A stretch of 64,000 nucleotides of DNA, from NCBI GenBank assembly GCA_030390025.1, contig JASTWF010000067.1:186001-250000 (forward strand), read 5' to 3'. A model generated the notes under the pieces. It was given only the letters and a program-made list of their open reading frames with translations, searched no databases and was not told the origin of the DNA. Position 1 is the first letter of the stretch. Each line of letters begins with the position of its first letter. The translations under genes and the position numbers were made by a program. This document shows positions 1-64,000 of the stretch, one piece after another. This DNA comes from Squalus acanthias (lineage: Eukaryota).

Positions 1-1289
1 AACACAAACGGGCACAAAATGATGATTTTTTTTTTTCCACAGTGCGGCCGAACCCACACGAGCGCGTGACTGCCGTGGCCAGGGTTTTTAAAACCAAAGG
101 TTGGGGCCAGGAGTCAATGCCACACCCTGCAGTGTAACCAACTCTCGCAGCAACCGAGGCGTTTGTCCTACGCTCATCTTCCCAGAACCCTCAGATGGTC
201 TCCAATCCCGGTGATTTCAGTGCTGTCACTAGGATTGCAGCAGATAGCAATTCTGGGAGCATGGAATTTTCATAAAGCCACACTGTAGTTCCCCCACCAG
301 GACTTCAGTGCAAGTATAGATTCTTGCCCTTCCAAATTTGGGTTGGGTCTGGAGAAAGGACCATTGAGCTGTGTAACACTTGGGTGAAGTCCTGGTGGAA
401 ACGCATCTGTCATGGTTGGTGGGAGCGTTTTGAGGGGATGAATCAAGAGCCACCGCACATCAAAACGAGAACGTACAGGTAGGAATAAACCAGCCTAGTG
501 GCAGCACTAAACTTTTCCATCTGGAAGACCACTCTTTAGAGACAGCAACCCAACCAGGCTACACACAAGCCATTTTATTTTTTAGATTTTTTTTCCCAAA
601 ACCACAACACAAACGCTTGTTGAGGGAAAGGACAGCAGTAAAGAACACCTTCAGTGGATCAGAGTTCATGCAGTGATTCTTGTTCCACCACCCCCCGCCC
701 CATTTGAAAGAGAAAAATTGTGCGTTATCCCAAATTTGGAAAAGTCCATCCCCCCTGCCTCTCAAAAAACTCAACTGAATGCGGACTCCAAAGAACAGTG
801 TCAACCACGGCAGAGAGATGGTGAGAGTGGGTGGGGGTGAGGAAGCAGATGAATATTTGAGTGCACACCCAACCAGTTCGACACACACTATTATCCTGTG
901 GGCTTGGCTGCGATAGCGCCAGATTCATGTCTTCCCATCCAATGATTACAGCCTTCCGGGGGGCGGGGGGGGGGAGGGGAGAGAGTAGACCACTTTCCTA
1001 CCCCTACAACACCCCCCAGCAATATGGATAAATTCAAACACATGGTGCACTGCCAATGGACCGGTGATACAACCCCCCACTCGTGTCTTAGTGCTCTCTG
1101 AACAGATTATGTTGCAAATTCCGTGTGCACGTTCCCCAGAACAAGTGATCAAGGCAGTGCCGATCCGGCATCGAGCACACACACACAGTTAAAAGAAGCG
1201 CACTCTGTTCAAAAACTACATTCACAAGAGCAGCTCCCTCCTATCGTACCACATCCCCTTCAATTAAAGCTGCAGTATCTTCCTCCTGT

Positions 1290-3134
1290 CCAAACAGTTT
1301 TTTATATATAATTTTTATTAAAAAAAACAACCCGCACTTTATCTACTCAGGTGAATTTACAAAGTGGGATGGTTTGTAGAGATAGCTCCAATCTTTATTT
1401 ATTTAAAAAAAAACTTCTAACGCACACAAAATAAATAAAAAGAAACACACAACACGAGCAGTAATCCCAAATCAGGCACAATGCACTTTAGGAGGGAAGG
1501 GGAGATACAGCCACTTTATTCTGCTTCCTGACACAGGCTGCTCCCTGCATCTACCATGGAAACTTAAACCAAGTACAGAGGTGCACCATAGGTAGATAGG
1601 GAGGAGGGGGAGCAGAGGGCAGCAGCAAGTCGTTGCTGCTCTCTTTAAGGCAAGGAACGCAGTGCAAGGAGGGCCCGCAACTTGGCCCACAGTTCTCGGT
1701 CCAAAGCTTCTCGTGCAGAGGATCCCTAGTAGATACAGAGCCTCGTTCACCCCCTTCATAGACTAGCTTATTCCTATTTGAACAGCTTTCCACAGAATGG
1801 GAGCTGGATGTAAATCCATCCTGCGGAGTGGTTTTTTGGTGGGGCGGGGGTGGAAACTTCAGGGAGTTGCAAGCAGGGATTTTGGTCAGCAGCATTCTGA
1901 GATGCACTCACTGAGTTGGGAGAAGTACACTTGAGTTTTGTTCCAGGTAATACTGAACTGGTATTTACATTTACGCTCTGATTCAATTACATTACAACTA
2001 GTTAGCGCTAAGAGTGGTGCTCAATAACTTCCAAACCACTCCCACCCCCATGTTCTGCCCTCCTGTCCTGCAAGCGCCGACTCTCGCTCGGGTCTTTCGT
2101 CAGCAACCCAAACATCCATTCATCACGTGCGATTCTAGACAGCACAGGCTGCTGGACTCGAGGTGGGGGTTGGGGGGAGTCACAGCCGGGCCCGATCCGA
2201 ACCCAACACGCACGAGCTTTGGACTAGGAGCCACTGGGCAGCGATCAAGAGCAGATAACCTTGGCCGATTCTTCTCGCCTCAAGTCCAGGGGGTATTTGA
2301 AGCACCTCTACTACTGCCCCAGGCTGAGTTCGGCCAAGTCAGTGGACGCCAGAGATTGCAACCCGGGATAGTCCTGCTCCATATGGCTCACTATGCCAGA
2401 CGGTGTATTTATCCATTTTAACACTCACTAGACAAAGAGCACCATCGTTATAGCTACCCTGGCCAGGCACAAGCTGACCAAACATAGCTAGAGTTCCATT
2501 CCTCCCATGGACAGCTGTCTTGTGAAATAAACACTGTGTCCCCCCCGCCCCGCCTCGCTGAACACTAACCTTTGGGTCACCTCGTTTCTCAAAGCTTTAA
2601 GACAAGATGTGGTTCGATACGAGAAAGCGACTTGCAAAAAACAAAAAAAACACATGCATTATTTAATGGGAGCCACTCCTCCTGCATCCAAATATAAAGC
2701 AGCCAATTTCCAAAGAGATGCACCTCAGTATTACCACTCTGGATCTATGTCTAAAGGGAACAGAAGTTTAAAAAAAACACACATTTAACAGACCAAGTAC
2801 AACTATCCCCTTTTTTTTTTAAAAAACAAAAACAAACACACAAAACTGAAATGGTCCCATGTGACCAGCGGTAATTAGCGTACTGCCGTTGCAGTGCTGT
2901 CAAGTCACCTGTCCTCGGTGGGGGTGGGGGTTTGCTGCTGTCTTGTAACCTTCTGAAGAACACGAAGCAAAATGGAGGCCACACTCTTTCTTCCCCCTTC
3001 CTTCCCTTTTCCGGTTCCTCCGCCGCTGCCCGCTTCTGGGTCCGTCGCGGCGCGCGTGGCTGCCAAGACAGCGTGGCTTCTGCTTTAGTGCCGCTGAGGT
3101 TGGATTCCTAGATTTAAGAGCTGCTTGGTAGAAA

Positions 3135-3172
<38 letters not shown>

Positions 3173-3915
3173 CGGGAGGGGAAATAGCTTCTTTTTTAAA
3201 ACACAAAACCAACAAAAAGCTGTCAACGCAGCAGTCCACTTGAACCACCCTGTCCAAGTACTTATTTATTATTTCTTTTTTTTTTACATTCCTTGTATAA
3301 AGCACCACGTAAACGCTGAAAATCCACACTGGCGCAGTGCTGTTGGGGTTAGTCCAATGTTGCTTGGTGCGTCGGGCGCAGCCCAAGCAAAAACTGAGTG
3401 AGTGGCCTCCTGACTTGTTTTTTTCCCCCTCGCTCTCTCGCCACCTCATCTTTTTTAGGGCCCTAAACTCTCAATCACATTTTCCAAACTATAGCACACT
3501 GAAAGTTCCAGTTCTGGATTCAGTCTCTGTAAGTGCATTTCTTCAGGTTCCACATCCTTTCAAAAAAAAAACAATTTTTTTTTTTTTAAAAAACAGTAAC
3601 AGTGTTTTGCAGATATATTTCCCCCAAAAAAAGGAACTTTTTTTTTTATTCAAGAAAACCTCCAGTTTCAGTCTATGTACAACGTCTAATAAAGTGCATG
3701 GTTATTTAAGGTGCTTCATCCAATGAAAAGCAGAAGTACCCAGAGGATTCACAAAACAAAAATTAAGTGAATTTCACACTTCTTGCCAGCACAGGGGGAG
3801 CGGAGATCCTGGATCCATCACTGTTGCCACCTGCCATGAAGCATGCCCCAGGTACGGCCGATTAGGAGTCAAAAGGCAGCTTTTAGGAATAATTTCTTGT
3901 TTTTTAAACCTTGTT
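1290..3915 (-). other. Probable long 3' UTR with several candidate poly(A) signals
   Basis: Apparently transposon-free, U-rich on the minus strand. AATAAA (minus) at 3645-3650, 3265-3270, 1515-1520, 1394-1403, 1314-1319 and 574-579. True end uncertain. Confidence 0.6.
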
Positions 3916-3983
3916 TTAAAAGTCATCCATTGTCTCTATTTCTCCCATATTCAGTCGCTCTGATGATGCGTTCACAGAAAAGC
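3916..3983 (-). CDS. GIGYF1: GIGYF last coding exon [22 protein letters not shown]
   Basis: aaacag|GC TTT TCT GTG AAC..GAC TTT TAA. Confidence 0.95.
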
Positions 3984-6470
3984 CTGTTTTGTTTAAAAGA
4001 AAGCAGAGGAATTAATTTCGATTTGAAAACAAAAGACAATTTTTTTCTTCCCCCCCCCCCTTTGAACGAGGTCCCAAGGCTCGTCAGCCCCGGAATTTGC
4101 GGTCAGCGGCGAAGCAAAGGCGCTGGGGCCCTGAAGAAAGCTGCCCACAAAGATCTCGCGATCTCGGTGGATGGAAGTTTGCCTTTTTCGACGCGCAAGC
4201 GAGATCAGTGCAGTATAGTGGGAATCCCCAGCGCAGAGCTGCGGTGACGTCAACGAGCTGTCCAAGCAGCCAATCACAGTGCAGAATTCTCAGACGGGGA
4301 AGCAGGAAGAAGCAGCTGCTTTTATTCAGACTTTTTAAAAATGTTGAGAGCAAAACAAAGACTGGGACTCTCACCTGGGGGAAAAGGTAAACCTGAAATA
4401 AATATGAACAAACTTTAAAAAAAATATTTTAACATTTTTAAATTGTAATTTTTTTATCATAATGGAGAAATTTGACACTCCAACAAAATTAAAATTAGTT
4501 TTTCAGGGCCAGAACGTTTGTTTAGCAGTCGATAGGCTATTAAAGCCCCAGTTACACCTAATCCAACAAGGCCCAACATTTAATGGGGTATTCAACAGCG
4601 TTATTACTGCGGAAAAGTTTGCGCCAGCTTCACTAATTTCCCCGATTACACGGATTGCCGGCTACAGGGGTGGGGGCTGGGGCCACAGTGCAGCCAATGC
4701 CGGAGCAGTGAAATACTGACCACAACTTCAGGACTTCCGCATACGGATGCACATGCGCTACATCCTGAAGTTGCGGTCGGTTTCAAAGGGGTAATGACAG
4801 CGAATGCTGTTAGTTCGCCATTATTACCCACCACAAATTCCGGGTCTCTGATACAATTCTGCTCAATCACTAGTTTAGTTACAAAATGACAATAGTATAG
4901 AGTAGTGGTTATGTTACTGGATTAGTAATCCGGAGGTCTGGATGATTAATCCAGAGAACGCAAGTTCAAATCCCAACATGGCAGTTTGAGAATTGAGGGG
5001 TTATAAAATCTGGTTCTCAGTGACCATGAAGCTGTCGACTGTGGTAAAAACACAAGGGGTTCAGCAATATCCTTCAGGGAAGGAAACCTGCCGTCCTTAC
5101 CCGGTCTGGTCTGTTTGTGACTCCAGTCCCCACACCAACCCAGTTGACTCTGAACAAACCTCTACAAAGGAATGAGCAGCACTGTGGCAGCACCTTCACT
5201 GCACAGACTGCAGTGGTTCAAGGAGGACCATTACCACCACCTTCTCTGGGCAACTGGGGATGGGCAATAAATGCCGCCCTTGCCAGCAATGCCCTGCGCC
5301 CGAGAATGAATTTTGTTTTTTAATTAATTTTTTTTTATTTTTTTTTTTTTTTTTAAGTACGACTGTTCGACCGTGGGGAGCGTCATAGCCAAGCCTGATC
5401 CTGTTCTCAACGTGCACTTTCTAGTAGGGGGAATCACTGGATAGTGATCCAGCTTGCCCCACCCTAGCCTAAGGGGTGCTGGCGCCAGTTGCGGCTGCGC
5501 TCCGCTAACTCAGCAAAGAATGGGGAACTTCAAGGCGTGAATCTGAGAGACGTGCAACAAGTACTTCAGTAACCAGACATAAGCTGGTCAAGAGTGCCGG
5601 AAAGCCAGTTAACGCCAACTGCACAAGAGAGATTGAAGTACTACTCGGGCTCCCCTCTGAACCCATCGCTCGCTCGCTCCTCCTCACTCGGAATGTTCCT
5701 CCACAGCTTCTTTGCTCCTTTGTCACAGCACTGCCTTGCTCGCGTTCGATGATCCCTTCACATTCAGCAAGTTTACCCGTGGCCAGTAGTCAAAACTGCT
5801 TCGCACTGGATGCTGATTCGGGTCTGAAGGACCAAATTGACCCCCCCCGCCCCGAGTGAATTAGAGCAAGGAGCCTTTTCCTCCAAGGAGTCTAGTGTTG
5901 CTTCATTTCAGGGTCACAGTGGACAGATCCCTGCGCTGGATTCAGCAGACTGCATTTACACCGTAGCTGCACCACTGACGTGAAGCGCAGCCGCTTCGTG
6001 ACACTACAGGCCAACTGCAAATGTAAACCAAGATTTCTGTCCCGTACAGGGATTGTGGAAAATAGTGGATTTGATTACTTCCTCCTCCTTGGGGAATGAT
6101 TCCACGAGCCACAGGCACCCACTCTGGTAACTCCACTGAGACTCTATAATAATGGAGAGAGAGTTAAGTGGAGCGGTGGGCTGTTCAACGGCGAGGAGGG
6201 GGGGTGGAGTTTAATATTGTCCACATGCATTCATACTTTCCAGGAGCGGTCACTGGATGCAAACAGTGAGAACTGCAACTGATTCTTCTCGCTCAGGCCA
6301 CTTGCTACCCCCTTGACTGTTGGCTCAGGCTGACGCAGGCCAACTCAACAGAGGCGAGGAATTGAACCTGGGACAATCTGGCCTTATCCGTTTTAGACCA
6401 GACATTTACCCACTCGGCCACCAGGGAGGCCAACCTCCTGTTCAAGCTTGCTCCCAAGACAAACAATTAA

Positions 6471-6520
<50 letters not shown>

Positions 6521-9500
6521 GCCTTCACAAAGAAACAAAGCCCTTAAGCGAACATTTCAAGAATGCGACCTGCACTGAGAGGCACTTCCCGGTCAAGATA
6601 CAAAAACCTTGCACAAAGCCCAATCTCCTCTACCTGGCACCAGTTATTCACTTAATTCTGTAACTTTGGGGAAGAGGAGGGTTTCATCGAATGAAGTTCT
6701 CCATTGCCTAACTGCCAAAAAGCCCTAAGTGGGTGAGTGCAAACCCAAAAGGGCGGAGAACTGAAGAGATCAGGAATTACACTGAGTGAGGCAGTGAGAA
6801 TTCACTCCTGCGGTTCAAGTCCCCCCGCTACGTTTTCAGTAATTGCATATAGTGCAACGCAATCAGAACGGATAGCGACTCTTACCCAGGATACTAGGAT
6901 CAGCCCGCACCATCTTTTGCTTCTTTTTCTTTTTCCCAGCTTGCGAGCTCTCGTAAGACGACTGCTGTGCACTGTTGTGATTAGCCTGGAATAGTGACTG
7001 TAGGCTGTTTGAACTGATCCCCCAGATGGAGTCCTGACACAAGAGAAGCCATCACACAATTAGTTTATCAAAATCCTTGGAGGAGCAATCTCACTCAGCC
7101 AGTCGTGCAGAAGCGATATTGCAACTGGCTTCAGCGTCCCTGGGCTGGGGGGGGGGGGGGGGGGGGGGCGGGGGGAGATGGGGAGGAAAATCAGTCACTG
7201 TTCCAACTCCTGATCCCTGCTGCAAGTGGATGATTTGGCGTGGACAGCGCAGGCTCGGCTTTGATGCCCCTCGCGTGGGCGCCCGAGTAAGGTTCGCAGA
7301 GAACAACCGGCACGTGTGGAACCACAACCCAGTACGAGTCGACGCCTTCAGCAAAGGAGGCAAAGAGGGATTTGGGGGGGCGGGGGGAAAGAGGAGAGAT
7401 AAAACTGCTACCCAATCCCAAATACACCGCTTGCAGTACTGCTCCACCCTGGACAGCAATAGCCCATGCTGGTTCCTTACTGAAACTTAGAGATAGTATC
7501 ATTTCGTGCAATTATGAGGCGACGTCTGCAGGATCAGATGGTTTGCCTATGCAATGGCCAGCTGGGAAGTGAAAGCACCAATCACTGGGTGCTGCCGATG
7601 TGGGAACCGTTCCATGAAAGCCCCCGCCGCCAAATAAGATTACAAGTTTGGAACCACTTTGAATGTAAACCACAGCGTTCAAAGTTGGGGTGGGACACGG
7701 AGAGAGGAAGTGGTTTTGTTTTTGAGGACTAATAGCATCATTAGTCACCGGAGCAACGAGAGCTCGATCCTCCAGACCGCTGTCAGGTTTACATTCTAAC
7801 CCGAGAAACTACTGCAGGCCGTGGCAAATGGCAGCTCTGGTTTCAGCAAGCCCCAAGCCGAGTTTGCGACGTTTTCCACCAAACTATAGGTTCAGGTGGA
7901 TCGTTGGATCTGTGGCAACACAACGCTTCGGCTGTTCCACGGGGCCATTCAGTGGCCGTTTGCCCTCATTCGCCATCCAACGCTCTGTTGCCCAAACCCG
8001 ACTCCACACCTTCAGCACCTGGATTTGGCAAAAACTCTCCTGGCCAGCCTTTCCACCACCACAAACCCCAGATAATCCCCAACTTTGTGGTCAGAATTCT
8101 GCCCCCTTCCTCACTCATCACTCCCACCACCACCACCTCCGTCCTCGCCAAGCTCAACTGACTCCCTGCACAATGCGCCCAACTTCAACATCCTAAACCC
8201 GGCACGTTCTCATCCCAATTCATCCCAACAATCTTCACCGGCCACATGTCACAGCCCGAATCCCGCTCTCCTCCCATTCGGGAATTACTGCTGCTCCCCA
8301 TTCTAATGTCGGGGCTCAATCCTTCAGTTATCACGGCTCCCGCTCTTTGGAACTCAAACCCAAAACTACACCATACCACCTTTGTCCTTTCCCTCAACCA
8401 TGCTTTTGGTTCCCGCCCTCTCGCTGCTTCCTTCCCACCTCCTCGCTCTCCCCCATCTTCCATAAAGTAACCCAAGATGTCATTCTGTGTGACAAGTTGT
8501 ATTTGCTTCAAGCATCGATGGCAATTTAAGTAAGATTTTGTAAACGACTGCTTTCCCACAGCCAATTCCCATATACAAGTGGGATAAAAACTTCCATCGA
8601 ACACAACTGCCCTACAATCCGGAACAGTCAGGAATAGCGTAAGTGCGTTAACCCACTACGGTCATTCACTAACTTCACTCCTCGCCCTAATTTCTTTCCC
8701 ACTGCCTCTTTGGGTTGTATGGTCCTAGGCACCATCTCTTCAATAACCAACCAACAGCCACCACCAGGCCCTTAAGAGCCAATGAAAAAACAATCCTGCG
8801 CCTGGTCTGGTGTAACTACGGCAGTAATGAGATAAGCTGAAGAAAAGTTCCATGCTAACCTGTAACCTGTCAGGCTGCAGAGCGAGGTTCCCAGTGAGGC
8901 CTAAAAGTTCCTTTGTTAACTAGGAAAGAAAGGGAAAACACCATAAATCCTTGAGGAATTGGATCCAAACACAATATGTCCACTGCATGTTACTGTGATA
9001 TGCTACTCCGAGATAGGACATACCTTTTTCCGGGCCAGGAAAGGCAGGGGAGGGGCAAAGAAAAGACAGGAAGGGGGAGATTTTTCCCTAGTTACACAGA
9101 GTAGCTGTCTCGTCCTCACAACCCACCCACCCACAAGATAAAGGGATTATTCAGGATCAGGCTAGTATATGACTGACGTTCACGAATGGTATAACTCACT
9201 GCCACACACAACTAGAAATGGCCAACAGGGAGCCCTTCACGATTGAGTCAGTGGTGAGTTGCCTTCATCAAACCCTACTTGAAGTTTGGTTATAGGGTTG
9301 AATCTGGGTCTAAAAGACCTGATTTGCATTGAGGACCATTCAACATTACTTCCTGCCTCTGACTCCCTCCTTGTGGCCAAGAGTTTTCCCTCTCTTCCCT
9401 AAACCCGCCCTATGGCCAAGAGGTAGATAAACTCAAACCGCTGTCTTCGTACTCTTGCATTTGGGCTTCAACACAGCCCGACAATTAAAAAAAAAAAAAT

Positions 9501-12500
9501 TCAGCCAGGGTCCCACTCCTGATTGCTAGCCAGCCGGTGACCCCTGCAAGAAAGTGCACGTGTGCAGACATTGCGCAAGGTCAGGAGCCCTCCATAGTCA
9601 AACAGCCGACTGACTCAAGATCTCAACTCTCCAGGTAGATTACCTACCTTGAAGGGTCTTCATTCTTCAAATGACATGCATCCTCTAGACATTGCAGGAG
9701 TGCGTTATAGCTAGATAGGTCTAGGGAAACCAAGTGTTGGGCATACACAAAGTGCCACATCTCAAACAGTCGATGCCACACACTGTCTCCTATCCCCACG
9801 TTGTATGAAACCCCAGGACTCCACTGCACCAGTTTTTTTTTCCCAAAACTGAAAGCTAAGCAAAGCAACAAAAAAAATACAAACATACGAAACGGACGGG
9901 CAGGAAATGACCAACTGGTCCATCAAGCCTGCCCCACATAACTAACCACTTAACAGCTATCCCCTCAAACCGCAGGGACAGAGAGGCAGAATTGTGCTGT
10001 GCCACTGAGATGCAAATCTTTCGAAGAATGAAAACATGGTAGATAATCCTCCTTAGTCATCGCTCATCTTCCACATATTGCAGGAGCATACAAAAGTCAC
10101 ACAGATTTAGAAAGGGCTTCCAAACGATGCACACAGGTACTACGCCATAAAAATAAAGGTGGGTTACTCAGCCCAGTGATGGGTTTTGTGTAACTGCACT
10201 AAGCCAGGGATCAGAGATACTTTTTGGGGGTCTTCTCTCAAGGTCCCCGAGAGGATGTTTTTCTTTTAAGTTCATTCTCGGGATTATGGGCGTCACTAGA
10301 ACGGCCAGCATTTATTGCCCATCATCAGGGTCAGCCGTGGCTCGCACTCTCGCCTCCGAGTCAGAAGGTTGTGGGTTCAAGTCCCACTCCAGAGATCTGA
10401 GCGCAAAAATCTAGGCTGACACTCCAGTGCAGTGCTGAGGGAGCGCTGCACGTCAGAGGTGCTGGTTTTCGGATGATACGTTAAACTGAGGCCCGATCTG
10501 CGCGCTCAGGTGGACATAAAAAATCCCATGGCACTATATGGAAGAGGAGCAGGGGAGTGCTCCCCGGTGTCCTGGCCAATATTTATCCCTCAATCAACAT
10601 CACTAAAAACAGATGATCTGGTCATTATCACATTGCTGTTTCTGGGAGCTTGTTGTACACAAAATTGGCGGCTGCGTTTCCCACATTTCAACAGTGACTA
10701 CACTCCAAAAAGTACTTCATTGGCTGGAAAGCGCTTTGGAACGTCCGGAGATTATGAAAGGCGCTATAGAAATGTGTCTTTCTTGATTCCTACTTGGCCT
10801 TAAAACGGTGGTGGGGGAACTTCTTGAACCGCTGCAGACCATGTGAAGGTATTCCATAAAGTGCTGTTAGGGAAGGAATTCCAGGATTTTGACCCAGCGA
10901 TGAAGGAACGGCGAGATATGTCTAAGTTGGGATAGTGTCTGTCTTGGAGGTGATGGTGCTCCCATGCGCCTGCTGCCCTTGTCCTTCTAGGTGGTAGAGG
11001 TCGCGGGTTGGGCGGTGCGCCGGTGGTGAGCGAGTGGATGTTTCAGGTGGTGAATGGGGTGCCAATCAAGCAGACTGCTTTGTTCTGGATGGTGTCTAGC
11101 TTCTTGAGTGTTGTTGCAGTTGCACCCATCCAGGCAACTGGAGAATATTCCTGACTTGTGCCTTATAGGTGATGGTAAGGCTTTGGGGAGTCAGGAGGTG
11201 AGTCACTAGCCTGTTCTAGTAGCCACTGCATTTATGTGGCTGGTCCAGTTGAGTTTCTGGTCAATGGCGACCCCCAGGATGTTGATGGTCGGATATTCGG
11301 CGATGGCAATGCTATTGAACGTCAAGGGAAGGTGCTTAAACTGCCTCTTATTGGAGATGGTCATTGCCTGGCATGAATGCGACTTGCCACTCATCAGCTC
11401 AAATCTGGATGTTATCCAGGTCTTGCTGCATGCGGGCACGGATTGCTTCATTATCTAAGGAGTTGAACACTGTGCAATCAGCCAGCATCCCCACTTTTGA
11501 CATTTTGATGGAGGGAAGGTCATTGATGAAGATAGTTAGGCCTAGGATGCTGCCCTGTGGAACTCCTGCAGCGATGTCCTGGGGCTGAGATGACTGGCCT
11601 CCAACAAACCACAGCCATCTTTCTCCATGCTAGGTATGACTCTAGCCAGTGGAGACTTTTCTCCCTGATCCTCATATCCACACTTTGTTTCAACTATCCC
11701 TCCAGGAGGCAAGCATTAGTACAATCTGAAGGGTGCCCAGTGCCAACCAGCACTGGGACTGCTTCAGTAGTATTGTCCCAGGTGATGCCAGTTCCTTCAA
11801 GCTGAAGGATGCTATGTTACTGGACCAAGTTACCTCCTCAAAGGGAATGGGTTTAATCTGCCTCGGTTTCATTGAGTACCACACGGAAAGTGAAATTCTG
11901 ATTTGTGCCTCGTTTGCCAATGCTAGCTGTTCTTCCCTGCGGCACTTGTGACCGTTTCCGAAGTATAGGATCGGTCAGTGGTGTTACTGTATGAGCTATT
12001 GCTTCCCTGTTCTATGCAGTCCTATATCAGCCTGGTATGAAGTTTTATGAATGTTCATCATCCCATGCCAACACCTTAGTTTCCCAAGAAAACAAAAGCA
12101 TTCAAGTCATGCTGGATAGACAACAGTTTTGATGCACTATCTGACCTACTCTTGTAGAGAGTGGCGACTTTGTCCCAAACTTTGGCAGCCAGAGCTCAGA
12201 CACGTGGAGCCAAGGGGAAAGAAACAATAGCACAGGCCCTGGGCTTCATGACGTTGTATAATGTGTGCAGTGAGCAGGTGGTCCCCCCCAGAAACTATCA
12301 AGCTGGGCTGCACTCCTGCAATGTGCAGAGGATGAGGAACCAAAGAAAATGGTCAGCTGAGCAAGGTATGGGCGGGCGAGTGAGCAGTGCCCCAACAATA
12401 GTCGAAGCAGGGAGGGAGAAAATGGGAAAAGAAAAAAATCCTCACGTCATGAAATGGTTTTGAGCCAGTATGAAAAAGGGGACATAAATCTATTAATCTA

Positions 12501-15500
12501 ACGTTAATTCAGTAGACTTACATACAACGATAATGAAACATTTTGGGAGTTTCTTATGCACACGGGAAAGGTTCAGTTTGGCACTGGAAAGCAGAGTGGT
12601 GGCGCAATTTTTACCCTCTGTACACTACCTGTTGTTGCTGCTGCTGCCTTTGCTGGTTGGCCTTTTGTTTGGCACGGCGCTCCAGGAACTGCTTGGCAAA
12701 CTCTTTGGCCTCCGGGGTGTCACCCAGGTAAGCACGGATGTAATCATGCACCTCGTATGGCGAGTCCACTTCTTTAAGGAAGGACACAAACGTCGGGACT
12801 GCAACGACAAGGGTGCCAGTGAAAACCGAGGCAACAACACCAAAAGTCCAAATTCAATTTCTAAATTAGAAACTCTGGCTCTCTGGACCAAAGAACCACA
12901 CAAACCAAGTTTCCCCTCTCGGTTGGCTGTGAAGATCTGACCTAAAAATGAGTATCGACAGTCTCAATTCAGAGTGTGTATGGGCTAACAGCACAGAGCG
13001 GCCCTCAGACGATACACTAAACTAGTAATCTTACCCAGAGCCACAATGGCCAGTGTGGGAAGTGGAAAATGTAACACTGTTCTTCAGCAAAGACTGCTCT
13101 TCTGAAGCTGGAGCTCCGCTGTGCACCAGCCATGCTGTACATGGCCTGGGATTGTTTGATGCATGCACCGAGTGCCTAAAACACAAAGGTGCACCCAGTC
13201 CCCCCAAACCACTCCCCCCCACTCCCACAAATGGTGTGAGTGCGCGAAATTTCACCAAAATCAAGGAAAACATGATCAAACTCTGAGGGAAGAAATTGGG
13301 GGAAGGGACAAGTTCTCTCAATTTAATTCCGATTCCTTAGAATCCCAGGCAATCACAGATTGGAATCGCAGCTCCAGGTTTTTACATTCACCTACCCTCA
13401 GACATCGCCAAGTAGGGCACGAATCGGAATCTCAGGTACGGGGCAGTGGATAGAACCAATAAGCAGCGCAGGAATGGTCAATTCGGTTAAGAGCGACCAA
13501 TTCGGCTGAAAGTAACGGACCCAAAGGTGGCTGCAAGGAGTGAAGAGAGAAGGCAGTGAATGGGTTCACAGCCAACTCCCCCACTGTACTAAGCTAACTA
13601 ATCGCAACCACAGTGTGCATGTGTATTGGGGGGAGGGGGGAGAAGAGAGGATGGCAGAAGACAGGAGGTTGGCCATTCTCAGCCACCGTCTAAAAGCAGC
13701 AATGGCAGCAGTCTGGGAAGCAACCCACCCTCCCGCACTACAAGGAGCAAGCGTCTTTATTGGGACACTTTATGCACAGCTTACAAAGAAGGCTTCTCAT
13801 CTCTGCAACAGGGAGGTGCAACCCCTCTCCCATAGTCAAGCCAAATAAAATGCCTCACGCTCTCACCGAAAGGGTGCGCTCTCGATCCCGAAAACAAGCA
13901 GATGGAAAACGGAGAACCTCAACTTCTAATATAATCTAACTATAAAGATTGGCTTTGAATTAGGGTTTCCAAGCACCAAGTCCCAACACCCTGCTTAGCT
14001 ACCAGGCCAGCTCAAATGCGATTAGATTGAAGAAACACACACACACACACTATCGGGACATACCATCAAGGTTGTTGGCTGTGTTAAGGACGTGCAGCAT
14101 TTGCTCACACCACTGTGTGAAGCCATCTTGAGTTTTGTTCATTCCCTGGAACAGCTTCAGTAACTTCTCCTCGTCTTCAGTCTTCTTCTTGCTCGGTCTG
14201 GTAGGAATTCCATACGAGTCGCTGCAAAAAGAAAATTCTTGGTAGTCACGAATACGGCAGTAGGACAAACCAGATAAAGTTCAAACACAAGGCTCCTCCC
14301 AAACAAACCTCGGAAGTGCGGAACTGAGCCACATCAGACTGAAATTTTGAAGCAAGTTACAGCACAGCCTTAATCTACTTTGTAGAGTCGTGTTTCTGGA
14401 ATGAATCAACCCAGGGAGAGCCCCGAAAGCATCCCAGGACACCTGAATGGCCGGCCAGCCTGACTCACGAATGAAACAAAAAGCAAAATACTGTCGATCA
14501 AAGAACGGCAGAAACTTACAGCACAGGAGGAGGCCATTCGGCCCGTCGTGCCTGTGCTGGCTCTTTGAAAGAGCCGTCGTGCTTAGACCCACACTCCCAC
14601 ATTTTGTCCCTAACCCTGCAAGTTCCTCATCCTCAAGTATCCGTCCAACTCCCTCTTAAAATGATTGATGGAATCAGCTGCCACCACCGCTTCAGGTGGA
14701 GCGTTCCCGATCCCCACAACTCAGTAAAAACATTTCTCATCTCCCCCTCTACATCTTTTGCCAATGATTTGAAACCTGTGACCTCTGGTTATTGACCCAC
14801 TCGCCAGAGGGAGTAGTTTTTCTCTATCTACTCTATCAAAACCTATCATCTTGAAGACCTCTATTGGGTCACCATTAGATGCTGGAAAACCCCCTTCGTT
14901 TTGCCCCACTGATGAAACCTGGGGGATAGACTCGTCACTCGGGCTCTTTCCACTCTGCTCCAGACAATCCTATAAGTCGATGCTCTAACATGTAGGACAG
15001 TCTTCGCTCGACAAGCAGCGGGGAGCTGACAGAGCTGTACGCTGCAAGTGTTAGCTGGTTAAACTCTGGCAGTACCTCTGGACTCTTGGCAATCATGAGG
15101 TTTGGCTCTGCCAGCCTGCGCCTAAGCTCTCAGGGCTTGGGCAAGTGGAGCATGTCCCTACAGGGAGAGATGGTACATATCAGATCGGACAAACTCAACG
15201 TGACTTTTTCGTAGCTTCATTAGAGCCTCAAACACGGTGATCATTATCCATGCACATCAGACATCCAATCGTCAAGAAAAAGGGAGAATACACTCTGCAT
15301 TTCAGGCTATAACGTGCCCTTCATTATAAATGAACACCCCATCATACTTATTTTTATTAAGAACATAAATAGGAGGAGTAGGCCATTCGGCCCTTCGAGC
15401 CGCCATTCAATGAGATCATGGCTGATGATCTGCCTCAACTCCATTCACCGGCCCTATCGCCATATCCCTTGATGCCCTTACTAGTCAGAAATCTATCGAC

Positions 15501-18500
15501 TTCTGTTTTGAATATACCCAATGACTGAGCCTCCACAGCCCTCTGGGGTAGAGAATTCCAAAGATTCACCACCCTGTGTGTGAAGACATTTCTTCTCATC
15601 TCAGTCCTGAATGGCCTACCCTTTATCTTGAGGCTGTGGCCCCTGGTTCTAGACTCCCCAGCTAAGGGAAACATTCTCCCAGCATCTATCCTATCAAGCT
15701 CTGTAATAATTTTGTATGCTTCAATGAGATCCCCTTTCATTCTTCTGAATTCAAGAGAATACAGGCCTAGTTTACTCAATCTCTCTCATACGACAGTCCC
15801 ACCATCCCAGGAATCAATCTCGTGAACCTTCGTTGCACTCCCTCTATGGCAAGTATATCCTTCCTTAGGTAAGGAGACCAAAATTGGTCTCACCAAGGCT
15901 CTATATAATTGGAGTAAGACTTCTTTACTCCTGTACTCAAATCCTCTTGTCATGAAGGCCAGCATACCATTTGCCTTCCTAATGGCCTGCACATTCACTT
16001 TCAGTGACTCATGTACAAAGACACCCAGGTCCCTTTGAGCATCTGCATTCCCCAATCTTTCACCATTTAGGAAATACTCTGCCTTTCTGTTTTTTCTACC
16101 AAAGTGGATAACTTCATATTTATCCACATTATATTCCATTTGCCATGTTCTCACCCACTCACTGAGCCTGTCGAGATCCCCTTGAAGCCTTTAATTGTGG
16201 TTTTCCTGACCCTGATAGGTTGGTCTCTCAAGGGCACAAGGGCAGGATCAAACGATTTACAAGCTGCTGCCGAAGCAATTAACCTCTCACTGACCTTAGA
16301 GTGTGCCCATCTAGGACACATCCCCACAGGCAGCAGTGACATTAAAGGGACAGGACAAGACAAGGCCACCGTGGCTGCTAAACATCAAAAATCTAACCCC
16401 AGACCACCCGTGAAGCATGCAGAAAGCCACGGTAGATCGCCAGCAACATAATAATATAGGTTTTGAAATGGATGCAAAGTGCCCTCTTACAACAGTGTAC
16501 TCTGTTCCACTTAAACCAATCGCACTTCCATGTCGACCGCACACCTCAAATGGCTCTTTTATCCTTTGACTCAAAACACAACCAACGCCCGCCCACGCGC
16601 ATGCACACACACACCACCCACACCTTCAGGCTCATACATTTATTGAAACATGAAAAACTGAGCATTCTTCAGTGTTTGGGAGAATGGAGACAAACCTGAG
16701 CGAAGGACTGCTCCTGCTGTTCTTCAGCCCTGCACTCCTGATCACAGGGCCCGTGCTCTTCACAGCCTCATCCCCCCACAGGCTTATGTTAGAGTTCTTA
16801 CTTTCGTGCACACTCCACATGCTGCTCATATCAGAACCCCACTGACCGGGCAATCCCCACACCGACGAGTTGTTGATAGGTATACTGGAATGCTAGTGGC
16901 AGGCAGAAAAAAAGGGGAGGGAAAGTATTCAGCAAAGACAGAGAAAAACAAGGCAATATATCCTAGCCATCATCCGTCAGTTTGCAAAACCATCTAGTCA
17001 CTGGCCACAGACCAACCCAATAGACAACAGCAACTAGATAGCAGCCGCCTCTCCATCTCACGCACAATGAGGGGTGGGGAATGGGGCAAGACCACAGGAC
17101 AAACATCTACTCCATGAGGAGCAAGGAAAAGTCACTATAGCCAACTCGAGGAAAGAAAACTGCACATGGCAAGAACAGGAGGCGGGGGAGGGGGAAAGAA
17201 AGAGAAAGGCGGAGTTGGGGAAGAGGAGAGAAAGGCGGAGTTGGGGAAGAGGAGAGAAAGGCGGAGTTGGGGAAGAGGAGAGAAAGGCGGAGTTGGGGAA
17301 GAGGAGAAAGGCGGAGTTGGGGAAGAGGAGAAAGGCGGAGTTGGGGAAGAGGAGAAAGGCGGAGTTGGGGAAGAGGAGAAAGGCGGAGTTGGGGAAGAGG
17401 AGAAAGGCGGAGTTGGGGAAGAGGAGAAAGGCGGAGTTGGGGAAGAGGAGAAAGGCGGAGTTGGGGAAGAGGAGAAAGGCGGAGTTGGGGAAGAGGAGAA
17501 AGGCGGAGTTGGGGAAGAGGAGAAAGGCGGAGTTGGGGAAGAGGAGAAAGGCGGAGTTGGGGAAGAGGAGAAAGGCGGAGTTGGGGAAGAGGAGAAAGGC
17601 GGAGTTGGGGAAGAGGAGAAAGGCGGAGTTGGGGAAGAGGAGAAAGGCGGAGTTGGGGAAGAGGAGAAAGGCGGAGTTGGGGAAGAGGAGAAAGGCGGAG
17701 TTGGGGAAGAGGAGAAAGGCGGAGTTGGGGAAGAGGAGAAAGGCGGAGTTGGGGAAGAGGAGAAAGGCGGAGTTGGGGAAGAGGAGAAAGGCGGAGTTGG
17801 GGAAGAGGAGAAAGGCGGAGTTGGGGAAGAGGAGAAAGGCGGAGTTGGGGAAGAGGAGAAAGGCGGAGTTGGGGAAGAGGAGAAAGGCGGAGTTGGGGAA
17901 GAGTCGTCCCGGGACACCTGCTGCTGCTTAATACGTGCTAGTGATTGAAGTACACATTTACTGGACGCACTGGGGCAGCCATAGCGGCGATGTAATTAAC
18001 CTCAGCCATCTGGGTCAAGTTGACACAGCTGGGCAGTGGAGTGCAGGTTACCGCAGTCACTGCGCTTAGTGACCGCACGTCTTTGTCTGGTCGCCTCGTG
18101 TTTGCGATGTCACTACAAACAGCGACCAGAGCAATTCACGCCCTCTGATAATTAACCAGCGGCTCCAACTGGAAATTGTGGCTTTCGGGCGAAGAGGAGG
18201 CTTGGGTTCAGCTGCAATGCCCACACTGTTGAATACCCTGCTGGTGTATATACCCTGGTGAGGGGAAGAAGTCACTCAGGTAAGGTCCCTTGGATCTGTG
18301 CTCCAGGAAGAGTCAACTTGGCGGGAGAAGGCAGAGGGGACATTGAATTTGGGCGGGCTAATGGATACTCACTGCTCGTGCCTGCGCCCTTTGCTGCTGC
18401 TGTTTTTGCAGCTCTTGCTGCATCTCCAGTAGTGATTTAACAGACATAGCCTGCTTGGGGATGTTGTTCCAGCCAGGTGACTTCTGCTGCTGGTGCTGTT

Positions 18501-21500
18501 GAAGGGCCTTCATTATCTCCTGTTGCTGACGACACTGCTGGAGCAAAGATCATAAAAATTTACCCATTTTTAAAAATTTACATAGAAACATAGAAGATAG
18601 GAGCAGGAGTAGGCCATTCGGCCCCTCGAGCCTGCTCCGCCATTCGATGAGATCATGGCTGATCATCCAAACTCAGTACCCTGTACCTGCCTTCTCTCCA
18701 TATCCCTTGATACCTTTAGCTTTAAGAAATATATCTAACTCATTCTTGAATATATTGAATGACTTGGCCTCAACTACCTTCTGTGGTAGAGAATTCCACA
18801 GGTTCACCACTCTCTGGGTGAAGAAATTCTTCCTCATTTCTGTCCTAAATGGCTTACCCCTTATCCTTAGATTATGACCCCTGGTTCTGGACTCTCCGAC
18901 CATCGGGAACATTCTTCCTGCATCTAGTTTGTCCAGACCTGTCAGAATTTTATATGTTTCGATGAGATTCCCTCTCATTCTTCTATACTCCAGCGAGTAT
19001 AAGCCCAATCGACCCAATCTCTCCTCATATGTCATTCCTGCCATCCCAGGTATCAGCCTTGTGAATCTTCGCTGAACTCCCTCCATGGCAAGAACATCCT
19101 TCCTCAGATAAGGCGACCAAAACTGCACACAGTACTCAAGGTGTGGTCTCACCAAGGCCCTGTACAACTGCAGCAGGACATCCCTGTTCCTATACTCAAT
19201 TGGAAATTGGCGGGATTGAAGGCCGATAAATCCCCAGGGCCTGATAATCTACATCCTAGGGTACTTAAGGAAGTGGCCCTAGAAATAGTAGATGCATTGC
19301 TGATTATCTTCCAACATTTAAATAGAGACTGGAGCACAAAAATCTAAGCTGACACTCCAGTGCATGCTGAGACAGCGCTGCACTGTCGGAGGTGCCGTCT
19401 TTCGGATGAGACATTAAACCGAGGCCCCGTCTGCTCGCTCAGGTGGACGTAAAAGATCCCATGGCACTATTTTGAGAGGAACAGGGGAGTTCTCCCTGGT
19501 GTCCTGGGCCAATATTTATCCCTCAACCAACATCGCTAAAATAGATTATCTGGTCATTATCACGCTGCTGTTTGTGGGAGCTTACTGTGCGCACATTGGC
19601 AGCCGTGTTTCCCACATTACAACAGTGACTGCACTTCAAAAGTACTTTGTTGGCTGTAAAGCCCCTGGGGATGTCCTGAGGTCGTGATATAAATGCAATT
19701 TCTTTCTTTAATGATCAGTTAGGCGACGTACAAGAGGCCTCCTGACACCATACTGAGTCAGCATCTTCGGTGGGGGTGGGGCAGCAGAATTTACTAGTTC
19801 TGAGGGTCACAGACTTCACAGCAGGACCTGAAAGCATCATATGGCGTCCATGGAGTGCCATCATTTTCATTCCTGCGTCGGATTCCCAAGAAATGGAAAC
19901 GGGACTGCAGACTGGAAGGCTGCACCTCTGAATATTACAGCTATTCTATGCTGCGGACTGTAAAGCACAGAGGCATTCCACCCAGAGACTGGGACGTCCC
20001 TTCACTTCAGAAATGTGAGCTGCTCTGATGGCTCAGTAGGCGCTGCACGACATGACAGGAGTCCCACAGACCACAAGTTGCTACACTCAATCCCCTGCTG
20101 CGTTGTACAATTGGTATTAGCCAAGGCAGTAGTCAGGGAGCTGGAATTGTCCTCAGCATCCTGGTGGCAGGATGGGGAAATCAACCAGGTCCCTGCCGCT
20201 GACCACACACACACCCCATGGTCCCTGCCGCTGACCACACACACACCCCATGGTCCCTGCCGCTGACCACACACACCCACCCCATGGTCCCTGCCGCTGA
20301 CCACACACACACACACACACCCCCCAGGGTCCCTGCCGCTGACCACACACACACCCCCAGGGTCCCTGCCGCTGACCACACACACACACCCCAGGGTCCC
20401 TGCCGCTGACCCCACACACACCCCATAGGTCCCTGCCGCTGACCCACACACACCACCCCATGGTCCCTGCCGCTGACCACACACACACACCCCATGGTCC
20501 CTGCCGCTGACCACACACACAACCCATAGTCCCTGCCGCTGACCACACACACATCCCATGGTCCCTGCCGCTGACCACACACACACACCCCATAGTCCCT
20601 GCCGCTGACCACACACACACACCCCAGGGTCCCTGCCGCTGACCACACACACACACACACACACCCCAGGGTCCCTGCCGCTGACCACACACACACACCC
20701 CAGGGTCCCTGCCGCTGACCCCACACACACACCCCAGGGTCCCTGCCGCTGACCCCACACACACCCCATAGTCCCTGCCGCTGACCACACACACACCCCA
20801 TGGTCCCTGCCGCTGACCACACACACACACCCCATGGTCCCTGCCGCTGACCACACACACACACCCATAGTCCCTGCCGCTGACCACACACACATCCCAT
20901 GGTCCCTGCCGCTGACCACACACACACACCCCATAGTCCCTGCCGCTGACCACACACACACACCCCAGGGTCCCTGCCGCTGACCACACACACACCCCAG
21001 GGTCCCTGCCGCTGACCACACACACCCCCAGGGTCCCTGCCGCTGACCACACACACACACCCCATAGTCCCTGCCGCTGACCACACACAGTAACACACAC
21101 AACCCCCCCCGGGGTCCCTGCTGCCGACCACCGCGCAGTAACACACACACAAATGGGTTCGGTTGAATGTTGAGCAAGGACATGTTCAGGTTCGGGAGTG
21201 TGATGCCAGGTGCTGTCGAATAGCCTGACGATGCTCGGCTCATGCACGAGAGGAGTTTTTGGACCAGCTACCAGACCACTCACGGCAACGTGGGATCGTA
21301 CAGGGGCATAACTTTGAATAACCAAGCGCATCCTTGTCCGACTTACCTCCTCCCTGCGCTGCCGCTCCCTCTCCTCCTCCAGCTTCTGGAGCGGTGGTAC
21401 GGAGTTGGATTGCTGCCCCCATGTGGTGGAAGAAGGGATCTGATGAAGGAACAACATTTCAGACTTATCCTGCAACATATAGAATTAACAGCACGGAAAC

Positions 21501-24500
21501 AGGCTATTCGGCCCAACTGGTCCATGCTGGTCCACACGAGCCTCCTCCCACCCCATCAACATAACCTTCTATTCCTTTCTCATATCTAGCTTCCACTTAA
21601 ATGCATCGATGCTCTTCACCTCAATTACTCCTTGTGGTAGCGTGTTCCACATTCTAAGCAGTCTCTGGGTAAAGAGTTTCTCCTGAACTCCTTATTGGAC
21701 TTGATGGTGATTACCTTAGATTTATGGCCCCTAGTTCTGGTCTCCCCCACAAGTAGGGGTGTTATTAACCCCGAGGAGTAAGGGGTCTCCCACATTCACT
21801 GTGACTTATCTAACCTCACAAAGTCAAGCTCCATCACTCCTCTGAGCAGGGGGGGGGAGGGGGGCTGGGCACGCGGGGGAGGGGGCGAGGCTACTGAACG
21901 CCATCTACCATACTTTTGTCCACTGATTTAGTCTATGTCCCTTTGTAAGTTCCTGCTCCCATCCACGCAACTTACTGTGCCGCCTAAATTAACGTCATCT
22001 GCAATCTTGCATATATAACTCTCTATTCCTTCACCCAAGTCATTAATATATTTATGGTGTAAAGCTGAGGCTCCAGTACAGATCCCTGGGGAACACCACA
22101 CATCACATCCTGCCAATCAGAGGACAACCTTTATCCCCGATCTCTTATCCAATCCCAACCAATTACCGACCCACGTCACACGATTAACTCCAAATATCAT
22201 CTCTCAGGACAGCTGCCAGGAAGCCAGGCAATGACCCATAGGAAGAGGGGAAAAATCCCCACATGGCTTTTAATAGGACGCTTGGACTTTCTGTAGGTAA
22301 ACTGGAATAACCCTGCCCTCTAACTGCACCTCCTTGCAGCGAGAGAGCCGTACTTTAACTCAGTTTAATCACAATCCCACACCTGTGAATGGAGGTCCAG
22401 GGGAAGGTAGAACAGCAAGTCCGAGAAGGGGCCCAGGTGAAGGAGAACTCTTCTGCAAATGGCCTCCGAGTGAAAGTATCACTCTCGCCAGATTGAGGCA
22501 CACCAAACTCATCTCTCAAGAGCACACAGCCAGCAGGGAGATTTTTATCCTGTCAGTCAGGCCGGAATCAAATCCAGGACGTAGGCAAGCCCCCATAAGC
22601 TTCCACCAAACTCAAGAGGCAACGACAGGTGAGCAGTACCTTTATGTGTGCCAACTGCTGCTGCTGCAAGCGCCTCAGTGCCTCCTGCTGCTGCCTGTGC
22701 CTCAGCATCTCCTGTTGCCGCTGGAGCTGCAAGTCCATCTCCTTGCGTTTCCGTTCCTCCTCCTCCAGCCTGCGCCTGGCCTCCTCCTCCAGCTGGCGCC
22801 TGCTCTCCTCCTCCTCCAGCCACCGCCGGGTTTCATCTTGCTGCTGCCGCCGGTCTTTCTCCTGGAACAACAAGACACGAGCACATGCAGTGGTTGAGGT
22901 GAATAGCAGAGATGCATTTAAGGGGAAGCTAGATAAACACACGACGGAGAAAGGAATAGAAGGATATGCCGATCGGGTTAGAGGAAGTAAGGTGGGAGAA
23001 GGCTCATGTGGAGCAGAAACACCAGCATGGACCAGTTGGGCCAAATGGTCGGCAGCAGGGACCCTGTGGTGTGTGTTTCTGTGTTGTAAGTACTATGTAA
23101 TGATTTACAACACTTACTTTCATAACTGCCCAGCCTAGCAATAGGTTCATGGGAGATGCTTTTTAAAAAAATGTTTTTTTATTCATTCCTGGGATGTGGG
23201 CGTCGCTGGCAAGGCCAGCATTTATTGCCCATTCCCTAATTGCCCTCGAGAAGGTGGCGGTGAGTCACCTTATACAACTGAGTGGCTTGCTCGGCCATTT
23301 CAAAGTGCGGAGGTTTGGTTACGGGGCACCCCCAGTTTCTCAGTCTCTGCATAGCATTTTCTGAAGGCACTGGAAAAGCTCGACAGGGTCCGAGGGGCCA
23401 ACAATTCATCAGACACTTGCAGCTGGGGGTGGATGAATGAGAGTCTCCACATAGAATTGTAAATTAACACGTGCAAGTCAAGCTTTTATAAAATGGAAAA
23501 CCCCTCTGCCGGGGGGGGAGGGAGAGTGGGCTGGGAGGTGCTTTCCTTTACATCTCCACACTTCGCTTAACCTGCTTCAATTAAACAGCTTCCACTAAAA
23601 CTGGGGTAGGGAGAGACTTTGCTACTCTACCCTCACTACACCTACATGTGTCAGCCGTGGCTCAGTTGGTAGCACCCTTGCCTCGGAGTTCAAGTCCCAC
23701 TCCAGAGACTTGAGCACAAAAATCTAGGCTGACGCTCCAGTGTAGCACTGAGGGAGTGCTGCACTGTCTGAGGTGCCGTCTTTAGGATAAGACGCTAAAC
23801 CAAGAGAGGTTAAACGTCTGCTCTCTCAGGTGGACGTAAAAGATCCCATGGCTCTATTTTGAAGAGGAGCAGGGGAGTTCTCCCCGGTGTCCTGGCCAAT
23901 ATTTATCCCTCAACCAACATCACCAAAACAGACACTAACACATCTCAGATTACTTGTCACGACCGGTGAAGTTTCACAATAATTGCACCAAACACCGCTC
24001 TGGAATATGACCATTCCAAGATGAATAGCTGTCAAAGGGCTTGCGTTGGAGGATATACGATCTGTTTTAGGGGCGAGTCCCACACGCGCGCACACAGTAA
24101 AGGTGTGGCAAATCACCTGTTTTCGGATGATGTCCTCCATCTGCCGCCTTTCCTCCTCGTCACGTCGCCTCAGGGCCTCCTCTTGTCTGCGATCCTCCTC
24201 CTCTCTTTGGCGCCGGGCAGCCTCCTCCTGCTGCTCCCTCTGAAATCGGACCACCTCTTCCTGGAAGGAAACGGGTCAGGTTATTTCGGGCCGTGGTTGG
24301 GCGAGTCGTCTCCAGTTTGCAGCATGGGAACTTGGCCTTCACACCACCCCCCCACCCCCAGCCCCAAAATACAGAAATGAAACACACTGGTGTAAGTCAG
24401 TCGAGCTCCAACGTGTTGCTGTTGAACCTAGGTATATTTGAGCCCCAATTTCCAGACATAGTAAAGTGACAGAGAGCAACACCAGGGATAAGTGGCACGG

Positions 24501-27500
24501 AGTGGAGGGGTGAGGGGGGGGGGGGAATAACCGAACTGAGCCAGCAGAGATGCTCATGATCCCTTTCTGCTGGCTAGCTACAGAGCAGCAGAAGCTTGAC
24601 TGAAATGAGCAGCAGCCCAGGGAGACCACAAATGGAGAAATTGAAAGGAAAAGTACCTTTTAAAAAGCAAAACAGCATCTTGCAGTTCAGGAATACATAC
24701 AGGGTGCACCCCAGCAACTTGACAAGTTTACTTCACCAGCACGGCTTGGCCCCGCAGCGCCTCCCACCAAGGGGGACATGAGCAGCATCGCCGCGGGAAC
24801 ACCGCCTGAAAGCTCCCCTCCAAGTCGCACACCATCCTGACTTGGAATTACATCAGAAAATGAGAGGTGATCTCATTGAAACGTATAAAATTCTTAGGAG
24901 GGCTTGCCAGGGTAGATGCTGAGAGGTTATTTCCCCGGCTGGAGAGTCCAGAACTAGGGGGCATAGTCTCAGGATAAGGGGTCGGCCATTTAAGACTGAG
25001 ATGAGGAGAAATTTCTTCACTCAGAGGATTGTGACTCTTTGGAATTCTCTACCCCAGAGGGCTGTGGATGCTCAGTCGTTGAGTATATTCAAGACGGAGA
25101 TCGATAGATTTTTGGACACTAAGGGAATCAAGGGATACAGGAATCAGGCAGGAAAGTGGAGTTGAGGTAGAAGATCAGCCATGATTTTCTTGAATGGCGG
25201 AGCAGACTCGAGGGGCCGTATGGCCTATTCCTGCTCCTATTTCTTATGTTATGTTCAAACGCCACTGTTGGAGCACAGTCAGCACAAGGTCTGCAGAGGT
25301 TGAAGGAGAAGGGACGCCGAAGGATGGGCAATAAAGACAGCCTTGCATCACCCATGTCCCAAGAACAAATTTTTTTTTAAAATAACGTACAATTCCAAAG
25401 ATCGTTCCAATCTCCCCCAGCCCCCAGATTTTCCATCTTTTCTTGTATATGCCAACTTGTTTGGGTGGGGGGGGAAGGGGCACTGTCAGCCCTCTGAATA
25501 CCTCACCCCAAGTGGCTATTCTTCACGAGCAATCCGAGACGAGTGTTGCCAGGCCTTCTGACCACGGAAGCGCTGCAGCCGAGTCCGATCCTGTACTCAC
25601 GAAGCACCCGCGCGCGGTGCACCCTCCAGCAGGTGTCAACGACTAGCGATTAGGAGCTTGAGTGCTCCCCTCTCGCTGACCCAGGGACGCGGAGGACCGT
25701 AATGCGGCGACAACGCAGCTCAGAACAGCTAACGGTGCCCACACACACACACGTGGGGGCATTCTGGTCTACGTGGCTTTACACCACAATATATTACATC
25801 ACTGGGGAGTTGGAAACAATTGCAGATTGCGTATGTCCTGCCTGAAAAGGTAAAAGAATTCACTAATCCATATACCAACTGACCTATAAAAGAAACCCAC
25901 GTAAAGCTTATGGGACTCGAGTGGGTGAGAAGGTGACACAACTACATAGGGACACATTACCTGCTTCCTCCTAGTAAGCTCATCCTCATCCCTACGCTTG
26001 CGTTCTTCCTCTTGCCACCGGATTTCATCCTGCCGTTTTCTGTCATCCTCTTCCCTTTTGTTCCTGAGTTCTACGTCTCTTCGCTCCTGCTTTAGCTGAA
26101 CAAGCAACACTCCTGTTACCCAAGACAATTTGGGGAGCGGTTCATTTTGTTCATCAATACAATTCCCAGAGCCCGGGAGCGCCTCCATCCTGAAAGGATC
26201 ACAAAATGTGGCGGCAGAGACTATCTACACTGTACACTTCACCCACCCCACTCTCCTGCACCTCTTAGGCTGAATTTACACTGCACCTGCACAAGTATCT
26301 GCCTCCGCCTGCACTAAGAGTCTCAGAAATCTGGTGGCTCGATCTCTAAGGTCTCGCTCTGTTTTGCTCCGGAGTCGGACCCGGACTCCAGACTTACACT
26401 ACAACTTTTGTGCCCGTGAGAAGTTGAAACTACTGCATAGCTGCAAGATAGACACAGCCTCAATGACCAGCTACAGGTCACTGAAGGATGCCTGGGTTTG
26501 GGGGGGCGGGGGGGGGGGGGGGGGGGGGGGGGAGGTGGAGAAGAGGGCGAAAGCAGGTGGGGAAGAGAGGGAAGGTAAAGAGAGAAAAGGCTTTTATGTT
26601 GCCAGACAATCCAGTGTGATCAAAAACAAGCATGGCCAGACATGTTTCAGAAGGGGCAGTGTCCCTTTGAACGAGATGATTCCTTTGATGTTAGTTATTC
26701 CGCTCCCCCCCCCCCCCCCCCCCAGAATGAAGAGTCTAGTTGTGGGTGCACACAACACACATTTATCTTATACGTCAGTCTTGTTATTTTTCTATGAAAC
26801 CTTGTACAAACTTCATAATTTTACGAATAATCTTTTAACAAAGCAATTGCTCTGCAGAATGACATAGTAACAAGCTGCAGTTTAATTCAAAAGCCAGGTT
26901 AAGTACGTCGGAAGATATTTAATGCAGCAATCAGTTCCCTGGACAGCGCAATTTTAAAGTCAGCAGTGAATAGCCACAAACCAGAAGGCCCCACACGTTC
27001 AATTCCTCGTCTCCAATCTCAGCCGGTGTGGTCGGAGGGATGCCGCAGTTGGACGCAGCACTGTTAGGTTGAGGAGGCGGAAAAAATCCACCAGGGCTCC
27101 TGCACCTGATCACTACCCAACGAGCCTTGCTGGAAAGCGCATGTGTGGGGACATAAGAACATAAGAAATAGGAGCAGGAGTAGGCCAATCGGCCCTTCGA
27201 GCCTGCTCCGCCATTCAAGAAGATCATGGCTGATCTGATCCTCACCTCAAATCTAAAGAACACAAGTAGGAGCAGGACCCGGCCACTCAGCCCCTGGGCC
27301 CGCTACGCCACCCACAGGGCCTCGACCGATCCGAACTCAGCCTCATGTCCAATTTCCTGCCCGCTCCCCGTAACCCCTAATTCCCTTTACTTCTAGGAAA
27401 CTGTCTATTTCTGTTTTAAATTTATTTAATGATATAGCTTCCACAGCTTCCTGGGGCAGCAAATTCCACAGACCTACTACCCTCTGAGTGAAGAAGTTTC

Positions 27501-30500
27501 TCCTCATCTCAGTTTTGAAAGAGGTGCCCCTTATTCTAAGATTATGCCCCCTAGTTCTAGTTTCACCCATCCTTGGGAACATCCTTACCGCATCCACCCG
27601 ATCAAGCCCCTTCACAATCTTATATGTTTCAATAAGATCGCCTCACTCTTCTGAACTCCAATGAGTAGAGTCCCAATCTACTCAACCTCTCCTCATATGT
27701 CCACCCCCTCATCCCCGGGATTAACCGAGTGAACCTTCTTTGTACTGCCTCGAGAGCAAGTATGTCTTTTCTTAAGTATGGACACCAAAACTGTATGCAG
27801 TATTCCAGATGCGGTCTCACCAATACCTTCTATAACTGCAGCAATACCTCCCTGTTTTTATAATCTATCCCCCTAGCAATAAAAGCCAACATTCCGTTGG
27901 CCTTCTTGATCACCTGCTGCACCTGCATACTAACTTTTTGATTTTCTTGCACTAGGACCCCCAGATCTCTTTGTACTGCAGTACTTTCCAGTTTCTCGCC
28001 ATTAAGATAATAACTTGCTCTCTGATTTTTCCTGCCAAAGTGCATAACCTCACATTTTCCAATATTGTATTGCATCTGCCAAATCTCCACCCACTCACCC
28101 AGCCTGTCTATATCCCCTTGTAGGTTTTTTATGTCCTCCTCACTTTCTACTTTCCCTCCCATCTTTGTATCAACTGCAAACTTTGATATGTTACACTCGG
28201 TCCCCTCCTCCAAATCGTTAATATAGATTGTAAAGAGTTGGGGACCCAGCACCGACCCCTGCGGAACACCACTGGCTACTGGTTGCCAGTCCGAGAATGA
28301 ACCATTTATCCCAACTCTCTGCTTCCTGTTAGATAACCAATCCTCCACCCATGCCAGAATATTACCCCCAATCCAGTGATTTTTTATCTTGAGCAATAAT
28401 CTTTTATGTGGCACCTTGTCGAATGCCTTCTGGAAGTCTAAATACACTACGTCCACTGGTTCCCCTTTATCCACCCTGTACGTTATGTCCTCAAAGAACT
28501 CAAGCAAATTTGTCAGACATGACTTCCCCTTCATAAAGCCATGCTGACTTTGTCCTATTAAATTATGTTTATCTAAATGTTCCGTTACTGTCTCCTTAAT
28601 AATAGACTCCAAAATTTTACCCACCACAGATGTTAGGCTAACTGGTCTATAATTTCCAGCCTTCTGCCTACTACCTTTTTTAAATAAGGGTGTTACATTA
28701 GCAGTTTTCCAATCTGCCGGGACCTTTGCTGAGTCCAGGGAATTTTGGAAAATTACCAAAGCATCCACAATCCCTACTGCCACTTCCCTCAAGACCCTAG
28801 GATGTAAGCCATCAGGTCCAGGGGATTTATCTGCCTTGAGTCCCATTATTTTACTGAGTACCAATTCCTTAGTGATTTTAATCGTATTTAGACATGATCC
28901 AGCACGGCTGTGATGCTTCCCATGGTGATGAATATCCTGCCAACACCAACGGTCTGGGGTCATGCACGAGGAATGGACATAAATAAGGTACCAAAAGATG
29001 CTGGCGTCCCTGGAAACACATCACCGCAAGAGTCTGCATACAGGATGGGGGGATGGGAAGAGGAAGAGTCCTCTTAATGATGGAGGATAATAGTGGTTCC
29101 ACTATACTTGCAAAAAAGACTTGCATTTCTACAGCGCCTTTCATGACCACCGGACGCCCCAAAGCGCTTCATAGCCAATGAAGTACTTTTTGGAGCGTAG
29201 TCACTGTTGTAATGTAGGAAATGCGGCAGCCAATTTGCGCACAGCAAGCTCCCACAAACAGCAATGTGATAATGACCAGATCATCTGTTTTAGTGATACT
29301 GATTGAGGGATAAATATTGGCCCCAGGACAGAGATGGGAACTGGCCTGCTCAGCTTCGAAATAGTGTCCTGGGAACTTTATCCGTCCACCCGAGAGCGCA
29401 GATGGGGGCCTCGGTTTAACGTCTCCGACAGTGCAGCGCTCCCTCAGCGCTGCACTGAAGTGTCAACCTTCTGACTCCGAGGCGAGAGTGCGACCCGCTG
29501 AGCCACGGCGGACACTTTGAATCATTGTGTGGCAGAAGTCTTACCCAGGCACTTTGTCTCCTTTACAGTATCTCCCATGAACCTATTGCCAGGCCGGCTA
29601 GTTATGGAAGATGGGGACATAATTTTCCAGGGAAGTGAATCAATGGAATGCTTCAAATCTAATATCGGGTTTCAGACGACCAATACGAAGTGCTCGCGTC
29701 TCTTGCAGCTTAGTGTCCCCGAACCAATTATATTAGCGCCTTTTAATAGATTTCAGCCACGTAATATTCTGTGCCGCAATGATTTCTAAGCTTATTCGGT
29801 GTGGGGGGGCCCCTGCAAATACTGACACACGTGCACCAAGTAAATACCGACACACTCACTGGGATCCCGTGTAAAAACTTCCGAAAGACAGTGACAGCTA
29901 CCCAAAGACGAAGAGTTTGACAGCAGAAAATATTTACTGTAATCGCAACAGAAATAATGTGCTAGTAAGTCAACAAATGTTACCACAGGGATGAGGGACT
30001 TCAGTTGTGAGGAGAAGTTGGAAAAGTTCGGACTGTTCTCCTTGGAACACAGAAGGTGAAGAGGTGACCTAATAGAGGTTTTGAAGATGATGAGAGCTTT
30101 GGATAGAGTAGATGGAGAAAAACTACTCCCTCTGGCGAGTGGGTCAATAACCAGAGGTCACAGATTTAGAATCATTGGAAAAAGATCTAGAGGGAAGATG
30201 AGGAGAAATGTTTTCACTAGAGTTGTCAGGATTTGGAACGCTCGACCTGAAGAGGTGGTGGAAGCTGATCCCATCGATAATTTTAAAGGGGAGTTGGATG
30301 GGTACTTAAGGATCAGGAACTTACAGGGTTACGGACAAAAAGCGGGGATGTGGGTCTCGGCATCACTGCTCTTTCAAAGAGCCAGCACGGGCACGATGGG
30401 CCGAATGGCCCCCTTCTGCGCTGTAAGTTTCTATGATGCTGCGAAATACAGAATTTGATAACCTCGCTGTCCCCTGGGGAAATTACTCGGACCCTCACAG

Positions 30501-33500
30501 TCCAGGACCCCGTTTTGAAAACCTACACGACACTCGTACAATTACACTCCAGTACTGCTGTGAAACATCCCCACCAAATTAAAACAGGGCGAATCCATTC
30601 TGTGGAATGGTCAATAAAACAACACAATGGTCTTACTTTTGTAGCTTTCTCTCGTTCTAGTTTTTGAATTTGTTCCAGTAGTGGACCCTGAGATGCTGAA
30701 TCCCACAAACTACCCGCTTCGCATCCTAGAATAGAAAGTGCACATTTAAAAAAAAAAACCCACACAGAATCTCTAAAACAAGCAATTTCTAAATTACCAC
30801 TATTTCACACACAAGTTAATCAAAAACAGGTTTTAGGCTGACGGCACCCCCATCTGACTTGGATAGATGACCCGTACAGTGGGCAAGAGTTTATCCTGTC
30901 CCATCGCTGGCGTGCACCATCTTGAAACAGCCACACTCGCGTGAACACAGTGGAATGGATTCCTTCCTCTTCGCCGTTTAAAAATGTAGCAAAAAGCTTG
31001 ATGTCGGCCATGTGGCAGTAGCGGTCAACTGCTCTACAAACAGCAGCGACCTCTTGTGGGAAACACTTGTAATGCAATGCTCTTTTTCATTAAAAAGCTT
31101 AGAATTTACAATCTAAAAATCTACAAAAAAAGGGCAAAAGTACTCTCGATCACGGGCCCTTCCCCATCCTGCCTGCCCGCAATGACTGTACCCCAGCAAG
31201 AGTCTGTGCCTACAGGAAAGCTTAGGAGAACATTTGGGGAGGGAGAGGGTGAACGCATTTTACAAAGCACCACTGCAAAATGTTGGGCATCTCCCATAAT
31301 GGACTTCGACATGCCCATATTTATCCAATTATTAGCACATGTAATACCCGTACCGACACTCATCCAACATGCCAGTCCATCGCGTCATTTCTTAAGTCGC
31401 TGCACTTCTGTCTAGATAGCGGCAATCTGAAGCAATTGCTGCTCGAAACTACTTGAAGCACTAGTCATCGCCAGAGTGGGTCCTCACCTGAGGGCTGTGA
31501 AGCGGAGGTCGGAAGGTCCCAGAGGGACCCCGTTTCGGGCACTGACATAGACCTGTTGATAGGAGGAATCAGATTTTGCTCTGCACACCTGGGGGGACAA
31601 AAGTGGGGGAGATCTTCAGTGCTTCCTGATTTTGTTTTTCTCGGGGGGGGGGGGGGGGGGGGGGGAAAGAGGACGAGGAGGGGGATGGCGGTCACTATAT
31701 AAATATAACAAGCAGCAACGAAAAAGAAAAAATGTCTATTCTAAACAATGCTGAAGGAGAGACCGAATGGCAATACTAAATGATCAGGGCCACTGCTTTA
31801 AGATGGCCGAAGGAGTAAAATTTTGTTTTTATGACATTATTTTTGCATTCCACAATTCCGTCCATTTCCATCAGTGATCGTCCAAATCAACGACCAGGCA
31901 ACCTGCTTGAGACACCAAAGGGCAGGCACAGCAGCCGCCCAAAACCTCAGTCCTTCAAATGCAAGTGTCCCATTAATCACACTCTACTGGACCCCTGCAC
32001 GTCCAGTACTTTCAATTGGTTGGAATTGTGTTAACATTATTGATAATGACTTCAAAATCTGCTTTAAATCACTGCGAACGTAAAAGGAACGTTCACTCTT
32101 GGCTCTGGTAAAACGTTAACAAAACTGAAGATGGCTTTTTGCGCCATAGAAAGCAGCCAACAGCTCTGCTATCTTCCGTTCCCCCTTCGCAATATAAAAC
32201 GGCCCATTCTCTCCCCTTTGTCAGGGGATACTTGTGAACTACCAGCTGTGCCAGCTCCTCTTCTGTTGGGGAAAGGTGCCGGGAGGTCGGTATCAATGCC
32301 CCGCCCCCCTCCCAAGCTGCACGGCCGCCGACAGCGAACGGGAGATCCCGCACAGGCCGCTCACCAGCTGTTCAGCTAGAAAAGATACCGCGCATGCGTG
32401 GCTGCAAATTTAAAGGGACCGCGCACCGAATATAAAAATTAGAGGGAACATTGGTTGGGATAGTGCCACGCCAAAGCAGCAATTAAAGGGGCGCTCCTCC
32501 CTTGGTATAACTTAAAGAATCTTCTCCCGTTACACACCCCCCCCCCCCCCCCAACCTTTCATTTACCGGGTTTGAAGTACCTTAAAAATTGACCCATGAA
32601 AATTCTGTGCATTATATATACCCAAACGCACCTCATATTCATGGAGTAAAGATACAGGAAATGCACAACATTGGGATCTAAAGAAACGTCGGGAGTCCCA
32701 CTGGAGACCTCGCATTTACCAGCTGTGCATTCCCAGCACCTTCTGTTTTATTTCATATTTTTGGTGTCTGCTACTTTTTCTTTTTATCCCCGTACATCAG
32801 GAGGTGCCTTTCTCCAGTTGTGCTGGAGGGAATGTGATTTGAACACAGTGGCTTCACAGGGGACTGCCGATGGTGCCAGCAGGTGGTGTCAGTGCTGACC
32901 CTAGCCTGGCTGCCAGCAGAAGCGCTGGTAGCCCAGTGACCACCCTCCTACTCAGTTTCCTTCAAATGCATTGATGCAACGAACATAGGGACATCGGAAC
33001 AGGAGGAGGCCAGTCAGCCCCTCGAGCTTGTTCCGTCATTCAATGAGATCATGGCTGATCTGCGACCTAACTCCCTATACCCGCCTTTGCCCCATATCCC
33101 TGAATACCTTTGGTTATCAAAAAACTTATCAATCTCAGATTTAAAATTAACCTAACATCAATTGCCGTTTGCGGAAGAGAGTTCCAAATTTCTACCTTTG
33201 TGTGTAGAAGTGTTTTCCTAGCTTCACTTCTGAAAGGCCTGGCTCGAATTTTTAGTTAATGTCCAATATTCCCGGTTTGGAGGTCCCGCGCAGCCGGCTC
33301 ACTGGCTTTTAAATGGAAAAACCACGCATGCGCAGAAATTTGAATGGGCCGCACATCCCGTTAAAGGGGCCTCACACCCAAAAAAAGAATTAGAAAAAAC
33401 ATTGGCTATGTCACCTAGTCCTAGACCCCCCCAACCAGCAGAAATAATTTCTCTCTATCTACCTTATCAGTTCCCCATAATATCTTGAAAACTTCGATCA

Positions 33501-36500
33501 ATTCACCCCTTAACCTTCTGAATTCCAGGGAGTACAGCCCTAGTTAAAAATCTCAAGCAGCCACTAAGCACATAACAGCCTCCTGCAGCAATTCTTATAT
33601 TAGCCTTATATCAGTTCCACCTCTCCCAAAAATTCCCACGGTAATGCAAAAATATAATCTTGCATTAGAATAGTATGTGCAGATTCCATCACGTCCGGGT
33701 TTTCACACGGGAGAGCGGGAGGTGAAATGTTCACTTGTTCCGTTTCCCCTTTGCTGGAGAGAGTGATCTCTAACCCCCTGATCTGCCCCAGTGCGACAGA
33801 CCGCGACGTGGTCCCACAATTGCCCCTGCCTGGCAAGTTCTCATTGGGAAGATCAGGCAGCAAGGTGAAATTGGGGCTCCGTGGGTGTCCTCCAGCAGTG
33901 GACTGGCTCACAATGGTCTACTGATATGAGGGAAAGGAGACGAATCCTTAAAGTCAATGCTGGGAAGGTACTTCTGGCCTGTTACGGACTAGGTGCCAAA
34001 TCAAGCATTTGCGTCGATGGATTAAGAGCATCACACAAGCAGCAGTTTAAAGAACATCGGCGAATCCCTGCTATAGCATATTGGTTTCGCTGCAGTTAAT
34101 AACACTAAATGTACCACCTTTTATTTAATCCTTTCTTTGTTTAACTATAAAGAAAACAGCTCTACTGCATTTATTTCTCAGCGTTGTACATGCAAGGGAG
34201 TAAAATTCATTACCTTGATTTGAGGGCCTGGATCTGCTGCAGGAACAGCACAAGTTGCTGCTGTTGCTGGGGTGTCATGTTCGACTTCTGCTGCAGTGCA
34301 CACTGCACAAGCTGTTGCCGGCTACAAAAACAAGGAGAGCCGTTATAACTGCGTCTTCGACTATTAAATGTTCGTTTTTGTACTCGAGAGGAGGGATGGC
34401 TGTTCCACTGCCCAGAACCCTTTCCCACTCTTGGGGCACTCAGCGCCATTACAAGACCAGGCGTAGCACAGTTAGATAAAGCTCCCTCTACTCTGCCCAC
34501 ATTGCACCATCAGCCCCAACCTCAAAAGAGCACCCCCTCCTAATGCACCAGCGTGACCATTTCTCATCCCCAGCCATCATGTGCCATGGCCTCTGATTGG
34601 GATTACCAGGCAGTGCTGAATTAGAGGAAGCTTCGTGCTGTGAGCCTGTAACCCACCAGGAAGCAGACGGGCTCTGCCTAAGGCAAGTTCAACTTAAAAC
34701 TGCACAACTCCCTGCCCTCAAGTATATCATTCAATGACAGGTCCCCATTAAAAAAAAGACTTGTATTTCTATAGCGCCTTTCACAACCTCAGGACGTCCC
34801 AAAGCGCTTCATAGCCAATGAAGTGCTTTTGAAGTGTAGTCACTGTTGTAATGTTGGAAACGCAGCAGCCAATTTGCACAAAGCAAGCTCCCACAAACAG
34901 CAATGCGATTATAACCAGATAATCTGTTTAGTGATGTTGAATGAGGGATAAATACTGGCCAGAACACCTGGGAGAACTCCCCTGCTCTTCTTCGAAATAG
35001 TGCCATGGGATCTTTTACGTCCACCTGAGGGGGCAGACTCAGTTTAACATCTCATCTGAAAGATGGCACCTCCGACAGTGCAGCACTCCCTCAGTACTGC
35101 ACTGGAGTGTCAGCCTAGACTTTTGTGCGCCAGTCAAACACCCAAGGCAAGGAGAAAAGTAACTAGTCATATGCATCACCCAGTAAAAGCCGGTGAAAAT
35201 AAGTCAGAACGGAAAATGCTGGGAATGTGCGGCACCGCCTGGCGATAGAGCTACAATGACCCATCTTTTCGCTTTACAGATGCTGGCGGACCAGTCAACC
35301 ATTTCTAATTTTATCTCAGACTAATGGATCGTCCGTGACAGTTCTCACAGGAGGAGCACTATACCGTGTAATGCACAATTACTCTATTCAACTTGGGAAC
35401 CTGGGTTCAGATTCAGGCCATCCTGCTGAGATTAAAGTTCTCTCTTTCCCAACAATATATGGTCCAGAGTGAACCCAGATCCTAGTGACGGTGGGCCCAC
35501 AGCACGCGCACACACACACCTCTGCCCACCTATTTTGGATACAGTTAGCAATCTCGGAGACCACAAAAATGAACTAGTGGGGGAAATCAGTCGGGGGGTG
35601 CCTTTCTCAAGCTGGGAGTCGAGATGCATCATTGGGAGGTACCGCAGACTGAACTTTACTCCAATTAGCCCATGATGCAGCTTATCTGAGGGTGGTTAAT
35701 GCCAACAATGTGTGCAAAAAGATGTTCCATTTCCCAACATCAACACCATTCATCTTGACCAGCACAAAGGAGTCATAAAAGAAAAAAGGTTGGATTGAAG
35801 ACTGCAGAGAAATCAGCTCAACTCATTACTGTTATGTATTCAGATACTTTATAAAACACAAGTTCTGCCCCAGCAGGAGCACTGTGTCCAATTCTGGGCA
35901 CCACACTTTGGGAAGGACGTGAAGGCTTTGGAAAGGGTGCAGAAGAGATTTACTAGAATGGTTCCAGGGATGAGGGATGACAGTTACGTGGATAGACTGG
36001 AAAAGCTGGGGTTGTTCTCCTTAGAGCAGAGAAGGCAAGTGGAAATTTGATAGAGGTATTTAAAATCATGAAGGAGTTTGATAGAGTAAATAAAGAGAAA
36101 CTGTTTCCAATGGCTGAAGGGTCGCTAATGAGACAGCACAGATTTAAGGTGATTGGCCAAAAAACCAGAGGCGACATGAGGAAAAAAAATATACGTAACA
36201 AGGGGTTAGGATTTGGAATGCGCTGCCTGATAGGGTGGTGGATACAGATTCAGTAATAGCCTTCAAAAGGAAATTTGATAAATACTTGGAGAAAAAATTG
36301 CAGGGATATGGGCAAAGAACGGGAAGAGTGGGACTAACTGGATTGCTCTTCGAAAGAGCCAGCGCAGACTCGATGGGCCAAGTGGCCTCCTTCTGTGCTG
36401 TACTATTCGATGATTCTATGTAGCGACAGCTATCGGGAGGTTCAACTTGGACCAGGAGTCAATCCATTGTGCCCTAGCAGTGGGGCACCACCCGGGAGAG

Positions 36501-39500
36501 CAGGCAGTAAGCCATGGGGACCAAACTGTAGTGCCTGAAATGGCGCCCTGGCCGAGTCCAGCTCGGTACAGATCATGAAACAACCTAGCACTGTCTGGCA
36601 TGCAAGGCTCAGGGATCACTCCATGCAGTGCGTACCTCAATTAGGTGTCCGGAATTTGAAGAAATATTTTTATGCAATGGTTTGACAATGATGTTGCCAG
36701 GACTGGAGAAATTTAGCTATGAGGAAAGATTGGATAGGCTGGGGGTTTTTTCTTTGGAACAGAGGAGGCTGACTTAATTGAGGTGTATAAAATTATGAGG
36801 GGCCTAGATAGAGTGGATTGAAGGACCTATTTCCCTTGGCAGAAAAGGTCAATAGCCAGAGGGCATAGATTTAAAGTAGTTGGTTAGGATTAGAGGGGAG
36901 ATGAGGGGAAAAAAATTTCACCCAGAGGGTGGTGGGGGTCTGGAACTCACTGCCTGGAAGGGTGGTAGAGGCAGAAACCCTCATCGCATTTAAAAAGTAC
37001 TTGGATATGCGCTTGAAGTGCCGTAACCTACAGGGCTACGGACCAAGAGCTGGAACGTGGGATTAGCTGGACAGTTCTTCTTTGTCTGGCACAGATGGGC
37101 TGAGTGGCCTCCTTCTGTGCCGTAAATTTCTATGATTCTGTCACTTGCATGATGTGGAGGGAGGGGGGGGGGGGGAAGGGTAATAAAAGAAACACTGCCG
37201 GTCTGGGTGTGCCTGGCAGCCTGTCGAGCTCAGGTTGGGTTTTTTTTCGTTCTTTTTACCTGTTTATGAGTTGCACAAACTGCTGGTACTGAAGCTGATG
37301 ATACAGGGCAGCTGCCAACTCCCGCTGCTTTTTCAGTCTCCCCTGGTCCATGTCGCCCTACCAAGACCAAACAAACTCCATTTGAAAAAAAAACAAAACC
37401 AGAGTTCTTCGACTTTCGAATAAACATGTGCTCTGTAAAAAACCAATTCTGCAAATAGACTTCTTGGTCACCTTTACATTTAGGATTTAACCACAGGCAA
37501 ATATTTCTACTGGTTAATCTTGTGAGACACCTGTGAAATGCAGATAAGGAGAAAAATAAAATGAAAAAAATGGCAGACTATTAAATACTGACATTTATTA
37601 AAAAATTAAAATAAAAAGTTATTTTTAACTATCAGTAGTTCACCCACTTATTGGCCAACTGGGGGGGGGGGGGTGGTGGATGGAGGTGGGAAGTCACTGT
37701 TAGCCCGCTCTGTGAAGTCTAGTGTGTGTGTGTGCACACGCGTGTGTGTGCGCGCGTGTTGGAGGACTGGATTTCTGTTGGCTCCAAGCTGGAGTGTTGC
37801 CCAGGCATATCCCACAGCAACATGCACTTCACCCAGTCACCAGACACCAGCAATATGGAGTCGCTTCGATTTGCACGCCATCCCTTGACACGGAAATAGC
37901 ACGGTGCAGAATTTATTTTTGGGGAAAAAAACAAGATACATCTACGATTTTAGTCAGAGTCTCGGGGTAACACTGCCTGCCACATACTGACGTCTAATTT
38001 TTTTTTTTTTTTTTTACAGCCAACGTGCGCCTCCTACCTGCTGACACAAAGTAGCATTTTCAGCAGGGCTGTGAGGAGACCACAATTCCACTTGTCCGTT
38101 CTCTTGGTTGCTTGGTTGGTGGTTTACAGAATAAGGGACAAGCTGTCAAGAAAGGGAGGACAAGGACCCCAAAAAAAAATTTATTCTTAATTTAAACTCC
38201 TAGTGGAAAGAATGCAATGGTCAAGTGGCAACCTAAAATGACAATCGACTACCAAAAAGAAGCAATGGCAAGTGGTTAAAATGACAATTATGACGGTGCA
38301 GGATTCGGATCTGGATAAGGGGGGGGCCGCCATTCCTCCGCAGGAGGCGATAACCATTGGCCACACACTTTGGCAAGGGGAGGAGAAAGAAAAATAAAAT
38401 GAGAGGACAGCTCATTGCAGACTTGCCACCTCCTCCTCAAGAGCACCACTGCAGGGGACCAGGAACAATGCCCTGCCTGAGCTTGGTGGGGGCAGGGGCC
38501 AGGGTGCCCGATTCTGAAGAATACAGGAGATGGGGAGACGGGCAGAACGCAAGAAAGGAATTAAAAAACATCAACCTACTCAAAAGATTTTTCTGGACAC
38601 GTTACTTAATGATTTTGAAAACTCTACTTTCCAATCCAGTCTGCTTTGTCAACAAGCCTGGTTCTGAAATCGGAGACCCGCCCTATACGCGAGGCCAGCG
38701 AGACAAACCAATTCGATTTAGTGGTTCGCCACAACTTCAGTACTTAAGTGCAAGCTGTGTCCAAATTAATCCCCCAATCTAAACCAAGGAACAGCTCCAC
38801 AAATGAATGGTATTTCAGTAGTTTAAAAAGGAAAGGAATAAGCAGAGGAGCCGTTATTACGCCTTCACTTAAATGGAGTCGGTGGAATACACTGACACAA
38901 GAACGACCCCCACCGCCCCCAACTATGAGCCACAATCAAATTTGCGGCTGTTTCTCCACAGAATCCCTTCTCCCACTCAAGGGGCATAGCAGATTGCCGG
39001 CGCACTGTTGGGCAGGTCGAGCTTCCTTTGCCACTCCCCCCGTTAGAAAACAAACAATCCACTTGATAAGAGGGGAAAATTAACACACAGGCTTGTGTTT
39101 CGGCACCTCGCGCTGGTACCAGTCAAACGAGAAACCATTTCACTCCATGCGTACGGTTCCGTATTTAAAAGGAAACTTTCAAAGCAGCATGGCTTGTAGG
39201 TGGCACCATGACCTCGGACCATGGTGCGCAACACTAGGGAGTCAGGTCGTAGGTTCAAGTCCGCGCTCCACCCTTTTCTCGATGACAGCCACTGAGGCGA
39301 CTGCAGCATCACCTGGGAACTGGATAGAGCTACTGGCAGACCACCAGCACACATGCCCTGATCACCCGAGGGTCTGTAAGCTGGCTGCGCATCCCTGCGG
39401 TACCAGAGGCTGAGGAGCACGATTAGGGATTTCGACAAGGCCCCACACCCACCCCCTTCCCCCCCCAAATCAGCATAACAGCACCCACTGGGAGCTGCAT

Positions 39501-42500
39501 ATCAAGAGGCTGCAGGTTAAAAAAAGTCTGCCATCACAAATTACGCATCCAGAGAACTTGGCTCAATTCAGTACGGTGAGGGAGGAGACAAAGAAAAAGG
39601 AGAGAGGGTGCGCTGATCTGGGTCACCCAAGCTCTTCCCTCCCTCAAGCCGGGTGTTCATATGCACGCGCACAAACACTACTAAAAAAGGTGTGCGCGCG
39701 CACACATGTTGGGGGGGGGGGGGGGGGGGGGCAGCATCAAAGGGAAGGAAATGCAAAAAGTAACAAACTGCAGACATCTGAATAAGCTCACTACACCCTC
39801 CCCTCCCATCCCAGAAACATTGAAGCCTGGAGGATAATGTTTGGTTTGCTTACCAGCAACGGTGGTGGAGAGGGTCCAGGAGCAAAAGGCACTCGTCCCC
39901 ACATTTTAATCACATCCCCCAGAGGCTGGAAACCCTCATCGCAACCCCGTTTGACCAGCAGGGACATGGGGAAATATCCAGCTTGGAACCAGTCAGCCAT
40001 TTCCTGTGTCGTGAACGGACCTAAAGAAAAACAATTAACATTAAAAGTTATTTTCAGCTTCCCTAATTGGTAAAAAAAAAGTAATTGACCCCCACCCCCC
40101 CCGCACCTGTTCTGCCATTCAATTAGATCATGGCTGTTCTGTACCTCAACTCCATTTACCCGCTGTGGTTGCATATCCCCAGATACACTTAGGATCATAG
40201 AATAGTACAGCACAGAAGGAGGCCATTCGGCCCAGAGTCTGTGCCGGCTCTTCCGAAGAGCAATCCAGTTAGCCCCACTGCCCCGCTCTTTCCCCATATT
40301 CCTGCAATTCCAGATCTCCACTGCCTCCCTGTGTGAGCAGCCTATTCAATCGCAGAGGGCAGCAGTTTGGTCATCTGACCTCCATGTGACATGCATTGTC
40401 CAGGTTTTTTTTTGGACCCGGGGCAGTCAGTAGCACAGGATCGTAATCAGGAGCACAGACCATGTCTGACTCTCTCTCTCTCTCCCTGCCTTGTCCCAGA
40501 AGCTTTGATGCCAAATGTAGTGAGGCCATGGCTGCCCTGGGCGAGGTCGGGTGACTCAGCAGAGGCTGGGAATCGGACTTGCGACTTTCTGCTCTGTGCA
40601 GTTTAGTACTACACCAAGTGATGGCCAAGTGATTCGAATCCACCCGCAATAACCAGACTGTTCGCAACTTCGGCGTCAAGTTTGACCCCGAGATGAGCTT
40701 CCGATCACATATCCACCTGATCACTAAAAACCATCCATGTCTTTGTTACCTCCAGACTTCACTATTCCAACGCACTCCTGGCCGGCCTCCCAAGTTCTAT
40801 CCTCTGTAAACTTGAGGTCGTCCAATACTCTGCTGCCCATGTCCTAACTCGCACCAAGTCCCGCTCGCCCATCACACCCTGTGCTCGCTGACCTACATTA
40901 GCTCCCGATTAAGCAACGCCGTGATTTAAAAATTCTCATCCTGGTTTTCAAATCCCTCCACGGCCTCTTCCCTCCCAATCTCTAACCTCCTGCGACCCTC
41001 CGAGATCTCTGCGCTTCTCCAGTTCTGGCCGCTTGAGCATCCCCGATTTCAATCTTTCCACCATTGGCGGCTGTGCCTTCAGCTGCCTGGGCCCCAAGCT
41101 CTGGAATTCCCTCCCTAAACCTCTCCGCCTCTCTCTCCTCCTTTAAATTTGACCAAGCTTTTGGTCATCTGCCCTAGTATCTCCAGATGTGGCTTGGTGT
41201 CAAATTTTGTTCGATAACGCTCCTCTGAAGAGCCTTGGGACGTTTTACTACATTAAAAGCACTATAGCTGTTGCTGTAATAAGGAGGTAAGAGGTCTATC
41301 CAATTCTCCTTGTCGAACCGCACTTCCGACTGTTGGGAGCTCGGCTTACCTTGGATCTCTCCCTGCGGGTCCTTGTAGAACCATTTCATGGCTGCCTCGT
41401 GCGAGAGGGGTAAGGCAGCGGCAGCTCGGCTCCTCTGATCCTGCATCATCTCCACGAACCGCTCATCGTCCAGCGAGTTGTCGTGCAGTGACGCGACCAT
41501 TTTTTCAGCTTCCTGCGGTGGAGAAACCACAAGGCGGGAAAGGCCGTGAAAAGTCACGAGGGGGCGGAACAGAACGCTCACGCTGCCGTTTGAGGGCCGC
41601 CTTTTCATTTTAAAATCAGGCTCAACTTTCAAGGGGGGGGGGGGGGGGGGGGGGGGGGGAGAGGAAGAGACAGTGCCCCTCGTGCCTAGAAATGTTCCGT
41701 ATAATTTTTGTTGGTGGTTGACTCCTTTAACTAGCTGCGCGGCCTATTTAAATTTTCGTGCATGCGCGGTTTCGCCCATGTGAAAGCCGGTGAGCGGCCT
41801 GCACGGGACCTCCAACGGGCATTGTGGTATGACCAGAGTCGGAAACCTTTGGTAATCCACCAAAACAAAACGGACAACAAATGCATCACAAATTAAACCT
41901 TAGAGGGTCCGTATTTGAGAGGCACAGTTTTAACGTAAAATAATCGGCTACAATTTTTAACCTCATGTTTTAAGAAAATGCCCATTGGGTGGGATAAAAT
42001 GCAGCCTGCAGTGTCACCGCTGTTTCCAGGGCAGCAGGTTCCTGGATTTCAGCCTCTTCAGGACAATGTGGCATGGCAAAGAAATATCTCCCCCCCCCCC
42101 CCCCCACCCCTGCAAAACAGATGAGCCCCCTCTTCCCTACCTGTTCAAAACGTTTCATCCCTTCATCGTCATCATTGTCCGCTGGTGCGAATTCAGCAGT
42201 GGTGCCGGGATAAGGAGGAGAGGAGGAAGGTGAAGAGGACGACAAAGTGGACACCGTTGCTGGACTTAGCTGAGCAGGCTGGCCCAAATTCACAGCTTCT
42301 GCGCGGGAAGGAAAAAAAAAAAATCAAAAAAGGTCAAGAGTCGGAACGTACATGCGGACAAAATAAATCCTGAAATTTAGCCTTTGAAACCGAGATGGTC
42401 GGGCAGCACCTCAGTAACACAGCACTGGAGCTGCGTCGAAGAATGCAGCACTTCAGATTGAGCCCATGATTCCCCCATACGATAAGCCTCCATAGTCCCA

Positions 42501-45500
42501 CCTTCGAATTACGGCGAGTCGAGGTCAGTTTACATCCCCACAGCGAGGGAAGGGAACTTGGGAGCTACATAGGATTACATTGGATATACGGCACAGAAAC
42601 AGGCCATTCGGCCCAACCAGTCCATGCCGGCATTTATGTTCCACTCGAGCCTCCTCCCGTCTTTCCTCATCTACCTCGATCATCGTAACCCTCTATTCCC
42701 TTCTCCCTCATATGCTTCTCCCGTCCTACTGCTAAAAGCAGAAAATGCTGGAATGACAGCATCCGAAGGGAAAAGACAGTCAACGCATATCGGGTTTAGA
42801 CCCTTCGTCAGAACTGGTTTTAACAAACAGTCCACCCTCAAAATGCCAACTGTCTTTCCTAGTTACTGACCGGCCATGATGTGTACTTCCAGTATTTTCT
42901 GCTTTTATTTCCAATTACCAGGAATTTTTTCCCCCCCTTCTCAAGGGGAAATGAGAGGCCCAGTCAGCAAGACCATTCTCGCTCTCAGCCTACAGCTGGT
43001 TAGAGAACGGCACTGGTAAAAAAAAAAAAATCACGTTTACAAAAACCTTTTTAAAAATTGCAGGGATATGGGGAAAGAGCAGGGGGGGAGTGGGACTAAC
43101 TGGATTGCTCTTTGAAAGAGCTGGCGCAGACTCGATGGGCCAAATGGCCTCCTTACTATTCTATGTTTCGATGAAACTGCTTTCTAACCACTTCAACGCA
43201 ACCGCATCCTGTCCAGCAACCACCCACTTCGATAAGTGGAGCACACAGGAAGAGACAAAACCATTTCAGACGGCCATTTGGATTTATTAAAACTTTCAAC
43301 AAAAATACTCTCACTTTAACAGATGGGAAACTTAAAACAAAAAAAGCATTTTCTTTAGAACAGGGGAATGAGTGTCCGGTCCACAGGGAGAAACATCTCG
43401 TCTCTGGGTCAGAACGTTCTGGGTTCTGGACCCATTCCAGGACTTAGGCGCGTTATAACAGTGACTACGCTTCAAAGGTACTTCATTGGCTGTAAAGCGC
43501 TTTGGGACATCCTGCATCGTACAAGACGGTGTATAAATGCAAGTTTTTCTTTCTTTCGCATACAGAATTAGGCAAACACTGCGTTGCAGTACTGAGGGAG
43601 CGCTGCATTGCCAGCGGTACTAAGAAGTACCTTCGATCTGCCTCTTCCAGTGGAAAGAAAAAAGTAATTGCATTTATATAGCGCCTTTCACGGCCTCAGG
43701 ACGTCCCAAAGCGCTTTACAGCCAATGAAATACTTTTGAAGTGTGGTCACTGTTGTAATGTAGGAAACACGGCAGTCAATTTGCGCACAGCAAGCTCCCA
43801 CAAACACCAATATAATAATAGCCAGATAATCTATTTTCATAGAATCAGTGATGTTGATTGAGGGATAAATATTGGCGAGGACACCGAGAACTTCCCAGCT
43901 CCTCTTCAAAATAGTGCCATGGGATCTTTTATGTCTGCCTGAGAGAGCAGAAGGGGCCTCGGTTTAACGTCTCATCCGAAAGACGGCACCTCCGACAGTG
44001 CAGCGCTCCCTCAATACTCGCACGCAGCCTAGAGTTTTGTGCTCAAGTCTCTGGAGTGGGACGTGAACTGACTCAGAGACAAGAGTGCTGCCCACTGAGC
44101 CACGGCTACATACTACAAGTGGATGTTAAACTTCCCAACGCTCTATTTTGAAGAGGAGTTGGAAGTTCTGCCCAACATTACTCACCTAACAAATACTGCC
44201 AGAGATTTTTTGGATATTAAGGGAATCAAGGGATATGGGGATAGTGCAGGAAAGTGGAGATGAGGTCGAAGATCAGCCATGATCTTATTGAATGGCGGAG
44301 CAGGCTCGAAGGGCCAAATGGCCGACTCCTGCTCCTATTTCTTATGTTCTTAAAATTATGAACTGGTCACCTCATCGTTACTGTGGGATGTTACTGACTA
44401 CTGCGTTTGCCTTTGTAACAGTCTCTACATGAAGCATTTGAAAGACATTTCAGCGAGGTGATATGGTGCTGTATAAACATATCCAAAATCACCACTTGAT
44501 TGTCCAAGTCGGGTGCGCTATTATGAATGTGTAGGTAAGGAAGCTCAGTGTATTTGAATAAACACACTTCAATTTTTTATACGTTCAAAAAAAATTTTAA
44601 GCACACACCACAGCAGCAGAGCAGCATGAGAGCTGGCCCAGAGTCACCCGACGCCAGGAAAACACAAGACTGGCTGGGGAACCCGTGTATCCAGCTGCCT
44701 GTGTGCTTCCCAGGATCAGGCAGATGTACTTTGGCTCTCGAGAGGATCGAAAGTTGCTGCACTCATTGCTTTCCATCGAGCTTTCCTGGGACACACGAAG
44801 GGTATCCCCTATGGACGAAATGAGATGCAGCCAAAGGAAATAGTCGACATGGCAGCCCTCGGGAAGGTGAATGGTTAACATTAATACTTTTTTTTTAAAT
44901 AGACAAACACACATATAATATATAACTTCTTTCAGATGAGTTGTTAAACCGAGGCCCCGTCTGCTCTCAGGCGGACGTACAAGATCCCACGGCACTATTT
45001 CGAAGAGCAGGGGTGTTCTGGGGCCAATATTTATCCCTCAACCAACATCACTAAAACAGATTATCTGGTCATTATCACATGCTGTTTGTGGGAGCTTGCT
45101 GTGCGCAAATTGGCTGCCACATTTCCTACATTACAACAGTGACTACACTTCAAAAAGTACTTCATTGGCTGTAAAGCGCTTTGGGACGTCTTGAGGACAT
45201 GAAAGGTGCTATATAAATGCAAGTCTTTCTTTTCTTCTACCTACAACATATAATATATATAATTTTTTCAATATACATATGACAGGGAACTTTGCATGGT
45301 AAGTGCACCCTTGGACGTTCCTGCCCCTTTAACTGGTTATCAATCTTTGCACTCTAGATTGTTGCATCAGAACCAGCGGATAATGTTAGAAATGAAAAAT
45401 ACTGTATATGATTAAAATCTGAAGAAAGAAACAGCAAATGCTGAACTTGCGCAGATTGGATACTGACCCACTACTGCATATTTCCAACATCGATTGCACG

Positions 45501-47545
45501 ACAAATTCCACACGTTGCCTTTACATGGTGTATAAAGACAAGTGAGCGGTTTACGGCGAGTAATTATTAGATTTCCGTACCATCAGCAGCAGGTTTGTTC
45601 TGTCCCTGGGTGTCTGACGCAGAATCCGCCATGTCAGGCTCAGCCCTGTGCACGACAGGCTCACATTCTTCAGGTACCGCGAGGAACACCTCCTGGGCCT
45701 GAGACTCGGAGGGGGAGGATGACGAACATGGAGAGGTTTTGCCGTTGTACACCTCGGTTGGCAGATCGGTTCTGTCTGTTGTGGATAAACAGGGTTATTC
45801 AGGAGCACAATCTTCGAGGAGCAACGGCTTATGGATTAATTTGAAGAGCTCCCCACTTGGCATACTAGGCACGAACACTGCCATGGTTAGTTCCTGGTTT
45901 TAGCTGATTTTAGCCAGGTATATATGTGTGAGTGAGACGGCAATGGGGATGCTGCAACTAGCCGCACCGCCTCCAGGCTAGGAATGGGCTCCTGATCACG
46001 ACCGAGTGACCTAAGAATTAGGAGAAGTAGGCCATACGACCCTTCGAGCCTGTTCCACCATTCAATAAGATCATGGCTGATCTTCTACCTCCATTTCTAC
46101 CTATTCTCCACTTTCCCGCCCGATCCCATATCCCTCGATTCCCCTAGAGTCCAAAAATCTATCTCAGCCTTGAATAGACGACTGAGCAGCCACAGTCCTC
46201 TGGAGTAGAGAATTCCAAAGATTCACAACCCTCTGAGTAAAGAAATTTCTCCTATCAGTCTTAAATGGCCGACACCTTATCCTGAAACTCTGCCCCCTAG
46301 TTCTAAACTCTCCAGACAGGGGAAACAACCTCTCAGCATCTAACCCTGTCAATCATCTTCATAATCTTGCATATTTCAATGAGATCACCTCTTATTCTTC
46401 TAAACTCCAGAGAGTATAGGCTCAATCCTGGGATGGCCGGACTGACAGATCAAGAAAGATTGGGTCAACTGAACTTGTATCCTCTGGAGTTCAGAAGAAT
46501 GAGGGGGGATCTTATAGAGACATTTAAAATCCTGACTGGTTTAGACAAATTAGATGCGGGCAGAATGTTCCCAATGGTAGGGAAAACTAGAACCAGGGGT
46601 CACAGTCTAAGGATTAAGGGGAAGCCATTTAGGACTGAGCTGAGGAGGAACTTCTTCACCCAGAGAGTGGTGAATCTATGGAATTCTCTTCCACAGAAGG
46701 TTGTTGAGGCCAGTTCGCTAAATATATTCAAAAGGGAGTTAGATATAACACTCACAACTAGGGGGATCAAGGGGTATGGCGAGAAAGCAGGAATGGGGTA
46801 CTGAGGTAGCATGTTCAGCCATGAACGCATTGAATGGCGGTGCAGGCTCGAAGGACCGAATGGTCTACTCCTGTACCTATTTTCTATGTTTCTATGTCTA
46901 TGTAATCTACTCAATCTCTTCTCATAGGACATCCCTCTCATCCCAGGAATCAATCGAGTGAACCTCATCCCAGGAATCAATCGGGTGAACCTCATCCCAG
47001 GAATCAATCGAGTGAACCTCATCCCAGGAATCAATCTCGTGAACCTCATCCCAGGAATCAATCTCGTGAACCTCATCCCAGGAATCAATCTAGTGAACCT
47101 CATCCCAGGAATCAATCTCGTGAACCTCATCCCAGGAATCAATCTCGTGAACCTCATCCCAGGAATCAATCTCGTGAACCTCATCCCAGGAATCAATCTC
47201 GTGAACCTCATCCCAGGAATCAATCTCGTGAACCTCATCCCAGGAATCAATCTCGTGAACCTCATCCCAGGAATCAATCGAGTGAACCTCATCCCAGGAA
47301 TCAATCGAGTGAACCTCATCCCAGGAATCAATCTAGTGACCGCTGCTAAAATGTGCATGTGTGGACACCGGGGGTTAAGACAGTTTGGCTGTGATGCCCT
47401 CCCGCAGTCGAGTAGCCTGCCAACAATGTCTAGACTCAGTCGAATGGCCACTCGGAAAAGGTATGGGCTGTCGGGCAGGCAACCTACCGACCAACATCCC
47501 CTTCCCCATAAACAGGAAACGGGGTGTTCGAGAGATTTCTAGGTT

Positions 47546-47580
<35 letters not shown>

Positions 47581-50500
47581 GAAAGAGAGAGGAGGAAAGA
47601 GTGAGAAGGGTGAAAAATAATTAAGAAAACAGTATATTCACAAGGAGGGCAGTTTTGTCAAAATGTCACAGCACTGTTCAGTGCAACCAGATGTATAGGG
47701 GAACAATACCTGGCACTGCCACGAGGTGCCCTCAGCACCCCTGGAATCTGGCGCACAAGTCTATTCATTCTGTCTGCATTACAAAAGTGATTGCCTTTGC
47801 ATGTCTAGGCATCTCACCGGCCACCAATGTAACCCATCTCCCATTTACCTGGGTAGCATCAGTGCAAACCCACTTGATGCCCAGCCACCTGCAGTGTTGC
47901 CCCTCGCCATCGCCCCCCACCCCCAGGATGTCCTCTGTGCTCTCGTGTGGGCGGCTAACCATATGAGGGAGGGCCAAGGGAAGGGAAAATTGCTGTAAAA
48001 ACCCTTTTAATTTTTGCTGAGAATTACAAGAGTCTCTTTCCGGTACTACAGAACCTGGTGCGTAGGGTTGAGGCAGCACAGAGGTTATTTAATCCTGGAC
48101 CGAACCAGGTCATAAATGACCTGGCTGTGCTCAATGCCGACACTGGGTGTCTGAAGTGGAGATCAAATAAGTATTCGCGTTCGGTTACCTGCATCACCAT
48201 TTTCAACATCCCCTTCCCCATAAACAGGAAACGGGGTGTTCGAGAGATTTCTAGGTTTTGGGGGGGGGGGGGGGGGAGGGGGGAGAAAGAGAGAGGAGGA
48301 AAGAGTGAGAAGGGTGAAAAATAATTAAGAAAACAGTATATTCACAAGGAGGGCAGTTTTGTCAAAATGTCACAGCACTGTTCAGTGCAACCAGATGTAT
48401 AGGGGAACAATACCTGGCACTGCCACGAGGTGCCCTCAGCACCCCTGGAATCTGGCGCACAAGTCTATTCATTCTGTCTGCATTACAAAAGTGATTGCCT
48501 TTGCATGTCTAGGCATCTCACCGGCCACCAATGTAACCCATCTCCCATTTACCTGGGTAGCATCAGTGCAAACCCACTTGATGCCCAGCCACCTGCAGTG
48601 TTGCCCCTCGCCATCGCCCCCCACCCCCAGGATGTCCTCTGTGCTCTCGTGTGGGCGGCTAACCATATGAGGGAGGGCCAAGGGAAGGGAAAATTGCTGT
48701 AAAAACCCTTTTAATTTTTGCTGAGAATTACAAGAGTCTCTTTCCGGTACTACAGAACCTGGTGCGTAGGGTTGAGGCAGCACAGAGGTTATTTAATCCT
48801 GGACCGAACCAGGTCATAAATGACCTGGCTGTGCTCAATGCCGACACTGGGTGTCTGAAGTGGAGATCAAATAAGTATTCGCGTTCGGTTACCTGCATCA
48901 CCATTTTCAACATCCCCTTCCCCATAAACAGGAAACGGGGTGTTCGAGAGATTTCTAGGTTTTGGGGGGGGGGGGGGGGGGGAGGGGGGAGAAAGAGAGA
49001 GGAGGAAAGAGTGAGAAGGGTGAAAAATAATTAAGAAAACAGTATATTCACAAGGAGGGCAGTTTTGTCAAAATGTCACAGCACTGTTCAGTGCAACCAG
49101 ATGTATAGGGGAACAATACCTGGCACTGCCACGAGGTGCCCTCAGCACCCCTGGAATCTGGCGCACAAGTCTATTCATTCTGTCTGCATTACAAAAGTGA
49201 TTGCCTTTGCATGTCTAGGCATCTCACCGGCCACCAATGTAACCCATCTCCCATTTACCTGGGTAGCATCAGTGCAAACCCACTTGATGCCCAGCCACCT
49301 GCAGTGTTGCCCCTCGCCATCGCCCCCCACCCCCAGGATGTCCTCTGTGCTCTCGTGTGGGCGGCTAACCATATGAGGGAGGGCCAAGGGAAGGGAAAAT
49401 TGCTGTAAAAACCCTTTTAATTTTTGCTGAGAATTACAAGAGTCTCTTTCCGGTACTACAGAACCTGGTGCGTAGGGTTGAGGCAGCACAGAGGTTATTT
49501 AATCCTGGACCGAACCAGGTCATAAATGACCTGGCTGTGCTCAATGCCGACACTGGGTGTCTGAAGTGGAGATCAAATAAGTATTCGCGTTCGGTTACCT
49601 GCATCACCATTTTCAACATCCCCTTCCCCATAAACAGGAAACGGGGTGTTCGAGAGATTTCTAGGTTTTGGGGGGGGGGGGGGGGGGGGGGGGGGAGGGG
49701 GGAGAAAGAGAGAGGAGGAAAGAGTGAGAAGGGTGAAAAATAATTAAGAAAACAGTATATTCACAAGGAGGGCAGTTTTGTCAAAATGTCACAGCACTGT
49801 TCAGTGCAACCAGATGTATAGGGGAACAATACCTGGCACTGCCACGAGGTGCCCTCAGCACCCCTGGAATCTGGCGCACAAGTCTATTCATTCTGTCTGC
49901 ATTACAAAAGTGATTGCCTTTGCATGTCTAGGCATCTCACCGGCCACCAATGTAACCCATCTCCCATTTACCTGGGTAGCATCAGTGCAAACCCACTTGA
50001 TGCCCAGCCACCTGCAGTGTTGCCCCTCGCCATCGCCCCCCACCCCCAGGATGTCCTCTGTGCTCTCGTGTGGGCGGCTAACCATATGAGGGAGGGCCAA
50101 GGGAAGGGAAAATTGCTGTAAAAACCCTTTTAATTTTTGCTGAGAATTACAAGAGTCTCTTTCCGGTACTACAGAACCTGGTGCGTAGGGTTGAGGCAGC
50201 ACAGAGGTTATTTAATCCTGGACCGAACCAGGTCATAAATGACCTGGCTGTGCTCAATGCCGACACTGGGTGTCTGAAGTGGAGATCAAATAAGTATTCG
50301 CGTTCGGTTACCTGCATCACCATTTTCCGTCCTATCTGACTCCTTATAAAATTCCATATCATATTCGTTCTCTGGTCGCTCGTCCAACTCGTCCACTCCT
50401 CTGAAGTCCAGCTCCTGCTCCTCGGGAATCGGTTCCTTGGAACCTTTCTGTTTAACACACCAATTAAGAATCAGTTAGGGATAAACACAGCGCAGGACAC

Positions 50501-53500
50501 TGACTGAAGAGGTGGTTGGCAGAGAGCTGCAAGAATTACATTACATCGAATTTACAGCACAGAAACAAGCCATTCAGCCCAACTTAACATAGAAGATATG
50601 GCCTACTCCTGCTCCTTCGGCCCCTCGAGCCTGCTCCGCCATTCGATGAGATCATGGCTGATCATCTAAACTCAGTACCCTGTACCTGCCTTCTCCCCAT
50701 ATCCCTTGATACCTTTAGCTTTAAGAAATATATCTAACTCATCCTTGAATATATTTAATGACTTCGCCTCAACTACCTTCTGTGGTAGAGAATTCCACAG
50801 GTTCACCACTCTCTGGGCGAAGAAATTCTTCCTCATTTCTGTCCTAAATGGTTTACCCGTTATCCGTAGATTATGACCCCTGGTTCTGGACTCTCCGACC
50901 ATCGGGAACATTCTTCCTGCATCTAGTTTGTCCAGACCTGTCAGAATTTTATATGTTTCGATGAGATCCCCTCTCATTCTGCGAAACTCCAGTGAGTATA
51001 AGCCCAATCGACCCAATCTCTCCTCATATGTCATTCCTGCCATCCCAGGTATCAGCCTTGTGAATCTTCGCTGAACTCCTTCCATGGCAAGAACATCCTT
51101 CCTCAGATAAGGCGACCAAAACTGCACACAGTACTCAAGGTGTGGTCTCACCAAGGCCCTGTACAACTGCAGCAGTCATGATGCGGAGATGCCGGTGTTG
51201 GACTGGGGTGGACAAAATTGAGAGGTCGCACAACACCAGGTTATAGTCCAACAGTTTTATTTGAAATCACAAGCTTTCGGAGCTATCGATCGCACCTGAG
51301 GAAGGGGCGATCGATAGCTCCGAAAGCTTGTAACTGCAGCAGGACATCCCTGTTCCTATACTCAAAGCCTTTCGCTATGAAGGCCAACATACCATTTGCC
51401 TTCTTCACCGCCTGCTGCACCTGCATGCTTACTTTCAGCGACTGGTGCACAAGGACACCCAGGTCTCGTTGCACTTCCCCTTCTCCCAATCTATTGCCAT
51501 TCAGATAATAGTCTGCCTTTCTGTTTTTGACACCAAAGTGGATAACCTCGCACTTATCCACGTTATATTGCTTCTGCCCACTCACCCAACCTGTCCAGAT
51601 CATCCTGGAGTTTCTCGCTATCCTCCTCGCTGCACACACTCCCACCCAGCTTTGTGTCACCTGCAAACTTGGAGATATTACATTTAATTCCCTTATCTAG
51701 ATCATTAATGTATATTGTGAATAGCTGGGGTCCAAGGACCGATCCCTGCGGTACCCCACTAGTCACTGCTTGCCACTCGGAAAAAGACCCATTAATTCCT
51801 ACTCTCTGCTTTCTGTCCGCCAACCAGTTCTCTATCCAAGTCAATACCTTGCCCCCAATCCCATGTGCCTTAACTTTACCCGCTAATCTCTTATGCGGGA
51901 CCTTATCGAAAGCCTTTTGAAAGTCCAAATACACCACATCTACTGGTTCTCCCTTATCTATTTTCCCAGTTACATCCTCAAAAAATTCCAGTAGATTAGT
52001 CAAGCACTATTTACCTTTTGTAAATCCATGTTGACTTTGTCCGATCTGGTCACTGTTTTTCAAATGCTCAGCTATTACATCCTTTATAATGGACTCTAGC
52101 ATTTTCCCCACTACCGATGTCAGGCTTACCGGTCTGTAATTCCCCGCTTTCTCTCTACCACCCTTTTTGAATAGTGGGGTAACATTAGCTACCCTCCAAT
52201 CCATGGGTACAGTTCCAGATTCCATCGAATGTTGGAAGATGATCAGCAATGCATCTACTATTTCTAGGGCCACTTCCTTAAGTACCCTAGGATGTAGATT
52301 ATCAGGCCCTGGGGATTTATCGGCCTTCAATACCGTCAATTTCCCTAACACCATTTCCCTGCAAATACTGATTTCTTTCAGTTCCTCCCTTTCATCAGAC
52401 CGTATGTTCTCCAACATCTCTGGGAGGTTATTTGTGTCCTCCTTTGTGAAGACAGAACCAAAATATGCATTTAATTGGGCTGCCATTTCTTTGTTCCCCA
52501 TTATAACTTCCCCCGCTTCTGACTGCAAGGGACCTACACTTGATTTCACTAATCTTTTTCTCTTCACATATCTATAAAAGCTCTTACAGTCAGTTTTTAT
52601 GTTCCCAGCAAGCTTACTTTCATATTCTATTTTCCCCTTCTTAATTAATCCCTTTGTCCTCCTTTGTTGAATCCTAAACTGCTCCCAATCCTCAGGGCTA
52701 CCGCTTTTTCTGGCCAATTTATATGCCCTCTCCTTGGATCTTATGCTATCCCTAATTTCCCTTGTTAGCCACGGTTGAGTCACCCTTTTTGTTTTATTCT
52801 TATGCCACACTGGGATGTACAAATTCTGTAGTTCATCCATGCAGTCTTTGAATGTTTGCCATTGCCTATCCACCGTCAACCCCTTGCGTGACATTCCCCA
52901 ATCAATCCTACCCAATTCGCGCCTCATACCATCGTAGTTTCCTTTATTTAAATTCAGGACCCTAGTCTCTGATTCAACTACTTCACTCTCCATCCTAATG
53001 AAGAATTCTATCATATTATGATCACTCTGACCCAAGGGGCCTCGTACAACAAGATTGCTAATTAATCCTTTCTCGTTGCATAATACCCAGTCTAAGATGG
53101 CCTGATCTCTGGTTGGTTCCTCGACATATTGTTCCAGAAAACCATCTCGTAAACATTCTAGGAATTCCTCCTCCACAGTATTTTTACTAATTTGGTTAGC
53201 CCAATCTATATGTAAATTAAAGTCACCCATGATGACTGCTGTGCCCTTACTGCATGCTTCTCTAATTTCCCTTTTAATGCCGTCCCCAACCTCCGTATTA
53301 CTGTTTGGAGGTCTATATACCACTCCCACTAACGTTTTCTGCCCCTTGTTATTTCTTAGTTCTACCCATACAGATTCCGCATCATCAGAGCTAATATCCT
53401 TCCTTTCAATTGTGTTAATCCCCTCTTTAACCAGCAATGCTACCCCACCTCCCTTTCTTTTTTGCCTATCTTTCCTAAATATTGAATAACCCTGGATGTT

Positions 53501-56500
53501 GAGTTCCCAGCCTTGGCCACCCTGGAGCCATGTTTCTGTAATCCCAATCAAATCGTATTCATTTACCTCTATTTGCGCAGCTAATTCATCCACCTTGTTC
53601 CGAATGCTCCTTGCATTAAGACACAAAGCCTTCAGGCTTGTTTTTTTAACGCTTTCAGACCTATATGAATTATTATTTACTGTGACCATGTTTGATTTAA
53701 ACCATTGAGTTCTTTACCTTCTACTTTTGTTTTTCTCCTTCCTGTCTTTAGCTTTTATCCTTATTTCCCTTTCCTCTGTCTCCCTGCTCAGGTTCCCAAC
53801 CCCCTGCCACTTTAGTTTAAACCCTCCCCAACAGCACTAGCAAACACTCCCCCTAGGACATCGGTCCCGGCCCTGCCCAGGTGCAGACCGTCCCGTTTGT
53901 ACTGGTCCCACCTCCCCCAGAACCGGTTCCAATGTCCAAGGAATTTGAATCCCTCCCCCTTGCACCATTCCTCTAGCCACGTATTCATTTGAAATATCCT
54001 CCTATTTCTACTCTGACTAGCACGTGGCACTGGTAGCAATCCTGAAATTACTACCTTTGAGGTCCTCTTTTTTAATATACCTCCTAACTCCCGATATTCT
54101 GCAACTGGTCTATGCCGGTATTTATGCTCCACATGAGCCTCCTCCACCCTACCAAGTTTTCCCTTAAATACATCTGTGCTATTTGCCTCAACTACTCCAC
54201 AGCAATATGATGTGCTTTATCAATGCTTTACTCAATGTGGCAGTGAGCTTCACATAGGAACAGGAGTAGGCCATTCAGCCCCACAGCCTGTTCCTCCATT
54301 CAATTAGATCATGGCTGATCTGTATCTTAATACCCTTGCCTAAAAAGAATCTATCAATCTTAGTTTTCACATTTTCAATTGAAACCCCCAGCCTCAACAG
54401 CTTTTTGGGGAGAGTGTTCCAGATTTCCACTACCCTTTGGGTGAAGAAGTTCTTCCTGACATCACCCCCGAACAACCTAGCTCTAATTTTACATAGAAAC
54501 ATAGAAAAATAGGAGCAGTAGGTCGTCATTCGGCCCTTCGAGCCTGCTCCGCCATTCAATATGATCATGGCTGATCCTCTATCTCAATACCATATTCCCG
54601 CTCTCTTCCCCATACCCCTTGATGCCTTTTGTGTCTAGAAATCTATATCTCCTTCTTAAATATATTCATTGACTTGGCATCCACAGCCTTCAGTGGTAGA
54701 GAATTCCACAGGTTCACCACCCTCTGAGTGAAGAAATTTCTCATCAGTGTTCTGGACTCCCCCACCAGAGGAAATAGTTCCTCTCTATCTTCCCTATCAA
54801 ATCCTTTAATCATCTGAAACACCTCAATTAGATCACCCCTTAATCTTCTAAACTCAGGTGAATTCAAGCCTAGTCTGTGCAACCTGTCCTCATAATTTAA
54901 CCCTTTTAGCCCCGGTATCATTCCGGTGAATCTGCTCTGCCACCTCTCCCCCTTACAGAACAGAAGGTCCCAGGTTTCTTTCACAGTCTGCACGGAGTTA
55001 GCTGACCTCAGCTCCGGTGGTGGCGACGCAACAATCAGCCTCGGTGCCCTGGACGAGAAGTGGGTTGGGGGGGGGGGGGGGGGGGGGGGGGAATTAACCG
55101 GCGCTCCTGCGTGAATGCGCACACAAGACATTGGGCGAGGGCATCCCTGCGCTCAGCTGCCAAGCCTCTCCACAAATAGCCAGCTACTCTCACTGTTTAG
55201 GCTGACACAGGCAAGGCATGAAAGAGCACCCGTACTCCAGCAGGAGTCAGCACCTCCAGAAAAGGAGAGGAGCAGAGGAAATCGTTAGAGAAAGAGACTC
55301 ACATTTTGTTGGGAAAAAAAATCCCAGTCGAGAAAAAAGTTCCTAAAACACATCCACAGAACCACATCCGCATCCCTCCTCCGTGCTTTCGCCCGTCCCA
55401 CTTGAGACCATAGGTTATGTACCTTTAATGACATGAAAGCGCCAGATGAATCAAACGTCCCCATTTCCTCTTCTGCGTCTTCCAGGCACCACTCGGGCAA
55501 ATTATCCTTCTCGTCTTCGTAGCTGCCGCTGCCCGTCCTGCCCCTCCTGTACGTGCGCTCCTCGTCTCGCTCCCGGAAATCAAAGTCAAACCTCCGCCGC
55601 CGCTGCTGCTCGGTGTGGTCCCTCCAGCCTGCGGAGCGAGGACCGTCTGCAATAAAGGAGAAGGGGAGGAGGTACAACCGTCAGGGCCCATGCCAGCCAG
55701 GCAAGAGACAAAAAAAGACACACATTATGAGGCGGATGAATTTTTCTCCCCACTTTAAGTGGTAAATATGAGGCGGCACTTTTGTGCCACTTTAACTGCT
55801 CCACCTTGGAACTCAGCGGGTGTGGAAGTGAGCCACTCAGGAAGGCCACAGCATTCTTATTCAAAAGCCCACGGTTAGCGGTAGGGAATGGAATATGCTC
55901 CCCTTTCAGGCAACCAGCGCCAGCTTCAAGCACACCCACGTCAGGTACAACAGAATTTGAGGCAGAGTAAATCTCCTCCTAGCCTGCCCCATCAAATAAT
56001 CCCAGGGCAGGTACAACAACATGCATTTATATAGCGTATTTAACGCAGTAAAACGTCGCAAGGCGCATCTCAGGAGCGTTATCAAACAAAATTTGACATC
56101 GAGCCACATAAGGGGATATTAGGACAGGTTTGGTCAAAGAGGTAGGTTTGAAGGAGAGACACGTGGAGAGGTTGAGAGCACAAGCGAGCCAATTCCACAG
56201 CTGAGGGCCTAGGCAGCTGAAGGCACGCCCGCCAATGTTGGATCAATGAAAATCAGGGGTTACCGAATACAGAGTAAAGCTCCCTCTACACTGTCCCATC
56301 AAACACTCCCAGGGCAGGTACAGCACGGGTTAGATACAGAGTAAAGCTCCCTCTACACTGTCCCCATCAAACACTCCCAGGGCAGGAACAGCACGGGTTA
56401 GATACAGAGTAAAGCTCCCTCTACACTGTCCCATCAAACACTCCCTGGGCAGGTACAGCACGGGTTAGATACAGAGTAAAGCTCCCTCTACACTGTCCAA

Positions 56501-59121
56501 TCAAACACTCCCAGGGCAGGTACAGCACGGGTTAGATACAGAGTAAAGCTCCCTCTACACTGTCCCATCAAACACTCCCAGGGCAGGTACAGCACGGGTT
56601 AGATACAGAGTAAAGTTCCCTCTGTACTGTCCCATCAAACACTCCCGGGGCAGGTATGGCACGGGTTAGATAGAGTAAAGCTCCCTCTTCTCCAGCACAA
56701 CAATGTACCCCAGACCAGCGCCCCCTAATGCACCAGTGAGACATTTTCCCACTTCCCACACCAGCCATCCTGTAACCTTGGAGTAAGAGTTCAAACTAAA
56801 TGGCAATTAATGCCAGTACTGGTCCAAGTCTATTGAGTACTGGATCGAGACTGCACAAACTCATTTCACATAGAACCTTAGCCAAATAACAGTAGGGACT
56901 CCACTCATCACAGCCTCAACCCAAATACCCTCAATTTGTAGGGCCCCTCTGTTGCCCATCACTTAGTTGTGATTGGATCCATTTCAGCATGTTGGCGCCA
57001 ATACCGTGTCGGTTAACTGTCTCCATTATAGGTTTCTATGGGACACCTCGTCAAAAACTTGACTAAAATCCAAGTCAGGCACATCTACATTCTCAAATAT
57101 ACTCATTGTTCGGATATGACTTCCTTTTGTAAATCCATGCCGACCTTCCAATTAGTTTATATCTTCCTGATGCTACACCAACCTGCCCTGGACAACTCAT
57201 TCTTGAATTTTCCCTCGTGGCCTATAGTTCCAATAATTCCCTGTGGTGTCAACCGTGGCTCAGTGGGTAGCACTCTCGCCTGAGTCAGAATCACAAAAAC
57301 AGATTATCTGGTCATTATTACATTGCTGTTTGTGGGAGCTTGCTGTGCATAAATTAGCTGCTGCGTTTCCTACATTACAACAGTGACGACACTTCAAAAG
57401 TACTTCATTGGCTGTAAAGCACTTTGGGATGTTCTGAGGATGTGAAAGGTGCTATAGAAATGCAAGTCCTTCTTTTTGGAATTTTTTTTTTTAAACAGAG
57501 AATTACATCCTCCAGTACCAGCCCCTTTTCTAACAAATGCTCAATACTTCTGCCAGCTCCCCCAAGCGCCCGCAGATGAATCCCATTCAGCCCACGTAAC
57601 TTTATTCACTCCGATCTTACCGAGGTGTTCAGCTACTAACTGAGTAATTGCTGATTTTATTATACTGCTCATTCTATCCTGGAATGCCATCTCTGCTACA
57701 GCCCCTGTAACGTCCTTTGCCCATATAAATATACAACCAAAAGAACTCATTCAATTTATTTCAGCTATTTCCACATCGTCGCTAATCTCAACCCCCTTTG
57801 CAGAAGCCAGTGCCAGTGATTCTATACTCGTGTATCTTTTCCATTTACCTCTAATGCGCTTAAATTTCCTGCTCATTTTAAATTCAAGGCCGTTTTATCA
57901 GCCCTTCCTCTAAATTTTTCTTGTACTCGTTCTTCATGTCTTGTGGTTCAAATATATGGGAATGCCTTCACTTTATTCCTAACAGTTTGAATCACCTTCA
58001 ATCATCCAGGGCTGCCTTTGTCACTCACTGTTCTTACTAAGACTCAGATATACATTATGCCACTTCCCCCTCAATTCTGTTCGTTTTAGCTACCACTCCC
58101 CGCCCCCCTCTTTTTTTTTTTTTTAAGCCTTGTGCCATTCTTCTCTTACCTGTGCGCACATTCTCCGAAAATCTGCCTTTCCAAAGTTCAATGGCCAGAT
58201 GTCTCTACTCTTTCCTTACAACAAACCTTATGACTAGCGTTCCCGGTAAGCTGCGCAGCCGCCCAGCTGTCTGGCGGTCCTGTGCGGGTCGCTCACCGGC
58301 TTTTGAGTGGGAGATTTTGCGCGTGTGAAATTTTGAATAGGCCTCGCAGCCCGTTAAAGGGACCGCGCACCCAAAAAAAAATTAAGGGGGGGAACGCTGC
58401 TTACTATGATTACTGTTCCCCACTCCTCCTCCACCTCGAATCCTGCTGTGATGTCCCCATTATTGCTACGTGCAGCGCTACGAAAGGCAAATGCAAAAAC
58501 CCTCACGGGTTGGAAATGGTCTTTTTCCGAGATACCTGGGCTCGGGGGCCGCCACCGATCGCCTTCTCTTCTTGCACCAGCCATTCTCCAGCCTCCGTCC
58601 TCATCTTCGCCGTTTTGTTCTTCGCGAATGGCCCGCCAGTTCTCACTGTCGGAGCGTGCAAAATCCTGCTTGCGCGACGTCGGAGCCACTTCCTCAAACC
58701 CTACCCGTACTTAAAGGAAAGAGGAGGAGAAAAGGGAGAGAGAGGAGGAGAAAAGGGAGAGAGAGGAGGAGGAAGAAGAGAGAAGTCGGAGAAGAGGAGC
58801 GAGAGTCAGGTTTTGTACTTGTACTGTTAAAACATTAGCATTCTAGTTTTAGCACTGAAATTACATGAAGTTATGTACTAAAGACATCCGTATTGGCCAT
58901 TGGACAAGTCAATCAAGATGGATTATCTCTGAAAACCAGTTTCCCCAACAACTGATGGGTGAGTAAAAGCACCCATTAACTTCTAATCACTTTGCTCTTT
59001 ATCACTATGGGGCCCAGAGAGAATTAATTATTATTTTTTTTTAAATGTTAATAAGATTTTCCTAATAGTTCAAATCATACCTCCATCTCTCCGACCAGGC
59101 TTCTCAAATCTTCTGTCACCC
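3916..59121 (-). CDS. GIGYF1: GRB10-interacting GYF protein (GIGYF1-like), 22 coding exons in window, 5' end outside window
   Basis: Exons join in frame with GT-AG sites (3154 nt total). Product has the DDX6-binding region [20 protein letters not shown] domain [32 protein letters not shown] coiled coil and GIGYF C-terminus. The family call is secure; paralogue 1 vs 2 rests on recalled GYF-domain residues. Confidence 0.85.
4086..4847. mobile_element. Non-autonomous DNA transposon (MITE) with ~17-bp TIRs
   Basis: Left agccccggaatttgcggt versus right accacaaattccgggtct (inverted match); no coding capacity. Confidence 0.65.
4900..5315 (+). mobile_element. tRNA-derived SINE with LINE-derived tail
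   Basis: A-box-like tagtggttatg and B-box gttcaaatccc; tail gatgggcaataaatgc..cccgagaatgaat shared with LINE ends at 10265, 23175, 25320 and 61080. Confidence 0.6.
6473..6517 (+). repeat. (GA)n microsatellite
   Basis: About 22 GA units. Confidence 0.95.
6886..7033 (-). CDS. GIGYF1: GIGYF exon U (148 nt) ..[17 protein letters not shown]
   Basis: tgtcag| ... |gtaaga. Confidence 0.94.
10265..11665 (-). mobile_element. Degenerate LINE 3' part, interrupted by a SINE
   Basis: RT C-terminal remnant ..[19 protein letters not shown]..; same tail as 60340-61130. Confidence 0.7.
10330..10783 (+). mobile_element. Deu-domain SINE (SacSINE1-like), near full length
   Basis: tRNA-like head, central domain ..taaaaaatcccatggcacta.., L2-like tail ..aaggcgctatagaaatg. 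Confidence 0.8.
12629..12798 (-). CDS. GIGYF1: GIGYF exon T (170 nt) [46 protein letters not shown]
   Basis: ttgcag| ... |gtagtg; highly conserved C-terminal domain. Confidence 0.96.
14064..14221 (-). CDS. GIGYF1: GIGYF exon S (158 nt) [37 protein letters not shown]
   Basis: ttgcag| ... |gtatgt. Confidence 0.95.
14500..14880 (-). mobile_element. CR1 LINE 3' fragment
   Basis: [24 protein letters not shown]; inverted relative of 29985-30440. Confidence 0.8.
15360..16190 (-). mobile_element. CR1 LINE 3' fragment
   Basis: ORF2 C-terminus [32 protein letters not shown]. Confidence 0.92.
16696..16892 (-). CDS. GIGYF1: GIGYF exon R (197 nt) ..[18 protein letters not shown]
   Basis: cactag| ... 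|gtttgt; phase 0 to 2; [12 protein letters not shown] recalled as GIGYF1-type. Confidence 0.88.
17201..17902 (+). repeat. 24-bp purine-rich minisatellite (GGAGAAAGGCGGAGTTGGGGAAGA)n, about 28-29 copies
   Basis: Near-perfect tandem array; first units are 26 bp. Confidence 0.97.
18373..18537 (-). CDS. GIGYF1: GIGYF exon Q (165 nt; NAGNAG alternative start 18534)
   Basis: ctccag|CAG|TGT.. [22 protein letters not shown]; |gtgagt. Confidence 0.9.
18581..19318 (-). mobile_element. Young CR1 3' fragment with 5' inversion
   Basis: 18581-19197 is minus-strand ORF2 C-terminus plus (CATAGAAA)n tail; 19200-19318 is a plus-strand piece [34 protein letters not shown]. Confidence 0.92.
19325..19709 (+). 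mobile_element. Deu-domain SINE (SacSINE1-like), 5' truncated
   Basis: Matches 10330-10783. Confidence 0.82.
20186..21150 (+). repeat. Compound minisatellite (GGTCCCTGCCGCTGACC(AC)nCCCCAT/AG)n, about 28 copies of 30-42 bp
   Basis: Constant 17-bp core plus variable (AC)n spacer. Confidence 0.96.
21347..21439 (-). CDS. GIGYF1: GIGYF exon P (93 nt) [27 protein letters not shown]
   Basis: catcag| ... |gtaagt; phase 0-0. Confidence 0.9.
21476..22200 (-). mobile_element. Degenerate CR1 fragments
   Basis: 3' tail at 21476-21750 and RT remnant [19 protein letters not shown]. Confidence 0.75.
22640..22861 (-). CDS. GIGYF1: GIGYF exon O (222 nt) ..[19 protein letters not shown]
   Basis: ttccag| ... 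|gtactg; phase 0-0. Confidence 0.9.
22885..23100 (+). mobile_element. CR1-type 3' tail carrying an inserted minisatellite unit
   Basis: Inverted relative of 21476-21640. Confidence 0.72.
23649..23935 (+). mobile_element. Deu-domain SINE, 3' truncated
   Basis: Head gtcagccgtggctcagttggtagcac and central domain. Confidence 0.8.
24117..24260 (-). CDS. GIGYF1: GIGYF exon N (144 nt), E/R coiled coil
   Basis: ttccag| ... |gtgatt; phase 0-0. Confidence 0.9.
24855..25252 (+). mobile_element. CR1 3' fragment
   Basis: [22 protein letters not shown] and CR1 tail. Confidence 0.88.
25961..26095 (-). CDS. GIGYF1: GIGYF exon M (135 nt), E/R/K coiled coil
   Basis: gttcag| ... |gtaatg; phase 0-0. Confidence 0.9.
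27150..28890 (-). mobile_element. CR1 LINE, 5' truncated, RT domain, double 3' tail
   Basis: [39 protein letters not shown]; frameshifts downstream. Confidence 0.95.
29113..29513 (-). mobile_element. Deu-domain SINE (SacSINE1-like)
   Basis: Reverse complement of the 10330 family. Confidence 0.8.
29985..30440 (+). mobile_element. CR1 3' fragment
   Basis: [24 protein letters not shown]. Confidence 0.85.
30637..30725 (-). CDS. GIGYF1: GIGYF exon L (89 nt) [30 protein letters not shown]
   Basis: ttctag| ... |gtaaga; phase 1 to 0. Confidence 0.92.
31488..31588 (-). CDS. GIGYF1: GIGYF exon K (101 nt) ..[16 protein letters not shown]
   Basis: ccccag| ... |gtgagg; conserved RS(L/M)SVP motif. Confidence 0.92.
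32294..32453 (+). mobile_element. hAT-like MITE
   Basis: Ends caatg.. and ..ttagagggaacattg; degenerate 8-bp TSD gtcggtat/gttgggat. Confidence 0.6.
32980..33545 (-). mobile_element. CR1 3' fragment interrupted by hAT-like MITE (33264-33404)
   Basis: CR1 tail resumes after the MITE; partial TSD ..atgtc. Confidence 0.78.
34214..34321 (-). CDS. GIGYF1: GIGYF exon J (108 nt), Q-rich
   Basis: ttgtag| ... |gtaatg; phase 2-2. Confidence 0.9.
34752..35128 (-). mobile_element. Deu-domain SINE
   Basis: Reverse complement of the 10330 family. Confidence 0.8.
35870..37140 (+). mobile_element. Two tandem degenerate CR1 3' fragments (35870-36420 and 36690-37140)
   Basis: [12 protein letters not shown]..; tails ending ctatgattct. 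Confidence 0.8.
37260..37357 (-). CDS. GIGYF1: GIGYF exon I (98 nt) [32 protein letters not shown]
   Basis: tggtag| ... |gtaaaa; phase 0 to 2. Confidence 0.92.
39854..40020 (-). CDS. GIGYF1: GIGYF exon H (167 nt), GYF domain core
   Basis: [55 protein letters not shown]; ctttag| ... |gtaagc. Confidence 0.97.
40650..41272 (+). mobile_element. L2 LINE 3' fragment
   Basis: ..atccatgtctttgttacctccagactt.. and L2 tail ccttgggacgttttactacattaaaagcactata. Confidence 0.8.
41350..41512 (-). CDS. GIGYF1: GIGYF exon G (163 nt), start of GYF domain
   Basis: [22 protein letters not shown]; ccgcag| ... |gtaagc. Confidence 0.96.
41690..41824 (-). mobile_element. hAT-like MITE
   Basis: Inverted copy of the 32294/33264/58235 family. 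Confidence 0.55.
42141..42298 (-). CDS. GIGYF1: GIGYF exon F (158 nt) ..[13 protein letters not shown]
   Basis: gcgcag| ... |gtaggg; DDEG(L/M)K motif. Confidence 0.9.
42735..42912. mobile_element. Degenerate inverted Penelope-like terminal relic with decayed hammerhead core
   Basis: Inverted ends aaagcagaaaatgctgga / ccagtattttctgctttt; minus strand ctgacgaagggtctaaacccgatat (GAAA decayed). Confidence 0.5.
43655..44107 (-). mobile_element. Deu-domain SINE, near full length
   Basis: Reverse complement of the 10330 family; tail-only copy at 43455-43555 (+). Confidence 0.82.
44930..45235 (+). mobile_element. Deu-domain SINE, 5' truncated
   Basis: Matches family. Confidence 0.82.
45581..45775 (-). 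CDS. GIGYF1: GIGYF exon E (195 nt), low-complexity linker
   Basis: caacag| ... |gtacgg; phase 1-1 and open in the frame linking D and F; poorly conserved sequence. Confidence 0.75.
46010..47340. mobile_element. Minus-strand CR1 fragment with nested plus-strand CR1 (about 46428-46905)
   Basis: Host reads ..agagtataggctcaatc | aatctactcaatctc..; insert ends in (tctatgtt)n tail. Confidence 0.85.
46936..47340 (+). repeat. 27-bp minisatellite amplified from CR1 ORF2 (RFTRLIPGM)n, about 15 copies
   Basis: Unit ctcatcccaggaatcaatctcgtgaac with variants. Confidence 0.95.
47492..50327 (+). repeat. Tandem duplication, 4 near-identical units of 704-714 bp
   Basis: Units start 47492, 48204, 48908 and 49614; visible differences confined to the G tract. 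Confidence 0.96.
50312..50447 (-). CDS. GIGYF1: GIGYF exon D (136 nt) [25 protein letters not shown]
   Basis: aaacag| ... |gtaacc; conserved [12 protein letters not shown]. Confidence 0.93.
50585..54101 (-). mobile_element. Young CR1 LINE: ORF1 esterase C-terminus plus nearly complete ORF2 (APE endonuclease + RT), inactivated
   Basis: ORF1 ..[15 protein letters not shown].. (53812-54100). ORF2 [39 protein letters not shown]. In-frame TAG at 52007, FAGD in place of FADD, frameshift near 51565. Confidence 0.96.
51176..51331. mobile_element. Penelope-like terminal fragment with inversion and minimal hammerhead ribozyme motif
   Basis: TSD aactgcagcag at 51165-51175 and 51332-51342; perfect 25-bp inverted repeat; cac-CTGAGGA-stem-GAAA-GCT-T-gt. 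Confidence 0.8.
54255..54950 (-). mobile_element. Nested CR1 3' fragments
   Basis: Second tail catagaaacatagaaaa at 54492 inside an older CR1. Confidence 0.82.
55423..55646 (-). CDS. GIGYF1: GIGYF exon C (224 nt), DDX6/Me31B-binding motif
   Basis: [37 protein letters not shown]; ttgcag| ... |gtacat. Confidence 0.95.
56015..56260 (-). mobile_element. L2 3' tail fragment
   Basis: Inverted relative of 41150-41272. Confidence 0.65.
56267..56690 (+). repeat. 67-bp minisatellite, about 6 copies
   Basis: Unit atacagagtaaagctccctctacactgtcccatcaaacactcccagggcaggtacagcacgggttag. Confidence 0.95.
57247..57477 (+). mobile_element. Deu-domain SINE with internal deletion, inside an old CR1 relic
   Basis: Head joined directly to the 3' portion. 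Confidence 0.75.
58235..58399 (+). mobile_element. hAT-like MITE
   Basis: TIRs agcgttccc / gggaacgct. Confidence 0.6.
58536..58709 (-). CDS. GIGYF1: GIGYF exon B (174 nt) ..[33 protein letters not shown]
   Basis: tttaag| ... |gtatct; long pyrimidine tract upstream; conserved RS(D/E)SENWR motif. Confidence 0.93.
59081..59121 (-). CDS. GIGYF1: GIGYF exon A (41 nt) [13 protein letters not shown]
   Basis: ccgcag| ... |gtatga; phase 2 to 1. Confidence 0.9.
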
Positions 59122-60339
59122 CTGCGGGAGGCAAGGAATCATGAGTTAGAGAACAAATACTCAAAATAGAGGCGCACCAAGGAGAGGAAAAAAAATCTAA
59201 CTCAAGAAGAGTTAATCATGCTGGCGATAAGTCTTTGCACAGCTGGCCACACAAAAAGGGAAGCATGGAGCAACCAAATGTATTCCCGATCTCACAAAAT
59301 GAGCACGGTAGAATCAAATCACGGTATTTTACAGCCAAGAAGCCTGTTTAGCTGATTGCACCCATGCAGGCCTCTGAAATTTCTGATACCGTATATTATA
59401 CCCAATTCAAGAATATAATTAACATATATATTGATATGAAGATAAAGGAGAAGATAGAATAGTTTCCCTCAACATCAAGCATTCGACTCGAGTCTAGCAC
59501 ATGCAAAACTGAAGTAATTGAAGGTCAAAGGGAATACTTTCCCCTGCCCTTTCTCCATATCCTTTAAAAAAATTTTTTTTTAAATATTTAACCACTTCCC
59601 TTTCATAGATTCTGCTTCTACCGTTGTACTTGATAGGGCATTCCATGTCCTAACAACCCAACGTATTTAAAAAAATAAATTATAATCACTCCCTTCACTT
59701 TTAGTGGCGTTAAATTTATGCCCTCTAGTTACCAGCTCACTGACCAGTGGGAATAGCTTTTCCCCTGATTTACATCATCGCAACTTCCCAATTTTGAACA
59801 CCTGTATCACATCTCTCCTCATAAATAAAGCTTCTTTGCCCTGGGATCATCTCAGCCAATCTCTTCTGCACCCAGACCACGGCCTTGACATCATTCTTAA
59901 GTAAGGCACCCAAAACTGGACACAATATTCTGAGGCCTAATCACTGGGTTTAGTTTTACCTCTTTACTTTGGTATTCCGTGCCACTATTTTTAAAATTTA
60001 GTATCCCATACCTTTTTTCTTCCACTTTCAAAGATTTGAAATAGAGTCTCTCTCTGCTCCTCTACTCCTTTTGAAGATTTACCATTTAGTGCTCATTCCC
60101 TCTCATTCTCCCTTCCAAGATCTACAATGTCACATTTCTCAGCATCAACTTTCATCTGACAACCCACGTCCTCCTGAAGTCCCTTCAGTTTACCATGCGC
60201 CCTATTTGTGCCTGAAATTTTTGATACCGTATATACCCAATTCAAGAATATAATTAACATATATATTGATATGAAGATAAAGGAGAAGATAGAACAGCTT
60301 CAACTTGAGTCTAGCACATGCAAAACTGAAGTCTTTGAA

Positions 60340-61130
60340 GGTCAAAGAGAATACTTTCCAGTGGCTGGAGTCATATCTGACGCAGAATCTGGATAACATC
60401 TAGGCTTAGGCTGACAACCATCAGGTAACACACATGAGCCAGGTAACACTACCATGGACAAGATAGAGCCCAGCCATTTCACCAGGACCTTCAATGGCAC
60501 CACCATTGCTAAGTGTCGAGCATCATCATCTAGGGAGTCACCTCTGACCAGAAGCTGAAATGGAACAGCCATTTCAACACCATGGCTGGGAAGAGTCTGG
60601 TACACCGCAGTGAGTGGCTCATCTCCAAACTGTTCAAAGCCTCACCACCATCTACAAGGCTCGTCAGAAGTGTGATGGGACACTCGCCCAAATGGTTGCA
60701 GCCACAACATTACTCAAGAACCTACCCAGGATAAAGCAGTTCGCTTGATCAATGCCCCTTCCAACGGACTTAATATTCAACCCCTCTACTACTGGGGCAC
60801 TACGGCTACAACATGGATGATCTACAGGATGCACTGCAGCAACTCACCAAAACTGTTTCAACAGCACCCACCCCCACGACCTCCATCACTGGGGACGAGT
60901 AGCAATGGAGTAGAAACACTCTCGCCTCCAAGATGCACACAATCCTGACGACCATATATTCTCATTCCTTCACTGTCGCGGAGTCAGAAACCTGGAATTC
61001 CCTACCCAATACCACCCAGACTGCAGCAAGCAGTTTAAAGAGAAGGCCCACCACCATCTTCTCAGGGTAACTAGGGTTGGGCAAAAAAATGCAGTCTTGC
61101 CAGCATCACTGTCATCTCAAGAACAAATTT
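60340..61130 (+). mobile_element. Degenerate LINE 3' part (same family as 10265-11665)
   Basis: ..gaccagaagctgaaatggaacagcca..caccatctacaaggc.. and shared tail. Confidence 0.65.
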
Positions 61131-61439
61131 AAAAAGATATAAAAATATAGAGTGATAGAACGATAGGAGCTACTTACACACCCACAGGCCACACTACTGT
61201 TTACATCTCTCTGGGACAAAAGGCACCCAAAAACACAACACTGTTTTCTAGCCTTTAGCTAACTCCTATCCAGGTTCAGAAATTCTCATATCATGGGCTT
61301 TCATTTTGTCAAGAAGCCTCCTAGGCACCACCTTAGCAAAAGTCTTTTGAAAATCCAGTAGGCCAGCAAAATACTTAGAATGTGCTTTTTTTGGGCCAGT
61401 TTTCATCCCTCCTGCTCGAACGAAGGCTGCGACTGTTTT

Positions 61440-61980
61440 GGTCTACTGTGCACAGTTTTGGTCTCCTTATCCAAGGAAGGATATACTTGCCTTAGAGGGG
61501 GTGCAACAAAGGTTCACTAGATTGATTCCTGGGATGAGAGGGTTGTCCTATGAGGAGAGATCGAGTAGAATGGGCCTATACTCTCTGGAGTTTAGAAGAA
61601 TGAGAGATGATCTCACAAACAAGACAAGATTCGGAGGGGGATTGACAGGGTAGTTGCTGAGAGGCTGTTTCCCCTGGCTGGAGTGTCTCGGAATAAGGGG
61701 TCGGCCATTTAAGACTGAGATGAGGAGGAATTTCTTCACTCCGTGTTGTGAATCTTTGGAATTCTCTACCCCAAAGGGCTGTGGATGCGCAGTTGTTGAG
61801 TATAGTCATGGCGGAGATCGATAGATTTTTGGACTCATGGGGAATCAAGGGATATGGGGAACGGGCAGGAAAGTGGAGTTGAGGTCGAAGATCAGCCATG
61901 ATCTTGTTGATCTTATTGAATGGCGGAGCCGGCTTGAGGAGCCATATGGCTTTCTTCTGCTCCTAATTCTTATATTATGA
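61440..61980 (+). mobile_element. CR1 3' fragment
   Basis: [33 protein letters not shown]. Confidence 0.9.
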
Positions 61981-63069
61981 CTCTTGCTGGGTACATTCCA
62001 GGGGCGCCAGTCAAGTTTCCAGTAGCTTGCAGTCTTCACTTGCGGAGCTAGACAATCAGCGTTAGCAACCATGGTGAGTATCGCAGCCCGATCCTGTCCT
62101 GGCTCGATATCCACGCGCGCAGCTGCCAGCGAGCTTGAGCGGACAGTCGTCGGGAACGTGAATCCTGGCTGCTGTTCCTCTCCCTGTTCCAGGGACAGTG
62201 AAGCCAATCGTAGCGCTCCCACTGCCACCCTGGCTGAGATCGGGTAACCGAGCAAAGACCATGGATCAAACCCGTGACCTTGTTGGTCTGCACGGCTCCA
62301 ATTACACCTCACCTTCGCAAACTGAGCCAACAGGGGAACAAACCCATGATTGTTAGGAGGATCTTTGCAGGGAACAGCTTTACATCTTATTTACAGAAAA
62401 TGTGCAATTAGTCGTGAAGCATTTCACCGTAGCCAGACTCCAGGGTTTCCAATTAGCACGCTTTGGGCAATCTCAAACCAGCTCACGTGAGCACAGGTCC
62501 ACAGCACGGAAATTCCCAAGTAACTGGCAGCCTTAAACAGAGATTAAATTGCTAACACTGGTAACAACGCACATCAGAGGGGAGGGTGAAGTCACTTTGG
62601 AGGGGGCCCTGGGTGAGTTTTATTCTTGACCTTACTCTCCTATTTCTGACTTGGAAGTGCTCAACAGTTACTGGATACCAGAAAGGTGTTCCATTCTCCA
62701 GCACTAATGCCCCTCAGTACAAAACTCAAAGACTATAAAACAGTGCCAGGAAGTGGAATATTACCCAAAAATCAAATTAAACATCGTTTACCCTCTTCAC
62801 AACTGGCTGGTTAACAGTTGAAAAATCGCCAGCTAGGGATGCAGAAATTAACACGGTGCTGCCCCTGATGAAAACAGACACTGCCATCAAATGTAAAGAA
62901 GGGGTTTCACCTCAAAAGACAAATGTGAAAACATTCAAACGGTTTGGCCTGTGCTGCGCTAGCTCACCTCGGCCAGCGCAAACAGTTGGGCAATTGCAAT
63001 TGGCCTGTCTCTGTCGCCTGGGAGGTGGAAGGGGAAGAATAATCCACCATAATCCCTGCTGCGGCAGCG

Positions 63070-63510
63070 GTGCAACAAAGGTTCACTAGGGATTCCTGGA
63101 TGGGAGGGCTGTCCTATGAAGAGAGATTGAGCCTATACTCTCTGGAGAAGAATGAGGTGTGATCTCATTGAAACATATAAGATTCTGAGGGGGATTGACA
63201 GGGTAGATGCTGAGACGCTGTTTCCCCTGGCTGGAGAGTCTAGAACCAGGGATCAGTCTCAGGATAAGGGGCCGGCCATTTAGAACCGAGACGAGGAAGA
63301 ATTTCTTCACTCAGAAGGTTGTGAATCTTAGGAATTCTCTACCCCAGAAGGCTGCAGATGCTCAGTCTTTGAGTATATTTAAGGCTGAGCGATAGATTTT
63401 TGGACTCATGGGGAATCAAGTTCGAAGATCAGCCGTGATCTTATTGAATGGCAGAGCAGGCTCGAGGGGCCAAATGGCCTACTCCTGCTTCTAATTCTTA
63501 TCTTATGCTG
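63070..63510 (+). mobile_element. CR1 3' fragment
   Basis: GRPFRTETRKNFFTQKVVNL and tail. Confidence 0.85.
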
Positions 63511-63903
63511 GTGGGTATCCAGGTACCCTCTCTGCTGGAAAGCCTGCGCGCGGACGAATAGGTGGCCAACGCCCAATTGAGGCTCACACCCGAATAACGG
63601 CCGTGTGGGTTAGGTGCTGGAGGTCTGCTGGCAACCACGGGATCACACCCCAGCAAGAGTCAGAAATTTGAGAGAGCAGCGGAGAAAATGCAAGCAACAA
63701 ATTCTTTCCAAAAGAAACTGCTGAGCCAGTAACATGATCAATGCATTTGAGTTCTGTGCGGCGGTCATCCAATTCAAGGCTGCAAACAAGTTTTATTTTG
63801 CGCCTAAACCAATCTAGTCACTTCCACGAAGATTTTCAAGATGGCATCAAAGATCAATGCTTCCGAGTCGGTTAGAAAGGCCCGGATTCGATTTCCAAAT
63901 ATG

Positions 63904-64000
63904 GAACCCTGTATCGTGCCTGCTGTGCGGACCGAACCCTGTATCGTGCCTGCTGTGCGGACCGAACCCTGTATTGTGCCTGCTGTGCGGACCGAACCCT
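63904..64000 (+). repeat. 30-bp tandem repeat (gaaccctgtatcgtgcctgctgtgcggacc)n, runs off window end
   Basis: More than 3 copies visible. Confidence 0.9.

Follow-up and report, generated by a model that had tools for sequence, protein, structure and literature searches.

Gao and Lynch are said to have described, in 2009, the gain of exons and introns by internal tandem duplication. Bringing latent splice sites into use through such duplications is a described route to exon and intron gain (PMC3443670), and DMD pseudoexons have been reported to arise after duplications (PMC7175933). In human FGG, a 403-bp exon 8-intron 8 duplication was assayed in a minigene, where intron retention was given as the main product (PMC9052919). 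A minor product of that minigene combined a cryptic acceptor in the duplicate with the duplicated donor, resulting in a frameshift and a premature stop. For the 74-bp duplication MSH6 c.3936_4001+8dup, use of the duplicated donor and a transcript out of frame are reported (PMC9818763). Moreover, the VNTR in ABCA7 intron 18 has a unit of 25 bp that starts at the donor of exon 18, and use of a second donor is described to yield an NMD-sensitive frameshift (PMC5954066). According to these accounts, tandem duplications that copy a donor and create pseudo-exons are already known from FGG, and a donor-containing VNTR from ABCA7.

Here we analysed a stretch of 64,000 nt from Squalus acanthias (the window), in which a tandem array is assembled across the donor of an exon termed D. 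Like the FGG allele, it is a tandem duplication with a breakpoint in an exon and a copied authentic donor, and like the MSH6 allele it duplicates an exon-intron boundary. With the ABCA7 VNTR, whose copy number is variable, it has in common that tandem units repeat a donor. A literature search, which left supplements outside its scope, found no report on this shark locus.

A tandem array at the exon D donor of a GIGYF-family gene

A GIGYF-family gene lies with its 3' part on the minus strand of the window. Its 24 coding exons, running from 59121 to 3916 (minus strand), splice to a single open frame of 1105 codons, and its product shares 97% identity with the closest shark protein that has a name. 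In the set used for the tree, identity amounts to 84-97% for eight cartilaginous-fish proteins and to 50-56% for seven bony-vertebrate proteins of the GIGYF2 group (six named so, one without a name); bony-vertebrate GIGYF1 was not part of this tree, which therefore cannot decide between GIGYF1 and GIGYF2. The name GIGYF1, under which the gene had been introduced in the preliminary description, is favoured by the GYF domain of the close shark relative P0007 (138 bits on human GIGYF1, 125 on GIGYF2) and by a skate protein of the same cluster that carries this name, whereas most shark records are labelled 'GIGYF2-like'. Judged from these comparisons the gene is likely GIGYF1 rather than GIGYF2.

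As assembled, four head-to-tail units of ~705 nt span 50327-47493 on the minus strand (Table 1). In all six pairwise alignments of the units the differences are confined to a poly-C run, which reads C6TC26, C6TC19, C6TC17 and C32 in units 1 to 4, respectively. The left breakpoint is located 16 nt inside exon D (50327-50312), so that the donor CAG/GTAACC is present four times. The assembly thus contains a tandem duplication of an exon-intron junction, with an exonic breakpoint and an authentic donor copied three extra times, as had been proposed; the copied exonic part, previously put at ~15 nt, is corrected to 16 nt. Four identical units are not due to chance. The three junctions are identical to each other and one G is common to both breakpoints (1 nt microhomology), while further homology between the breakpoints consists of just a 5-mer, off register. 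Since no other match of the unit was found within the window, repeat-mediated recombination is not evident at the breakpoints. At least five other tandem arrays are present in the window.

Table 1. Positions of the exons, array units and candidate splicing elements in the window.
Feature	Position	Strand	Description
Exon D	50312..50447	-	136 nt, ends in phase 1; from tblastn with shark proteins and open spliced frame
Exon E	45581..45775	-	195 nt; normal splice partner of exon D
Exon F	42141..42298	-	holds TGA 42292-42290, reached if one 62-nt segment is included
Unit 1	49615..50327	-	713 nt; exonic part 16 nt, then donor and intron (697 nt)
Unit 2	48909..49614	-	706 nt
Unit 3	48205..48908	-	704 nt
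Unit 4	47493..48204	-	712 nt; continues into single-copy downstream intron
Acceptor-like region, unit 1	49661..49796	-	134-nt AG-free zone, mixed U/C tract, C6TC26, AAAACCTAG
Candidate pseudo-exon 1	49599..49660	-	46 intronic nt, junction, 16 nt from exon D
Candidate pseudo-exon 2	48893..48954	-	sequence identical to candidate 1
Candidate pseudo-exon 3	48189..48250	-	sequence identical to candidate 1
Fourth, pre-existing candidate exon	47488..47538	-	shared acceptor and weak flank donor TCG/GTAGGT; 51 nt, in frame, no stop

Candidate exons and the quality of their splice sites

At each junction the authentic donor comes to lie 62 nt behind an acceptor-like site, and each of the resulting segments is bounded by CCTAG/ and GCAG/GTAACC. 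The positions, identity and borders of the three segments agree with the preliminary description, as do the recomputed frames, for which a frameshift by one copy and a TGA in a second copy had been claimed. A single copy in the transcript has no internal stop and shifts the frame; 88 new residues follow until the TGA at nt 7 of exon F is reached. With two or three copies, the reading frame would meet a TGA in the second one, at its nt 46. As 18 coding exons lie beyond exon F, the predicted stop is far upstream of the last junction, and the predicted frames are those of a poison exon, whose stop lies well upstream of the last exon junction. As sequence logic, the proposed chain from donor spacing to a premature stop upon inclusion is right. 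The segments also have the motifs by which a pseudoexon is defined (PMC7175933), i.e. an acceptor motif at the 5' and a donor motif at the 3' side, with the acceptor being weak proximally.

Two further uses of these sites were considered. If exon D were extended to a later donor, the product would be an 849-nt exon with an early stop; we judged this unlikely, as an exon of this length is not expected by exon definition. The other is the fourth candidate exon of Table 1, whose donor scores 3.7 bits compared to 5.6-10.4 bits in 21 of the 23 real donors. The acceptor-like region is repeated in each unit and is thus present in a single-unit allele as well. Going by the sequence, the putative acceptor is older than the duplication, and the single-unit allele has a weak in-frame partner donor for it 51 nt downstream.

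Splice sites were scored using matrices derived from the gene itself, a small training set of 23 donors and 24 acceptors. The copied donor reaches 7.9 bits (leave-one-out) and is mid-range among the real donors. The candidate acceptor, at -0.5 bits, ranks under all 24 real ones. Its positions -20 to -4, the 17 bases preceding the final TAG, are free of U, where real acceptors have 5-12. Pairs of this quality are frequent: in 49,067 nt, 24 other intronic donors that go unused lie 50-250 nt downstream of an acceptor that is equal or better, and an acceptor as good is found at exon distance for 42,690 of 43,487 intronic positions (98%). Within its 62 nt the candidate exon has two GGGG runs, compared to 12 in 3319 nt of real exons; such runs can act as splicing silencers.

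The upstream anatomy of the acceptor is unusual. The AG-free zone measures 125-134 nt in the units and exceeds those of all 24 real acceptors (12-106 nt). In unit 1, yUnAy motifs place an A at -84, -74 and -65, and across the units the branch-like A is 75-84 nt away from the AG. The branch-like CTTAAT and the CCTAG had been pointed out before and are present; the AG-free zone had been given as ~70 nt and is considerably longer. A rule demanding an AG-free zone of ≥100 nt, a branch motif and a U-rich tract returns no other site in 49,021 intronic nt, and three others when the zone is relaxed to ≥60 nt. This rule was shaped on the candidate and is passed by just 2-3 of the 24 real acceptors, hence it marks the site as unusual and is not evidence of its use. 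The acceptor-donor pairing is therefore common or rare by chance, according to the score chosen. In mammals, poly-C binding proteins can activate C-rich tracts, as reported in PMC4797308, and a recognised class of intronic stretches is described that have strong sites and yet never undergo splicing (PMC2095810).

Copy number and exon D splicing in DNA and RNA samples

A run search listed 22 runs, none of them on record as RNA, and four entered the comparison. Between 0.83 and 0.88 of the words were contained in five DNA runs (X1-X5), which belong to two samples and two studies; apart from X2-X4, the runs left aside contained ≤0.14. One run per DNA sample was compared on 49560-50575, a region that takes in exon D, the first unit and its junction with unit 2: X1 for sample S1 (~97% read; X2-X4 come from the same sample) and X5 for sample S2 (~55% read). 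The contigs used here are Logan contigs, described as paths without branches in a k=31 graph after its simplification and reported only above 150 bp (PMC12424806). At k=31 the array would make branch nodes, with two entries at 50327 and two exits at 49614, and 29 k-mers are specific to the junction.

In X1 one contig of 872 nt covers 50561-49716 and in X5 one of 841 nt covers 50561-49745, both crossing the left breakpoint unbroken. In both runs a second contig departs from the reference at 49614 and continues for 188 nt (X1) or 187 nt (X5) with sequence other than that of the junction. This is the distance from the right breakpoint to a downstream 27-bp array (branch nodes ending 47309-47303), and judged by its length the tail would represent the downstream flank. 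As unbroken contigs cross both would-be branch nodes, these data indicate that the array is absent and a single unit is present in both DNA samples. Graph simplification might delete a junction path, but it generally affects only paths much shallower than those around them, and three junction copies would not be that shallow. The missing junction contig and the zero depth on 49560-49593 are uninformative, since a junction contig would have ~60 nt and the Logan minimum is 150 bp. Ratios of unit to exit contig depth of 1.16 (X1) and 1.35 (X5), where 1.0 is expected with a single unit, 1.6-1.7 in a 4/1 heterozygote and 2.0-2.2 in a 4/4 animal, lean weakly towards a single unit, depth not being copy number.

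The alleles observed are hence one unit in two samples and four units in one assembly. In the preliminary description a single unit in the reads was named as the sign of an assembly artefact; both DNA samples display it, neither of them being known as the assembled animal. With the junction missing in both, a regulatory poison exon as a fixed, conserved feature was not found in these samples. At SNP 49846 all four copies and X5 have G, while X1 and X6 have T. Single-unit haplotypes thus differ more at this site than the four copies do, which argues that the array, if real, is young. X5 is identical to the window across all 817 aligned letters, and a further 24 letters next to 49745 remain unaligned. 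A joint between 50061 and 50538 in X5 was set aside as spurious, one side being 21 nt that run into a high-copy repeat.

Two runs, X6 and X13, were taken as RNA by guess, a status supported by a spliced join of exons C and D. In both, a contig aligns on exon D (50312-50449), and its upstream loose end is the end of exon C. Downstream the contig extends 683 nt past the exon D donor in both runs, which is exactly the total length of exons E, F, G and H and implies that D joins E directly. The shared contig end can be attributed to the exon after H, which is missing from the alignment of some isoforms. Direct joining of D and E is thus the main spliced form in both RNA samples, whose animals are not known carriers. 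RNA contigs drop rare paths and anything below 150 bp, so the lack of RNA cover on 49599-49660 is uninformative. Exons D and E are likewise joined in all 53 shark, ray and chimaera proteins examined, with the same spacing in 48 and one additional residue in five; NMD forms would be missed by protein annotation.

Origin of the array and comparison with known systems

Taken together, we tentatively read the array as a private allele born of a recent duplication, with its extra copies mostly spliced out along with the intron, and give this reading a probability of about 0.4. A single tandem duplication of blunt type may have occurred on an ordinary haplotype, followed by growth to four copies via unequal exchange or repeated copying. 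A recent origin is suggested because the copies are identical outside the poly-C run while SNP 49846 segregates within the unit. The definition of exon D would still rest on its own acceptor together with the first donor. As decoy exons, the 62-nt segments would be used at a low rate at most, and any transcript containing one would be cleared by NMD. Weak use is expected because of the low acceptor score, the missing proximal U, the equal pairs that go unused elsewhere and the GGGG runs. The copied donor is authentic, however, the AG-free zone is the longest of the gene and C-rich tracts may be activatable, all of which could favour inclusion. By analogy, the duplicated donors of FGG and MSH6 nearly abolish normal splicing, which would also speak against extra copies mostly being removed with the intron, although the geometry differs.

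The sample data fit an assembly or read artefact equally well as a private allele. A long read that is a concatemer or a chimera could have generated the array, as could a loop in the assembly graph at the poly-C run, with no animal carrying it. We consider this doubtful but a serious competitor, given that the array was found in neither of two DNA samples and that the units differ in a homopolymer alone, where read errors concentrate. The DNA sample richest in shared words may even be the source sample, and X5 agrees with the window wherever it was aligned. Given the unaligned letters of X5 and the difference of S1 from all four copies at 49846, neither sample is established as the assembled haplotype. 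That the array is real rather than an artefact is argued by the length range of 17-32 in the poly-C run, by the one copy lacking the T interruption and by the clean 1105-codon frame; differences of up to 15 nt in the run contrast with a gene that is frameshift-free elsewhere. Tandem growth is also ordinary here, as seen from the other arrays of the window.

A real private allele could alternatively be hypomorphic, with inclusion of 62-nt segments or intron retention leading to NMD and lower GIGYF1 levels. We regard this as unlikely, though it draws on an authentic donor at an exon-sized distance with three chances rather than one, on branch motifs within that longest AG-free zone and on a premature stop in every combination of the segments. 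In the minor transcript reported for FGG, the normal donor was likewise spliced to a cryptic acceptor in the duplicate, followed by the duplicated donor. However, the shark acceptor has the lowest proximal score and no U near its AG, and 16 exonic nt with donors 713 nt apart compare poorly with the 169 exonic nt copied in FGG and the 74 nt between the MSH6 donors. Still less probable is a very young real four-copy allele in a wild shark, in which each extra unit contributes a ready-made poison exon, built from a latent poly-C acceptor with a distant branch point and the copied authentic donor, and GIGYF1 output falls stepwise with copy number. If it were true, exon birth would be caught at the moment of duplication and prior to fixation, in a natural dose series for exon definition.

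The model of the preliminary description, in which poison exons let the copy number of the array tune GIGYF1 dosage, here taken as an array that varies in copy number and persists in the population, is very improbable: its principle is known from the ABCA7 VNTR and human splicing-associated tandem repeats and loss of GIGYF1 function has a phenotype in human (PMC8566487), but at most four haplotypes in two DNA samples all lack the array, copies without divergence give no sign of age or conservation, ABCA7 VNTR length is not linked to NMD in the published account, and none of the 53 cartilaginous-fish proteins has more than one residue inserted between D and E, a comparison that NMD forms would escape. 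The array itself is hence confirmed in the assembly, while its regulatory reading, including dosage tuning by copy number, is without support.

If real and used, the array would exemplify a natural structural variant in a dosage-sensitive gene, each of its junctions giving rise to a frameshifting exon; human carriers of GIGYF1 loss-of-function variants are reported to have raised glucose and diabetes risk (PMC8566487). It would also lend itself to a minigene series on acceptor quality and donor spacing in exon birth. Its main value at present is as a caution: when one assembly shows a long and perfect tandem array, this may reflect a private variant or an artefact, and the four-unit array is no basis for a reference gene model.

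With respect to known systems, poison exons of the SCN1A 20N type resemble the shark segments in that a premature stop and NMD would result if they were included. They are, however, conserved, fixed and seen in RNA, whereas the shark segments are known from the assembly alone. The ABCA7 VNTR is described as common, old and highly polymorphic, with no acceptor in its unit and a length without effect on NMD; the shark unit is long, has acceptor and donor and occurs in one assembly only. In MSH6 the downstream donor lengthens the exon by ~72 nt, compared to the 849-nt exon that extension would require here. Internal duplications and the DMD cases share with the shark array that splice signals are repositioned and can create new spliced segments. 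Those cases are transcript-backed, and the DMD pseudoexons are activated at a distance rather than built at the junction. The FGG allele has 169 exonic nt in two copies with a demonstrated effect, in contrast to 16 nt in four copies seen in an assembly, and in the shark array the putative acceptor is contributed by the intronic end of the unit.

Tandem arrays and the LINE upstream of exon D

Tandem growth is frequent in the GIGYF1-type gene, whose introns carry several arrays besides the four 705-bp units (see table). The 27-bp array is derived from a piece of the tail of a LINE reverse transcriptase; it lies on the downstream side of the 705-bp array, at a distance of 150 nt. The 24-bp array stops about 300 nt ahead of the exon at 16892, and over its length the sense strand of the intron is nearly all pyrimidine. 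The LINE at 50579-54746, which we take to be of CR1 type, is split at about 51175-51330 by a short element. Read by eye, this insertion carries an inverted repeat within it and seems to have an 11-nt target duplication.

Features of the gene in window coordinates
Feature	Position	Strand	Remarks
24-bp tandem array	17202-17903		29 copies, 99% identical; intronic
Minisatellite, 34-bp unit	20188-21089		intronic
105-nt exon	38038-38142	(-)	some isoforms of sharks and rays lack it in their alignments
27-bp tandem array	46937-47339		about 15 copies, 97%; same intron as 705-bp array
Candidate exon, 51 nt	47488-47538	(-)	in-frame; 705-bp unit acceptor, weak donor in flank
LINE, presumably CR1-type	50579-54746	(-)	near full-length; intron preceding exon D
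Minisatellite, 67-bp unit	56267-56688		intronic
Minisatellite, 30-bp unit	63904-64000		intronic

Exon usage and junction variants

Both RNA contigs stop exactly ahead of the 105-nt exon. Together with the isoform gaps, these ends are consistent with alternative splicing of this exon. At the D-E junction (45775) five of the 53 relatives (P0143, P0145, P0147, P0150 and P0154) possess one additional residue, as a tandem acceptor would give. The 51-nt candidate exon is present even without the 705-bp duplication.

The tract beside the branch-like motif

In the contig from X5 (record 18), the DNA run of sample S2, the leading 24 letters lie outside the alignment to the window (49721-49744). The U-rich tract next to the branch-like motif may not be identical between S2 and the window.
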